A DNA stretch of 64,000 nucleotides from NCBI GenBank assembly GCA_051362555.1, contig CM120641.1:6014001-6078000 (forward strand), written 5' to 3'. The stretch comes from Lingula anatina (lineage: Eukaryota > Animalia > Brachiopoda). The position numbers were made by a program, and so were the translations under genes. Positions 1 through 64,000 of this stretch are shown here, piece by piece (position 1 is the stretch's first letter; each line of letters begins with the position of its first letter). The notes beneath the pieces were generated by a model, which searched no databases, had not been told where the DNA came from, and saw only the letters and a list, made by a program, of their open reading frames with translations.

Positions 1-3000
1 AACTACGTGAATAATATTGTTACGATCCCAGCAGAAAATATTGCCTCATAAACAGAGACAGACAATTATATTATGTCTGAAAAGTTAAAACATTACTCAC
101 GAGCCAGAAAAAGAAACTTAACTTCAAATGGAAAAGATAACCCTGGGGACCATAGTCTTATTTTTATGTAAAACTACATACACAGGGAGAACAATAAAAA
201 TATCTGAACAACCCTATCACCTAATATGTACAATAAATGCTTTGAGTTTTAGGGGGACTACCATTTTAGAAGCAACACTGATTTCATGTGCAAGTGATAC
301 ACAGAAAATTAACAAAAAAAGATTATCATTCATGGATTTTGTTTCTGAAAAATATGCATAATGACACAGTGGGACCACTTTTAGAATTAAAGTTTTATAA
401 AGTGTTGTTTTGTTTTTCTCTCTCTCACAAAGCATCAAGCAAAACAATTACAACATCACTGTCAGGTAATCTGAAAGGAACACAAAACTGTGACTGTGAA
501 ATCACATAAAATTAATGGTCCGTCAAAAGGTGAAAAAAAGTTATTCCTGGCATGTTTTCCTTCCTTACTAAGACTTATAAGGGAGTTTATCCAAAAACCA
601 AAAACAGCTAGCAGCTCTGTTCTCCATGTTTGATGACAATCACTGATGATCCAACAATTAGCTCTATTCACTTTAGGAAAGAGCTTTTTGATGTACATGT
701 AAAAAACAACCTGATACACCTTGATAAGTCAGAAGCAATGAAGCGGATTAACAAGCTTGATTGCAATCTACCCTGTGATCAAATGTATTGATCTGCGTAT
801 GACTGTTAGTTTTTTAAAAACAATCTGTTGATATATGTCCTCTACTTGGCCACACATTTTTTAAGCCTCATCTCAGAGATACAATGTAACATACAGAGGC
901 ATTGTCACAGTAAGTATAGATATAAACATCAGTTGACTACTTCCAAATATCAATTATCGAAAAAAAAAATCACAATGCATATCAACACTGCAAAAACAAA
1001 AGTGATGAACACTGCAGCTGCAAGTAAAAAACCATATTTGTACAGTGTATGTCCGACAAAAGCACGAATTACCTCTGTAGGTGACAACACTTGCTGAGGT
1101 GGGAACATCCTGCACTGGCATGTGTTGACAGCAAAATTGGTGAAATGGCAGGAAAAGAACTCTGCAGGAGGAAACATACTTCAAAACACTTACGATGATG
1201 GCTCCTTTTAAATACTGTGACAGTGCCTCAAAAAGGAAATCACATTTCACATTCTTCTTTGTACGTATCTAGTGCTATTCTCACTGCATTGAAAGTGATC
1301 ATGGTGGCAGGTGACAGCAAAGCATGCAATTTACTACAAAAAATCCATTCCATCCTCCTTTGAAAGTGTAAAAATTCAAAATTTTTCAAAAATTTTATGT
1401 TATTTAACAGTTATTTTTGTGAGAAGTTTGTTTTACTTCAATACATGATTGAAGATAATGAAGTCTAACTTCTACATATAACAGTGCTTCAAATGTAATA
1501 TTATCAATACAGTTAACATGAAGTATTTTGTGTTGCCATTAGGGTAATTCTCTGAGGACAACACTAAATGAGTTTCATTATCAGTTTTCACAAGTTGAGA
1601 ACCTGCAATTTAATGTATAAAACATTAGTTACAATTAGTCCAATTGCAAATTGCATCACAGTATCTAGTAATGGATGAGAAGAGGATAATTTTTCAATTT
1701 GGAGAGCAACAATCAATGAAACACTGCTTCTTTACATCAAAATGTTGTCAAAACAACAAAACTGCTTTTAAAATGATGGTATCAAATAAAAGGAGCTCAG
1801 ATGTGTTGTGCCTTTCAACCAAAAGCTAAAGTATTCAGTCTATAGAAACAGTTATCAATAAATATCAGTATAAATATGAGCTGCGTGCTTAGTTCAAGCA
1901 CAAAGATCATGTCCTGAACAATTTCAACTAATATTTTAAATAAGGCTTTAATTAAAAACAGCTCAAATATACACTTAAGCACAAAAAAGTACTTCTATTC
2001 AGGTTTATCTGTAAGCTGTATGTTTGAGTAAATTTAGAGATTTATAGCTGCTTCAAACAAATTGTTTTTCCACTTAGCGTATCCACATATTGCAACATAG
2101 ATAGAGAAATATGAACTCAACCTGAAGTAAATTGACTTTAAGCTTACATTTATGATGATTTGTGTTAGTCTCAATTTTCATGCACAGAGTTAATGTTATG
2201 CTTTCCTGTCTAGTGTGTGGTGTAATAAGATATCAAACATCATATCCACTTGCAAGTCTTATTTTTCATTATAGTTTTTTATGTAGAAATTTGAATCAAA
2301 TTCAATCCAGATGATTCAACGCGAAAAAAAATCCAGGTAATAGAATTATCTACAAAAGATAAAAGTACAAACAATCTTTAAAACCGGAGATGTCTCCTGA
2401 GATTTGGCCACCAATCACCAGTTGTTGAAAAAATAATGTTGATTTTCTTCCAATTAACATACATCATATTTTCCTTAATAAATGTACTGTATCTTAAGAG
2501 ATCAGTAAGAAAACGTCTACAAAAATTGTTCTTCAGACATAAAAAGTCAAACGCATCGCCAAGTAACTGTTCAAATCAAGGTAAAAAAAAAGATCCAGTA
2601 CATAACTTTCTAAAAGCATTCTTTTCATCTGCCTACTTAAGGACCATTTTACCTGCTGATTCTACTACAATCAGACCATTTCTACACCAAAAAGCTCAGC
2701 TTGACAAAGACAAATTACACTGGTGACAATTTCTGGTCCATAATAAACCAGTCCATGTTAATTGAAAGTGTCAGAGTGCTGTCATTAATAACTGTTGTGT
2801 ATGTTTTATGCAGCTTGGTGTCTAGCCACTATGAGCCTACAGTAAAGGCTCGCTAAATTTGAACAAAACTGTTTAACTGTATCTCTCTAAACCATGATTC
2901 TATTCTTATATCTGAAAAATAATGATTAAAAGTAGTGATTTAATAACAGAAGATTTTTTTATGTTGGTAAAATGATTGGTCTTAAAATATTGGATATTGG

Positions 3001-6000
3001 AATAAGTTTGTTGTTTAAAAATTGTGAGTAATTACTACATTCATCAGCTTTACAGCTCACTAACTTGAAAGGATTCATTAATTTTTTGTCAGGATTCTTC
3101 TGAAAGAAACTGTAGCTGCTTTATTTTTCAGTCATTTTTTCCCATTCATTACACCCTTCATCGAAGAAAAAGAAAGAAAAAAATAGTAATCAGTTTGAGA
3201 ACTTCTCTTAAAAGGCCTCTAAAACAAGTCTATTGTTCAAACTCCCAAGTAGTCAGTGTTCGTAATAACTAGATTTAAAAGCAGCACTCTATCACTTTTA
3301 CTGATTCGAATGTTACCTGATCACAAAAGCTTAAGCGAAGGGATAAAGAATATTACTTCAAGATGACCTAGTAAGTCAAAATAACACAATGAAAAAAAAC
3401 AATCATTGGCAACAATATATTTATCCAGAAGTAAAGTTGGATTTTGAGAAGCAGGTGGTAAATGATAGAAAACCCAATATATTACATTCCCAGTTCCAAG
3501 CATTTGTGCTTATTCAATGCATTTTTGTCTTTTGCCAATTTTTGTGTGTAATTACTCTCTTATAGCAGACAGATAACTTCATAAAAATAACATAATGTAC
3601 AGTAAATTACCCATTTTCAAAACTATACAATTGTCAGAATTTGCTAAATCACTTTAATGTAAGGCCACCAGATTAAAAGCTTCTAAGAAAATGACAGAGA
3701 ATAATGACAAAATATTGCTGTATTGCGTGTAACATGCTTTAACTACAGGTCCTGATCACCTGTAAATACATACCTCAAATTATAAAATTACAAAATGCAT
3801 TACAGTATTATCAAGAGTGGATATGGGATAACAGGAATTGGGGCCCAACATTTTCCATGGGACTTGAAAGTCTGATGCATAAACCAGTTAAGCATCCCTT
3901 CAACAGAAAAAAGCCCAAAAGTGAATGAGGTGGAGAGAAGTTTTAGGCAGACAGTTGAAAAAGGCACATCCCCCGGATTGAAAACTAGCAACATGCTGGT
4001 GACTGTTTTGTTTTTCTGGGTCATTTTTGAACAAGTCTCTAGCACTGTGGTGTCAATTTCTAATATGTAAGGCTTCTATCAGATGTAGAATTCAGAGATT
4101 AGCTTTTTTCCTACATTTTCCATGCCACTACATCATTATAAAATCTCTCTCTTCAGATCTTTAAGTCAAAAGCAACACCAATCCAATAACGGTCATTTGT
4201 TTTTAGAAGCACAGAAATAATGGAAATGTGTTACCACATGCTAACAAATATATCACAATCAAAAGAGAGCACAACTAACACAACAGAAAATTCAGACACA
4301 AAATTTGCTTTAGAAATATATTGTATCTAAATCCCTAAATCTCAGCTTTCATAGCATACAGGCATCAAGTTGCTGAAAAAAATATATCAACACCAACACA
4401 AGTTATTAGCCATGTCTATCCTGTAGGTCTGTGACCAAAAATCAATATTATCAACATGCAACAAAATACAATTTACAAGAAAGTCAATCTAGCACAACTC
4501 TAATTATGCACTCTAAACACGAAAAGTAGTGTTTAATAGATTTTTATAGAGATGCATTTATAACATTCATTTACGTGTATTGATCAGTTGCAAGTTACAT
4601 CTGTTCTTAAAACCACCATTGTGGTGTCGAGATACTCCATTTAACAAAGCTGCAAACAATTTTACATTATTCTTTGTCTACACAAAGTAGCAATTTTCTA
4701 ATGGCAACATTGTAGTCAGTGTGAATAAGAAAGAAAAAAGAAAAGATAGAGAACTGCTATTCTTAAATTTAAAGGCATTCAATATATGCAGCATAGGAAA
4801 GTAAATAATCAATCAATATGTACCCTACAATGACAAAAATATTGTTGTTAGTATTTTCATAAAGAGTGATACTTACATTTAGCCAAGTACTCAATTTATT
4901 TCACCTCTGTTGAAAAGCAATCTAAAAAGGTAAAGCACAACATCTGAAATTACAAATAAAGATACAAACAACATTGAATTGTGATATTATTTAAAGCAAA
5001 GACATTATGTACCGTAAGACTTAAAAAACTATTTGCAGGGTTGCAGAGCTGTATGAAAACGTCAGGGGCTGGTTCTCTCATTAAATGTAGGGTCAAAATT
5101 ATGGAAAAAATTTAAATAATTACCCACCCCTTTCATTTTACTCAATCCTTTTGGTTCAAAATTATAAAGAGATATTACCATAGTTTGAAAAGAAAAATAT
5201 GTACAAACGTTACCAGTGCCTGTTCACTTAATTGAGATTATAGTATGTTTTTACATGCATACTAAAAGAATGTCTTTCTTGCCCTGAATGTTGGTATACA
5301 ACAGGATTTTACAAAAAAGTAAATCTTCAACATAAGCTTTATTTCTTTTCTTTTTATTTTGATTATCAAAACATGATAATAAACAAATATCAATCTAACA
5401 AAGAAAATGCTTTATTTCAGGCAATAACTTCAAAAATTCTCCCTTCATTGGTGGGCTATAGCATTAATGATGAATACATCATTTTTTATAGACATACAAT
5501 GTGTTTAGACCTTTATGTAGCAAAATATTTATTTTCCTGAAGAGTTCAACAACTTTCCCTTAATCACCTAGGTACACCACAACCAAAACTGTTGACAAAA
5601 CTGGTGTCCTTTAACCCACTTTTGAGTTCTAAGTATCTAATTTTTGAGTCAACTTGTAACGGAGGTGGAGCCTGCTGAAATTCACTTATAAAAATAAAAG
5701 AAATTTAACAACTGAAAGTTGGTGTATGGTTTCTAATTATTCTCAATAATTTTGGACAGGTTATACCTTTGTGTTTTAGAAAAATTGTAGAATTTACCCG
5801 GAAAATTAATATTTATGCTATATAAAGGTCTTAGGTGCATTGTATGCCTTTAAAGATATATTGAAATATGCATTTCTTTTTTACATTGTGCATATCACTG
5901 TCACTGGTTAAACAAAATCTCTAGTAACCTTCGCATCCACCATTTATATCTATATTTTTTCAATGTATTTTTTCCTTTATGTGAAATGAAATTGCTTAGG

Positions 6001-6521
6001 CCTTTTTCATTCTCCACTTTGTTACCTGAGAGTCTATCTCCCAAAGATTAAGCATGCACAATTAAAACAAACACAATCTCTATATAATCCAATTTTAAAC
6101 ATATGCATAACACCTGAGCTGAAAATGCACTTAACAAATATTTAATTTGAAGATAGAGTATCAAAAGAAAACAAACAAAAATGAACAACTTAACAGTATT
6201 ACTGATAAGCAGAAGCTGTGTCATGGAAAACAAATCTACGTAAGTTGGGAAGACACCACAGTAGTGCCATGTTACCATGTTACCTCACTGGAGGACATTT
6301 GTGTTTAATAAATTGTCCCGACACATTGAGGAAACAATATTTACTAAAAACTTCAAATATTGCCAATATAAAAAAGAATGGAGAAGTGAGTCTTCTCTGG
6401 TTTATGAGTAAAACACACTTTCATCATATTTTCACAAATAGTGTTTTTCTTGTTAAGCATTTGAGCATTTGGAGAAGTGGATAAAAATGTTCCTGACGAT
6501 ATTAAAAGAGTTAAGACAATA

Positions 6522-8720
6522 CTATCTATACTTATCTAGGTCATTTCTATATCTCTTTCTCATGAGATAACAACTCTGTTCATAAAAGAAGAATGAAAAA
6601 CCTGTGCTTAATCCTGCTTTCAACAAACTGGGAGTGATTCCCTTGTAAAAACCACCTAATTTTTCTTCTTTCCAAATCAACTTTATACAATGGCGCAAGC
6701 CATTATAGATCCTATGTTCACCAAATGTTTTTCTTGCTTCTTCAAAACCCTGGACCTGCAGTCTTTTCTTGAGAACATCCAAGGGGTATACAACTGCCTT
6801 AGAACAGGTTCCTGCACAGAAACCACAAGTCATGCTATCCATTGCACCTATTAACATAAAAAATAAAATAAATCAGTTTCAAGCACATCGACCTCTCTAC
6901 ATATATTTATGAATTTCCCAAGGCTAAACTTAAAGCACATAGACTGAATGTGAATGGACAGATAAAAATATTTTACTTTATTATGGCCTGAATGAATAAA
7001 TTTGAGCTAAATGCTTTCTTTTTTCTTTCACCAGGGGCAGATTGAGGTCGTCTCCTTGGCCTTCTGGAACACGGTCAGATTTTCAAGTTTACATTGACGG
7101 GTATCTAATTTTTTCTTTCGGAAGACGGTCAAAATTGGAGGATGGGTCAACAAAGATAATTTGGAAGACTGTCAGAAAATAGCTCTGGATCCACCCCTGT
7201 TTACCCATTTGTTATTGCATAAACATGTTCTACTGTGTACAAGCTATCAGTAAATAAAATATCAGTAAATAAAATAAACAGGTACACTGCTTTAAATCAA
7301 TTGTCCTTAATTTTATATGCTCTAAATCCCTAGCTTCCTTTTTAAAATGACAATCAATAAAGACCATTCTACAGTATTTCCCCTTACATAACACTTCACT
7401 TCCATTAAAAATTGGGAAAAAACACATCTGTAAATACTTACTTCTATTAAATTGGTAGAAACAGAAGTTGAAAAAAGGTAAGAATTTCCAAAAATGTTAC
7501 AGAGGCAAAAATGTTGTGTAATGGCCCTCCACTTACTAATTTCAGATGCGTTTTTAGAAGTCAACAGCTGACCAAAGAATGTGTAAAATCCAAATTGCAG
7601 AGCTGCTTGAGGGAAGACGGTGAGAATTGCTGGCAGAAGTCCCTTATAGAATGCTAAGAAACCTTCTTTAGCATACAGAGTGGAAAATGCATGCCATGAC
7701 GTCTTATAAAACTGGAAGAGAAATGTTTTAGTATTTGATTCATGTCATTATGATGACATACAATAGTCATCTTACCTTCGGAGAAACATATCTTCTTCTT
7801 CTCCCTTTGTCATTTAACTCACTTTAAATTTTAGAGATCATGTTCCCATGTTATGTATTAGAATTGAAAATATGGAATTTTCCCATGGTTTATCAGCCCC
7901 TATTAATCATGAAAGTTTTCACAAGTGATATAATGGTAGAACCAATGTATGTAGAGAAACAACAAAAACATTTTAGCAACTATACGGGCAGAGTTACAAG
8001 GAAATAACAAAAATATTCATATATTTTACACAAATGAAACAATACAGTTTTTTATCCAATTATGTTTATCTTTTGTTTAGGTGATAGATTTTTTTTAAAT
8101 TTTGCCAAAACTTACTTTGCAGAACATCAATGTATGACAAGCTGGCAAAATAAATAATATATTCATAATTTCCTTCAACAAAATGGTGAACTCATGAACC
8201 ATTATCATGTATTTCTAAAGCACACAAAGGACTGCCAATTTGACTGATTTCTGACTATGATTCCCTTTATAAGCAGTCATTTCACTGTTAAACATCTACT
8301 GATGATTGAAGAAAATAAAACAGTTCTACATATCTACTGAGTACGAACCTGTAACATTGAAAATCTGACTAGAGTAAGCTGAGGCATTTACCTTTGGTTC
8401 TCCCTGTCCTATCAAACGTGTCCTTACAACATCTGCTGGCTGACAGAACAAGGTAGAGATACAACCAGCAAGGCCTCCACACATGAAGTGAGTAATTGGG
8501 CGGTAGTCAGTGGTCAGTGTTGATGGCAGTTCATTCCACACTTCTTTAGTGAAAAACTCAAAGGACACAAACTGAAACAATAAATATATGTTGAAAAGCA
8601 AACGATTTCAATATTTGCAGGAAATAGGATTTTTTTTGCTAAAATAAAGAAAAAAGTGGGGATTTTGTGCCTAACTACAGGAATATTATAAGAATTTTCA
8701 GACAAAGCAAAGGAGCATTT

Positions 8721-8761
<41 letters not shown>

Positions 8762-10366
8762 TATTTATTTTAATTTGTGTATTTTAATTTATTTATTTAT
8801 TTATTTATTTATTTATTTTTTGGAGGGGGTGTCCAGAGATTTGAACACGAGGGTTACCATAACCAGACTTGAGCCTGGATTTATATTTAAAAAATATTTC
8901 ATCACTTGTGCTGAGCATAACATTGTGTGGAAAAGCAAAAATCAAAAGCAGTTACAGCCTATGATGCTCTTTCTCTACAAATTTCTGTGTCATTCCAAAA
9001 AGATCTATTCATATTTTACCAGTATAAATTCCTAACATCCCTTAGATAAGGCAATCACTGACATGAATGCAGTTACCTTGAACAATGTTTCCATAAAATG
9101 GAAAATATAGAAATTGTAGGAACTTTTCTATGGGTCCTATTAAATAGGAATTATAGGGGCATTGGTACATGTACATGTAGGTCTGTCAAAACCTACATAA
9201 CATTTATATATAAAGTATATATATTAAAAAAAAACAGTAACAGACATATGTAATCTTTCACACAGAGAAAACAAGATATAAGGATAATAGCTCTAACTAA
9301 ACATTACTTCAGGAGACTACTAGAGTCTTTTGGTAAAAAAAAGCATTTCGTAGATGCCACTGAAATCCTAGTCATTACCTACAATTGTAGTTTACTCTTT
9401 TTAAAGACATTCATAAGTACCAAATTAACATGTCTGTAAAAAAATTTTTTCTTCAATGCATGCAATCCTTGCATTTTAAATATGCATAGACATGTTATTA
9501 TTAGGTTGGTGTAGTAATTCCATTGTATAATACAATTATTACATACCTTTATACAGGCTATTTTAAAAGAGTAGGCAAATTAAAGAAAAAATTATAAAGT
9601 TTTCTGAACATGGGATAAAAACATCTTCATTTTGATTAGAATCTAAAAATATCATGACATTAACTGATATTTCAGTGAACATAATTTTATTAGTGTTTAA
9701 TGCATATATTAGCTGAGCCTAGACTATTCCAAATAAACAGGTAATGGAATGTACATACCTGTACTCCTCCATATGTTACAGACAGAACCTGAGCCGGCAT
9801 ATGACCTTTCCATAAAGCCTTGACTCCTTCTTCAGTCACGATCTTTCTAGTTGCTTGGAGAATGCTTTGGTATTTGGACTGCAGAGATCCTCTTCTGATT
9901 GGCTCAATTTGAAGCTGACATATAAGAGAAAAAACTAATACTATTTATGACACAAATCGTTGTGAAAACCTTATTTATTAAATTTGGAACAAATATCAAA
10001 CCCTCAACCAAAGTTTTATGGAAAGATTTTAAAGGTATGCATTAAATTTGATTTAAAACTGCTATATGTATAATCATGAGTATAAAGCAAAACATATCAG
10101 GGTACTAACTGTAACCTCAAAGAACTGGTCTGTTCAATTCATTAATTATCTGATGACACATTTAATATAAAAGTAAGTCCCATCTTGCTTCTATTTTAGA
10201 ATATTTATTTTACATTCACTTGACACACATTTTTTACCTGAAACCTGATCTTGAGGACATCCAAAGGCTGTATCAATGTCCTTGTCAAGATGCCACTTAG
10301 GGCACCTGCAGCTCCTTGTTCTGTTTTGGATAGCTCTACATCCCTCTTTGGGTCATAGCCAACCAT
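6522..10366 (-). CDS. SLC25A19: Mitochondrial thiamine pyrophosphate carrier (SLC25 family), 5 coding exons, ~321 aa
   Basis: Exons 10366-10238, 9914-9759, 8571-8392, 7711-7537, 6847-6522 join in frame with GT-AG sites. N-terminus MVGYDPK is typical of TPC. Three carrier signatures PxD/ExxK/R: QPLDVLKIRFQ, QPADVVRTRL, YPLDVLKKRLQVQGFEEAR. KGHMPAQVLSVTYGGVQF is also present. Confidence 0.93.
7032..7199. mobile_element. Short non-autonomous element (MITE-like) with CAGGGGCGGATCC-type termini, in an SLC25A19 intron
   Basis: Starts caggggcagatt and ends ggatccacccctg (imperfect inverted repeat). A related left end occurs at 20964. No clear TSD. Confidence 0.5.
8722..8820. repeat. (TTA)n/(TTTA)n microsatellite
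   Basis: Tandem repeat read directly in an SLC25A19 intron. Confidence 0.9.
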
Positions 10367-10750
10367 AATCAGAACGAAGCTGAATAAGATTTCATATAGA
10401 CCATAAACTACGCTGTACATGTGTATTGGTTATACAGTACAACCTGATATCAAGGGTTCCTATAATAGTATACAAAATTGCAGTGTGAGCAATACAACAA
10501 TTTTGAACAGATTACTAGCGCACCCCAGTATTTGTACACCGTTATAACTTATATGTGGGGATGTATAAATTCGTTTAAAATACCTGACAAAATTTGATAG
10601 GGCGTCTTGCGTTATAATAGACTAGGATGGTATTATTAATTTTTTTTCATGTGGTTTTCGTTTAATTATCCAAACAAGATGACAGCCAGGCTCGAGCGGG
10701 ATCAACCAGTACAGTAGCCTAGGATCTAGGCTAGGTGAGTGAGCGTCTTA

Positions 10751-11430
10751 TGCCCCTATTTCACACAGACCATGAATCCCACGAATGGCCGTGAATTGAC
10801 AAATTTCAAGATTTGTGGTTGAATCGTAATCAGTTCGTGAAGTTCTTAACAGATTCGTATATATTCATAGTCAGTTCTTGCACTTCTTGACCAACAGGAA
10901 TTAGTGGCAAAAACTTTGATGCCTCTATTTCACACAGACCACGAATCCCACAAATCGACAGGGATTGAAAATTTCAGGATTCGTGGTTGAATCGTAATCA
11001 GTTCGTGAAGTTTTTTAACAGATTTGTATATAATCGTAGTCAGTTCTTGCAATTCTTGATCAATCGGGAATTCGTGGCAAAAATTTTGAGCTGTTCCAAA
11101 TTTTGGCCACGAACTCCCGATTCCAAAAAATCGTAGTGAATTTCTGGACAATATTCGTGTGATTACAGCCGAATCCCACGAATATACGTAACACTATCGC
11201 ACCTGTTTCGTAACTGAATCGTAGAGCGTGTCGAATTAGACCAGAAAATTGGCAAAATCTCACGATTCCAGTCAAATCCCACGAATATTCGTAACACTAT
11301 CGCACCTGTATCGTAACTATATCGTAGAGCGTGTCGAATTAGACCAGAAAATTGGCAAAATCTCACGAATCCTGAAATTTGTCAATTCCTGGCGATTCGT
11401 GGGATTCGTGGTCTGTGTGAAATAGGGGTA
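10751..11430. mobile_element. PIF/Harbinger-like non-autonomous DNA transposon (~680 bp)
   Basis: Imperfect TIRs of ~60 bp (tgcccctatttcacacagaccatgaatcccacgaat... / ...attcgtgggattcgtggtctgtgtgaaataggggta), flanked by TTA on both sides (10748-10750, 11431-11433). Internal duplication of the left end (~169 bp period) and a ~103-bp tandem repeat. Confidence 0.85.
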
Positions 11431-11633
11431 TTATCTGGCGAGCTAACGACTACAGAATGATCGCGTTAGGGAAACCGACCTGTTAACTTGTGCATGAGAT
11501 AAATCGGTTGCAAGTACCAGTGAATAAGTGTTTACATAGTGTCCGCCTCAGGTAATGTCGCTTAAGATAATCTGGTCTTTCCTCTCATATAAGATATGAT
11601 GGGAAAACCTAACATGTTTGTGTGTTCACTTAC

Positions 11634-11700
11634 CTCGTGTTTGAATGCCAGTGTTATTGAAGTACCCACATACGGTAACGGTAGTGGCCTTCATATTGAG
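11634..11700 (-). other. Probable non-coding 5' UTR exon of SLC25A19 (upstream boundary approximate)
   Basis: Strong donor GAG|GTAAGT on the minus strand at 11634/11633, in a CpG-rich region. The first coding exon has an acceptor (ttattcag) 13 nt before the ATG. Confidence 0.5.
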
Positions 11701-14700
11701 GCCAAGCAAATTCCAATCGGCAATCCTCGGCCAATTCCGCAAGCTCCATACTCGAGTGCGGAGACATCCGAGTAGTTCCGAGTGAGCAAATTCCGCTTTC
11801 ATTTTGTGAAGCGAAAATGCAGTGGCGAAAACTAAACATGACTGACACTTTCTGTTTTATTCTCATGCCACTGTTAAAGGACAGAAATCGTTAGCCAGTA
11901 CATTTTAATGACTCAGAAATAATTTATTTTACAATCACATATGATTCTTCCATTACTTATAAATGTACATGCACTGGTGGCCGAAGACCGTAACCGGGTG
12001 GGGTGGGGGGGGGGGGGGTGAGGGTCGAAAGAACTGCCCTTTTTGCAGGGAAAAGGTCGGCTCTGGGAAAAAAATTGATCTATGAACACGAAGGTTTTAT
12101 GGTAAAAGGTCCACTTTTTCAAAAAAAAAAAAAAAAAGGCCCACCCCCCTTTGTACTAGTAATTGCTGGTTCCTGCCCTGCAGCCGTACTGGGTAGTGGT
12201 GCACACATTCATTTACAGTAGTTGAACATGGGTTTGTTGAATCAAACATTTAAGTCCGCTGATGATAACTTTCTCATATTCCCAATGAAACTGAGGCAGG
12301 TGAATTTTTCCCGGCACTAAAGCACGCGTGGTCCCACTAACAAATTAAATTTGTTTGCAACGTCAATGGAATTTAATTGTCTATGATCATAGATAAGATA
12401 AAGAATCATTTACTCAATAAATATATAAAATATACATTATTGGAAATCGATTATCCTGTAAAGCGCTGTTGTGTTACAAAGATGTGTAGATAAAGTGTAC
12501 TGTACTATCAGATCTTACACTCCAAAATGCAATTCAAGCCATTTTTACCGAAAGATGGGGAGTTGAACAATAGACAAATTTTTTCGGCGCAGAAGAGGTG
12601 TCCATTTGTCATGTAGAGAAGACATCGACTTCTAGCTTTAACAATTAGATTACAGTCAAACAAGGGTCATATAGAGAAAACAGTTTCCTCCCTTGCTGAA
12701 AGATTAATTACAAATATTCAGCCTTCGTGGTGTATTCAGGTTTACCACAATATCACAAATACAACCACCCAAGTGCAGAGCTGTATTACTCTTGTATATT
12801 GAAACCACTTTCATTGCTGTGCAAAGTACCTGAACATGTTGGGGACGCTTTCCAAACACTGGAATGAATTTTCGTCTTATTGCTTCCTAGTGTTAATTGG
12901 TTATCTGTTTCTTCTATTAATATATCCCTGATACATGGTAAAGTAACTTAAAGGTATCCCATCCGGGATTTTTCGCCAAATCGAATTTTTCTTTAAAATA
13001 AGCAAAATTTCACCCACTCACGAATCATTGTTTGACTAGCTGCCCGGCACTTGGATTCTGTGTTTTATACCATTTTTAATCCAATAAAATAATTCTAAAT
13101 TGTTCCTCTAATGTTTAGACCGCCGTGTCTTCCTGTTCATTTCAGAAGGATATATCAATATCAGGTACCTTTATTTGAGGGTTCTTATCGTTTTTGTGGT
13201 CTTAATTAACTGGAAAAGATAAGTAGCTTTGCAGGATATGTAGACGTATTCGTAGAACATATGACTTAAGTGCAGTTTCAGACGCGAATAGTATACAATT
13301 AAACACTGCAGTTTCATTTATCACGTACCACAGACAATCAATATATTTCAAGCAAAGCATTTATAAAGCTACGATACAGTTAAACGGACATCGACGTCTG
13401 TGTTTTTCGGATAAAGCCGCGTTTTATTTGAGTTGTTTTTCCTTTCGGCATGGCATCTTTTTCTAAAATGTTTAAAAGCTTTCGACCATTGTTTTTTCAT
13501 ACATTCTACATGCATTTAAATTATAATGGTCACTTATAGTTTGGTCCACTTGAGCTTTTTAGTCAATCGACGAATTTTCGAAGGTTAGACCGACCACGGA
13601 TGTGGTGGGATTATTAATTCATAATCTTTGCATTCCTTTAGTAGTTACCGTAGGCATGAATGTCTGATAAACTGAGATTCGACCTTGACTTGATTTTGAC
13701 CTATGTTTCACAATAGTTTCACATTAGTTTTGAAAACTAGGGGCCCAGTAAAAAAGAATAATGATGATGCTAAATGTCCAGGTAAATGCTTTTAAATCAC
13801 ATGTGATTGTAAAATGCTTTCTGGGGGTTTCTTTTCTGGACACATCCAGTACCCCAAACCACATTTCCCCTGAGTTTTTTTTTTTTTTTTCATTTTTATT
13901 TATCAACTTTACAAACTTTTTTTGAAATAAAACATGTTCATTGCCCTTACTGTTTTTATATGACAGTTCATCAGCTACCGAAACAAGTATGCACATCGGA
14001 AGACTTAAGGCGCGCATCAATTAATGGTCAGATATGGAACAACAAAGTTTTTACTTATAACTGTTTCCGTATTTGCCGAAGTAAAACGGTAGTTTATTGG
14101 TAACAGTCAAAGAGCTTTACTGTTTAATTGTCAAATTTATCTATATTCCGGTCATAACACCTACTGTTCGTCATCGAAAGTGTTCTAGGCCTTTTAATTA
14201 CCAATTAAATTGAGGAAGAAAACCAAAGAAAGTATCAATCGGAAACATTACGGTTGACGCTTCTATACTAGATTGACCGTCAATTAAATGCAATCTAAAG
14301 GTATGCAAATAAAATGCGTCATGACTGTAAATATTATCATAGACCTTTAAGGGGTCTTTATGTTTGAATACCTCTGCTTGGCCTTTTAAGATTTAATGGG
14401 TTGTGGTTTACTCCCAAGCACGCAAGGCTAAAGCATATGCAATAAACGATTACAATCCTTGAGGTTGAAAACACCTGTGTGAATTTATGTTATCGTAAAA
14501 GCGTTGACTGGGGTTGATTATTAGTAACATTAAACCGTGTCAAGCATCTTCAAATAATTATAGAATAATGACAAATAGTTGGTCAAAGCATGTCATATTT
14601 ATGAGAGTGAACCTTGTGAGACACTTACACTTTGTTTATTTATTTCCTTGATCTGGCCTCAAAAATTAACAACAGGAAAACGTCGGAGTTTGATATGTGG

Positions 14701-14916
14701 GGTTTTTTCTCTCAGCATAATTGGTTAAATCCTGAAGATGGGAAGTAGAAAGCGTTCCTTTAGAAGGAGACTGGACACGATGTTAAGGATTTTTCCAGAC
14801 ATTTAAGGGTTAATTTTAAGTTTCACAAAGAAATTCAACATTTTTAATATTTTCCAGGCATTGCAAGATAAGTTTTAAGTTCCGTTAATAGATTAAATTC
14901 TAGGATGAAGAGACAG

Positions 14917-14923
14917 TATATAA
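14917..14923 (+). promoter_or_regulatory. Candidate TATA box of cytokine-like gene A
   Basis: TATATAA(GGGG) about 80 bp upstream of the ATG at 15000. Confidence 0.55.
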
Positions 14924-14999
14924 GGGGCAGCAGCTCTTATATTGAGGTAATCTAATTTTTCCTTAAATTTGTTGCACATTGTTAGAGTCCTGGTAAAAG

Positions 15000-16554
15000 A
15001 TGATCACGAAAGGTAACTTTAAAAAACATAGTTTTGTAGACATTTAGTTATCATTAGAGACAGCGAATTATAGATACCCTTTAACAGAAGAAATGGCTTC
15101 AAACTTAAAAGGACTATTAGCTTTATTAATGAAGATATATTAATGGATTTGTGATTTTATAATATCTTTTTACCAGATTAGTTTTCAGATTACAACATTA
15201 GAGGTCATATAGACTGCCTTAACAAAAAGGCTTTTAACCAAATAACCGTAACATGGTTTTCTATAAATGGTAAAACAATACCTTTTTAATCTCAGAATCA
15301 CATTTATTTCAATAAAAACTTTCGCAATCCAGGTTTGATGGTAGTTGTGATTCTATATATAAGCGTTGTGACATCAGACTCTGACTTCAACCCGTGTGAC
15401 GCTGTGAAGATGATTGAGGGCGCCTCTACCCCCTGTGTAGCTGCGGAAATATCTGACCAGTATTTCAATCCATGCGCTGGCTCGCAGCCCGCTGGAAAGA
15501 GCAAGCGTCATATTGGTACCAGACTGGTGAATCACAGGTTTTTGAAAAGGCCAGAACACAAAATTGGATTGCTATTGAATCAATTTGTAAGTTACTTTCT
15601 AATTAAAAATTCGTTTGTGGAAGAGATAAACAGAAAGCGGTGAATTATAAAGACTTTTTTTGCTAGAACTGAAAATAATACAGGTTAGGTGTATCAATTT
15701 GGTTTTAGGTTGATTAGTAAAAAGCTGATAATTTTCTTTTTGCAAGAACAGCAGAAGGTTATATAATGACAAAATTACACAATTTAAAAAACTTTTTGTT
15801 CTAGATCGGGCAGTTCGGCAACATAAGTATAGAACAGTCTAACTTTGATCCTTTCCCAGACGGAATCGTTTCGTGCTTGGAAAGGCATAGCAGCCACTGG
15901 TCAAAGGTACATCTCAGATTAATATTTTCATTGGAATTCTTTTTCTTAACCCTGCTCATTGTCATATGTCATATTTTTCGAAACATCTTTAATTGGAAGA
16001 ATATCAAAATGATTTTTGCCTTATGTAATATGTTGGTCTTAAAAATATTTTTTATTCGCTTAGTCCTATCATATTCTCTACTTCTATGGTCCTATGTACT
16101 TATTCAGAGTTCAATTCATCTGCATGCATTGTCTCATTTTACTACTTTCTCAAGGTTAAGTGATCCGTAAGCATACCTACGTTTAATATACGAAATAGAT
16201 GTGAGCGAATAAGTTAAATATTTTAATATATTCCAGGCATCTAAATGGGATAAGGCTTTCGATTGTCTTCACATGTTGTGGGTTCACTTGAGGGTGGTGC
16301 AGGCAAAAGAGAGAGAACTCCCTAAAATACATGTAGAGGATCTAGAAAATCTGAAAGAGTCAACAACCGATGTCATACAAGAAACAAGAGAACTGCTGTG
16401 TCGAATTAAAGTTAGCCGAGGAAAACCAAAACATTTTTGTGTTCCTGAAATTGAGATTCCCTGTACTCATAAATTGACTAGAGCCAATGTTTTAGACGCC
16501 GGTTATGCAGTTACTTATCGTTTGAATGAAACTCTGCACAGCTTGATCTATTAA
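15000..16554 (+). CDS. Secreted protein A, ~228 aa; putative Unpaired/IL-6-like helical cytokine
   Basis: Exons 15000-15012, 15333-15586, 15805-15906, 16237-16554 splice in frame (intron phases 1,0,0). Signal peptide MITKGLMVVVILYISVVTS; motifs YFNPCAG and TRELLCRIK. AATAAA near 16819. The gene model is well supported; the cytokine call is inference. Confidence 0.8.
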
Positions 16555-19020
16555 AGAATGGACTGTGGTCGTGGGGGATTTTCTCAAAACAGATCGAGTT
16601 CGAATTTGGTTCTGATGGAGACAATTTAAAAGTTTAAGTAGCTAGACTGATCTCACTCGGGAGGGACAAATCTCCAGTCTTTTTTTACAGATAATTGTTC
16701 TTATTTATAAAGATATCTCAGGTTTCATTGCATTTTTCAAACTGTATTTTTATATTGATATCTTTTACGCTTTTTTCTGTGATATTTTTAAATATATTTT
16801 TGTACTGTATTATTGACTAATAAAGCAGACTGAAAACGAAGCACATTTCTGGTTTGATTATGATATTTGCAAGTGTTTTAATACTAGACTAGGGAAATTC
16901 AAAACTTAAGGGCCATGCAGGGGCGCTTGTTTTAAACCTATAAGACATTAAGAATCGCGTCTTAGTCTATGGTTCCCTAAGAAGTTTGTCCAGTTACGGA
17001 CATATCACAATGGTTTATCCTCGCAGTTCTATCACATATTGAAAGAGAGTTACGTCACTTTGCGACTACCATGATAGATTGCTGATGTTTAACAAGATAA
17101 GCACAATAGTATGAGTGGCAACTTCAGTTTCATTTTTTTGTTGCATTAATCGAGCTGCTAAGAGAAAGTATCATTATATTAATTTCAGAAACGACGTAGG
17201 CCTTTTTTCTTTTCATTTCCTCTTATCCATTTAAGCAGCCTTGAGTCTCACTGTCCTTAAATAGAAATAATATTGATAAGGACATTTGGGAAGGAAGAAG
17301 TTGGCACGTGTCAGATATGAACCTCAGGGTAGGACAGAGAAGCAAAAATGAAACCACAGATATGCCAAATGCTATCGCTACTGTTCGTTTTGTCAAATTT
17401 ACACCTGCATTCCACCAATTATAGATATATTCAAACTAAAAGAACCTTAATTAAAATGAAACCAGTGGTGATTGGCGTTGTTCAGCAAAGCAATGGCGAT
17501 TCACGTTGCGAGCAACGGTGGCTTTTCTCCGTCTGTCAAACGATTCAAGGTAATTTTGTATCAATTAAAATTCATAATGATCATGATAATTATTTAGGGT
17601 CCAAAATCCAAAGGTATTCAATAGACTGCAGTGTGTAAAATATTAACCAAAGAATATCTATTTGAAATATACACATGAATAATTAAAAGTTAGTCATTTA
17701 TTTGTTAAGAAATATCCACTAAACAATAAAACACACAAGAGCCCTAAATTTCCAGTTGTAAAATTTATTTAAAAGCTAAATGTTCAATTCCTTTTAAAAG
17801 CTCTGAGGGGAAACTATAGGCTACGTAATGAAAATGGAAGTGCACTTCATTCGTTTGGTGCTGCTACCGCAAATGAGCCGTCCCATCTAACCTTACAAGG
17901 TATTGGAAACAGATGGTCAAATTACCGTGATTTGTGATGGGTGCATATTATGGTTCACTTAAGACATTATTGTAAAAAAATATAGAGGCGCAAATTAAAA
18001 GGTTTAAAATGTGCTCTTATGGGTAGTCAGTGAAGTTGTTGGACGATGAGCGTGGTGTGACTTTTGTAAGGCTAGCAGCGGTGATTTGAACGCACTGTAG
18101 ACGTTTGACTGTTTGACCTTTTCATGAGGACATCCATAGAGAAGAGGATGTGAATTTCCCCATCTAGATGTGACAAGGGCATTTATGACAGTAGCGGTAG
18201 AGGAATCAGTAAAATTATTTCTCAAGGGCACAAATTTTCTGGCGTGAAGCACGTAGGATGCAGAAATGTGGGATATTTAATGTCTGTCCCTAGATAAAAT
18301 TTGGTCTACATTAACACCTAGAAGCACTGACCACACTTTCACCAATCTTGACACGGAGGGGTTCTACATGGGCACTGGTTGTTTCATCAGTTCAGATGGT
18401 GAACGTAATGGTGGCACAGTTGCTTCCTCCAGAACTTCCAGTTTCTCATATTTACTCCGAATTTTCATAACACAGTTCAAGAGTACATCAATAATCATTT
18501 TATACTTTTAAAAATCCTCGATACGCTGATTGTACCATAAAGTCATATATAAAAGCGGTTATCTTGGTGCATTTTAGTAACTAGATAACCTTAGGTGTAA
18601 TAAATGCATGCAAATAAATATGAATACAAATGGTAAAAAAAAAACAAGAAAATTAGATTAAATAATTTTTATTCAACAACTAAAAAAGTAAAAAAAAAGT
18701 TCTTTAATGGATGACACGTGTAAAAAGACGCCAATCAAAAACTACTGAAAACAAAAAGCTCAATGTACAAAAATAAAATATTCAAAGTATAGGATGTAAA
18801 CGTGATATAATAAATCTTTTATTAGAGTAAAACAATAAGGCCACATATTCATAATAAAACGTACGCCTAAAAATATGCATTCACTTGGAATATATGACAA
18901 AAGTTCTATCAAAAAAAGAGATCATATCAAAAATATATGGTAAAAATACATGTATATTTGTAGATGCTAGAATTATATAATATTATACAATAGGATTTTG
19001 TAATCGGTGTGTAATTTTGT

Positions 19021-19397
19021 CTAAACACATCGACTCTCCAAAGCAGACACTAATGCAAAAGATTCGCCAAATGTTTCCATACTCTGAACCAACCAATCTG
19101 CAATGGTAAGCCTTTGAAGTCTCTTTCTTCTTTTTAAACCTCTTGAGAGTTTCCTGGGAGACAACCGCCTTATTTTAGGATTGGTCAGCTTTATCTTGCA
19201 CATCAGCTCAGGAATATCGCTGAACAGTCGACTAGGTCCTTGGAGGTTTCTTTTTATATGTCTGGGCAAATTATTCTTCGGGTCACAAAGACCCCTTAGG
19301 TCGTAGAACTTTTTGACAAGTTTTCGATAGATGCGTCCGCATTTGGGCTTCAAAAAGAAGAAAAGGGTGTTGCATTGCTAATAGTTGATAACTAGTT

Positions 19398-19446
<49 letters not shown>

Positions 19447-20651
19447 GGGAGCGTCTCAATAGTCTTCGGGCATATAAGTTCGAAATGCTGTTGGTCCGAA
19501 ACTTTTTTTTTTTTTTTTTTGTTTTTTCAGAGGCTCGTTGATCTGAAGGTTCAGTCAACAATTGCAAACAGTAAATTAAGGAGAACAAGAAGGGGTAATG
19601 ATGTTAAAAATGATTTTTTGCAAGAATGACCTTTCGGTCCAACTCTTTTTGGAAACTAAACCAATACTCCGAATTATTATTATCATTTTTTTGTTTCTTT
19701 TTGTTTTTTCGAGACACACCCTACAACGTTTACAATGTACATATTTGCATGCAAGTAAAATCTAAACAAGTAATAATAATAGTTAATAATAAGTAATAGT
19801 CACTTCTCCTTGTTTGTCCGAATTTTTCTCAGAGCACTGACGGTATTACTTCATCCCCTCACATATATTCCAGTCACTTTTCAGTTTGCTGAACATCGTC
19901 TCTAGAAGATATTATACTTCTAGTCCCTTGCCTACACTGGTCTATCGTTTCATTGTGTGAAAAGCTTCAGTGGCCAGACAATTTTCACGGTGCATGTAAG
20001 ATAAACAGTAAAAAAAGACCCACAATAAATTCGGCAACCGTAGGATGCGCCAACATATAGATAATATTATTGCGATAGTATTATTCAAGGCAGACTATAA
20101 TACTCACCCTTTTGTGTCGTCTTGTCAAACTTGGTAATGCCTCATTAGTGGCATTCCTCACCGATATCATACTCTGCAAGGTGAAAAATGAAATCAGTAT
20201 CAGTTACGATGCCCACTCTAAAAGAAAAACAGTTGTTGATCGAATTGCTCAGAATTGCTTCATTGTTAAGGCTCACATAATACATCACCAGTCACTCGAA
20301 AACGCAGTTGCAGTACGTGTGAGAGCGATGGATTGATCGATTCAGTTACATATAAACGCACGAGCTTTGACACTTTATGCTATTTATGGGTTTCGGTCTT
20401 CTTGTGAAGATCTGGTACGCAAGCCCGAAAAAGTCTCAGTAGTTTTAAAACTGGCGTTTAGATTTAAATTTTGACCCTTTTTTGTGTTCTGACCAAATAT
20501 CCACCCCTTCACGCGCGTATGTAAATATTTATCACAAAGGTGATTCATTCTTATCATATACATGTATACAAGAAGAATGAATCACCTTTATCGTACCCAC
20601 ATGATAGATGGGGGATTTCCCTAGTATTTTTCTGCTGGTGAGTTCTTGGTG

Positions 20652-20697
<46 letters not shown>

Positions 20698-21017
20698 TAG
20701 AGAATTTCTGCCGTAATTTTTAACAGGATAAGCACTTGATATCGAATAATTCTATGAACTTAGATAAATGTTCGATCTATGCTACTGCATACTTACGTAA
20801 CGATGATACACATTCCGCAGCTTTTTCTTGTATTTTCTGATTGAATGAAGCGCAACTGGAAAACGGACACCAACGTATCATAGGAAAATGTAACCAATAA
20901 CTAGCACATGATAATATGCATAATGATTTAAAACTATAACACATGCAAAAAATAGAATATATACAGGGGCGGATCCAGGACTATATGAAGGGGAAGGGGT
21001 CTGCGGATGCGAAGCCG

Positions 21018-21058
<41 letters not shown>

Positions 21059-21596
21059 TGGCGCCCCCCTAAATTTCCCCCCCTGACCCCCCCCCCTAAA
21101 TTTGCCACTGAAACATTACTTTTAAAATTCAGTCAAGTAAATGAAAACGCCATACCATGTCCTTACCAGCTCTATTTAATGTTATCTTTGTAGATGTGGG
21201 GGGCATTTGAATTAATTCTTTTGTTGTGGTTTTACCACCGCAAGGATTTACAAGACTACGGTAAAATGAATCTTCGTCAGGGCATTCATGGCTACTGTCG
21301 GTCAGAACGGACACAACCCCAAGTGAACATAAGACGATTGCGGCACCTAGATAAAACGTAATATTATAAACGCGTGTATGTATTAACATTTTTTAATTTG
21401 AAAAGTTTATTTAAAAATAAGTGTAAGATAGAATGATAAATTCATAATTGACTATATAACTGTGCAATGATCAGCAGTAAATTCATTCAAGATTGTATAA
21501 TTCATTAATTAACAACTAATTGCGATTTTCCAAACAATAGCGTTTGAAATGCGGAGATTAAGGACCTGTAAAAAAAAACTCACCTTCAATTTTCAT
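19021..21596 (-). CDS. Secreted protein B, ~214 aa; paralog of A; putative Unpaired/IL-6-like helical cytokine
   Basis: Exons 21596-21584, 21346-21167, 20855-20797, 20173-20108, 19347-19021 splice in frame (phases 1,1,0,0). Signal peptide MKIEGAAIVLCSLGVVSVLT; motifs LVNPCGG and IPELMCKIK; very basic C-terminal loop. Confidence 0.8.
19399..19443. repeat. (CA)n microsatellite
   Basis: Read directly; lies in the last intron of gene B. A (TA)n(CA)n compound repeat is at ~20653-20695. Confidence 0.95.
20964..21110. mobile_element. Short MITE-like element with internal poly-C tract, in an intron of gene B
   Basis: Starts caggggcggatccagg and ends aaatttgccactg (degenerate inverted end). Poly-C at ~21019-21055. 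Confidence 0.5.
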
Positions 21597-21681
21597 TCTT
21601 CTTGTTTTAAATAACTTAAATCATCCTAACACAAGTTTTTATAATCTACTCAGGTTTACATAAGAAAAAACATATTCTCAC

Positions 21682-21911
21682 CGAAATTCCCATTTTGTTT
21701 CCATCAGTTGGATCAGTGGGCGAAATGGAACGGTACAGATCTGTGTTACATTATACCCAGTATAGTGCGTGAAACTCAGGGGGATGTCTGTGAAACCCAG
21801 CAATGATGTCAGGGGAATACCGACTAAATCGTCACGATAATAGGTCACGAGTCGTCAGTGTCAACACAATTTGTATTTCACAGCACACAGCCTGACTGTT
21901 AGGGGATTTCC
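21682..21911. promoter_or_regulatory. Cluster of NF-kB-like sites plus a CRE-like site upstream of gene B
   Basis: GGGGATTTCC (21902-21911, full kB consensus), GGGGAATACC (21812-21821), GGGAATTTCG (minus, 21682-21691), TGATGTCA (21804-21811). TATAAAA on the minus strand at 21637-21643. Confidence 0.5.
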
Positions 21912-23405
21912 AAATAAAGCCAAGCTAGTCGTAGCGTATGAACATGACTAGTGAGCAAAAGGCGCTTGTCAGGATTTAGACGCTCGTGAATGACACTGCG
22001 CGATCAGGAAGAACAATTAAAAGCCCAGAGCTAATATCGAGAGCGAAAACTGCGTAAGGTTCTAAAATAGTCTGTTATAGGTTTTTCAACCGCTTTCCTT
22101 CGAAGACAATACTACATAAGTATTAAAATTACAAAGCTAGGGGATAAACAAGCTGTGCACAAATATAGTGTTACGTACATTGAATGTCACTGAAGTTTTA
22201 GTGAAATAATAACGGGGAAAAACATTTTGGAAAAACGACCGGTAAATTTATTTCATAGACGACGAAACACACACACATGTGCGAAAGATTCGAAGTGATA
22301 ATCTATTATAAATGTGTCCTTACTGATAGGGCCATACGGATATTTTCTTTTGTGTAGACCCATGTAAGCCTATTAATCTTATTGTCTTGAAAGAGGAAGG
22401 CATTTCTACACGTGTAGAATTTTCTTCGGAACGGCTTCCGTTCACCTGACCTCCGATCTAAACAGAAACTAGAAAATAGATCATTTTGTTGATATTTCCT
22501 TCAGTAAAAAATACTCCAAATATGCATAATTCTGAGCTACCGAGTTTGTTGATCACCACTCCCATTCTGATTTATTTGTAAACCGCCATTATTTATAAAT
22601 AAATAACTACGGTTCGTCACTTTTCAGTATCGCAAGAGTCATTTTGTAAGACTGATTTAATTTAATTTAATTCATTTAATTTATGGCCAAATCTTAAAGC
22701 AATATTTACAGTATTTAATGTGTGTTTCACATTTGATGAACGCCGGTTTCTTCATTGTAACACCTCCGCACAAATAAGGCCCCGAGCAGCAGGCATACAT
22801 ATGATTGTGAAAAAAAAAGAAACTAACACGCATCGGATTTGAAAGTTAACTGTTTAGAAGAAATTTGAAATTAAATTTACTTTCAATCTCCGATTTTCAA
22901 TCTATTTCTTCAGATTTGGATGCGTAGGTGGGGGAACGCTAAGAAAATGCTGCCGGTTTATCAGAGTTTGCCCCCGCAAAACCTGAATGCAATTGCAGTT
23001 TACCAATATAATACTGTACTGTTGCTTTAAAAAATAGCATGGCCTACAAATTGCTTAAAAAGATTTATATAATTTAATCTTTGCGATTTCATTGACTTTT
23101 GAAATTTGCTATAAAACACTGCTCTGTAAACAGTCTCATCACAGACTAAGATTCTGGCTCAATAAATTTCACCCCCAAATTCTGCAGAGCTCTAGTTTAC
23201 TGCGAGGATTGGTTGAGGTGGGAAATGACGTGGAACATTTAGCAAGAATAGGGCAGGCCATCTGGTGCCGAAATGTTTTAAAGAACTCAAATAAAAACTA
23301 GACACAACAGATGGTCTTAGAATAACACCAACAAGAGCTAAACTGGGAAAACAAGGGCAAACTCAATCGAATACACATAAGTTTGGAAATTCTTTTAAAG
23401 AAGAC

Positions 23406-26400
23406 ATGTACAGAATAAGTTTTTGCGGCGCCTTGGTGGTTGGTTTGATAGCGTTAACACAGATTTTGGCAAAAGAAGGTAGGTTGACACCTTAGGAATA
23501 ATTATATCTGAACGTTAAGATTGGTTTATTATTTTTCGATAGCATGGTTTACATGTAGGTACAGTTTTCACTCTTTCTTGGTTCTTTTGATCATTAGTTG
23601 CATCTTAGCACGCCGTTATCATCTTCCAATTAAGATTCCTACTATCATGTATGTACAGTTTTCACTCTTTAGTGACTCTTTTGATGATTTATACATTGCA
23701 TGTGGGCTTATTTTGCGAAAACGGCCCATTTAACGGGTTTGATATCATATTTGTTGTGATAGTCTTTTGGTTTATTGACTATTAAAACAGTTTTTTGTAA
23801 ATTTTTATGTTAAACATTAACGATAACTAATAATTAGCTGCATCTTAGCATCTTCTCATCTCTGCATCTTCCATCAATTAAGATTATTACTATTATATCG
23901 CTAGCTCTTGTATCATTTCATGATGTCTATTTTGTAAAAAAAAATGCAAAATATCTTAAGACGTGTTTTGTGTTCAGAGTCAACATTGAAAAATGCCCTC
24001 AGTAACGTGAAAAAGTTAAACAATCTTTAGAATGGGGTTAACATTTTCCAGAATTTTCTCCTCGAAGTTTGTCCTCAAAAAAGTCAATATTTTCCAGAAC
24101 TTCCTCCTTAAGGTAAAAAATAAGTAATGCCTCATGAAAACTGACTCTTTCTAATTAATACTTGGATTGCCGCCGTTTCTTACATAACCATCGAGTAAAA
24201 ATATACAAGTTGCACCAAAATGTGACGGGTAAGGAAAGGACAGACCGGCCAAAGTCAACGCGTGCAGTCGGATGTAATAGAAACGATGTATGATACACCA
24301 GATTATTTCACCACCCTCTCGTGATTCATGTGCCCGAGCCCCTTTTCTTCGACCGTAGAACATACTCTGTTCCGGCCAGTGACTATTTGTCACAACTTTT
24401 TCCGTGTTTTTTGCTAGTATGCTCTTGACGTTTGCAACTATTCTTAAAGATTTTATTTAGTATTCAGCGGTCAGTGTTGCCTGTCCCCAGACTTCCCGAT
24501 TTAATGTGTGGTCAGCGTCATTTACAATGAGATTAATTAGGTCTATAAAATTTCCATTTTTTTTCTCGGAAAAAGAAAAACGTCTGTCTGAATGCGAGGA
24601 GAAAGAACCCATATTTGAATAATGTACTCATTATCATGGTAGTGATGAGAATACAACGTAGATGTAACTTGTATCTTAGCAAAAACTCGGCATGTGGCAA
24701 TAACATAACACTAACGAGAGCTTAACCCGAAATATTTTGTTAGAAACCATCTGCAATTTTTTTTGTCTTTGTGTGAGCGCCTGTGCCAACAGCTATAACA
24801 CTAGGAAGTACAGAATAACAGACTGCCTATTCATCAAATAAACAGAGCAAAAGGCAAAACATAAATCGTAAAAACAGACAAGGCAAGATGTAGGGAAATT
24901 GTGTTGTAACGCACGTTTACAATACTTGAACCAATGCATGAAAAATGACACCGCTTGAACGCTTGAAAATTTGAATATATATTTTCCATATGTATGACAA
25001 TAACTTATTTTCATTGTGACTATTGTGAAAATGATGACGATTAAAGAAGACCATTAACAATGGTCTCAAGAAAGCAAATGTCACATATGATACCCAATTT
25101 TCGCTACGTAAAACGACTGTCACACTACAGCACGGCTTCAGGAAGGGATGAATAAATCTCATATCTAACGGTCGGTTCAAAGATGCCACCAGAAATTAAT
25201 ATGAAGAAAAAAAATTTAAAACCATCTTCCCATATATATTTATTCATGCAGTCATTAGTCCACCTACCTGCTTCTTCATATTTTTTCATTTATTTGTTCC
25301 CTTGTCACATATACTATAAATTCCTAGTGCATCTAGGCAACAACTGATTCCAATTTCATAATTAATGTTTATTTCTAATATTCTAGATCTCCCAGACAAC
25401 AAAGGACGCGAGTTTATCATCATCTTCCAGGAGAACAGTATAAAACGCCGCGGCCGTACCTCAGAGGAGCTTCAGCTGTTCCTCACCACAGACTACGAGA
25501 AAGACGTCTCCGTCAATATCAGCACCCCGTTAGTGCCGCGATCTCAAGTTAAACGGGTTGGTATTACAAAATAATGGCTGTATGTATACATTTTGACGTT
25601 TGAGTGACAATAATTTTACAACAAGTTTGGCAGATATCGAGTCGAGTCGAGGGCGTCAGCCGACGCCAACACGGGAAGCACTGATTGTTTCCCGCCACTC
25701 CTTCCGGTGCTCCATCAGTGTTTGCACTACGTCGTATATCTCATTCATTATCAGATATAAATTGATTTTATTTTTTTTGTGAAGTTAAATCCTTCAACTC
25801 ATTAGATAGGCGAGAACATACCATCTACATCTATGCCTAAAGTATTCCACATTTTTACTCTAAGGTCAGACAGAATGATTACTGGTTAATCTCATATCTG
25901 GCGACCCTCTGTAAACAGGGTATAGGCTGACATAATTTATTTTTATGTTTTTTTTTCAAAACTTATGATGTTTAACGAGCATACAGCTAAATGTTAGGGT
26001 CAGTTTTTTGAGTAGGAAGATTTAAGAAATGAAGCCGAACGTCAGTTGCAATTTTTTTTATCATTTACCAAACCAATACTGAATGCATTTTCTTCCATTT
26101 AAAAAAATAGGTGCGAAAAAAAATCTGATTTCTTTAAAATAAAGGTCGGTCGTACTCGTGTACTAATTTATCGAATTTATCTGGCCTATATTACAAGGGA
26201 ACCTTAGTCCGACTTCACTTAAGTTTCGATTCCATAGATTTTATTTCTCATTTAGGTACATGTACAACGAGGTAGCATGACGGAGGTGAGCCTCTCGGCA
26301 AATATTCAATTAGAAGGCACGAAAAAAGAGAACAAAGGCATCTTGATAACAGCAGAAGAAGAAATCGTTGTTTATGGTGCTAACATACTCAGTATGAGTA

Positions 26401-28833
26401 CGGATGCTTTCATATGCCTACCTACAGACATTCTTGGGACAACTCACTTCATCCCATCGTGGCCAAAGGAGTCCAAATACGTGGGATCGCAAATAGGTAA
26501 TGCCATTGTTTTTCGTTAGTCTGTTTCTTTCCCTGATTAGTCTGTTTTCTTATTGCGCGATATCATTAACATGTTTTAAGTCATCATAGCGAGTCAGATC
26601 TGATCGTAATTCTGTAACAGTATTCCTTAGGGGTCAGCCATTCTTTTATCCAAGATAAAGTTTTTTTAAAGAGTAGACTTTTTTCCAGACCCCCTCTACC
26701 CCTACTCCTCTTCAGAGAGAACAAGGTAAAAAACTAAAAATGCCAGAGCTCCCCTGGGGGTGAAGATCATCATTTAAAAGCATACAAAGAGCATGCTCCC
26801 TCCCAGCGCACGGTTTGTAAACTCGTGAAAATGGTGATAAAATGGATGATCCCTTAATGCCCAACGTTGTACCGTTTTAGGAGTTGTGGCGACCCAAGAC
26901 AACACCATGGTGAATTTCACATTCCCTAACGACGGGCGAAATGTCAATGTGTCTTACAGGAGCAGGTGGTACGGGGACGGTGAGACACTCAGCGTTCTGT
27001 TGAACAGGTACCAGACCATGCAGGTCCAGAATGAAGTGGACTTAACAGGAACTAAGGTGGTGTCGAATAAACCTATTGCAGTAATGTCAGGAAACAAACG
27101 GACCAGCGTTGGTGGTGGGCGCGGCACGGATCACCTCGTGGAGGCCATACCGCCTGTGAATACGTGGGGAAAACGCTTCGTCACTGTGCCGACGGCGGAG
27201 GACAGGGAAGGCGATTTCTTTCGAGTTTTAGGTATGGCAAAGTTAAATGTATTTGATTTTTGTACTTTAGAAACCCTTTAGAAACCCCCATATTTTTGCT
27301 ATTTAATTTTTTTCTTTTTTCCATTGTTTGTTCACTTTCTGCTTTAGATTTTAGGCCTTTAGATATGATTAACTTTAAATAAAACAAATGAAAATTAATT
27401 GGATTTTCTGTCGCTTCAAGTATGTAGGTGTTCTGTCGGCAAACATGTTTTATATTATTCTTCAATCTTTAGGCGGCAAAGCTGGAACAGAAGTCACAGT
27501 TCGGGCCACTGTGAATTCGACCATCACGAAATATCAATTGAACGCTGGCCAGTTTCTTACGTTAGATGTTCCTTCTGAAGAGTACCTATATATAGAAAGC
27601 AACCAATCCATTTTGATAACCCAGTTTTGCAAGACATGTAAGTAGTAAATTCCACGGAGAACTTGTCTGTAAAAATACAATACAACTGAGTTTGAACCAA
27701 AATGACCATCTGTGAAAAATCTATCAGTCGCCCTGGTAGAGGGTAGTCATGGCCCGGATGCCCAGTAAGGGTTGGCGAAAACAAATTTAATAGCGGTTGA
27801 TTATCCGTCAAATTAAACATCCCTCGGTCACACTTATCGATTAAAAATTAAAAATTAAAGAGACGGTTTAGATTTCAATCAGAAACAGATCAGTCACACT
27901 TTTTGTTTTGTTTTGTGTACAGCAAAACGGTCTGTGAAGAAGGATCCGTTCATGATGTACATACCGCCCATCGAGCAGTTCGCCTCTGACTACACCTTTG
28001 CAACTGTGCCTGCCGGCTATTACCCTTTCACTAACTTTGTGGGGGTGGTCATCAAAACGACCGAAATCAGCGGTCTGAGACTGGACAATCAGACAATACC
28101 TATTGACCAATGGGACAGAGAATGGCAGGTTATAGCTAATACAGAGTACTCGGCAAATATCTTAAAAGTCACCAAGGGCACTCACTTGCTACGCCATCTG
28201 TCCCCTATTGTCTCCTTCGCAGCCTTTATGTACGGGTTTGGGTCTCAGGAGTCCTATGGATACCCGGCAGGGATGCGGCTTGCAAGCATAGGTGAGCACT
28301 GCCACCCAAGCCAGAGCCCGCCTGGTCCTGACGGCAAAGACAACGATTGTGATGGAAGGATTGACGAAGAACTAGCCAATGGAGTTGATGATGACGGTGA
28401 TAGTTTAGTAGACGAGGACCTGGCGACAGTGATCAGTGAAACGCCGACTACGACGGTCACAACGACGATAAAAACGCACAAGGAAAATGACTCCGTTTCA
28501 GCTGAAGATATGTTAAAGACTACGAAAGATGAAAAAGAAGGGTGGTTACACATTAATTTCAAAGACAAAGACATTGAAACAAAAGAGATGTCCAACTTTT
28601 CATTTCAAAAGATAGCTTGGACAAAAGAGAAAATGAAGGTTATTCTTGGTACAACCTTGCCCATTGTACTTCTCATTATCGCGGCTATCGTTGTAACCCT
28701 TATCGTATTGTACCGCCACAAACGCAGAGAAGCAGTTGTCGATTTGGAAGCCACTTTGATACAGAAGACAAACCAGAGAGACAATGCGGTGGGTACGCCA
28801 GATGGCGCTATGAACTCTTCATTGCCAACATAA
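23406..28833 (+). CDS. Type I membrane protein with an IgGFc-binding protein N-terminal domain (FCGBP-N-like), ~636 aa
   Basis: Exons 23406-23478, 25387-25556, 26256-26496, 26881-27231, 27473-27637, 27923-28833 in frame. Signal peptide MYRISFCGALVVGLIALTQILA. Family motifs DNKGREF, STDAFICLPTDILG, DLTGTKVVSNKPIAVMSG, DHLVEAIPPVNTWG, DPFMMYIPPIEQF, ESYGYPAG. Then DGKDNDCDGRIDEE, a Thr-rich stalk, a TM helix (ILGTTLPIVLLIIAAIVVTLIVLY) and RHKRR. Confidence 0.88.
25921..26190. mobile_element. MITE-like element in intron 2 of the IgGFc-domain gene
   Basis: Imperfect inverted termini tataggctgacataattt / aatttatctggcctata. Confidence 0.45.
26627..26857. mobile_element. MITE-like element in intron 3 of the IgGFc-domain gene
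   Basis: Imperfect inverted termini ttaggggtcagccatt / aatggatgatcccttaa with TTA/TAA-type flanks. Confidence 0.5.
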
Positions 28834-29621
28834 ACCCTTTTTGCTATGTATATGAAATAGAAACTGAAGAAATAAAAAAATGAATGTTTTGGTTTAAGAC
28901 AAGCTAAAGGGAGTGTGTAACAGGAAACATTACTGGGAAACCAGGCAATCGTAGTGGACGCACATTAATTGTAAAAAATTAATGTAAAAAATGGGAATAT
29001 CTCATGACCTGTGTATGGTTTCCTTTCACCTATCTTAAGGGAGATAAAAATCTGGCAGTTAATTTTATTTAATTTAGAAATTATGTGTCTAAAAAGGAAA
29101 CCTGTCTGGGAAAAATTTATATGATAAATTTTCAGCATTGAGGTTTCCGCTGAGTCATTGTTGGTTTCCCCATAAATCAAATGTGTACATAATTTTTATT
29201 CTTATAATAATAAATATAAGTAGTGTATTTTATGTACATCTTTGTTTTTTTAATTCTGCCATTCTTTGTTATTGTTATGTTAAGCTTTGTTTTTGTGGCG
29301 TTTGCTTTAAACTGGAGACAGGTCAAACTTACGTCTTACCGCAACCAGACTGCATAAAGAGATCGGGGGTTCTCTCTCTCTCTCTCTCATCTAGTTGTCT
29401 TTTGGCGCATGATTTCTGCAACTTGTAATTTTATTAATATGATATTGATAAAATAAAAGAGTGTTCAGGTTGTACATGTATAAAAAGAAATGGAATTATG
29501 ATGCTGAATTTGGCTGTGTTTAAAAGCGGAAATTTCCTTGAGCCGGTGGACATCAAGCTAATCGAGTCCTCAAAAGGACGGTAGACTTAAATCGACTTGA
29601 GGACAGGACTGTTTTCTGCGG

Positions 29622-29986
29622 TAGGGGAGACCGGACTATTTGGCCCAGTTAGTACACCTTTGGCCTTCTAGAACCAACCGAGAATAAGATGGAGGAACAA
29701 ATACGGGTTATAGAACAAGCGACAAGGACATAGCTACTGATGCAACGGGCTTGTTTGGTACACGTAATGCCACATGGCTCATGTAAATGTAATGCCTGAT
29801 GGGTCTGACAAAAACAAACCTGATGTCAGGTGGGCCAACTTGCCTCGTCGCTTACTTGGCATTGTCGGATATGGTCCCTTTATGTGAGATTATGTGATCA
29901 AACATTTTTTTACCTCTTAGGTACTTTTTCATAAATTGACGAGGGGCCAACTTACCCCGGGGTAAAACTAGCCCTTGTCTCCGCTA
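29622..29986. mobile_element. MITE-like element with TA flanks
   Basis: taggggagac ... gtctccgcta inverted termini, with repeated subterminal ttggccc / gggccaactt motifs. Confidence 0.45.
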
Positions 29987-30162
29987 TTGGCAGGGTGCCA
30001 ACTAAATGCCCTGTATTTGATCTGAAAACTGCACAAGATAGGCATGGCGATCCATGTCAGCCAACCTGCTGAGAGTGAATGGCACCCAATGATGATGTCA
30101 TGCGATACGTTACGTCACGCAGTATGAACATTATGTCGTCACAGATCAAATGTGGTCAAACA

Positions 30163-30175
30163 TTGTCATAGCAAC
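30163..30175. promoter_or_regulatory. Candidate RFX X-box upstream of the SAMD15-like gene
   Basis: ttgtcatagcaac (reverse complement GTTGCTATGACAA) about 60 bp before the ATG; CRE-like ttacgtca near 30110. Confidence 0.45.
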
Positions 30176-30233
30176 ATGATGAAGCGCTTTTTTTCGTTAA
30201 TCAAAATTGATTTTAGAGATAACCATAATCTAT

Positions 30234-31571
30234 ATGGATAAAGCTATTTTAAATAACCGTTTGCGAAAGTTAATCGCGAAGTACGACGTTGAACGCATTG
30301 TTCCGGAGTGCTTGAATTGGAGTTGCGAGGACGTAGCTGACTGGATAGAAAAACTTGGATTTCCTTTATATAAGGTAGGACCTTTATAATAGCACTGTGT
30401 CCTTCTGCATGATAGGTTTTGGGCACTTTTTTCAAAAAATCTATAAAAACCAAAAACGTTTCCATGCTGGTTACTGCCAAAACTCTTACTTTAAGATCAT
30501 TGCATGATATAATCCAACAAATAGGGCCTAGATGCTTGGTGTACCCTATGATTTAACTAGTTAGTAGTCATACATGCATGATTAAAAAAAAATTATGAAT
30601 GGACAAAAAGTTAAATTAATCGTGGTGCAGGCTTGGAACTATGAGTCATGTACATGTACGTTGCTCATTGCTTGGAATAAGTGTGTAAGTGCATAACTGA
30701 CAATGCTGCTTTTATTCATATTTATTTCAATGTTTTATAACATTCAACGCCACGTGCTATTCAAACAATTTTGAATGCGTTTCAATAGAAGTTTTAACTA
30801 AAATCCTACTTCAAATTTTCCAAATATTTTTCGGTCACGATTTATAATTCTTGATTTCCCAATAGGAATGCTTCCTTCTCAATGTAATCAACGGACGACG
30901 CCTGATTCTTCTCGATATCCAAACATTACCGAAAATTGGCATTGTAGATTTTGAGCATATGAAGGTATGGCATGTGATGTGACATTATTGTAGAAGTTGC
31001 CAAAATAATGAAATGTAAAAACTTTGGAAGTAACCAAGGTGTGTTTAATTCTCCTAAAAATATTTTGTATGAAGATATGCCGAGCGTCTTCTCTTGCATA
31101 CTGAAATAACGTCACCCTCTGCCAAATCGTGAAATAATCATTGATATCTACTACAATGCATGGTAGGTAAGTGACAAGGTGTACTTAAACTATACCGAGC
31201 GACGCTCTGCGAAAAATAGCGTGCCGGTTCCATCTGCCCAGAGTCAGCCGGGACCCACCCATGCAGGACCTACGTGAAATTTGTTTCTATGTCCATTGTG
31301 GATTATCCCCATTTAAGATTAATGTTTTAATCAGGCTCCTTCTCTACAGGTAATCACCAGTGCAATCCGTCGTTTACTGGGGCTAGAGGAACCCTACTGG
31401 GACCGCTGTATTATGCTGTTTCGACGTGAGCCCCTCGCGCTTTGGCTGGAGCAGAAACAGTTTACAGGAGAAAAATATGAAGACCTGACAATCCACGAGT
31501 TCTTCTTGCAGAATCCCGATCTTTTCCATGAATGGCTACTACTTTATGAACCAAAATTAAAAGACGATTAG
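30234..31571 (+). CDS. SAMD15: Sterile alpha motif protein, SAMD15-like, ~153 aa
   Basis: Exons 30234-30374, 30866-30964, 31350-31571 (phases 0,0). SAM signature WSCEDVADWIEKLGFPLYKECF..NGRRLILL..LPKIGIVDFEHMKVITSAIRRLLGLEEPYW. Confidence 0.8.
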
Positions 31572-32600
31572 GTTTTTATGAATGAGACTGTGGAAATAAA
31601 ATTGAGTTGAAGTATGGAGATGAGAGAAATTGTTAAAAAATTTCATATTAAATGCGTGTTTTAACATTACCCATTCAGAATAAACCCCTAATTTTACTCA
31701 TAATTGTTGGTCTCTTTCTAATCCAAACCGATATAACTTCACCTAAAACATGTCAAGAAATTATACCTAAATTGTGTTTAATAAAAATGCTTTCAACACA
31801 ATAGTTGACTTGGAATGTTATTGCAAAACAAGTACACACGCCTTTTACATTTGTACAGAAGCCAAATGAAATCTACATTGTGCACCGCATACAGCCGCAA
31901 CAAACCAATAAATGCACTGAATATGCGACATGGAATATTATGTAAACCTAGTGTCATAAAGTTATTAGTTACGTCTATACAGCTCTCCACTCAAGTTTCA
32001 TTGTTGTCATATTCTGAACAATTGACACACCATTAGAAAATGTACAAGGCCAGTAAGACCATAAACTAAACGATCGATTTGTGCATTAAAATAGAGCTGC
32101 GTCTATTGTATTTGGTTGAAGCCCCGTGAGGTGTATGATCTGTGTCAACACAACCACGTATATCAACTACTGACAACAAAGTAGGGGCATAGAAACAGAG
32201 CAGACTGGGAGAAGGAATGGGACGCGGATGCTGTTAATTGGAATTTAGGAAAATCTTCACTATTTCCTGTTACGACAAGAAGAAAGTAAGTGGTTTTTCC
32301 GCTAATATTTCCTTATTTTTTCATGTTGACTGTGATTTCGTGATTTTCGAACTGTATTTTTCTTTTATTTGATACACTGTGTACGAGATTCGCGAATCGA
32401 TTTTAGTATCATTTTCAGGTAGCAACTTAAGATGTCTCAGCGTTATTGATCCTCCTTTTCACTGCTTATAAATTATTAAAATACTTACAAAAAGATACAT
32501 CAAATTTCTACTCGCTAAAGGGATTGGGGGGCTATGATTACCTTAATATTCAATGATTTTGAGGTCCCACGTTAAAGCTCGAGGTTTAATTTTTTCAGTC

Positions 32601-33191
32601 ATGGCAGGGCTTTTGGGCAAACTAGCGGCCCTTAGTCGAGAGCCACAGGCACCGGCATCTAACACCGAAGAATCATCAAGGAGGGAATCCGTCGCGGACT
32701 CTGATGGCGGGAGCGACTCGGGGAATAGAGGACTGTTGTTGCTGAGACGCAAAATGTCACGCTGGAAGGCTTCAAAGGGGGGAACCGCGTCTGGTAGAGG
32801 GAGCTTGTTCAAATCTATCCCCGAGGTAGCAAAAATGGAGAACACATACAAAATGGAACCAGACGATGGAACAAAATTTTTGGCCGGACCAACACGAAAA
32901 ATAATCGAAGATGTTCTAACCACTTATCTTCGCGATCTTGATTATGACCCAAAAGTTTGCGCTCGCATGTGCCAGAAAATGAGCGATGAGATTAAAAAGC
33001 GGACTAAGCGTCAGCCGTTTCATAGATACAAGTTTGTCTGTTTCGTGGTGGTTGGTCAGAAGAAAGATCAATCTTTTGAATATGCGAGTAGATGCTTGTG
33101 GGACGACAAAAAAGACAACTACGCAACCTGCACGTTTCAAAATAAAACTATCTTCGCCACGGCGACGGTGTATGGCGTCTACTTCGAATGA
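32601..33191 (+). CDS. Tctex1-domain dynein light chain (TCTEX1D1/DYNLT5-like), ~196 aa, single coding exon
   Basis: Motifs MENTYKMEP, RYKFVCFVVVGQ, ASRCLWDDKKDNYA and VYGVYFE at the C-terminus. An acceptor just before ATG 32601 and a donor near 32286 suggest a 5' UTR intron, so 32601 is preferred over the ORF-track start at 32553. Confidence 0.9.
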   Translation: MAGLLGKLAALSREPQAPASNTEESSRRESVADSDGGSDSGNRGLLLLRRKMSRWKASKGGTASGRGSLFKSIPEVAKMENTYKMEPDDGTKFLAGPTRKIIEDVLTTYLRDLDYDPKVCARMCQKMSDEIKKRTKRQPFHRYKFVCFVVVGQKKDQSFEYASRCLWDDKKDNYATCTFQNKTIFATATVYGVYFE

Positions 33192-35671
33192 AAAAAGTTG
33201 TTAAGAAAGCGCTGGGGGTACAGCAGGAAATCTGATTCCAAAAGATGACCCACCCGAAAGTATAGACGCAACTTCAGAAAACTTAAATCCGTAGGACGCA
33301 ATGTAAACATGAAAGGCCAACTTCTCTCTTTGTATATTTGACATTAGACTTAGTAAGAAATTGGATAAGAGAGATAATTCCACAAGACTGTGCCAGCGTC
33401 TTGTGTAATCTGTGTGGAGTAACAGACCCGCATTTGCATCAAGTACCATAGCGACTGCAGCTCATCGTGTTCTTACATAGAAGGAATGTTGAACAGAAGG
33501 TGTAATGTTCCGAAAAAAGTATATTGTGTTTAAGATCTGAAAGAGGGCCATTAGGTCTAATGTAAATAAACGAATCCGTTTATACAGTAAGTGAGCAAAT
33601 ACTGTTTTACAACACGTGTACTCGAGTTTCATATTTACGAACACGCGGAACCGGCCGATATAAGAATGCGCAATGAAACCAGTTTTCAATTAAGCGTAAT
33701 TTTAGGGATAACATACCAAAATGTTTTACCTAGTACGAAGTTTCACCAATAATCACGTGCGTTATCAAACCACGAACCACATTAAGTGTTTTAATATCCT
33801 AGTTGAGCAAACGTGGGATAGGACTCGGGTAAAATTACCACATATTTCGGTGTCTAGATTTCGCATCTGTCCGAAGTCAGAAGCTCGTGGGAACGATTTG
33901 TCATTGCTACCAGAATTTCACTGTCTACACTGTATGTTCCTGGTTTCGCTCTGACAAGAGCATACGTGAACGAATATATAGATGAAGATTGGAAAATGGC
34001 AACGAAACTTGGAGCAAACAAGATGCTGCATCACTGCATCGTCAGAGTAAAAAAGAATAAATAGAAAAATAAATAATGATACAAATAACAATACCCAAAA
34101 CTTAATTTAAACTTTATATCTAGTTCGCCGACCACTTTTATACATACGATGTTAACCTCATTGTTGTATACACAACATTCATAAATAATGTACAACATAT
34201 TAATCTTAACACATATAAAAGATTTGCAAGAATACAATTACAGCAATTTGCCTGTATGTTTATACACGACTGACATCTTTCCTTTCCATGTTCTAGTCAA
34301 AGGAGTTAGTATATAGGAAAGATGCGGTAAAGCTAGACACTGTTGCTTACTCTAAACTTATGTGCACTATTTAAGGCAAGGTGAAGACTGAGGAGATTAA
34401 GACTACTTTCCATTGCTAATCGCGTTACCCACATATGTTCCGTTGTTATTCTTACGCGGCTCTTTTCTTCGTAGACGACTGAGAGCCTCATGAAGACTTG
34501 GAAAAATTGCAGGAAGGGCAAATAAATGTTAGTGCTAAAAAATCTACTTCGAAAACAGCGTTGTTAAATAGGTCCTTGTCACAAAACGTCGGTTAATTAC
34601 AAAACATCATGTAAATCTAAAAGAAATGATGACAGTTTTGGTAATTTCACCCAGCTGTTTGGCCTAGGATCGTAACTAATTGGGATACAGTAATGCAGAT
34701 TTGTCCAATATGTTAGAAAATTGAGCGCACAACTCCAAGCAAAATCCATAAAATATGTATGGCATCTCACTGGTACTGTAAAGCCATTCATTACACACAG
34801 TTCACATGAAAAGAAAACTTATTTCAAGTTCAAAGTCAGTTGTCATGGCTACTGTCAACAAATTGTCTTCTTCAGGACACTGCCACATTAACTTAACATA
34901 TCATTAAACCCGATATACTTATCATAACCTATTCTTCAACAACAGGATTGTTATTATCGAGGTTAGTACATCAAAATTATGTATCATATTATCTTAAAGC
35001 ACATTTACATTAAAGATAGGTTGATCCCTCTCAGCAAGCTGTCAGATGAAGCTAGGCTAAAACACAGACAGCACTTGTCATCTCTTCTGAATTTATCGAA
35101 TGCCACAATGGGGATGACACAAATGTTATCAGACAGCCCACAGAAATGGATTGTACCTACAAGGGTCAACCTATCTGCAATATGAATACACCTTTACAAT
35201 AAGCAAAATGTATACATGTATCAATATCCACCTTTTCATAATTGGCAAATAATACATACATATGCAGGGTGCATTGTAGCACCAATAAAACTAACACTGC
35301 AGTCAAAATATGCAGAGCATCAACTCAGTGAGAATAATGAAATGCTCCCAATCCATTCCTAGCGGAACACCATTTTGATTATTCTTTCTATTTAAATCTT
35401 GGTTGACAAACAGATATTTAACTTTTTGGTCCATCAACTAAGGAGAGGTAGCTGGAATAGATGTCTCCCAATTCTTTCTTTCCATTCATTAGTATTAAAT
35501 ATCTCTAGTAGCTTGTGGAAATGAGAGATAACTTTCCATCTTTTTCATGATTCCTCCTTAACCAAATCAGCCCAGCAACAGGAAAGGCCTTGAGTTCTAT
35601 CTCCATACATATTCCCCGGCACCCACTTTTTACTATCATTATATAAAAGCATAATTGGTCTAAACTTTGGA

Positions 35672-38600
35672 TTATCTTGTGTAGTATACTCTATAGTATA
35701 ATGTCTTAGATCTCCATAGTGAGTAGGAATTGTCAAATTTTAATAAGTAAACCCCCCTCCCTGGGTACATGTGGCTTCCACAGTACACTTCCTCGTGTGA
35801 GTCTCTACGATATACAGGTATTATTTCATCGGTGGGGGGCCAATTCTCCTCCTTCTTGCCCTTCTCAACATCATCACCTTTAGGTTCTGGAAAAGATGGA
35901 GAAGAACAACTTTTCAGGAACATGAATATTTTCACAAACACAAATAGTCATGTTGATTTCACTTAATAATGAAAAAAGCTTTTTTCTGTGCTGACAAACT
36001 ATGGCATATCAATGTTTTTCCAAATTCAGCATTTATGTGAGAAAATATCAGCATGTTTCCAATAGAATATAGTTTTGTGTATGTTTTGAAGACACAGAAA
36101 AAATTACATCTAAAAACTGGTCAATATCTATGACTTTTATAATTTCACATTACTAAAAAATTATTTTTATCTTTTGTCAAACTAATTTATCAAACTCAGG
36201 CCTTATAAATGGATTAGGTATTGTTTTCTAACACAAGCCTTAGATTTGTGAGCACAAATGCCCAAATTAATGACTTCAGCCATGAATGATCTATCTCAAA
36301 AAAATAGATATACTTGTCACAAGCACAACATTTCATCACACAAACCATTTATCTACTTATCTACCTCTTTAGTACATTCTGTATGAGCAGGAGATTGTTG
36401 AGAATGCATTGCCTCCGTATATAAAAAGAAGCCGTATGGAAGCTGGTCAAATTGTGGTTGCTATGAAACACTAAGCTTGTGGCTAGTAATTCTATGTTGG
36501 GGTAGTTAATTTCTAGGCTGGAGTTGTTAATTTGTGCATTTGTGCTCCAAAATCTGAGGCTCGTGTTAGAAAAAAAAGCAATTATCATTTATGAGGCCTG
36601 AAACTGAAACATTTTGTTTACCTCCTGTCTCTTCTTCCTCTTCTTCATCTTCACTAGAATCACTGACATGTACACTAACATTACTATTGGGGGGCACTGT
36701 CCATTCAAAATATACTCCAAATCCTATGTCATAGTAGTCAGTGGCAAATTCCCAGAATAAACAAGTGCCTTCTTCATGTGTTGGGACACGTACCTAAAAT
36801 ACAGGAAGAGAAGCAATTACCCTAGCTTAAAAACAAAATGTATAGAGAAAAGTGTATTATTCATTAAACTTGAAAATAAACTTCAGTTGATATTTTGCAA
36901 ATAAAGTGTGATAGTGACAGAATAGTAAAAAATAAAACATGTTATCTGTACACATTTGCCTAAATAACAAATTCAACTACAATTTAAAGACTTTGTTGCA
37001 GGGTTTAATTCATCAACTGACCAAGTGTAAACAAACATAACTGAATGAACATCTTCTACAGATATCAGAGGACTGTTATGTCATAAAATAACACATCATC
37101 AGTGGGTCTATAAAGTCACAATGCTACTGGCAATACTACATGCTTTTTATCACTTGCAAAAATATATATATGAAGGACACTAAAAAGAGTCCACTCAAAA
37201 GAAAGATATACAAACAAAAAGTTTAAGTGTTCATCAGAAAAATCTGATATAATCAAGTAAGATTTGATGGGATTTGGAGGAGCTTGGGGTTGGAAATAAT
37301 TGCAGACTAGCAGGTGCTGCCAAGCAATGAATGAAAGGTGAGAGAATTTATCTACAGGTATTTTCCTGGTAGTTTTCTCTTAAGTTCTGTAAAATTACAA
37401 AACATGAGAGAAATTACAAATTCTATAAAAATACAACAGAGAGTTTTCACCAAATTTTACATTCAAAGTTTGTATTGCCTTCTAAAACGATATCCCCAGC
37501 ATATAAGAATTTCACCATGATTTCCTAATGGTTACCCCACCTCATGTGGATTCTCACTTATTTCCTAGCGACTGACCAGCAATCTCCCGTCTAAATCACC
37601 CTCACTTCCACAAAGCAACTTTGCACTTTGAATATAGCCTGCCCCATTTTAATACCTTTGTAACTGCTGATGGTAAAAATCAAAACAATCATTACTTGCT
37701 CTAATCAGCCACCAGAAAGATTGAAAGTTTCTTGTGGGAAGGAACTCAGTAAACTACAGATCCATTTGCTAAAAGGTTTTTTTTTTTTTACTTACGCTAT
37801 TGTGAGATACAGAACCCCAATTTTATGTAAACCCATGCTTAAATGGCCAAAAACTGCCTTAGTAATGATTGAGAACAGATTGAGGGGGTTTGAAGGAAAG
37901 TGCCTCAGGAAAATACTGGGTATCAGATGGCTGGATGAAATCAGCAACCAAAATGTTCTGGAAAGAAAACAGGTAAAGGACATCAACCTTGAAATGAAAA
38001 GGAGGGGATGGAGGTATCTGGGCCATGCTTTCAAGACAGAGGAGGACAGGCTGTAAAATGGGCACCACCTGCAAAGACAAAACATGGCAGGCCCAAAGGA
38101 ACTGGTAAAACCATCCAGGCAGAAATGAAGACAACAGAGCTAGCGTTGAACACCACAGGCACAGCAGCTCAAGAGAGAGATAACTGGAGGTCCCTTGTGA
38201 TTGTCATATGTGAACACATCAATGAAGAAGATTTAGTAAGTATTACTTACTGTAACTGTTTCTCCAGATCCAACTTTTATCACAGACTCAGTATCTTTAC
38301 TTATGGAATCCTTGAACTCTTTTACATCTTTTCTAGTCCACATGGAAGGTGCAGCAATAGGTGGAAGGTTATCTACAAGACAACATCAGAAAGTATATAC
38401 CATGGTTAAAACATGCTACCACACAGCATGCCTTTATAATATTAACTATTTTTAAACAGTTCATTTGTAATGATATTTGGACGTATGATCACAAATACAA
38501 ATAGATAATTTTCCAAGTGTTTTGTGTTAATTTTTCTTGTGTAGTGTGATGTAAAAGTATTTTGCAGAGTTTAACTCATTTTAGTATCTTCAATTAACAA

Positions 38601-41600
38601 ATCATTTAACATTAAGATATGGCAAGCAAATTGCATTTTATAAACCTTTCTTTGTTCCATCCTCTTCATCTTCTGCATCCCCCTTTGTACCATTTCCAAC
38701 ATGATTTCCAACAGCATTAGGAACACCATCAACTTTGGTTGGTGCAGCAGTAGCATCAGACTGGCCTTCTTTCAGTGTGTTATTTGACATGGCTTGCAGC
38801 TGTTGCTGCTGCTGTTGTTGATGTAAAAGCTGTTGTTGGTACACCTGCTGCATGTACTGTTGGAAATGCTGTTCTTGAAGTTGAGCTATTAACTGATCTT
38901 GCTAAAATATAACAGTGGAGTAATGAGAGGACTGATGAATTTTTATGTATATATAATTTTATATATTTACAATTATAGTATTCAGTTATTACCAGACGAT
39001 TCTGCATAGAGGACATAAAATATAAACCAAATTTATAACGAGACAGCCGGATTTGCATAACAGTATCAGTTTTTTTTCTGCAAATACACTCATAGAATAG
39101 GATACCTCCTATCACAGCACTATTTCCAGGAAACATGCAGAGCATCTTACCAACTCTTTGTTCCCAGGATACTGTTGCTCTGCATACTGGCGGAACTGAA
39201 TGGCTGTCTGCTGGTTCAGTGCTGCACGAATCTGCATTCTGTTAATGATGAAGATAAAATATCATATGCGTAGAAGAAAAAATTCACAGTTAGATTTACA
39301 GTGCAGTATTTGCAGTTGTATACCACAATGTCTGTCTTTTGTAAAGAAAACACAAACCCACAGACATATGTATGTACAACAGTTATAAATCTTAGGTATA
39401 ACCAAGTGAATATATGTCAATAAAAACTGATTAAAAACAATCTAAACAACTGAACAGACTGAACAGCTGAACAATCAAAATATTTTTTTTTATTGTTTTG
39501 CTTTGGAGCAGGAAAGGACAACTAAGAAAACTGAAACAAGTATCTTCTTGTTGAACAAGATTCATAACAGAACAAATTTCATAACAGTGTGAAAACAAAT
39601 CCTGATGATCAGGACCAAAGAAGTCCACTCACTCTTGCTGATATTGTCTTTGTTTTTCCACCTCTTGTCTTTGCCTTGCTACCTCCTCTTCCTGTTTTAA
39701 CCTGTTCTTTTCTTCCTCTTCCTTCTGTAGTCTTTCATTTTCTTCTTGTCTACAATACAAAAACATCTTTCATTTTCTTCTTGTCTACAATACAAAAACA
39801 CACTCTTAATATTTCCATGACACAACAGTGGAAAATATTTCACTGCAGGTCATTTATTAGGCATTTCATTTCTCTATCAGATTCCTTAAAAATCCTTTAA
39901 AATTATCCAAGGAAGCAAAATTAATGTCTGAACAGATACTAAACCAAATGAGAAAGATCTCATTACATTCAAGGATGCCAGACATCCTAAAGAAATTAAC
40001 TTCATCAGATCTAAGACAATATAAGTTGGATACTTCCCCCCTCCCCCAACACACTCATACCTTTTCCTTTCTTTTTCCTCCTCCTCTGCCTTATGTGCCT
40101 TGATATACGGCCTCAGTGGAGGACATACGGAGTCCAGTAAAAGGACAAACTCTGTCATTGCACTCTCTTTGGGTAGGTCTCCTAATGCTTGCCATGCTTG
40201 CCTGAAATATAAATGAAAGCACTGAATAGCCATCTCTTTACTGTTTCTAAACACTAAGGTATCACCCATGTTAAACATGCAATTCAATACAATATTATGT
40301 ACAGGGGAGGGACCAGAAACTATCGGTACTAATAAAAGAGACATCTCTATTCCTACTCCATCAATATCCACCAAATCTTCAATTTTCGAACATTTTATGC
40401 AAAATGTATTCTTTTAATGCAAACAGGAGGAAAGCACCCAGAATGAGAGAAAAAATTATCGGAATTTTGTGTTAAGTAAATGATGCAAATAATAAGCACA
40501 GTGAAATTTACTTTAGGCTATGGGCAAGCTTAAAAAAAGAAAAAAAAAGATTTTCTGTCATTAATACCAACTTCTTTCTTACACAATCCAAAACAATGGA
40601 TGTTTTTTGAGCCCCTGGAGAACTAATCATGTTTGTTTTGTTGCAAAACAATACAATTTCTGTCTGTCTGATAAAACAGTCTGAAAATTGCAAATTGCTT
40701 AGAATGAAATGTTATTAATGCTGTTTATATGTTTCTTTAGTACCATGCTTTTGAAGATAAATATATTGATTCAATAATGATGATGATGGTGAAACTATTT
40801 TCTATACTGTTGTCAGCATAACTTATTATGACTTTTAATTTGAATAAACTTATTGAGTCTTAGCAATACAGGAGCTGCTTGTATGTGATGTTAAATTCCC
40901 AAGGTTAAGTTACAAGTTCAGCAAAATTATTTCAATAAACATGTACTGCTTCACAACTGATGACAAAATCAAGTTATTTGGAAATTAAATCTAACAAGTT
41001 TATTCATAGAAGACACAAAAATACACAATGTAGTATCAAACAACACATAATATTATCTTGGACAACAATGACCTAATAAGCCAATCATAGAGTATAAAGA
41101 TCATGCTGTGTGATGTATATTTCATAGTGAAGGGGACTAACATATACCTCAGCACATTACACAATAACAGGTTTGCAAATAAGACATGATACCAGGGAAT
41201 AAGTGATGGACAAAAGAGAAAATAAATGGGATTATTTAAAATTCAGCTGAACAAGGGTATATGAAATTTAAAGAATATAGATAAATCTGTCCTCACATAT
41301 ACTGAGCCCATCTTTCTAAAAAAGGAAAATGAACATTGTCCAATTCCAAAGGCACCTTATTTAATTAAAAACTAAATTAAAAAATATAGAGGATGAAAAG
41401 AAAATGAATAGAATCAAAATGAGGTGTCCATTACTCACCAAATGCAAGGGTCAATGCTGCATACAAAGAAACAAAAGGCAAAATCAACAAGAAAGACTTG
41501 TGAAAAAAAAGATAAAAAGAAAAGAAAAAGACATGAAGAGTAATGGGCCTACAGTGCATACACACATACTCTCTTGCTGCATTACACTTTCTAAGCAGGA

Positions 41601-44600
41601 TCGGCAATTTCTAGACTTATTTTCTGAAGATATTAACAAGTCATTTTCTGAGATGGGATTGGTTGGATGGTGGTGGACAGTATTATCTGATGTAGTAGAG
41701 ATGAATGGATATGATTGCTGCTTTAGCACAGAAGTAAAACCAATTACTGAAAAAAGACGAAATTACAAGTAATTTGGACGAACACTGTATGGTCTATGCA
41801 CATGCAGATTTGACCATCTCATAATGATAATTTTAGTAAGGTTACAAACACCTCTGAGAAAACAGCAAAAAACTGTATACATCAGCCACATCATGTCAAG
41901 CCAAATGCAACAGACCTCAACCCCAGAAAAAAAAAAAAAGAATTTAAGAAATTTGCTTAAAGCAAAAACGATTATTTCGAAAACTGCATTTTGAGAGATA
42001 AACCCAATGGCATATTTCTTGAGTCAGAAAGGTCCTCTCAGGACAAACCATCTTACATTCCATGCCCTGAAATGTCTGCAATGTTGTTAAACCAGTATAT
42101 AACTAAGAAGCATCAATCATATCACAAAGGGAAAACCTTCCAGCTTCATACTAATGCAATAAGCCTGAGGACATTTAGTAGACCACACAATTCCACACAG
42201 TGTTTCAAGTTCTAGAATGCATGGATTACTTTCAATGATCTGATCAGAAATTTGAGATAGAATTTATCTGAAAATGACTTTCATTTTGTGTTGACATTTT
42301 GCACATTGGCATCCCACAGAAAAATAACACTCATAGATTTTTTATTTCTGGTCTTAAAGAAAATCATTCAACCTTTCAGCTGGATGGCCTTGAAGTGTCA
42401 TTAAGAACATTGACAAATCTGCATTAGTTTGACTCGCATCATCTCACACCTGTCTGCCTTTCTTGAATTTTATATTACAATGGTTGATGTAATTAAGTAT
42501 TATTGAAGATTATTGACAATGGGCATTTTATTATTTTTTTTACAGAATTTTGACATTCTTCCTTCCATCAGAGCTTATTTTAACATGGGTAAACACATCC
42601 TTTTGTGACACATTTACTATTTTCATAATTTAAGGTTCCCAATTATAATTTTACAAGCCAACTCATTATTTGTAAAATATTCTTATGTACTAGTAAATAA
42701 AATCATGAATTTTAGATGACAACAATGTCATCTGGGATTTTTGTCATGTAAGAAAAATGCTCTGGAAAAATACTTAATTTTTTTCCAAGTTAGAGCATGA
42801 TTGTAAAATTATCTGCAAGAAGAACAGCTGCTCAATATGTCACATATCAGAACAAGATCAACCATTGTTTTGTCTTACAAAAGCTGAAACGACTTTTTCT
42901 TCAACCAATATCTTGCTCGTTGAATTCAACTAAATTAAGTAACAGATATATATGATGCTTCAAACCTGATCTGATGTAAATTTCAAGGACTGTCAAGATT
43001 CTTAGAACGGTGAAGAAGTCTATCAAATATATATATATATAATTATAGTCATATCATGACTATTAAAAAAAAAAACCTGTCATTAAGGAATGCACTATTA
43101 TGACACTACCAATTTAAAACATCAACAGAAAAAATATTTTTCGCATTATCCTTACATTTATAAACAAACATAGGGAAAACCTATAAAAAATCTCAAAGTC
43201 CTCATAATCAGTACTATATCTAGGTGTGCTAGAAGAGAGGACTTCTGTAGAGAAGATTTGAGTTGAATTAATGGCAGGCAATTTATCATTCTACTGAATG
43301 GACTTTTGGCACACTGAATAGCTCAAGTTTCCAAGAAAAAATTAAAGGTCATCAAAGTAATCCAAAAGATAACTAACTACTTCATTGATTATTTCCAGAG
43401 AAGCTGCAGGTGAACAAAGGGTTAAGTTTTTAAAAAAAGCAGAGGATCAAAAGGGGTTCTTCTGTGAGAGATGTACCACTATTTTTTTTCTGCTGAGTTT
43501 TGCAAAGGCCTCCTGATATATTTTCTGCAACTGATAACACAAACACTTTAAGTTATGTTACATTAGAATGGTTTTGTAAAATTTAAAAAATAAGGCATGA
43601 TAAAGATAACTCAAGATATTAATACCAATGACTGAACATCATCTCCCCAATAGAGGAAAAAGGCAGCTAAAATCCAGCACTTATATTTTCCCCAATATTT
43701 CAATACCATGCACAACAAACCATGCTGGTTAGTTGACCATATTATAGACAGAAGCATTTCATAATTGATGAAAATCTCGTTGACAAATATGAGGCAGGTT
43801 TCACCATCAGCAAAATCAAGAACCTTGTTCAAGGGCATACATGACACGTTTAAAGGTATGTTCTCATTACAGATATGCACTGTATGCTCCTGATATTGAT
43901 ATATATATATGCAATGTGCTAAATTAAATTACCATAAGTGTCTTAGGTTATGTAAGAAACATGCAACAATACGAACACCACAATCAAAATCTTACAAGGT
44001 AAGCAGTAGGAAGTTGAAATTCAAATCAAGTATACAAGTGCCTATGGCGTCAAAAACATTTATAATGCTTTACATTGTACTTAAGCAAAACCAAGAACAT
44101 AACAAAAATGGTCTGGTTCATTAGGCAGATCTATAAAATGTGACTTCATTTTCTTTCCTTACCTCCTGTCGTTGCCCACTACATCTAGAAAGCCAGGGTC
44201 TGGAGATAGATCTGTGCGATATTTGCCAAATGATGCCTGCTTTGTGTAAGCCACTAACTTCAGTTTATCTTGATAAGTCAGATGGATGGCTTTGGTGCCT
44301 TCTTTTTCTGAAAAAAAAAATGATGTGGTTTTAAATTCATAGCATTTGCAAAGAAAAAAAAAACCACTGAAGTGTGTTTAAACATAGCTGTGGATACACG
44401 TGTATGCTTGTGCATGTGTGCTTACAAGCATGAGGATGGTTTGATGGATGTGGTTTCATTTATATGTGTAGCTAAGGACCACTATGAAATAGTGATTTTT
44501 TATGACAGAGAGGAAACAAGTCTGACATCTTGCATTTATTACTTTAAGTTTTTGTATCAAATTAGAAACTTCTATTGAGATTATTTTAGACCACTTGTGT

Positions 44601-45383
44601 TAAGACAAAAACCAAAACCTTGCCACTTACAGGACAGTGAAGATAGCACAAAGTTTTATGTGTTAGGATGCATATTAAATTATATGTACTCTATGTAGTA
44701 ATGCATGTAAGATATAAATGCACATAACTGTAAAATGAAATACAGTTGTGGATTGGGAGCTCTCTAATCTTTTTCTTGTATGAAACTTCCTGCTTTTTTC
44801 AGCCTAGTAGATGGGAACAGTAAAGATGAGTTTGGGGTACATTTGTATGTAAACATCGCCTTCTAAATTCACAAGTAACTGGAATTATAGGAATCCACTA
44901 CCCCTTTACTATTGAGTGAGCAATGTCTTTAGCTATGCCCATGGTTGCAGTCCTTATGCCAACGTTTTTAACAAAAATTTGTTTCACTTTTGGTGTGAAG
45001 GTAAATGTCATTATAATATGACCTTGCACGGTGATATCAAAGACACTGTTGTAATTTCATATACTCTTAAGCATAGCATGATAACTACGCACCCTTAACA
45101 GCAATTCGTGGCACGAGTGATGTAACAATGTCATTTGAGATTGTTACTGACACTGGTATGATGAGATGATAATTACCTGTAGGCTGTACTGTACCTAGGT
45201 CCAGTCTAGGTGGTCACAAATAATCTATAACTTACCTTTATAAAAACGTACACATAGCCGATAGAGTTTCTCTAGAGGGAACCCCCATGTCTTGATGTAT
45301 TCTTCGTCTATATTAGCGTCACCGTTGGTATCTGATATTTTGACAGAGTCATTTAAAGCCGACTCCAACCCTGTTGAAGCCAT
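35672..45383 (-). CDS. ACBD3: Golgi resident protein GCP60 / acyl-CoA-binding domain protein 3, 9 exons, ~467 aa
   Basis: Exons 45383-45236, 44307-44163, 40201-40061, 39749-39633, 39238-39151, 38901-38646, 38372-38251, 36793-36622, 35886-35672 join in frame. ACB domain ([30 protein letters not shown]), charged and Q-rich regions, and a GOLD domain ending [24 protein letters not shown]. Confidence 0.95.
37800..38242 (+). mobile_element. Degenerate 3' fragment of a non-LTR retrotransposon (RTE-like LINE), antisense within an ACBD3 intron
   Basis: Translation [40 protein letters not shown], then (frameshifted) [18 protein letters not shown], typical of the post-RT C-terminus; ends in an agtaagta tail. 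Confidence 0.8.
39731..39800. repeat. Perfect 35-bp tandem duplication spanning an ACBD3 splice acceptor
   Basis: tctttcattttcttcttgtctacaatacaaaaaca occurs twice in tandem. Confidence 0.9.
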
Positions 45384-47775
45384 TTTTGTTTAGCCGGCCA
45401 CGTAGATTCTGCCCTGCGCATGACGGATGTGGAACTATATTATGTGCCGCTTGAGGGCAACACAAGTTCAAGAGAGGACAAACCCAAATATGTATAAATA
45501 GTAATCGATTGATGGTATGGTAACATAAAAATGATATTTCAAAAGTCAGTGCACGGCACACATTTCTGAGAATTATCATGTCTTTTCTAATATTTACCTT
45601 ATGCATTTAAGTTAACAAGCCCGGACGACCTATGTAGCAAGCAAGTAACATGTAATAACGAGTATGAACTTACATGTTAGGCAGAGCCTGTGCTGACAAA
45701 AACAAATGCTTTACTTTCCCCACCTTTAATGATTATGCATTTTCACACCATCTAAACCTCAGCTAGAATAAGACGACTCCCGTTTACGCCATAACATTTT
45801 TGCATAATCATCAAAACTAGCAAATTATTATTTAGTCGCTTCTGCAGATTATAAAAGGGTTTGCCATGAAGATTAGATCAACGATCGATGATGCATAACT
45901 TTTAAACGTAGTGTTTGCCTGTATCCACCAACATAGATAAGACATAGTATTGTTTTTATTTATTTATTCATCTTTCCTTGTATGTGTGTGTGTGTAGGTG
46001 CATTCAGTATCCATCGTTTACTTGTTTAAAACTATGAAAAGGTATAAGGGATAACTGTGGATTTCCTGGGGTAACTGATGAATCTCTTACAATGATTAAT
46101 TAATCCTTTCCAACATTTAAAGAGAATCCATGTATTTATTTATATATTTATTTTTTTTTAAAGTTTGGTGTTTTTGTAATAATTTCTCAAGAGATTATTA
46201 TGGAGGTATGGCCATTCGTAGTCCACAGGGTCCAGTGGCAAGCACAGATTCTAGAATAATTGTGGTAACTGCTTTTTTACTTGTAAAAATGAATTTATTA
46301 TGTTTCCATGACTTGTTTATAAGGTATTTATTGTGATATGAATCTCATACAAACAGCTATCACTTTAACATTTTTTCTGTGGATACTTATATATCACTGT
46401 GCTGCTATTTGTGAAAAGTTTCTAAATTGTCTGCTGAACTGATATTATATCATTTTCACATAAATCAAAACAGGATAAAAATCTGCATAAGCAAAATCAG
46501 CTTACTTTATTCAGTAAAATGAAAACAGAAATATCTTTAAAAATTTGATAAAAAGTTAATTGGTATAGAAAATATCCTTCTGCATATCACTTGTAATTTG
46601 TTCTACAAAAGCAACAATAAACATTCAATTCATTTTTCAAAAACTTCAAACTTGAAGATTACATAAATCTAAGTAATTAATTGAGCTGTGAAAAGTAAAC
46701 GGGTAAAATGCCACTATTGTTCACTATATAATTTTTCATCAAACAAATGGTCAGTTTTTCACAAAACATACATATCATATATCATTAGTAGTATTTGAAA
46801 AAAGCAATAAATTCTACAAATACAACAGTCATTTCACAGTATGCCAAATTTTTAAAAACTTAATTTATAAAACTGATATATTATAATCTTATGAGAGTTA
46901 ATCATTTATAAAAAATCTATAAAATTGATATGTAAGTTTAAAAGTTGGTATAAAAATATGATTTTGCTCTTAGATCACTTGAACCTTATATTTTACTAAA
47001 TTTATTTTGCAAAGCGCAACACATTCACTTCTTCAAACACTACCAGCATGAAGCTCAGTCTAGGTCAGTGAACTGTGAAAAGTTAAGGAACAAAATCTTC
47101 TTCACAAACGCCACAATTGTTTAAAACACCATGGTAGAGAAAAGTATTTTCATCGTTTTACAACTTTATATAACTTCATTTGAAATGACAAATTTTACTT
47201 TTTTTTTTGAAATTTTCAAAATCTTTTAAATTGATGTTTTAGAAAAAAATGTGTGATCATACATTTGCTTATATATATTTATATATAATGTGAAATATAT
47301 TGCAAACCAAACTAACAGTGAAATAGGCTTTTTGTCAGCCATTTGATCAAGGCCCTTAATTTGAGCTTGAAATGCAATACCTCAAAGGTAGAAGTGTTTA
47401 ATTTAGTCTCTATAAAAACAATTTTTTATCATCAAACTACAGTTTGTATTTTATCATGAAAGAAATAAATAGACCCTTGATAATGTATATCACCTATTTG
47501 GAATCTTGAGTAAAATTATATGTTAAAGCTGTCTGTATTATATTGTCAAATATTAGCAATACTTTACCACGGCATAATCAAGTAAAAGTGTGATTTTTTT
47601 CTTTCTTCCTAATCTTTGTCAATTCATCATATTCAATATATAAGACAGTTTGTTACAAACTTAGCAAAGGCATTTTTGTTACAATAAACTGCACTGCACT
47701 GTGATCGATACTGTATTCATTGAGACCATCTTAATCATTTGCTACATAAGAACAGCTCTTAACAATCATCCTCTA

Positions 47776-50700
47776 TTAAACTCTGTGTGTGGCAGATTGG
47801 CCAGTCCACAAAGTGTCATCAGGGGGGACCTGCAAAGCTCCAGGGCCACAGCCATCATCATCATCAGGGTCATGTGGTTCAGGGGTCACCCTTCTGTGCA
47901 AAGGGTGATCTGCACCCAGGAAAACTTTCCTTCCACTATCTGTGTCATCTTGAGATATTTCAGATCCAACCTGGTTCTTAAAGTGATGTTCCTTGTGGAT
48001 GTCTGAATGGCTGCTTCTGGGGCTATCACCATCCTCAGCAATGTACTTGTGGTGTGATTTGAGTTTGGATTCTTGTCCCTTTGTGGTCATTCCAAAGCTT
48101 GGACTCTCCATGCTCCCATCTAGTGCATGCTTTTTAACTGAAGCACAATGAATAATGTGTGTAAATTTTACTTTCTTAAAGAAAATGCAATAAATTTAAG
48201 TAAGGCATCACCATTTTGCTTATTGATATAACTTTTATTCAATAGTTTCTTTTTGATGTGGAAAAAAAAAACTTTAGTAATCTATTTACTTCTCTTTTCA
48301 AAAAGACTTAGTTGTACTGATTTTAATTAAAACTGAACCAAAAAATTTAGTTAATCATCATTTCCATCAATGTAGATACTGGTAGAAGTTATTTGGTCTA
48401 TATATGTGAAAAAAGAAAAGTAAAATATGCAGGAGTAGTATCAATCAAAACAACTACTACTTCTACATGTAGCATACCAAACAATACAGCAAACTATATC
48501 CAATCAAAGAATTCTATACATGTCCATCCCAAGTCCAACACAATATACCTTTCTTGTTTTTGTAGTACACAAAAGCCAATATTCCTCCAATAACAAGAAT
48601 AACAATGAGGATGATGACAACAATGGCCCAGGCTGGAAACTGGGAGGCAGGTTTCTTCAGGGAAAAAAGACAAGAAGTCAATTAATAACCCTTTTTAAAC
48701 CAACATTCTTAAACTATAAAGCCAATAAAAACAAAGATTCAAATATTAGCCTGGTTACAACAATAATATAAGAACAACAGACAGTTATTCATTCAACAAT
48801 TCTACATGGTTGTATGTGTAATATAAACAACATATTTTCTCTTCATTTTCAAATTTTCCAATCATTTCAAGCAAAAAGAATTTAAAATTCTCACACTAAT
48901 ATTTTCCACCTTTTATGATAACTGATAAAATGCTGACTTAAGATGTTTTCAATGCTAAACATACCACTACTGGTGGTCCATCATCATTTCCATAGTATCT
49001 GTCTCCATCCACATACATTTCATATGTTGCTTCCATACTCTGGCCATCAACAGTAATTTTCCATCCAGCCTTGATTTTCTCCCATAAACCCAATAATGTG
49101 CTGTTAACACCATCTTGTGTCCCAACTACCTCAAAAGTGCTGATTATGCTTCCTTAAAAATCAAAGTTATTTGATGTAAGAAAAAAAAAAAAAGAACCAT
49201 AAAAATATAATCAAAATCTTATATAAACACAATACCGAACAATAAACAGATGTGTTATAAATTAAATCACATTAATGGGTGGTACCTTCTGTAAAATTAA
49301 AATTCCTCAAAAACACTCCTTCATGGTATGCTGCCATGACAAAGTTGTGGATGAAACCCTCGAGGACATGCTCCTTTCCTGATGCCACGGTGCTATAGTC
49401 TCCAGACCACTTAATGGACACAGTCTTGTTGACCTCCTCCATAGGGCTAGTGTAGTTGACCGGGTAGAACACAATTCCTCTGGACACAGTGGTGAAGTCA
49501 AATTCACTCGGTGTTGACCAGGCACGGAATTTTAAGAATACTTGGAGAGGGTATTCAGCAGTGGTTGACAGGATCAGGTCATCATACACAGCTCTCTGGT
49601 CAGGTACAGAGGCATTGAAGTCAGCACTGGTTGTACCAGTCAGAGTGGCTGGGAAGCTGCTGGGCATGTACAAAGACACCTCTGATTGCCAGCTATGACC
49701 CTGTTGAAAACATATTGAAATAAAAAATTAATTTAGAAACAACTGAATGTACATGTACTTCAATTTTTTTAAAAACTTAAACATGGTTAAAATATTTTTC
49801 AAAATTTAAAGCAACATCAATTGGAATACTACATTTTATCTATTTTCTGGTTGGTCTCTCACACAACAGAAACCCTTTTCTTTAATTTTCAGCTACAGAA
49901 CAAATGAAGCAATTCATAAGAATGTGTTTTAATATTTTAAAGATACTACAGTTAAGTACTATTTTTATTCCCCTATTTGCTTACCTTCCACGCAATGTCT
50001 ACTAATGCTTCGTTGGTAACTTTATCTCTGATCTCTATGGCAACTGGTTCTAACATTTCACCACTAGTGGTGTTAGTCGGTTGCTCTGCCACGCCCACTG
50101 TGAGGGGCCTCTCTGCCACTGTGATGGCACTGGAGAAGGCAGAGTACCTGAAAAAGTTTTATTATTTCAATTAAGTTTTGTAGCATTGACAAACATTGTA
50201 AAATATTACAAAGAAAGACTTAAAACAAAGAATTTTTACAGGAAATGAAACTTTATAATTTGTGACTGCGTTGGTTTTCTGGCTTAGTTATAGTGTAAAA
50301 CATACACACTCCTTCAGAAAGAAAGCAAAGGCAGTCTGAGATGACAGAGTGATTGACAGTACCAGAAGTCATGTGACTTGACTGACTCCCAAAGTTTTGG
50401 CTGTATTATTATGACTTCTTACTTTTTGTAATCAAAAAGAAAAATTTTTTAAAATAATAATAATAAATGGAAAAATACTTTTACTTCAAAGAGCTTGTAA
50501 ACTAACCTGCTAGCCTCACTAGGATAGGTAAATGTAAAATCAAGGATATATCCACTTCCACTGTGTGATATGCCTAGGTCTGTGAAGTTTGCCCATCCCT
50601 GTTTGTATGATACAGTGACAGTCCTCACAGCACGAGCTCTAGAGTCTGTGCCACTGCCAGATCTTAATGTGGCTGTCAGCTGCCAGGGGTGGAACAGGGA

Positions 50701-53700
50701 ACCAAGCTGCTCCACAACATTGCCCTGTGGAAAACATTTGTGCTTTATGTAGTATGCCTCATAAATTAAACCAAAAATTTTCATTAAAAACCAAAATTTT
50801 CTCTTCATTTTTATAAATATATTATTATATTGGTCTCCTTACTATTTTGCTGATCTGTAAATGATTTACCATTTCCGAAATTCTCTTAATTTTCGTATAT
50901 TACACTCTAAACTTTGAAGCACTTTATTTTTTCACTTCTGTGACAGTCATAATATTCATGTACATATAAAGAATATAATTAAAAAAAAAAAAAAAAACAC
51001 ATACCCCTGTGTCATACATTCTCAGTCCTGCAGGAACTGAAAATGCTGCTCCCTCATGAAGAGCTTCTGGCTGGACAATAAGCTCCAATCTTGATGGAAT
51101 TTGTATAACATTCTGAAACTCCCTAGAGTTCTGAATCTCCTCCCACACAGAATCATTGGTTGGGGGCAGGGGTTCTTCGAGAGTTACGTTAATGACACTA
51201 ATATTCAAAACCTGAGAGATTTTTCCCAGCTGAACAGCATCATAAATCATAGCACTGGCATTGGCTAGTTTGGTGTATGGCGTCTGGCTTATAGATGCTA
51301 CATCTGTGTCACCCCTACTTGGAACATCACCTATTTCAATGTTTATCATCACATTACCAGTGGTTGCTCGTTTCTTTCTCCTGCTGTCCTCACTGACAAT
51401 GTTAGCAATACGAATTTTGTTTGGAGGAATATCCAAGAAAAAGGCAATATTTTGGACAAGGTTTTCACCGAAGAAGTCTGTAATAGGGAGTGGAACATTG
51501 TTAGCCCCAATGACAAGGAAAACCTGTGGAATAGTTGTTACATCTACAATATCAGTCCCTGCTACAATGACATACAGAAGTTTTTGTACCATATCAAAGT
51601 AGTTGGCTCCATTTCCATCAGTTGAAAGATCTGGTAAATAATGTCCAGGGTATGTTGGTCTCTGGGTCACCTCTCGGCCAAGACTGTCATAGCCACTGTT
51701 TTTAGGTTTAACATATGCACCATTACTACTGACAACTAATTTCTGAGGATTAGAGTAAAACACTGCAACACGAACAACGTCAGTTTGTTTGGTATTGATC
51801 ATAAAAAGGCGAAGGTCTTGTGGAGCTGTGCCAGTGAAATAGATGTCAAAGTGCTTTCCTGTAAAAAAAAAAAAGGACAAATTTTAACAGACATTTTTTG
51901 AAAATTAAAAATTAAGTAAAGGAGAAAAATAAACAACAACTCCATGCTGACTCATTATTGTTCATATTATGTATAAATTGCTTTCCATACTTTCTCAAAC
52001 CAACTATTTAGCACATTTCTGTAAATGTTCAGAAATATAATAAACAAAGGAACCCTAATTACCTGTTGCCACAACTGAGTAGAATGTAGACAGCCTCTCT
52101 TTACATGTGTAGCCATCACACCAATGGTAATCTTGTGGCCCGTTGATGAGATCGATATAATCCTCTCCATGTATGGCTACAGGTCCTATGCGATGAGTTA
52201 AGGTGTTGGCGTCCATGCTCTCTATGATCATAACCTCATAGTCCATGTCATGACACTTGTATGCCTGCATCATGGATCTCCAGGTACACTTGGAAGTGGT
52301 GCTGGTTCCAATAATCCCTGAAAAATTATGGTATTGAAGAAGTCTTTATAATATTTCTTTACTGACTTAAATACAAAAGACCTAAAAAAAGAATAAAATG
52401 AAGCCATCATTGAATTGACAGTATCTATGATTATAAAATGCTCTATAAGATTCATCTTTGAAAAATACTTTATAAAAGTCATCTTTGAATTACACTTTTC
52501 ATCTTTGAATTACACTTTTTATCTTTAAATTACACTTTTCAATGATTACCCACAAATTGCTTCAGAAATACTTAATATATCATTATGTCTGCAGATTGCA
52601 ATGCAACTAAAAGAAAATAATTTAATAAAACTAAGACTGCATTCTCACAGACTTTAGATCGATCTATCCCCCTGTGGAGTCTCACTAGATTGGTTTCAGC
52701 TTAACAGGCTTAAATGTCTGCCCCGCCTACTAAGGGCTGTAAGGGGGTAATTAACTGGCTGACAGCAATTTAGCGTGAACCCCCATGAATCGATCTAAAT
52801 CTCTGGGAATGCAGTCTTAGACACCATAAATTTTTAAGTTAGCCAAAAAAAAAAAAAAATCCCACCTTTGTTAGGCATCAATATATTCACATCCAGTTTA
52901 GTCCCGTTAGGTGCAGTCAGCATGGCTTTTGGAATGCGATAATCTCCTAATCCTCGTCTTCTGTCACCATCCCATTCAAAGGCAGAATCAGCAACAAGGC
53001 TTCCTTGATTCAAACCAGCTAGAAGACTTCCATCTGTGTCTTTGATGAGAAGCTTTTTCTGACCATCACAATCCATGTCAACACAGTCTGTGGGGTTAAT
53101 AGCACTACAAAGTGGAAAAGAGAAATACAAGAAAGTGCTATCAATGGGTGGGTACTAATACATTGAACCAAGTAAATTTAATTCCATTTCAGCAAATGAA
53201 ATAAATATATAATAAAACTTTTAAAAAAGGAAATCTTCAACATAAAAAATTTTAGACATTAATACTGGAATACTGCAGAACAGATTATTCAAAAAAAAAT
53301 TGATAAATGAACCATCCAATTTACCCTAAATCTGGTCTGTGGTAAAATGCAACGCTATCTTCATCTACTTGATACAGGAAGGCATTTGACACCTCAATGG
53401 GAAACTGGAAATCTTCATTATCAGGGATGTCTGTGATTGCAAAACTACGTTTTCCACATTTAGTTCCAAAGTGTGCAAAGGTGACATCTGAAGTACAAAA
53501 ATGTATTTATACATACAAGGCAGCAAAGCTGTTATATATACAGACAACAAAAAGGGGAAAAAACAGCAAAATTACAGGAAAAACTGCAGGTTTTTAGTAG
53601 AAATTGAGATTCAATAAGGTACATACTTCTGACTCTCATGATGCCTGTCAAAGCTATGAAGTCCATTGCATTCTGCCAGTCCTTCTTTGGTGCTTTGTTC

Positions 53701-56700
53701 TCTGAAGAGTGGAACTGAGGAAAGATAAGTCCAGCAACTTTGCCCACTTGTGAAGAACTTGTACTTTGGAACACGGATCTATAAGGTGGACAAAAAAATT
53801 ACTTCTCTGCCAAAACCCATAAGTTGTTCTTTTTCCATTTTTTCATTAATTTTTAAGGGCACATATAATTTACTTGCATTTTCCATTTGCTTCAAAGAAA
53901 TTCAAGCAATTTTAATGTGATTTATAATGTATAAAAAAAATTACATATGGTGATTTAAAAAAAGTAGTAAACAATGTAATGCAGATAGTTTGGCCTTTCT
54001 GCAACTACACGAAATTATTTTATTCCGGACTTTTTATCAGTTAGACCACGTCATATTTCAGGACTCTTGACAATCAAGCACACATGAATAAATTTTTCAT
54101 GGCCAATTACATAAGTAAATTAAGTATTAACTCTCATTTAGGTTTGGCATTAATAAAAGCAGCCTTTACTGGTACTTGCCACAAATCAATCAACCTATAT
54201 GTATTGTGTGTATTAATGCATTCATATATTACACAATAGGAGGAGAAATAAATAATCTTTTAAAACTACTGACTCACCTGGACAGCCCACTGTTCTTTAT
54301 ATTAACATCAGAATAATCTGGAGTGTCTGTGCAATTGTAATCTGGGCTATTGCCAACCACTAAAGACTCTGACACATCAATATACTTGTTACCACGGCTA
54401 TGTGATAAGGCAGCAGGACCAATAACTATTCCAAAGAAGCCAAGTGTATTGTCTACAAAAGTGACTCCTGCAAATACAAGTTTTTCATTATATGAAATGT
54501 TAAATAATCACTTTTATTTCAAGGCAAAACTTGTAAAACTTCAATGTGGAACTCAACTGCGATTAATTCTTTACTGCTCATTGAATAAATAAATAGAACT
54601 GACAGTAATTTTTATTGCCTAAAAACCAATCTAAAAGGTAAATGAGATACACTTGAAGCTTACACACCACTGCCAGTACTGCCAGTAAGAGCAGAACACT
54701 TCTTAAAACACATGATTCATCTTAAGTACACTTTTAAGGATTTGAAACCCCGACTCCAACTGTAATTGCCTCTCACCAGTGACTTCTATACTGCAACCAG
54801 ACTGGACATAAATGCCGTGATCCCAGGCTGTGGCTACAGTGAATCCTGACAGTTTGAGACATGTCCCAGAGCAATCCACAGGCCAGATGAGGACACCAGT
54901 GAGAACTGAGTGGGCAACATTGCCAGACCAAGGAAGGGGGTGAACTGTTGGGTCGTTGGAACTTCCACATTTTTCACCTGGTAGATAATTATCAGACTTC
55001 CATTAAAACAAATTATCCTGGCATTTAAATCTTACAATGGCTATATAACCATTCAAAAGCTGTATTTGTTTTAAATTACTTTTTAGTTTTGGGCAGTTCA
55101 TTCATTTTTTTGTTGTTGTTGTTATCTGCCCATCATGAGCCAGCCAGGTGCCGACTTTCTTTCTAAAATGTTTTTCACATCTATAATTCTTTCAAACTGT
55201 ATTTAACACAATAATCAAGGTGTAAAACAGCAAAAAAGCAGTTACTATATTTTGACAAAAACAAACACAAAAATTGCCAACTACATACATAAGTATGAGT
55301 ATAGCTTATGGATAGTCGACTAGTACCTGTCAATCTGAATCCACTCCTCTCAGACCCTGCCACGTGGTTATCCTGCAGTGTTAACCGTGACGCCTGATGC
55401 AGCTCTATGGCCGCAGGATGAAGAAAGTTGTAGATTTCATTTCTGTCTTGGTAACTGCCTCGCCACAGTGACAATGCTACCAAATTCTTTCTCAGGGTGT
55501 GATTTGTGCCAGTGACAATGATGCCTTGAGAAGAAATGTCATAATCATTTTCAGATTTTTTTTTTGAAATCTTTTTTTTTATAGCACACTATACAGCATT
55601 TTGAAATCACTTGAATCTTTGTATTGATACCATGGCTAAAAATACAGAATAAAAAATTAAAAACTGAAGAATAACAAATTAAATTTATTTTGACACTTGG
55701 GCAACGTGTAAAACAGAAAAGATTTTGAAACAAATATTGAAATGTAGCTTTTAATTAAAATCATACTTTATTCGCCACTTACTAGGTCCCACAGTATGGT
55801 GAACCACATTAAGTTCGATGTTTAATGCATCTGACTCAGCCCTCTCGCTACTGGTTCCGTATACTCCAATAGCTGTTGAGAAACCACTATGGAAAGAACA
55901 CTTCTTAACAAAGGAAGGCTTCAAGTTGTTGACTGTTTGGAGCTGGATATAAGCCAGGGAGTAGCGGGCATCGAATTCACTTGTCCAGCCTTCCTGTCCG
56001 CTGTGGTAGAACTCTACATTACTTAGTCTGGCATAACCTGAAGAAAAAGAAACAATTACTTTTTCTAACAATTGCCTCTTAAATAGCTTTTAATGCTTTA
56101 GGACCTCTATTTATCATTAAAAAATCACAATTTTCTGAAATATTATACAGAGGCAAAAATGTTATTAATAATCACATGTCAAAGTGTTTATTTTATAAAC
56201 TTTTAAAATCAAAAAATAAATATCATATTGAGCGCTAATCAAATATCATTTTGGTGCAATGTTCGAACTGAGATCTAGTGGCCAATGTGGACAGTATACC
56301 ACTCCAGCTGTCATACTTCAATTCAGAGGCCTGTTTCACATTCAAATATTGAAGCTTTATGGAATACCTAAAGAGTCTGCCTTAATATCAAACCAAAAAC
56401 TAAAACTGCTTCACAAATTTTATATGCCTATACTGAGTAACAAGCTTCTAAAAGCAAGTTGGGATGCTATTGTCCTCTATAAAGTTAAACTGCATAAAAA
56501 TGTACTTCAAATCAATTTACAACACGTGCTTTAATCAAGTCCTCACTCATTTCGCTTACCTTTGGCCACCTTCACCACACCATTTTCCTCCCAAGAAAGT
56601 GAGCTGACCACTACCCTGGCTCCATAGGACTGGCTGTACAGGTCAGGGTAGTCTTGACCAATGATCTTGATATTCCTGGACAGTAGGCCTACTTCTGCAG

Positions 56701-59700
56701 CCACCCTGTAGTATATTCCATTTATGGTCTCTTCAGAGGCTGCAAGATAACAAACCTTCCTTTATTATATCTGAAAAAATCTGGATGTCATTCTAATGCT
56801 CCCAGATTTATATATAGGTAAGGCACCTTTCACTCAGGAACATGTACTGATACAAATGGATGCATGTACCATAGAAACCAAGAGTGAAATGAAAGACTCA
56901 AGGTCCAAGTATCTTTTAACTGATTAGCAAGTAACTGAGAAAAAGACAAAACAACCATATACCAGTGCCCCTCAAGTTTGTTTATTTGGTCTTTTAGTTT
57001 ATTTATAATTATTTTTCTTTGGGGGTAAGAGGGAGGAGACCTATGTACCAAAAAAAGTAATAGGGTCAGCCAGACTTACCTCTGTGATTAAATGACAGTG
57101 AGGCATTTAAGGTGACAACTTTGCCGCTCACTGCTGTAATCCTGCGTATCTCAGTCTCAAATGGATTGAACCCTGTTGCGGTAATCATTATGTCATCATT
57201 TGGATTCCAGTGGTCAGATATGTCATCTCGCAGTGTTATAGTAGTGTCTCCTGCACTGGCAGGTCGCGCCAGTTCTGTCCATGGTATGACCACATCCTTA
57301 CCATGAAGATCCAGGCCTCCAAATGCAGCTGTAGATTAATATTAATAATGACAATGAAAATTAAATTTGGAATATTTTGGACCTTGAAATTTTGTTTTAT
57401 TTTGATGAATACTAAAATCAATAATTCAGTCAATGTTTTAAGTAAAAATGAAGTACTATGATAAGCTGGGTCCATGGAAACAGTTACAAAATACAAGTTT
57501 AAAAGAACATTTTTTTTTACGTAATTTAACTTTGTAAAAACAACTATAATGTTAATCTACAGACATGCAATCATGACTTAACAAAGTTAAAACACACATT
57601 TTTTAAATATTTATAAATTAATCTATTCTCACCTATGGCTTTGGATCCCACTTCAGGTCCATAACCAGGCAGAAGGTAGTCAGGAGTGGTACGAGTTCCA
57701 CGGAGAATTATCTGAGCACTGCCCATGAACACATTATCTGACCATCCAATTATCAAACGTCCTGGGAACTGGATAAATTTAGAGGAATTTTAATCAAAAA
57801 AGGCTATAATCATTAATCTTTATTCACCTTTGACAATAATTAACTTTTAAGGGATACAAATGAGCTATAATCCAACACTAAGCAGAAAACCTTCCACTGA
57901 TTTAGTCTTTTATTTATCATAATTTTTATCAAGATAACAAAAAAAGTATAAAGCTTTTTGGCTGCGTGTCATTATACACACCTACCTTAATTATGATGTA
58001 TGTTGCATTGATGACAAAATTGTAATATTGGTTTGTCAGTGGATTTCTCTGGTACTCCAGTTCCAATGTCCCATTCAGCTCCAGACGATCAAACACTGGC
58101 AGTGCCATGTCAGCAACCACCCAATCACCTAGATGAGAAATGAGCACTTGAACAAAATCTTGTCTTACAAACACTTCAATACACATATTAATGTCCTTAT
58201 TCCTCCTGCTAACCAGTATGCATTATATATAAACTATGACAGCACTGTATTTAGCAGCATAAGGCAGACATGGCACCTGCCTTGTATAGAAGTTTACTGA
58301 TCAAGCTGGGCTCAATGAGGTGGGCTAGACAACTCTAAAAATAATGTTTTGCCTGATCACTTTCTAATGTTTTAGGCCAGATTTCTGTCACATGGGCTTC
58401 ACCTTTGTACTAGTAAAGCATGGTTAGAAATGACTGACAAACAAAGACCAAACTTATTAAGTAAATTTTTCCTCTTAAAATATTATTAAGAAAAATACAT
58501 TAGTGGATTCAAAATAATTTTACTGTACAATTTACTTCAATCTATATACATAAACAATAACAAATTCAAAATTGTTAAAATGATCCAAGTTCATTGCATT
58601 ATGTTTGCACTAGCTGCACCATTTTGGTTAACCAGCTTTGCTTATTCTTATCTACCATACCTTCCCTGATCCCAACACTCTCCCCATCCACTGGCAGAGG
58701 TCCTGAGCCTGTGGTACCGGCAGACATCTTGTAAGTGGCGCCATTATGTGTGTCGGTGCCACCCCATGTGGTGGTGGCTGACCACAGTTGGAACACATCG
58801 GGTCTCTCCCTGACAGGTGGTATTGTATTGGGGTCTGCAGGGGGGACGCAGCCTATATAGAAGCAGCGGTACGCTTTGAAGTGAACATTTCTGTCCTTTG
58901 TACCAGCTTCCACCATGAGTGCCCGTTTTTTTCTGGTTGGTCTGTCCCTGCCACTGACTACAAAAATGTGTTCAAATCAATTCATTAACAAAAACAGCTA
59001 AGAAAAGAACAGCTGATATACAACCCGCTGATATACAAATAAAGTTTGCACTTAACTATATTCAGTGTAAATTTTAAAATGAGAAAAAAAATTCTTCATT
59101 TTTGCAAGTCTTATTATACCAGATACCAGTAGGAATATGAAAATGCAAAATGCACTTACTCATATAACAAAGCTTGTTAATGTTAGTGTAATAATAGAAG
59201 TCTCCGTTATAATTATTTTCACAGGTCAGAGGTGATGGAGAGCCTTCTTCAAAGGGACGGTCACCGTCTGTGGACAGGATGCTCACTCTGTCTGGTTGAC
59301 GTGTCAAGTTGTGACACATTATAATGCAGCAGTCAGGCTGGAGAGCAACAATATAAAACAGGATTAAGACTAAAAAAAAATCTTACAGCTCCAGAAAGAG
59401 ATAATTCGATTAGTCAAAATTTTGCCCAAAGGGTTTAAATCATAATGTTACAAAAACTAAAAGTACGATTTGTTATAAAAAAAGAGCTACATCTATGAAT
59501 AGAGTGCAGTACAATGAATTATAAAATTTGCTTAAAGTGTCTGGTCTGTTTTATCAGAACAAAAAAATACATGTGATGATAACATTACAAAAGAATCAAG
59601 GAGAAAAATGTAATCCAAACATATTACCTGGATACCATAATAAGCTCCTTGGTATGAAATGTTAGCAATCTGAGAAGAATCTTCAAATGTTAAATCATAT

Positions 59701-62700
59701 GTAACATTACAAAGGAGATCTGTCATCCATCCTTGGGAATGAACCAGATTGCGCATTAGAAGCCATTCCAAATATGCAGTACCATACTGGTTGGATAGGA
59801 TAGCTCTTTTGAACTCGAGGGAAGCAGGAGATGGCTGATGTAATGAAAACTTGCGGATTCTCACAGAATCTTCACACAGGTAGCCATCCACTGCTCCCTT
59901 GCTGAAGCGATCGTCTCTAGTGCATTTTGACGGTGTAAATGTTGGGTTGTAGGGAACGATCTGATAGCCTTTGTGTCCAGTTAAAGAACTGTCCATATCT
60001 GTCATTACGACCTCATTTATCCAGCGCCATGCTCCTCTGTTTTCAGAATTCACAAACTCAAGGTTTTGAAACCTCTGTTCCCAGCCCCCACACCCTAAAA
60101 CACATATACACTCAATGAAGGTAGCCCCAAACACAGCACAGCTACTCTGATCAAAGTTGATAAACCTGGTATTGTTCACGTTCAGTCCAGCCGCAAAAGG
60201 CAGAATGAGTCCTCGGTCCGTGCATCTCCCTGCTGGCAGACTATGTCCAATAACAACAATATCATTAAGAAATGGTCCATCTGCTGAAAATATGTTGGTT
60301 TGCATGATGAGTTTGTACTCAATTCCTCTTGCATAGTTGTCAAAAAGGACAATGTCACTGAACTGTAAAGCACCCCCATTAACTACCTCCATTCCTTTCA
60401 GGCTATTATATGCAGTTAGTTTACTGAAGGTTGCAGGCTCAGGGATCATGCTGTTGCAGCTTCCACCTTGCATGGGGTAAAAATCTGGAAAAATCCACAG
60501 GACAAATTGGCCTAGGGAGTGCCCAGTGTTATTGTAGAACTCACCCAGAGGCACCTTAGGGGGGCATATGGTGGGGTCATAAGAGGGTCCTTCAGGGTGT
60601 TCCTTCATGCGGTACCAATAACCAAAATGTGTTCCCCCTGCAACGTGGCAGTGGCGAATAACATTATCTGGATTTGTTATCCAAAACGCAGCTGGAGTAA
60701 TGTCATCATTAAGTAAACTTGTACTCTGTCGTACAAAAATGGCAAGATCGTACTGAAAAATGTTCTTGGTTTCTATGCCATCCTCTAGGAAGAAAGCTCC
60801 ACCTCTGATGTTATAAATAAAAGTGTGCTCGACCAGCACATAATGGGTGCCGTGAATATTGACAGCTCGATTATAAGCATCATGGATTGAGCATCCTCTC
60901 ACATAGGCCTCATCATATGAGGTGTTTCCCATTAGGTGAAAATGAATGGGATAACGACCAAGACGGAAAGCCTGACCAACATGGGTTAACTCCGTATATG
61001 AAATATGAGCATGGACACAGTGGCTGTTTGGGGACGGGGGATGGATGATAATATGGGCACCAAACTCATCATTCAGTTCTTCATCGCCAAACAAACCTTG
61101 AAAGCATGTCTGTGTATCAAATTCACCTGGAATTTGATAAAAAATTTATCACAACGAGAAACACTTGCATGTCTTAGTCTACATTGCCTTAATATTTGCA
61201 AAAACATTAATTTAAAAGTTTAGTTTATCAGCATTTGAATAAATTGATTCCATTTTTCATAAAAAGTATTTGGAATCTACAAAATAACAAAAGATGTGAC
61301 ACAATGGACATCTATCAAACTTAAGTGTGTTATCAGCAAACTCTTATAACCATGTAGCACAGTGCATACCATTCTAAGACTGCAGAAAAATGTCTAGCTT
61401 TAATTTTTGATAGTTTGCAAGTGTCAAAGAAAAGTCTTTTAAAACTGATCCACATATATGGTGTCAGAAAAGTTACCAGATTTAAATCCAGCTTCACAAG
61501 CTTCTACTGTTTGTGTCCATTGATCATCAACTGAGCCACGGATAACAACATTACGTGTAAGCAGTCCTACTTCAGCTCTTATCTCTAAAGCTTCTCCTTC
61601 AACCATTCTGGTAATGCCTGTATGGGTAGAATAAATTATGAAACAAAGGGCTTCAAATGATATCAAAACAAAAAAAAAAAAAAAAAAAAGATTTAATAAA
61701 CAGGAAGGTCAAATGTTAAAGGCTAAGTGACTAAGAGGCCCAATGCAACCAATACACCAATGTTCATATTTTTAATTAATAAAAATTCATAGATCTTACT
61801 CTAACATCTTGAATTAATAAAAATACGTAAAAATCTAACATCCGAAGCATTTATTCTCCTAATCTCATATTTGCCAAATTAGACTGAGAGTCTGTAATTT
61901 TGTGCATTTCTCAATACTGTCTAAATTCAACTCATTACATACGATTTCAAAGGAGACTCACCTAAATGTTCATACTCCAAAGGTTCTGTTAATGTTAGAG
62001 TCAAACCATCTGCTGATACACTTTGAATAATGCGTTTCTCATTTTCCTTCTGACTAAGATGCCCCCCAGTGGTTGCTATGACAATCTCTTCTCCTGGTTG
62101 CCAAGTTACAGGTTGTTTGAGGGTCAGTGTATTGGTATTAGCTCCAGCTGTCTGAGCCAGCAATGTCCATGTTACGGGTATATACTGACCTGGTAAAGAT
62201 AAGTGAACACCATAACAATTTTAATGCAGTGAGGTACCTAACCCCCAACTATACCTTATGCAATAACTAAAACTTATTAAGTGAAAAACTGGGATTTTCA
62301 AAAAATGTGTGCATGTGTGTGTTAATCACCTGCATGATGGCTGCATCTCTTTGCTCTAATCCTCAGCAATGTTCATATTTTAAAATGGATAAGTTTCACA
62401 AAGTTTTCTTGGAGAAATGAACTGTAAAAATGACTTTTACTCCCCAACTTACCATGCAAGTCCAGGGTTCCATTCCTCACTGCAATCATCTTGGCACCAT
62501 ATATGGGTAACTCTGTGGTCTTCACATGTCCATGGAGCTCAATTACTGCTTTGTGTTGGAATGGAGCATCTGCAGTGCCCACCTGAAACGGGTATCCCAC
62601 TGCTGATTACAAAATGTCCTACTATTAATACCAAACAAGAGACCAAAAAATTGAACTGAATTTTCTTAAAAGAACAGCATTGTACATGGCAGCATAAAGC

Positions 62701-63841
62701 CTCAATATAAGGGTGTGGTGACAAATTATGTCCATTTATTATTTCAAAAGGTTATAAGTGCCTTTTAATGGTTTTGAACGTCCACATAGAAGTACTGTGA
62801 AATGTATGATATTCTTTTAAACAAAACAAAATACTTACTTGGAGTGCACCACCATCTGCGATAAAAATGTACTCTGAATGTAGCTCTACATCAACCTCAT
62901 CAAATACCAGCTTGCCACCTAAAAAGTGTAAATATTACTAATTAGAAACAACCTTTCTTCTGGTGAAGCCTTTTTGTAGATGATGGGCATCATACCTGAA
63001 ACTAAAATCACACCTTTTCTGCCTCTGTTATGTGTATCACTAATCATTTAAAAAGGTTCATTATTTACGAACATTTTCTTCTGACACTTAACATGTACTT
63101 AAATTACCTCTGATGAGTAAAAATCTCAGTACAGGGGTGCTGACATCTAGGTAAATTGTTTGTCCCTCTTGAATGACCACATAGTCTCCAGCAACAGGAG
63201 GGCTGTCCCCGCCCCAGGTGTGTCTGGATGACCACACATCTACATAGAAATAGTCTGCATTGTCCTGGATTAACAAAAAAACACAGGTAAAAAACTTTTA
63301 CATTTTAAATGAATTTTAATTATTTTAATGACTTTTCATACATGTTAAAACATTTTGGAATGCCATACGTTGATGATAATGGAAAAAGACAAAGAAACTG
63401 GTAAACTATACTCGGCATAAGAACTGTTACTGATTTTGAAAAACTGCCTTGATGATAATGGAAAAAGACAAAGAAACTGGTTAACTATACTCGGCATAAG
63501 AACTGTTACTGATTTTGAAAAACTTCAATTTTAAAACAAAAGCCATAAAAATATTTAAAACTTTTTAAGTGAGGGCATCACTGACTGACTTGGAAAAGAT
63601 ATGAACATATATCACTGGAAACTACTAGGAATAATCAACTTATGGGTACTAAAAATGACTCCCCCTTGTCAATTAAAAAGCAGCTCTGTTTACCTGGGTA
63701 GCAATTCCTTTATCATCTACCTCCACACGCACTTTAGTTCTAATGGTTCTTGTGTGAGATCTGGTTCTGCAGACAATAGTTGTACTGGATGCAGACTGCA
63801 CATCACATGTGGTGCCATCTATACTCACTACATTACTGGTT
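47776..63841 (-). CDS. PKHD1L1: Fibrocystin-L-like (PKHD1L1), 3' portion; multi-exon, 5' part lies beyond the window end
   Basis: IPT/TIG exon (63841-63694, VSIDGTTCDVQSASSTTIVCRT). First G8 domain (YVDVWSSRHTWGG.., GTADAPFQHKAVIELHG). 1.5-kb exon 61126-59628 with GQAFRLGRYPIHFH and PbH1 repeats. Second G8 at ~58900-57100. DCVDMDCDG and a furin-like RRKKR (~51375). TM exon ~48655-48549 (FPAWAIVVIILIVILVIGGILAFVYY). Last exon 48137-47776. Confidence 0.93.
52490..52540. repeat. 20-bp minisatellite, ~3 copies
   Basis: catctttgaattacactttt repeated in a PKHD1L1 intron (start approximate, ~52480). Confidence 0.8.
52631..52820. mobile_element. MITE (~190 bp) in a PKHD1L1 intron
   Basis: ~32-bp TIRs ctaagactgcattctcacagactttagatcgat / atcgatctaaatctctgggaatgcagtcttag; possible TA TSD. 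Confidence 0.75.
63370..63525. repeat. 79-bp-period tandem duplication (intronic)
   Basis: ttgatgataatggaaaaagacaaagaaactgg...gattttgaaaaact occurs twice, near-identical. Confidence 0.9.
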
Positions 63842-63998
63842 CTGAAAATAAATACAATATACACACACTTTAGTTCTAATGGTTCTTGTGTGAGATCTGG
63901 TTCTGCAGACAATAGTTGTACTGGATGCAGACTGCACATCACATATGGTGCCATCTATACTCACAACATTACTGGTTCTGAAAATAAAAACAATATAC
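63731..63998. repeat. 136-bp-period tandem duplication of a PKHD1L1 acceptor plus partial exon
   Basis: actttagttctaatgg...ctgaaaataaa.acaatatac at 63731 and 63867, with only a few substitutions. Confidence 0.9.
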
Positions 63999-64000
63999 CA

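What the first reader, a model, noticed from the sequence alone, without database searches (positions are those of the whole stretch)
15000..21596. Tail-to-tail pair of divergent secreted proteins with hallmarks of Unpaired/IL-6-like helical cytokines
Seen in sequence: two multi-exon genes encode ~228 and ~214 aa proteins with signal peptides. Overall identity is low, but anchor motifs occur in the same order: FNPCAG vs VNPCGG, an amphipathic segment ending at a phase-0 intron, TRELLCRIK vs IPELMCKIK, and a C-terminal amphipathic segment (VLDAGYAVTYRLNETLHSL vs METFGESFALVSALES). Established knowledge (recalled, not searched): arthropod Unpaired-family JAK/STAT ligands are very divergent but keep an N-terminal NPCG-like motif and an LLCEI-like motif in helix C. 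Inference: these are long-chain four-helix cytokines and candidate ligands for a Domeless/gp130-like receptor, in a lineage where such ligands are poorly characterised.
Basis: partly seen in the sequence, partly recalled or inferred. Interest (0 to 1): 0.9.

Follow-up and report, generated by a model that had tools for sequence, protein, structure and literature searches.

The report
Paired invertebrate IL-6-like cytokine genes
Two related, tail-to-tail genes in an unidentified invertebrate are predicted to encode secreted proteins of 228 and 214 residues whose exon layout, helix spacing and cysteines resemble interleukin-6/LIF/Unpaired cytokines, so they are likely but unproven candidates for the JAK-STAT ligands reported as missing in most invertebrates.

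Summary
Two convergent genes give clean GT-AG models of exactly 228 aa (15000-16554, +, four exons) and 214 aa (21596-19021, -, five exons). Each has a 13-nt phase-1 first coding exon, a hydrophobic N-terminus, a TATA box and a poly(A) signal. They are distant paralogues: global alignment of the mature proteins beats all 2000 shuffles, and their last exons are each other's best match among 100 window ORFs. Size, intron phases, helix spacing and cysteine placement fit long-chain class I helical cytokines (IL-6/LIF/Unpaired), but much of that comparison rests on recalled family features. No tool confirmed it. Pfam, PDB, ESM Atlas and 1.84 billion representative proteins gave no relative. Only single exons could be folded (pLDDT 40-48), so the fold searches were uninformative. 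Four RNA runs showed no splice junction, without a control. The lineage is unresolved. One correction: gene A has three Pro-Cys repeats at its N-terminus, so the NPC match to gene B has two possible registers. Verdict: real secreted paralogue pair about 90%, cytokine fold about 70%, Domeless/gp130 ligand about 60%.

The parts
14917..14923 (+). TATA box of gene A (TATATAA), 83 nt before the ATG
   Evidence: consensus match only
15000..15012 (+). Gene A coding exon 1 (13 nt, phase-1 intron follows)
15333..15586 (+). Gene A exon 2: rest of predicted signal peptide, three 13-residue Pro-Cys repeats (C26, C39, C52; DNA 15386-15502), inferred helix A ending at a phase-0 intron
15805..15906 (+). Gene A exon 3 (34 codons, phases 0/0), inferred AB loop with C113; weak donor GTACAT
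16237..16554 (+). Gene A exon 4 (105 aa + stop): inferred helices B, C (ends in ELLCRIK, C178), CD loop (C191, C199) and D
16819..16824 (+). AATAAA poly(A) signal of gene A, 265 nt after the stop
18668..18823 (-). Candidate poly(A) signals of gene B (AATAAA 198 and 348 nt after the stop) in a 77% A+T 3' region
19021..19347 (-). Gene B exon 5 (108 aa + stop): inferred helices B (C109, C127), C (ends in ELMCKIK, C156), very basic CD loop, helix D (C213)
20108..20173 (-). Gene B exon 4 (22 codons, phases 0/0), inferred AB loop
20611..20621 (.). NF-kB-like site GGGGATTTCCC in gene B intron 3
   Evidence: count in window not above chance (18 of 100 shuffles reach it)
20797..20855 (-). Gene B exon 3 (59 nt, phases 1/0), inferred helix A, strongly amphipathic
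21167..21346 (-). Gene B exon 2: rest of predicted signal peptide, C26 and VNPCGG (C40)
21584..21596 (-). Gene B coding exon 1 (13 nt, phase-1 intron follows)
21637..21643 (-). TATA box of gene B (TATAAAA), 47 nt before the ATG
   Evidence: consensus match only
21902..21911 (.). NF-kB-like site GGGGATTTCC about 310 nt upstream of gene B
   Evidence: noticed after the fact

Best explanation
Two paralogous, tail-to-tail genes are predicted to encode secreted proteins that likely fold as long-chain four-helix cytokines of the IL-6/LIF/Unpaired class and would signal through a Domeless/gp130-type receptor to JAK-STAT. Shown: the open exon chains, their shared first-exon layout and their mutual similarity. 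Inferred: after signal-peptide removal each chain forms helices A to D (A at the end of exon 2 in gene A and in exon 3 of gene B; B, C and D in the last exon), with an N-terminal Pro-Cys tethered by a disulfide to the Leu-Leu/Met-Cys at the end of helix C, as in LIF. Inferred: the pair arose by an old inverted duplication and split roles; B is very basic (44 Lys+Arg against 14 Asp+Glu, pI about 10.6) and would stay on heparan sulfate as a short-range signal, A (pI about 8) would be more diffusible. Inferred, weakly: B is induced through NF-kB on infection or injury and is nearly silent otherwise.
For: Gene models, phases, hydropathy, cysteines, pI; paralogy; same 13-nt phase-1 first coding exon in both genes, a pattern found at only 7 places in the whole window; TATA and poly(A) signals for both; four proline-free amphipathic segments in B at residues 66, 107, 171 and 189 (11 of 500 shuffles); one AlphaFold model of A's last exon gives helices at 3-27, 33-37, 43-55 and 85-104 with a 29-residue coil before the last, the B-C-long loop-D order (pLDDT 40), and both models put helices at the B and D positions; even numbers of mature cysteines (8 and 6). 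From papers: class I cytokines are up-up-down-down bundles with long loops, and Domeless is the gp130 homologue with Upd3 as ligand (PMC7378365, passages); LIF has a Cys18-Cys131 disulfide (PMC3865251, one passage); heparan sulfate proteoglycans control Upd distribution (PMC6826283, passages). Recalled, from no call: IL-6, IL-11, G-CSF, GH and EPO genes have a very short phase-1 first exon followed by phase-0 introns; LIF has HPC near its N-terminus and VLCRL at the end of helix C (gene A: NPC and LLCRI); in IL-6 and G-CSF the exon that starts helix B has Leu at positions 11 and 18, as A does and as alignment A1 conserves in B; Unpaired proteins have NPCG, LLCEI and RDW (gene B: NPCG, LMCKI, ADW).
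Against: No relative was found anywhere: 0 proteins at E up to 0.001 among 1,835,955,588 representatives with the two-exon profile, although earlier AI notes say other invertebrate members of this class do have relatives in such libraries; no Pfam cytokine family on the exons tested; none among solved structures by sequence. The other AlphaFold model made the LLCRIK segment a beta strand, not a helix. A's amphipathicity is not above shuffles (76 of 500). B's inferred helix C holds two prolines and its top amphipathic windows there are not proline-free; B has an extra phase-1 intron and neither gene has the intron between helices C and D recalled for IL-6. In runs X1 and X4, 25 and 2 reads were laid, nearly all partial and in intron repeats, and no splice joint was listed (about 6 in 100 of each run read, no control gene). 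The motifs are short and the family comparison is mostly from memory.
Confidence: 0.6

Rival explanations
1. Both proteins are helical cytokine-fold hormones but do not signal through a tall Domeless/gp130 receptor: they would use a short GH/prolactin/EPO-type or CRLF3-type receptor, or act as decoys.
For: The 13-nt phase-1 first exon is also recalled for GH/EPO genes; amphioxus has a single prolactin-receptor-like cytokine receptor (PMC12284397, passages); CRLF3 is an orphan class I receptor across eumetazoans (PMC8063046, abstract start in listing). No receptor was tested.
Against: The N-terminal Pro-Cys plus helix-C Cys pattern and the helix B and D patterns are recalled as closer to LIF/G-CSF/IL-6/Unpaired.
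Confidence: 0.12
2. They are lineage-specific, fast-evolving secreted cysteine-containing proteins of another kind (for example pheromone, gamete-recognition, mucus or defence proteins, or precursors cut at dibasic sites), and the cytokine motifs are coincidence.
For: No hit in any library; fold not confirmed; B has 11 dibasic sites and A two; one model shows beta strands in A's middle.
Against: Length, intron phases, helix spacing and four motif positions all agree in order with one known class; amphipathic periodicity in B is above chance; B's basic residues sit mostly on helix faces and one loop rather than flanking repeated peptides.
Confidence: 0.2
3. One or both exon chains are mis-assembled, or one gene is a recent pseudogene that is no longer expressed.
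For: No junction read in four RNA runs (two of them gave no test); gene A's third donor is weak (GTACAT); stop-free stretches of 80 aa or more are common in this window (101).
Against: Both chains are open end to end with canonical sites, TATA boxes and poly(A) signals; similarity between A and B extends across separately predicted exons; inducible cytokines are often absent from unchallenged libraries (established knowledge).
Confidence: 0.08

Closest known systems
Vertebrate IL-6/gp130 family, closest in pattern to LIF/OSM/CNTF and G-CSF
   Same: Secreted-type, about 200-residue mature chain; short phase-1 first exon then phase-0 introns (recalled); intron at the end of helix A and just before helix B (recalled); N-terminal Cys and a second Cys at the end of helix C that could pair as LIF Cys18-Cys131 does (PMC3865251 for the bond; its place in helix C recalled).
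   Different: No detectable sequence similarity by phmmer or profile against solved structures; no intron between helices C and D; gene B has an extra phase-1 intron; gene A has a triplicated Pro-Cys unit and three Cys around the CD loop; fold and receptor untested.
Arthropod Unpaired family (Drosophila Upd1-3, ligands of Domeless)
   Same: NPCG-like N-terminal motif, LLCxI-like helix C motif, DW at the start of helix D in gene B (all recalled); tandemly clustered paralogues; a very basic member as expected for a heparan-sulfate-bound ligand (PMC6826283 for Upd and proteoglycans).
   Different: No Pfam Unpaired hit on the exons scanned; proteins are shorter than the Drosophila ones (recalled); the host appears not to be an insect (neighbouring Tctex1 gene has amphioxus proteins as best named hits at only 36-46%).
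Unpublished annelid and octopus IL-6/Unpaired-like genes noted by earlier agents of this scan (e1-7142862, e1-8791932, e1-8673960)
   Same: Four- or five-exon hidden genes for secreted proteins read as long-chain helical cytokines in non-arthropod invertebrates.
   Different: Those had database relatives and confident folds according to the notes; this pair has neither. A sequence look-up with gene A's last exon found no look-alike in other windows. I could not compare sequences.

Membership tests
Class I long-chain helical cytokines (IL-6/LIF/G-CSF/GH class) | Secreted protein with N-terminal signal peptide and no transmembrane segment | tested here: met
   Hydropathy only: single N-terminal peak (11-residue mean up to 3.1 in A, 2.7 in B), nothing above 1.4 elsewhere; no dedicated predictor was available
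Class I long-chain helical cytokines (IL-6/LIF/G-CSF/GH class) | Mature chain of about 160-210 residues (recalled range) | tested here: met
   About 208 and 193 residues
Class I long-chain helical cytokines (IL-6/LIF/G-CSF/GH class) | Four-helix bundle with up-up-down-down topology (PMC7378365) | not testable with these tools
   The full spliced proteins could not be folded; only gene A's last exon was modelled
Class I long-chain helical cytokines (IL-6/LIF/G-CSF/GH class) | Helix B, short loop, helix C, long loop, helix D in the C-terminal half | tested here: inconclusive
   Seen in one model at pLDDT 40, not in the other, where the helix C motif is a strand (pLDDT 48); fold searches uninformative
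Class I long-chain helical cytokines (IL-6/LIF/G-CSF/GH class) | Short first exon with phase-1 intron, later introns phase 0 (recalled; not confirmed in a paper here) | tested here: inconclusive
   Gene A 1,0,0 fits; gene B 1,1,0,0 has an extra phase-1 intron
Class I long-chain helical cytokines (IL-6/LIF/G-CSF/GH class) | Binds a class I cytokine receptor and activates JAK-STAT | not testable with these tools
   No genome is held for the window; no receptor in the window
Unpaired family (Pfam Unpaired; name recalled) | Match to the family HMM | tested here: inconclusive
   No hit for A exon 2, A exon 4 or B exon 5 scanned singly; the model spans several exons and HMMER's filters drop weak matches
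Unpaired family (Pfam Unpaired; name recalled) | NPCG-like, LLCEI-like and RDW-like motifs in order (recalled) | tested here: inconclusive
   NPCAG/NPCGG, LLCRI/LMCKI and ADW (B only) are present in order, but no Unpaired sequence was on hand and a paper search for the motif found none
LIF/OSM subgroup | Disulfide from an N-terminal Cys to a Cys at the end of helix C (LIF Cys18-Cys131) | tested here: inconclusive
   Cysteines lie at compatible places in both proteins (A C26/C39/C52 and C178; B C26/C40 and C156); the bond itself is untested
IL-6/LIF families in Pfam and PDB | Sequence or profile match | tested here: inconclusive
   None at E up to 10 with single last exons or their two-sequence profile; such a shallow query is not expected to reach this distance

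The most novel reading that the evidence does not exclude
These are cytokines of a lineage where none is known, possibly an invertebrate deuterostome or another slowly evolving marine phylum, and they carry both the Unpaired motifs and the LIF-type N-terminus-to-helix-C disulfide. They would then bridge Unpaired and the vertebrate gp130 family, show that a LIF-like ligand with this tether existed in the last common ancestor of bilaterians, and give a matrix-bound and a diffusible ligand pair for the orphan Domeless/gp130 receptor of that lineage.
Probability: 0.22. Interest if true: 0.82.

Novelty: new member of a known kind. Interest (0 to 1): 0.56.

Why it matters
JAK, STAT and Domeless/gp130-like receptors are widespread in invertebrates, but their helical ligands are reported only in insects and jawed vertebrates: a 2026 survey of 18 phyla or subphyla found IL-6-family ligands only in vertebrates apart from insect Upd and a shrimp lectin (PMC13203501, passages), and a 2025 paper states they are not annotated in tunicates, amphioxus or cyclostomes (PMC12284397, passages). 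If these two genes are such ligands, the gap is one of detection, and the open question of what activates invertebrate JAK-STAT becomes directly testable with two defined proteins. Interest is tempered because the fold is unconfirmed here, the lineage is unknown, and this scan has already noted better-supported cases in an annelid and in octopuses (unchecked AI notes).

Tried and rejected
Homologue searches, all blank: word-index search with A's last exon (53 candidates, none at E up to 10, proteins of 185-2000 aa) and with the two-exon alignment A1 (995 candidates, none, 190-2000 aa); full HMMER scan of 1.84 billion representatives with A1 (0 at E up to 0.001); Pfam (only Baculo_LEF5 at E 0.14 on A's last exon, below cut-off, rejected as chance); PDB by sequence (0, 0, and 3 hits at E 0.17-0.59 to gyrase A and SPC105 helices, rejected); ESM Atlas (best 0.86 to unnamed and tethering-complex helical bundles for A, best 0.76 for B, low recognition values, leads only); metagenome contigs (3 of 96 pattern matches passed, each 17-21 residues, rejected as chance). 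Structure: two AlphaFold jobs on A's last exon, pLDDT 48 and 40; Foldseek against PDB no match at E up to 0.001; VIA-align best Z 5.3 and 5.7 among 48,161 chains, no cytokine among the 50 rows shown, meaningless at this model quality. Gene B was not modelled as first sequence. Expression: no RNA holder listed; 4 of the 9 listed runs were laid, X7 and X9 gave 0 reads and are no test; a control on a neighbouring housekeeping gene was not obtained, so it is open whether these runs hold this organism's transcripts at useful depth. Further paralogues: tblastn and motif scans of the window found none; the open frame at 18004-18276 between the genes looks like a decayed LINE reverse-transcriptase end (recalled motif), not a third cytokine. 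Regulation: kB-like sites (5 matches at 3 places; 18 of 100 shuffles reach 5) and STAT-like sites (7; 35 of 100 shuffles, none at these genes) are not above chance; AU-rich ATTTA motifs are few (2 and 4). Lineage: no genome held; the Tctex1 neighbour is not in the protein collection and its only 4 hits of 128 candidates are one unnamed protein (41%) and three Branchiostoma proteins (36-46%), too distant to place the organism. Papers: ten searches found no description of Unpaired/IL-6-like helical ligands in non-arthropod invertebrates and no citable statement of the intron-phase rule; the library lacks most subscription journals, and supplements of the two bioRxiv papers read could not be seen.
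Full report
Setting. The window is animal genomic DNA of about 35% GC; no genome is held for it. Neighbours by Pfam are a mitochondrial carrier gene (E 2.8e-22) upstream on the minus strand, and an IgGFc-binding membrane protein, a Tctex-1 gene, a GOLD_2 gene and a fibrocystin-L-like gene downstream. The lineage could not be placed: the Tctex-1 neighbour is absent from the protein collection and its best named relatives are amphioxus proteins at only 36-46% identity. That points to a slowly evolving, unannotated marine invertebrate but proves no phylum.

Observation. All quoted motifs are present at the stated strands. Rebuilding the exon chains from the window gives two open frames of exactly the reported lengths. 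Gene A (+) has four exons, 15000-15012, 15333-15586, 15805-15906 and 16237-16554, intron phases 1,0,0, 228 aa. Gene B (-) has five, 21596-21584, 21346-21167, 20855-20797, 20173-20108 and 19347-19021, phases 1,1,0,0, 214 aa. The stops face each other about 2.5 kb apart. All seven introns are GT-AG, five donors are GTRAG (2.7% of the window's GT dinucleotides are), exons are 42% GC against 34% for introns, and each gene has a TATA box and AATAAA signals. Both start with a 13-nt coding exon ending in G before a phase-1 intron, a pattern present at seven places in the 64 kb. Each protein has one hydrophobic stretch, at the N-terminus.

Are the two related? Yes, distantly. Global alignment of the mature chains scores z 3.9 to 5.4 and none of 2000 shuffles reaches it under three scoring schemes. 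As a control from the same DNA, each last exon was aligned to the ends of the 100 other stop-free frames of 80 aa or more; each picked the other gene first (z 4.6 and 4.2; next 2.0 and 2.9). Local scores are weaker (6 of 2000 shuffles for the full proteins; 88 of 5000 for last exons and 839 of 5000 for the N-terminal halves) and single-sequence hhalign saw nothing. Gene B has C26 and C40.

What are they? No database answered. A word-index search with A's last exon and with a two-exon alignment found nothing among longer proteins; a full HMMER scan of 1,835,955,588 representatives found 0 at E up to 0.001; Pfam, PDB sequences, the ESM Atlas and metagenome contigs gave only chance-level hits. 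Only single exons could be used as queries, which limits reach. Only gene A's last exon was folded. Alone it gave pLDDT 48 with helices at 3-24 and 82-104 and strands over the LLCRIK motif; with B as second row it gave pLDDT 40 with helices at 3-27, 33-37, 43-55 and 85-104 and a 29-residue coil before the last. The second is the order expected for helices B, C and D of a long-chain cytokine, but at this confidence it is a hint, and the fold searches on both models were uninformative. Hydrophobic-moment analysis of the spliced chains finds four proline-free amphipathic segments in B above chance (11 of 500 shuffles) but not in A (76 of 500).

The case for a cytokine is therefore architectural and partly recalled. 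From papers: class I cytokines are up-up-down-down bundles with long connecting loops, and Domeless is the fly gp130 homologue with Upd3 as a ligand (PMC7378365, passages); LIF has a Cys18-Cys131 disulfide (PMC3865251, one passage); IL-6 genes have five exons, with helix A in exon 2 (PMC7284502, passages and supplement 1, which did not give phases). Recalled and untested: IL-6, IL-11, G-CSF, GH and EPO genes begin with a very short phase-1 exon and continue in phase 0, with introns at the end of helix A and just before helix B; the helix-B exon of IL-6 and G-CSF has Leu at positions 11 and 18, the two leucines that alignment A1 conserves; LIF has HPC near the N-terminus and VLCRL at the end of helix C, against NPC and LLCRI in gene A; Unpaired proteins have NPCG, LLCEI and RDW, against NPCG, LMCKI and ADW in gene B. 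Each motif is short, but they fall in the right order, at the right spacing and beside the right introns in two independently diverged genes. Departures: B has an extra phase-1 intron and two prolines in its inferred helix C, and neither gene has the intron between helices C and D.

How it most likely works. Shown: two intact-looking paralogous genes with secretion-type N-termini. Inferred: each product is exported, folds into helices A-D, and is closed by a disulfide from an N-terminal Pro-Cys to the Cys ending helix C; both have even numbers of mature cysteines (8 and 6). Inferred: they bind the cytokine-binding module of a Domeless/gp130-type receptor, dimerise it and activate JAK and STAT. 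B is very basic (44 Lys+Arg, 14 Asp+Glu, pI about 10.6) and would be held on heparan sulfate, as proteoglycans control Upd distribution in flies (PMC6826283, passages); A is near neutral and would spread further. Two of the three places in the window with a kB-like site lie at gene B, 310 nt upstream and in intron 3, but the count is not above chance and the placement was noticed afterwards.

Expression. Four same-species-label RNA runs were laid on 14700-21900 (6, 6, 25 and 30 in 100 of each run read). X1 gave 25 reads and X4 two, nearly all partial matches in intron repeats; X7 and X9 gave none and are no test; no splice joint was listed. No control gene was laid, so this neither supports the models nor counts much against them.

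What is known. A 2026 survey found IL-6-family ligands only in vertebrates, with Upd in insects and a lectin in shrimp as the invertebrate exceptions (PMC13203501, passages). A 2025 paper says leptin and IL-6-family cytokines are not annotated outside jawed vertebrates, including tunicates, amphioxus and cyclostomes (PMC12284397, passages). A 2026 preprint reports Vago4, a different kind of protein, as a Domeless ligand in shrimp (10.64898/2026.10.26.761873, passages). Structure-guided searches recently recovered hidden IL-1 across invertebrates (PMC13736523, listing and two passages) and interferons in lamprey and lancelet (10.64898/2026.05.30.728932, passages), so hidden helical cytokines are a reasonable expectation. 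Ten searches of the library found no paper describing such ligands in non-arthropod invertebrates. Three earlier, unchecked AI notes of this scan describe similar genes in an annelid and in octopuses; they raise the prior that the class exists outside arthropods but are not evidence about this pair, and a sequence look-up found no look-alike.

Verdict. Real, secreted, paralogous pair: about 90%. Long-chain helical cytokine fold: about 70%. Ligands of a Domeless/gp130-type receptor: about 60%. They work most likely like IL-6/LIF/Unpaired cytokines; membership of any named family is not shown, and no defining feature was tested and failed. Novelty: new member of a known kind, in a lineage still to be named. 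Interest 0.56.

Noticed in passing
window 15386-15502 (+): Gene A exon 2 holds a degenerate 39-nt triplication giving three Pro-Cys units (C26, C39, C52); three Cys at the end of helix C and in the CD loop (C178, C191, C199) could be their partners.
   Followed up: partly
window 18004-18500 (-): A 90-codon open frame and adjacent broken frames between the two genes resemble the C-terminal end of an L2/CR1-type LINE reverse transcriptase (recalled motif; Pfam gave only a chance hit).
   Followed up: partly
window 6525-10430 (-): Multi-exon mitochondrial carrier gene (Pfam Mito_carr), read as SLC25A19-like thiamine pyrophosphate carrier from recalled sequence features.
   Followed up: partly
window 26250-28833 (+): IgGFc-binding-domain protein with DNDCDG-type metal-binding repeats, a Thr-rich stalk and a C-terminal transmembrane segment.
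   Followed up: partly
window 30201-31571 (+) and 35675-39241 (-): A small SAM-domain gene (weak Pfam SAM_1, E 0.004; SAMD15-like by recall) lies near a GOLD_2 gene of the ACBD3/TMED8 type; SAMD15 and TMED8 are neighbours in human by recall, a possible old microsynteny, here with a single-exon Tctex-1 gene (32601-33188) between them.
   Followed up: no
window 47779-63954 (-): Large fibrocystin-L (PKHD1L1)-like gene with CEMIP-type beta-helix exons, running off the window end.
   Followed up: no
window 10750-11431: Element with 68-nt inverted ends (90% complementary, 546 nt apart) and internal 103-nt and 169-nt direct repeats, MITE-like.
   Followed up: no
window 20536-20589: 54-nt near-perfect palindrome (27-nt arms, 89%, no spacer) in gene B intron 3, just beside the kB-like site.
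   Followed up: no
window 19761-20242: Intron 4 of gene B holds a short repeat that attracts partial RNA reads from elsewhere in the transcriptome (loose ends at 19921, 19932, 19993, 20065).
   Followed up: no
window 37664-38053 (+): 130-codon frame resembling the C-terminal end of an RTE-type LINE reverse transcriptase (recalled motif; no convincing Pfam hit).
   Followed up: partly
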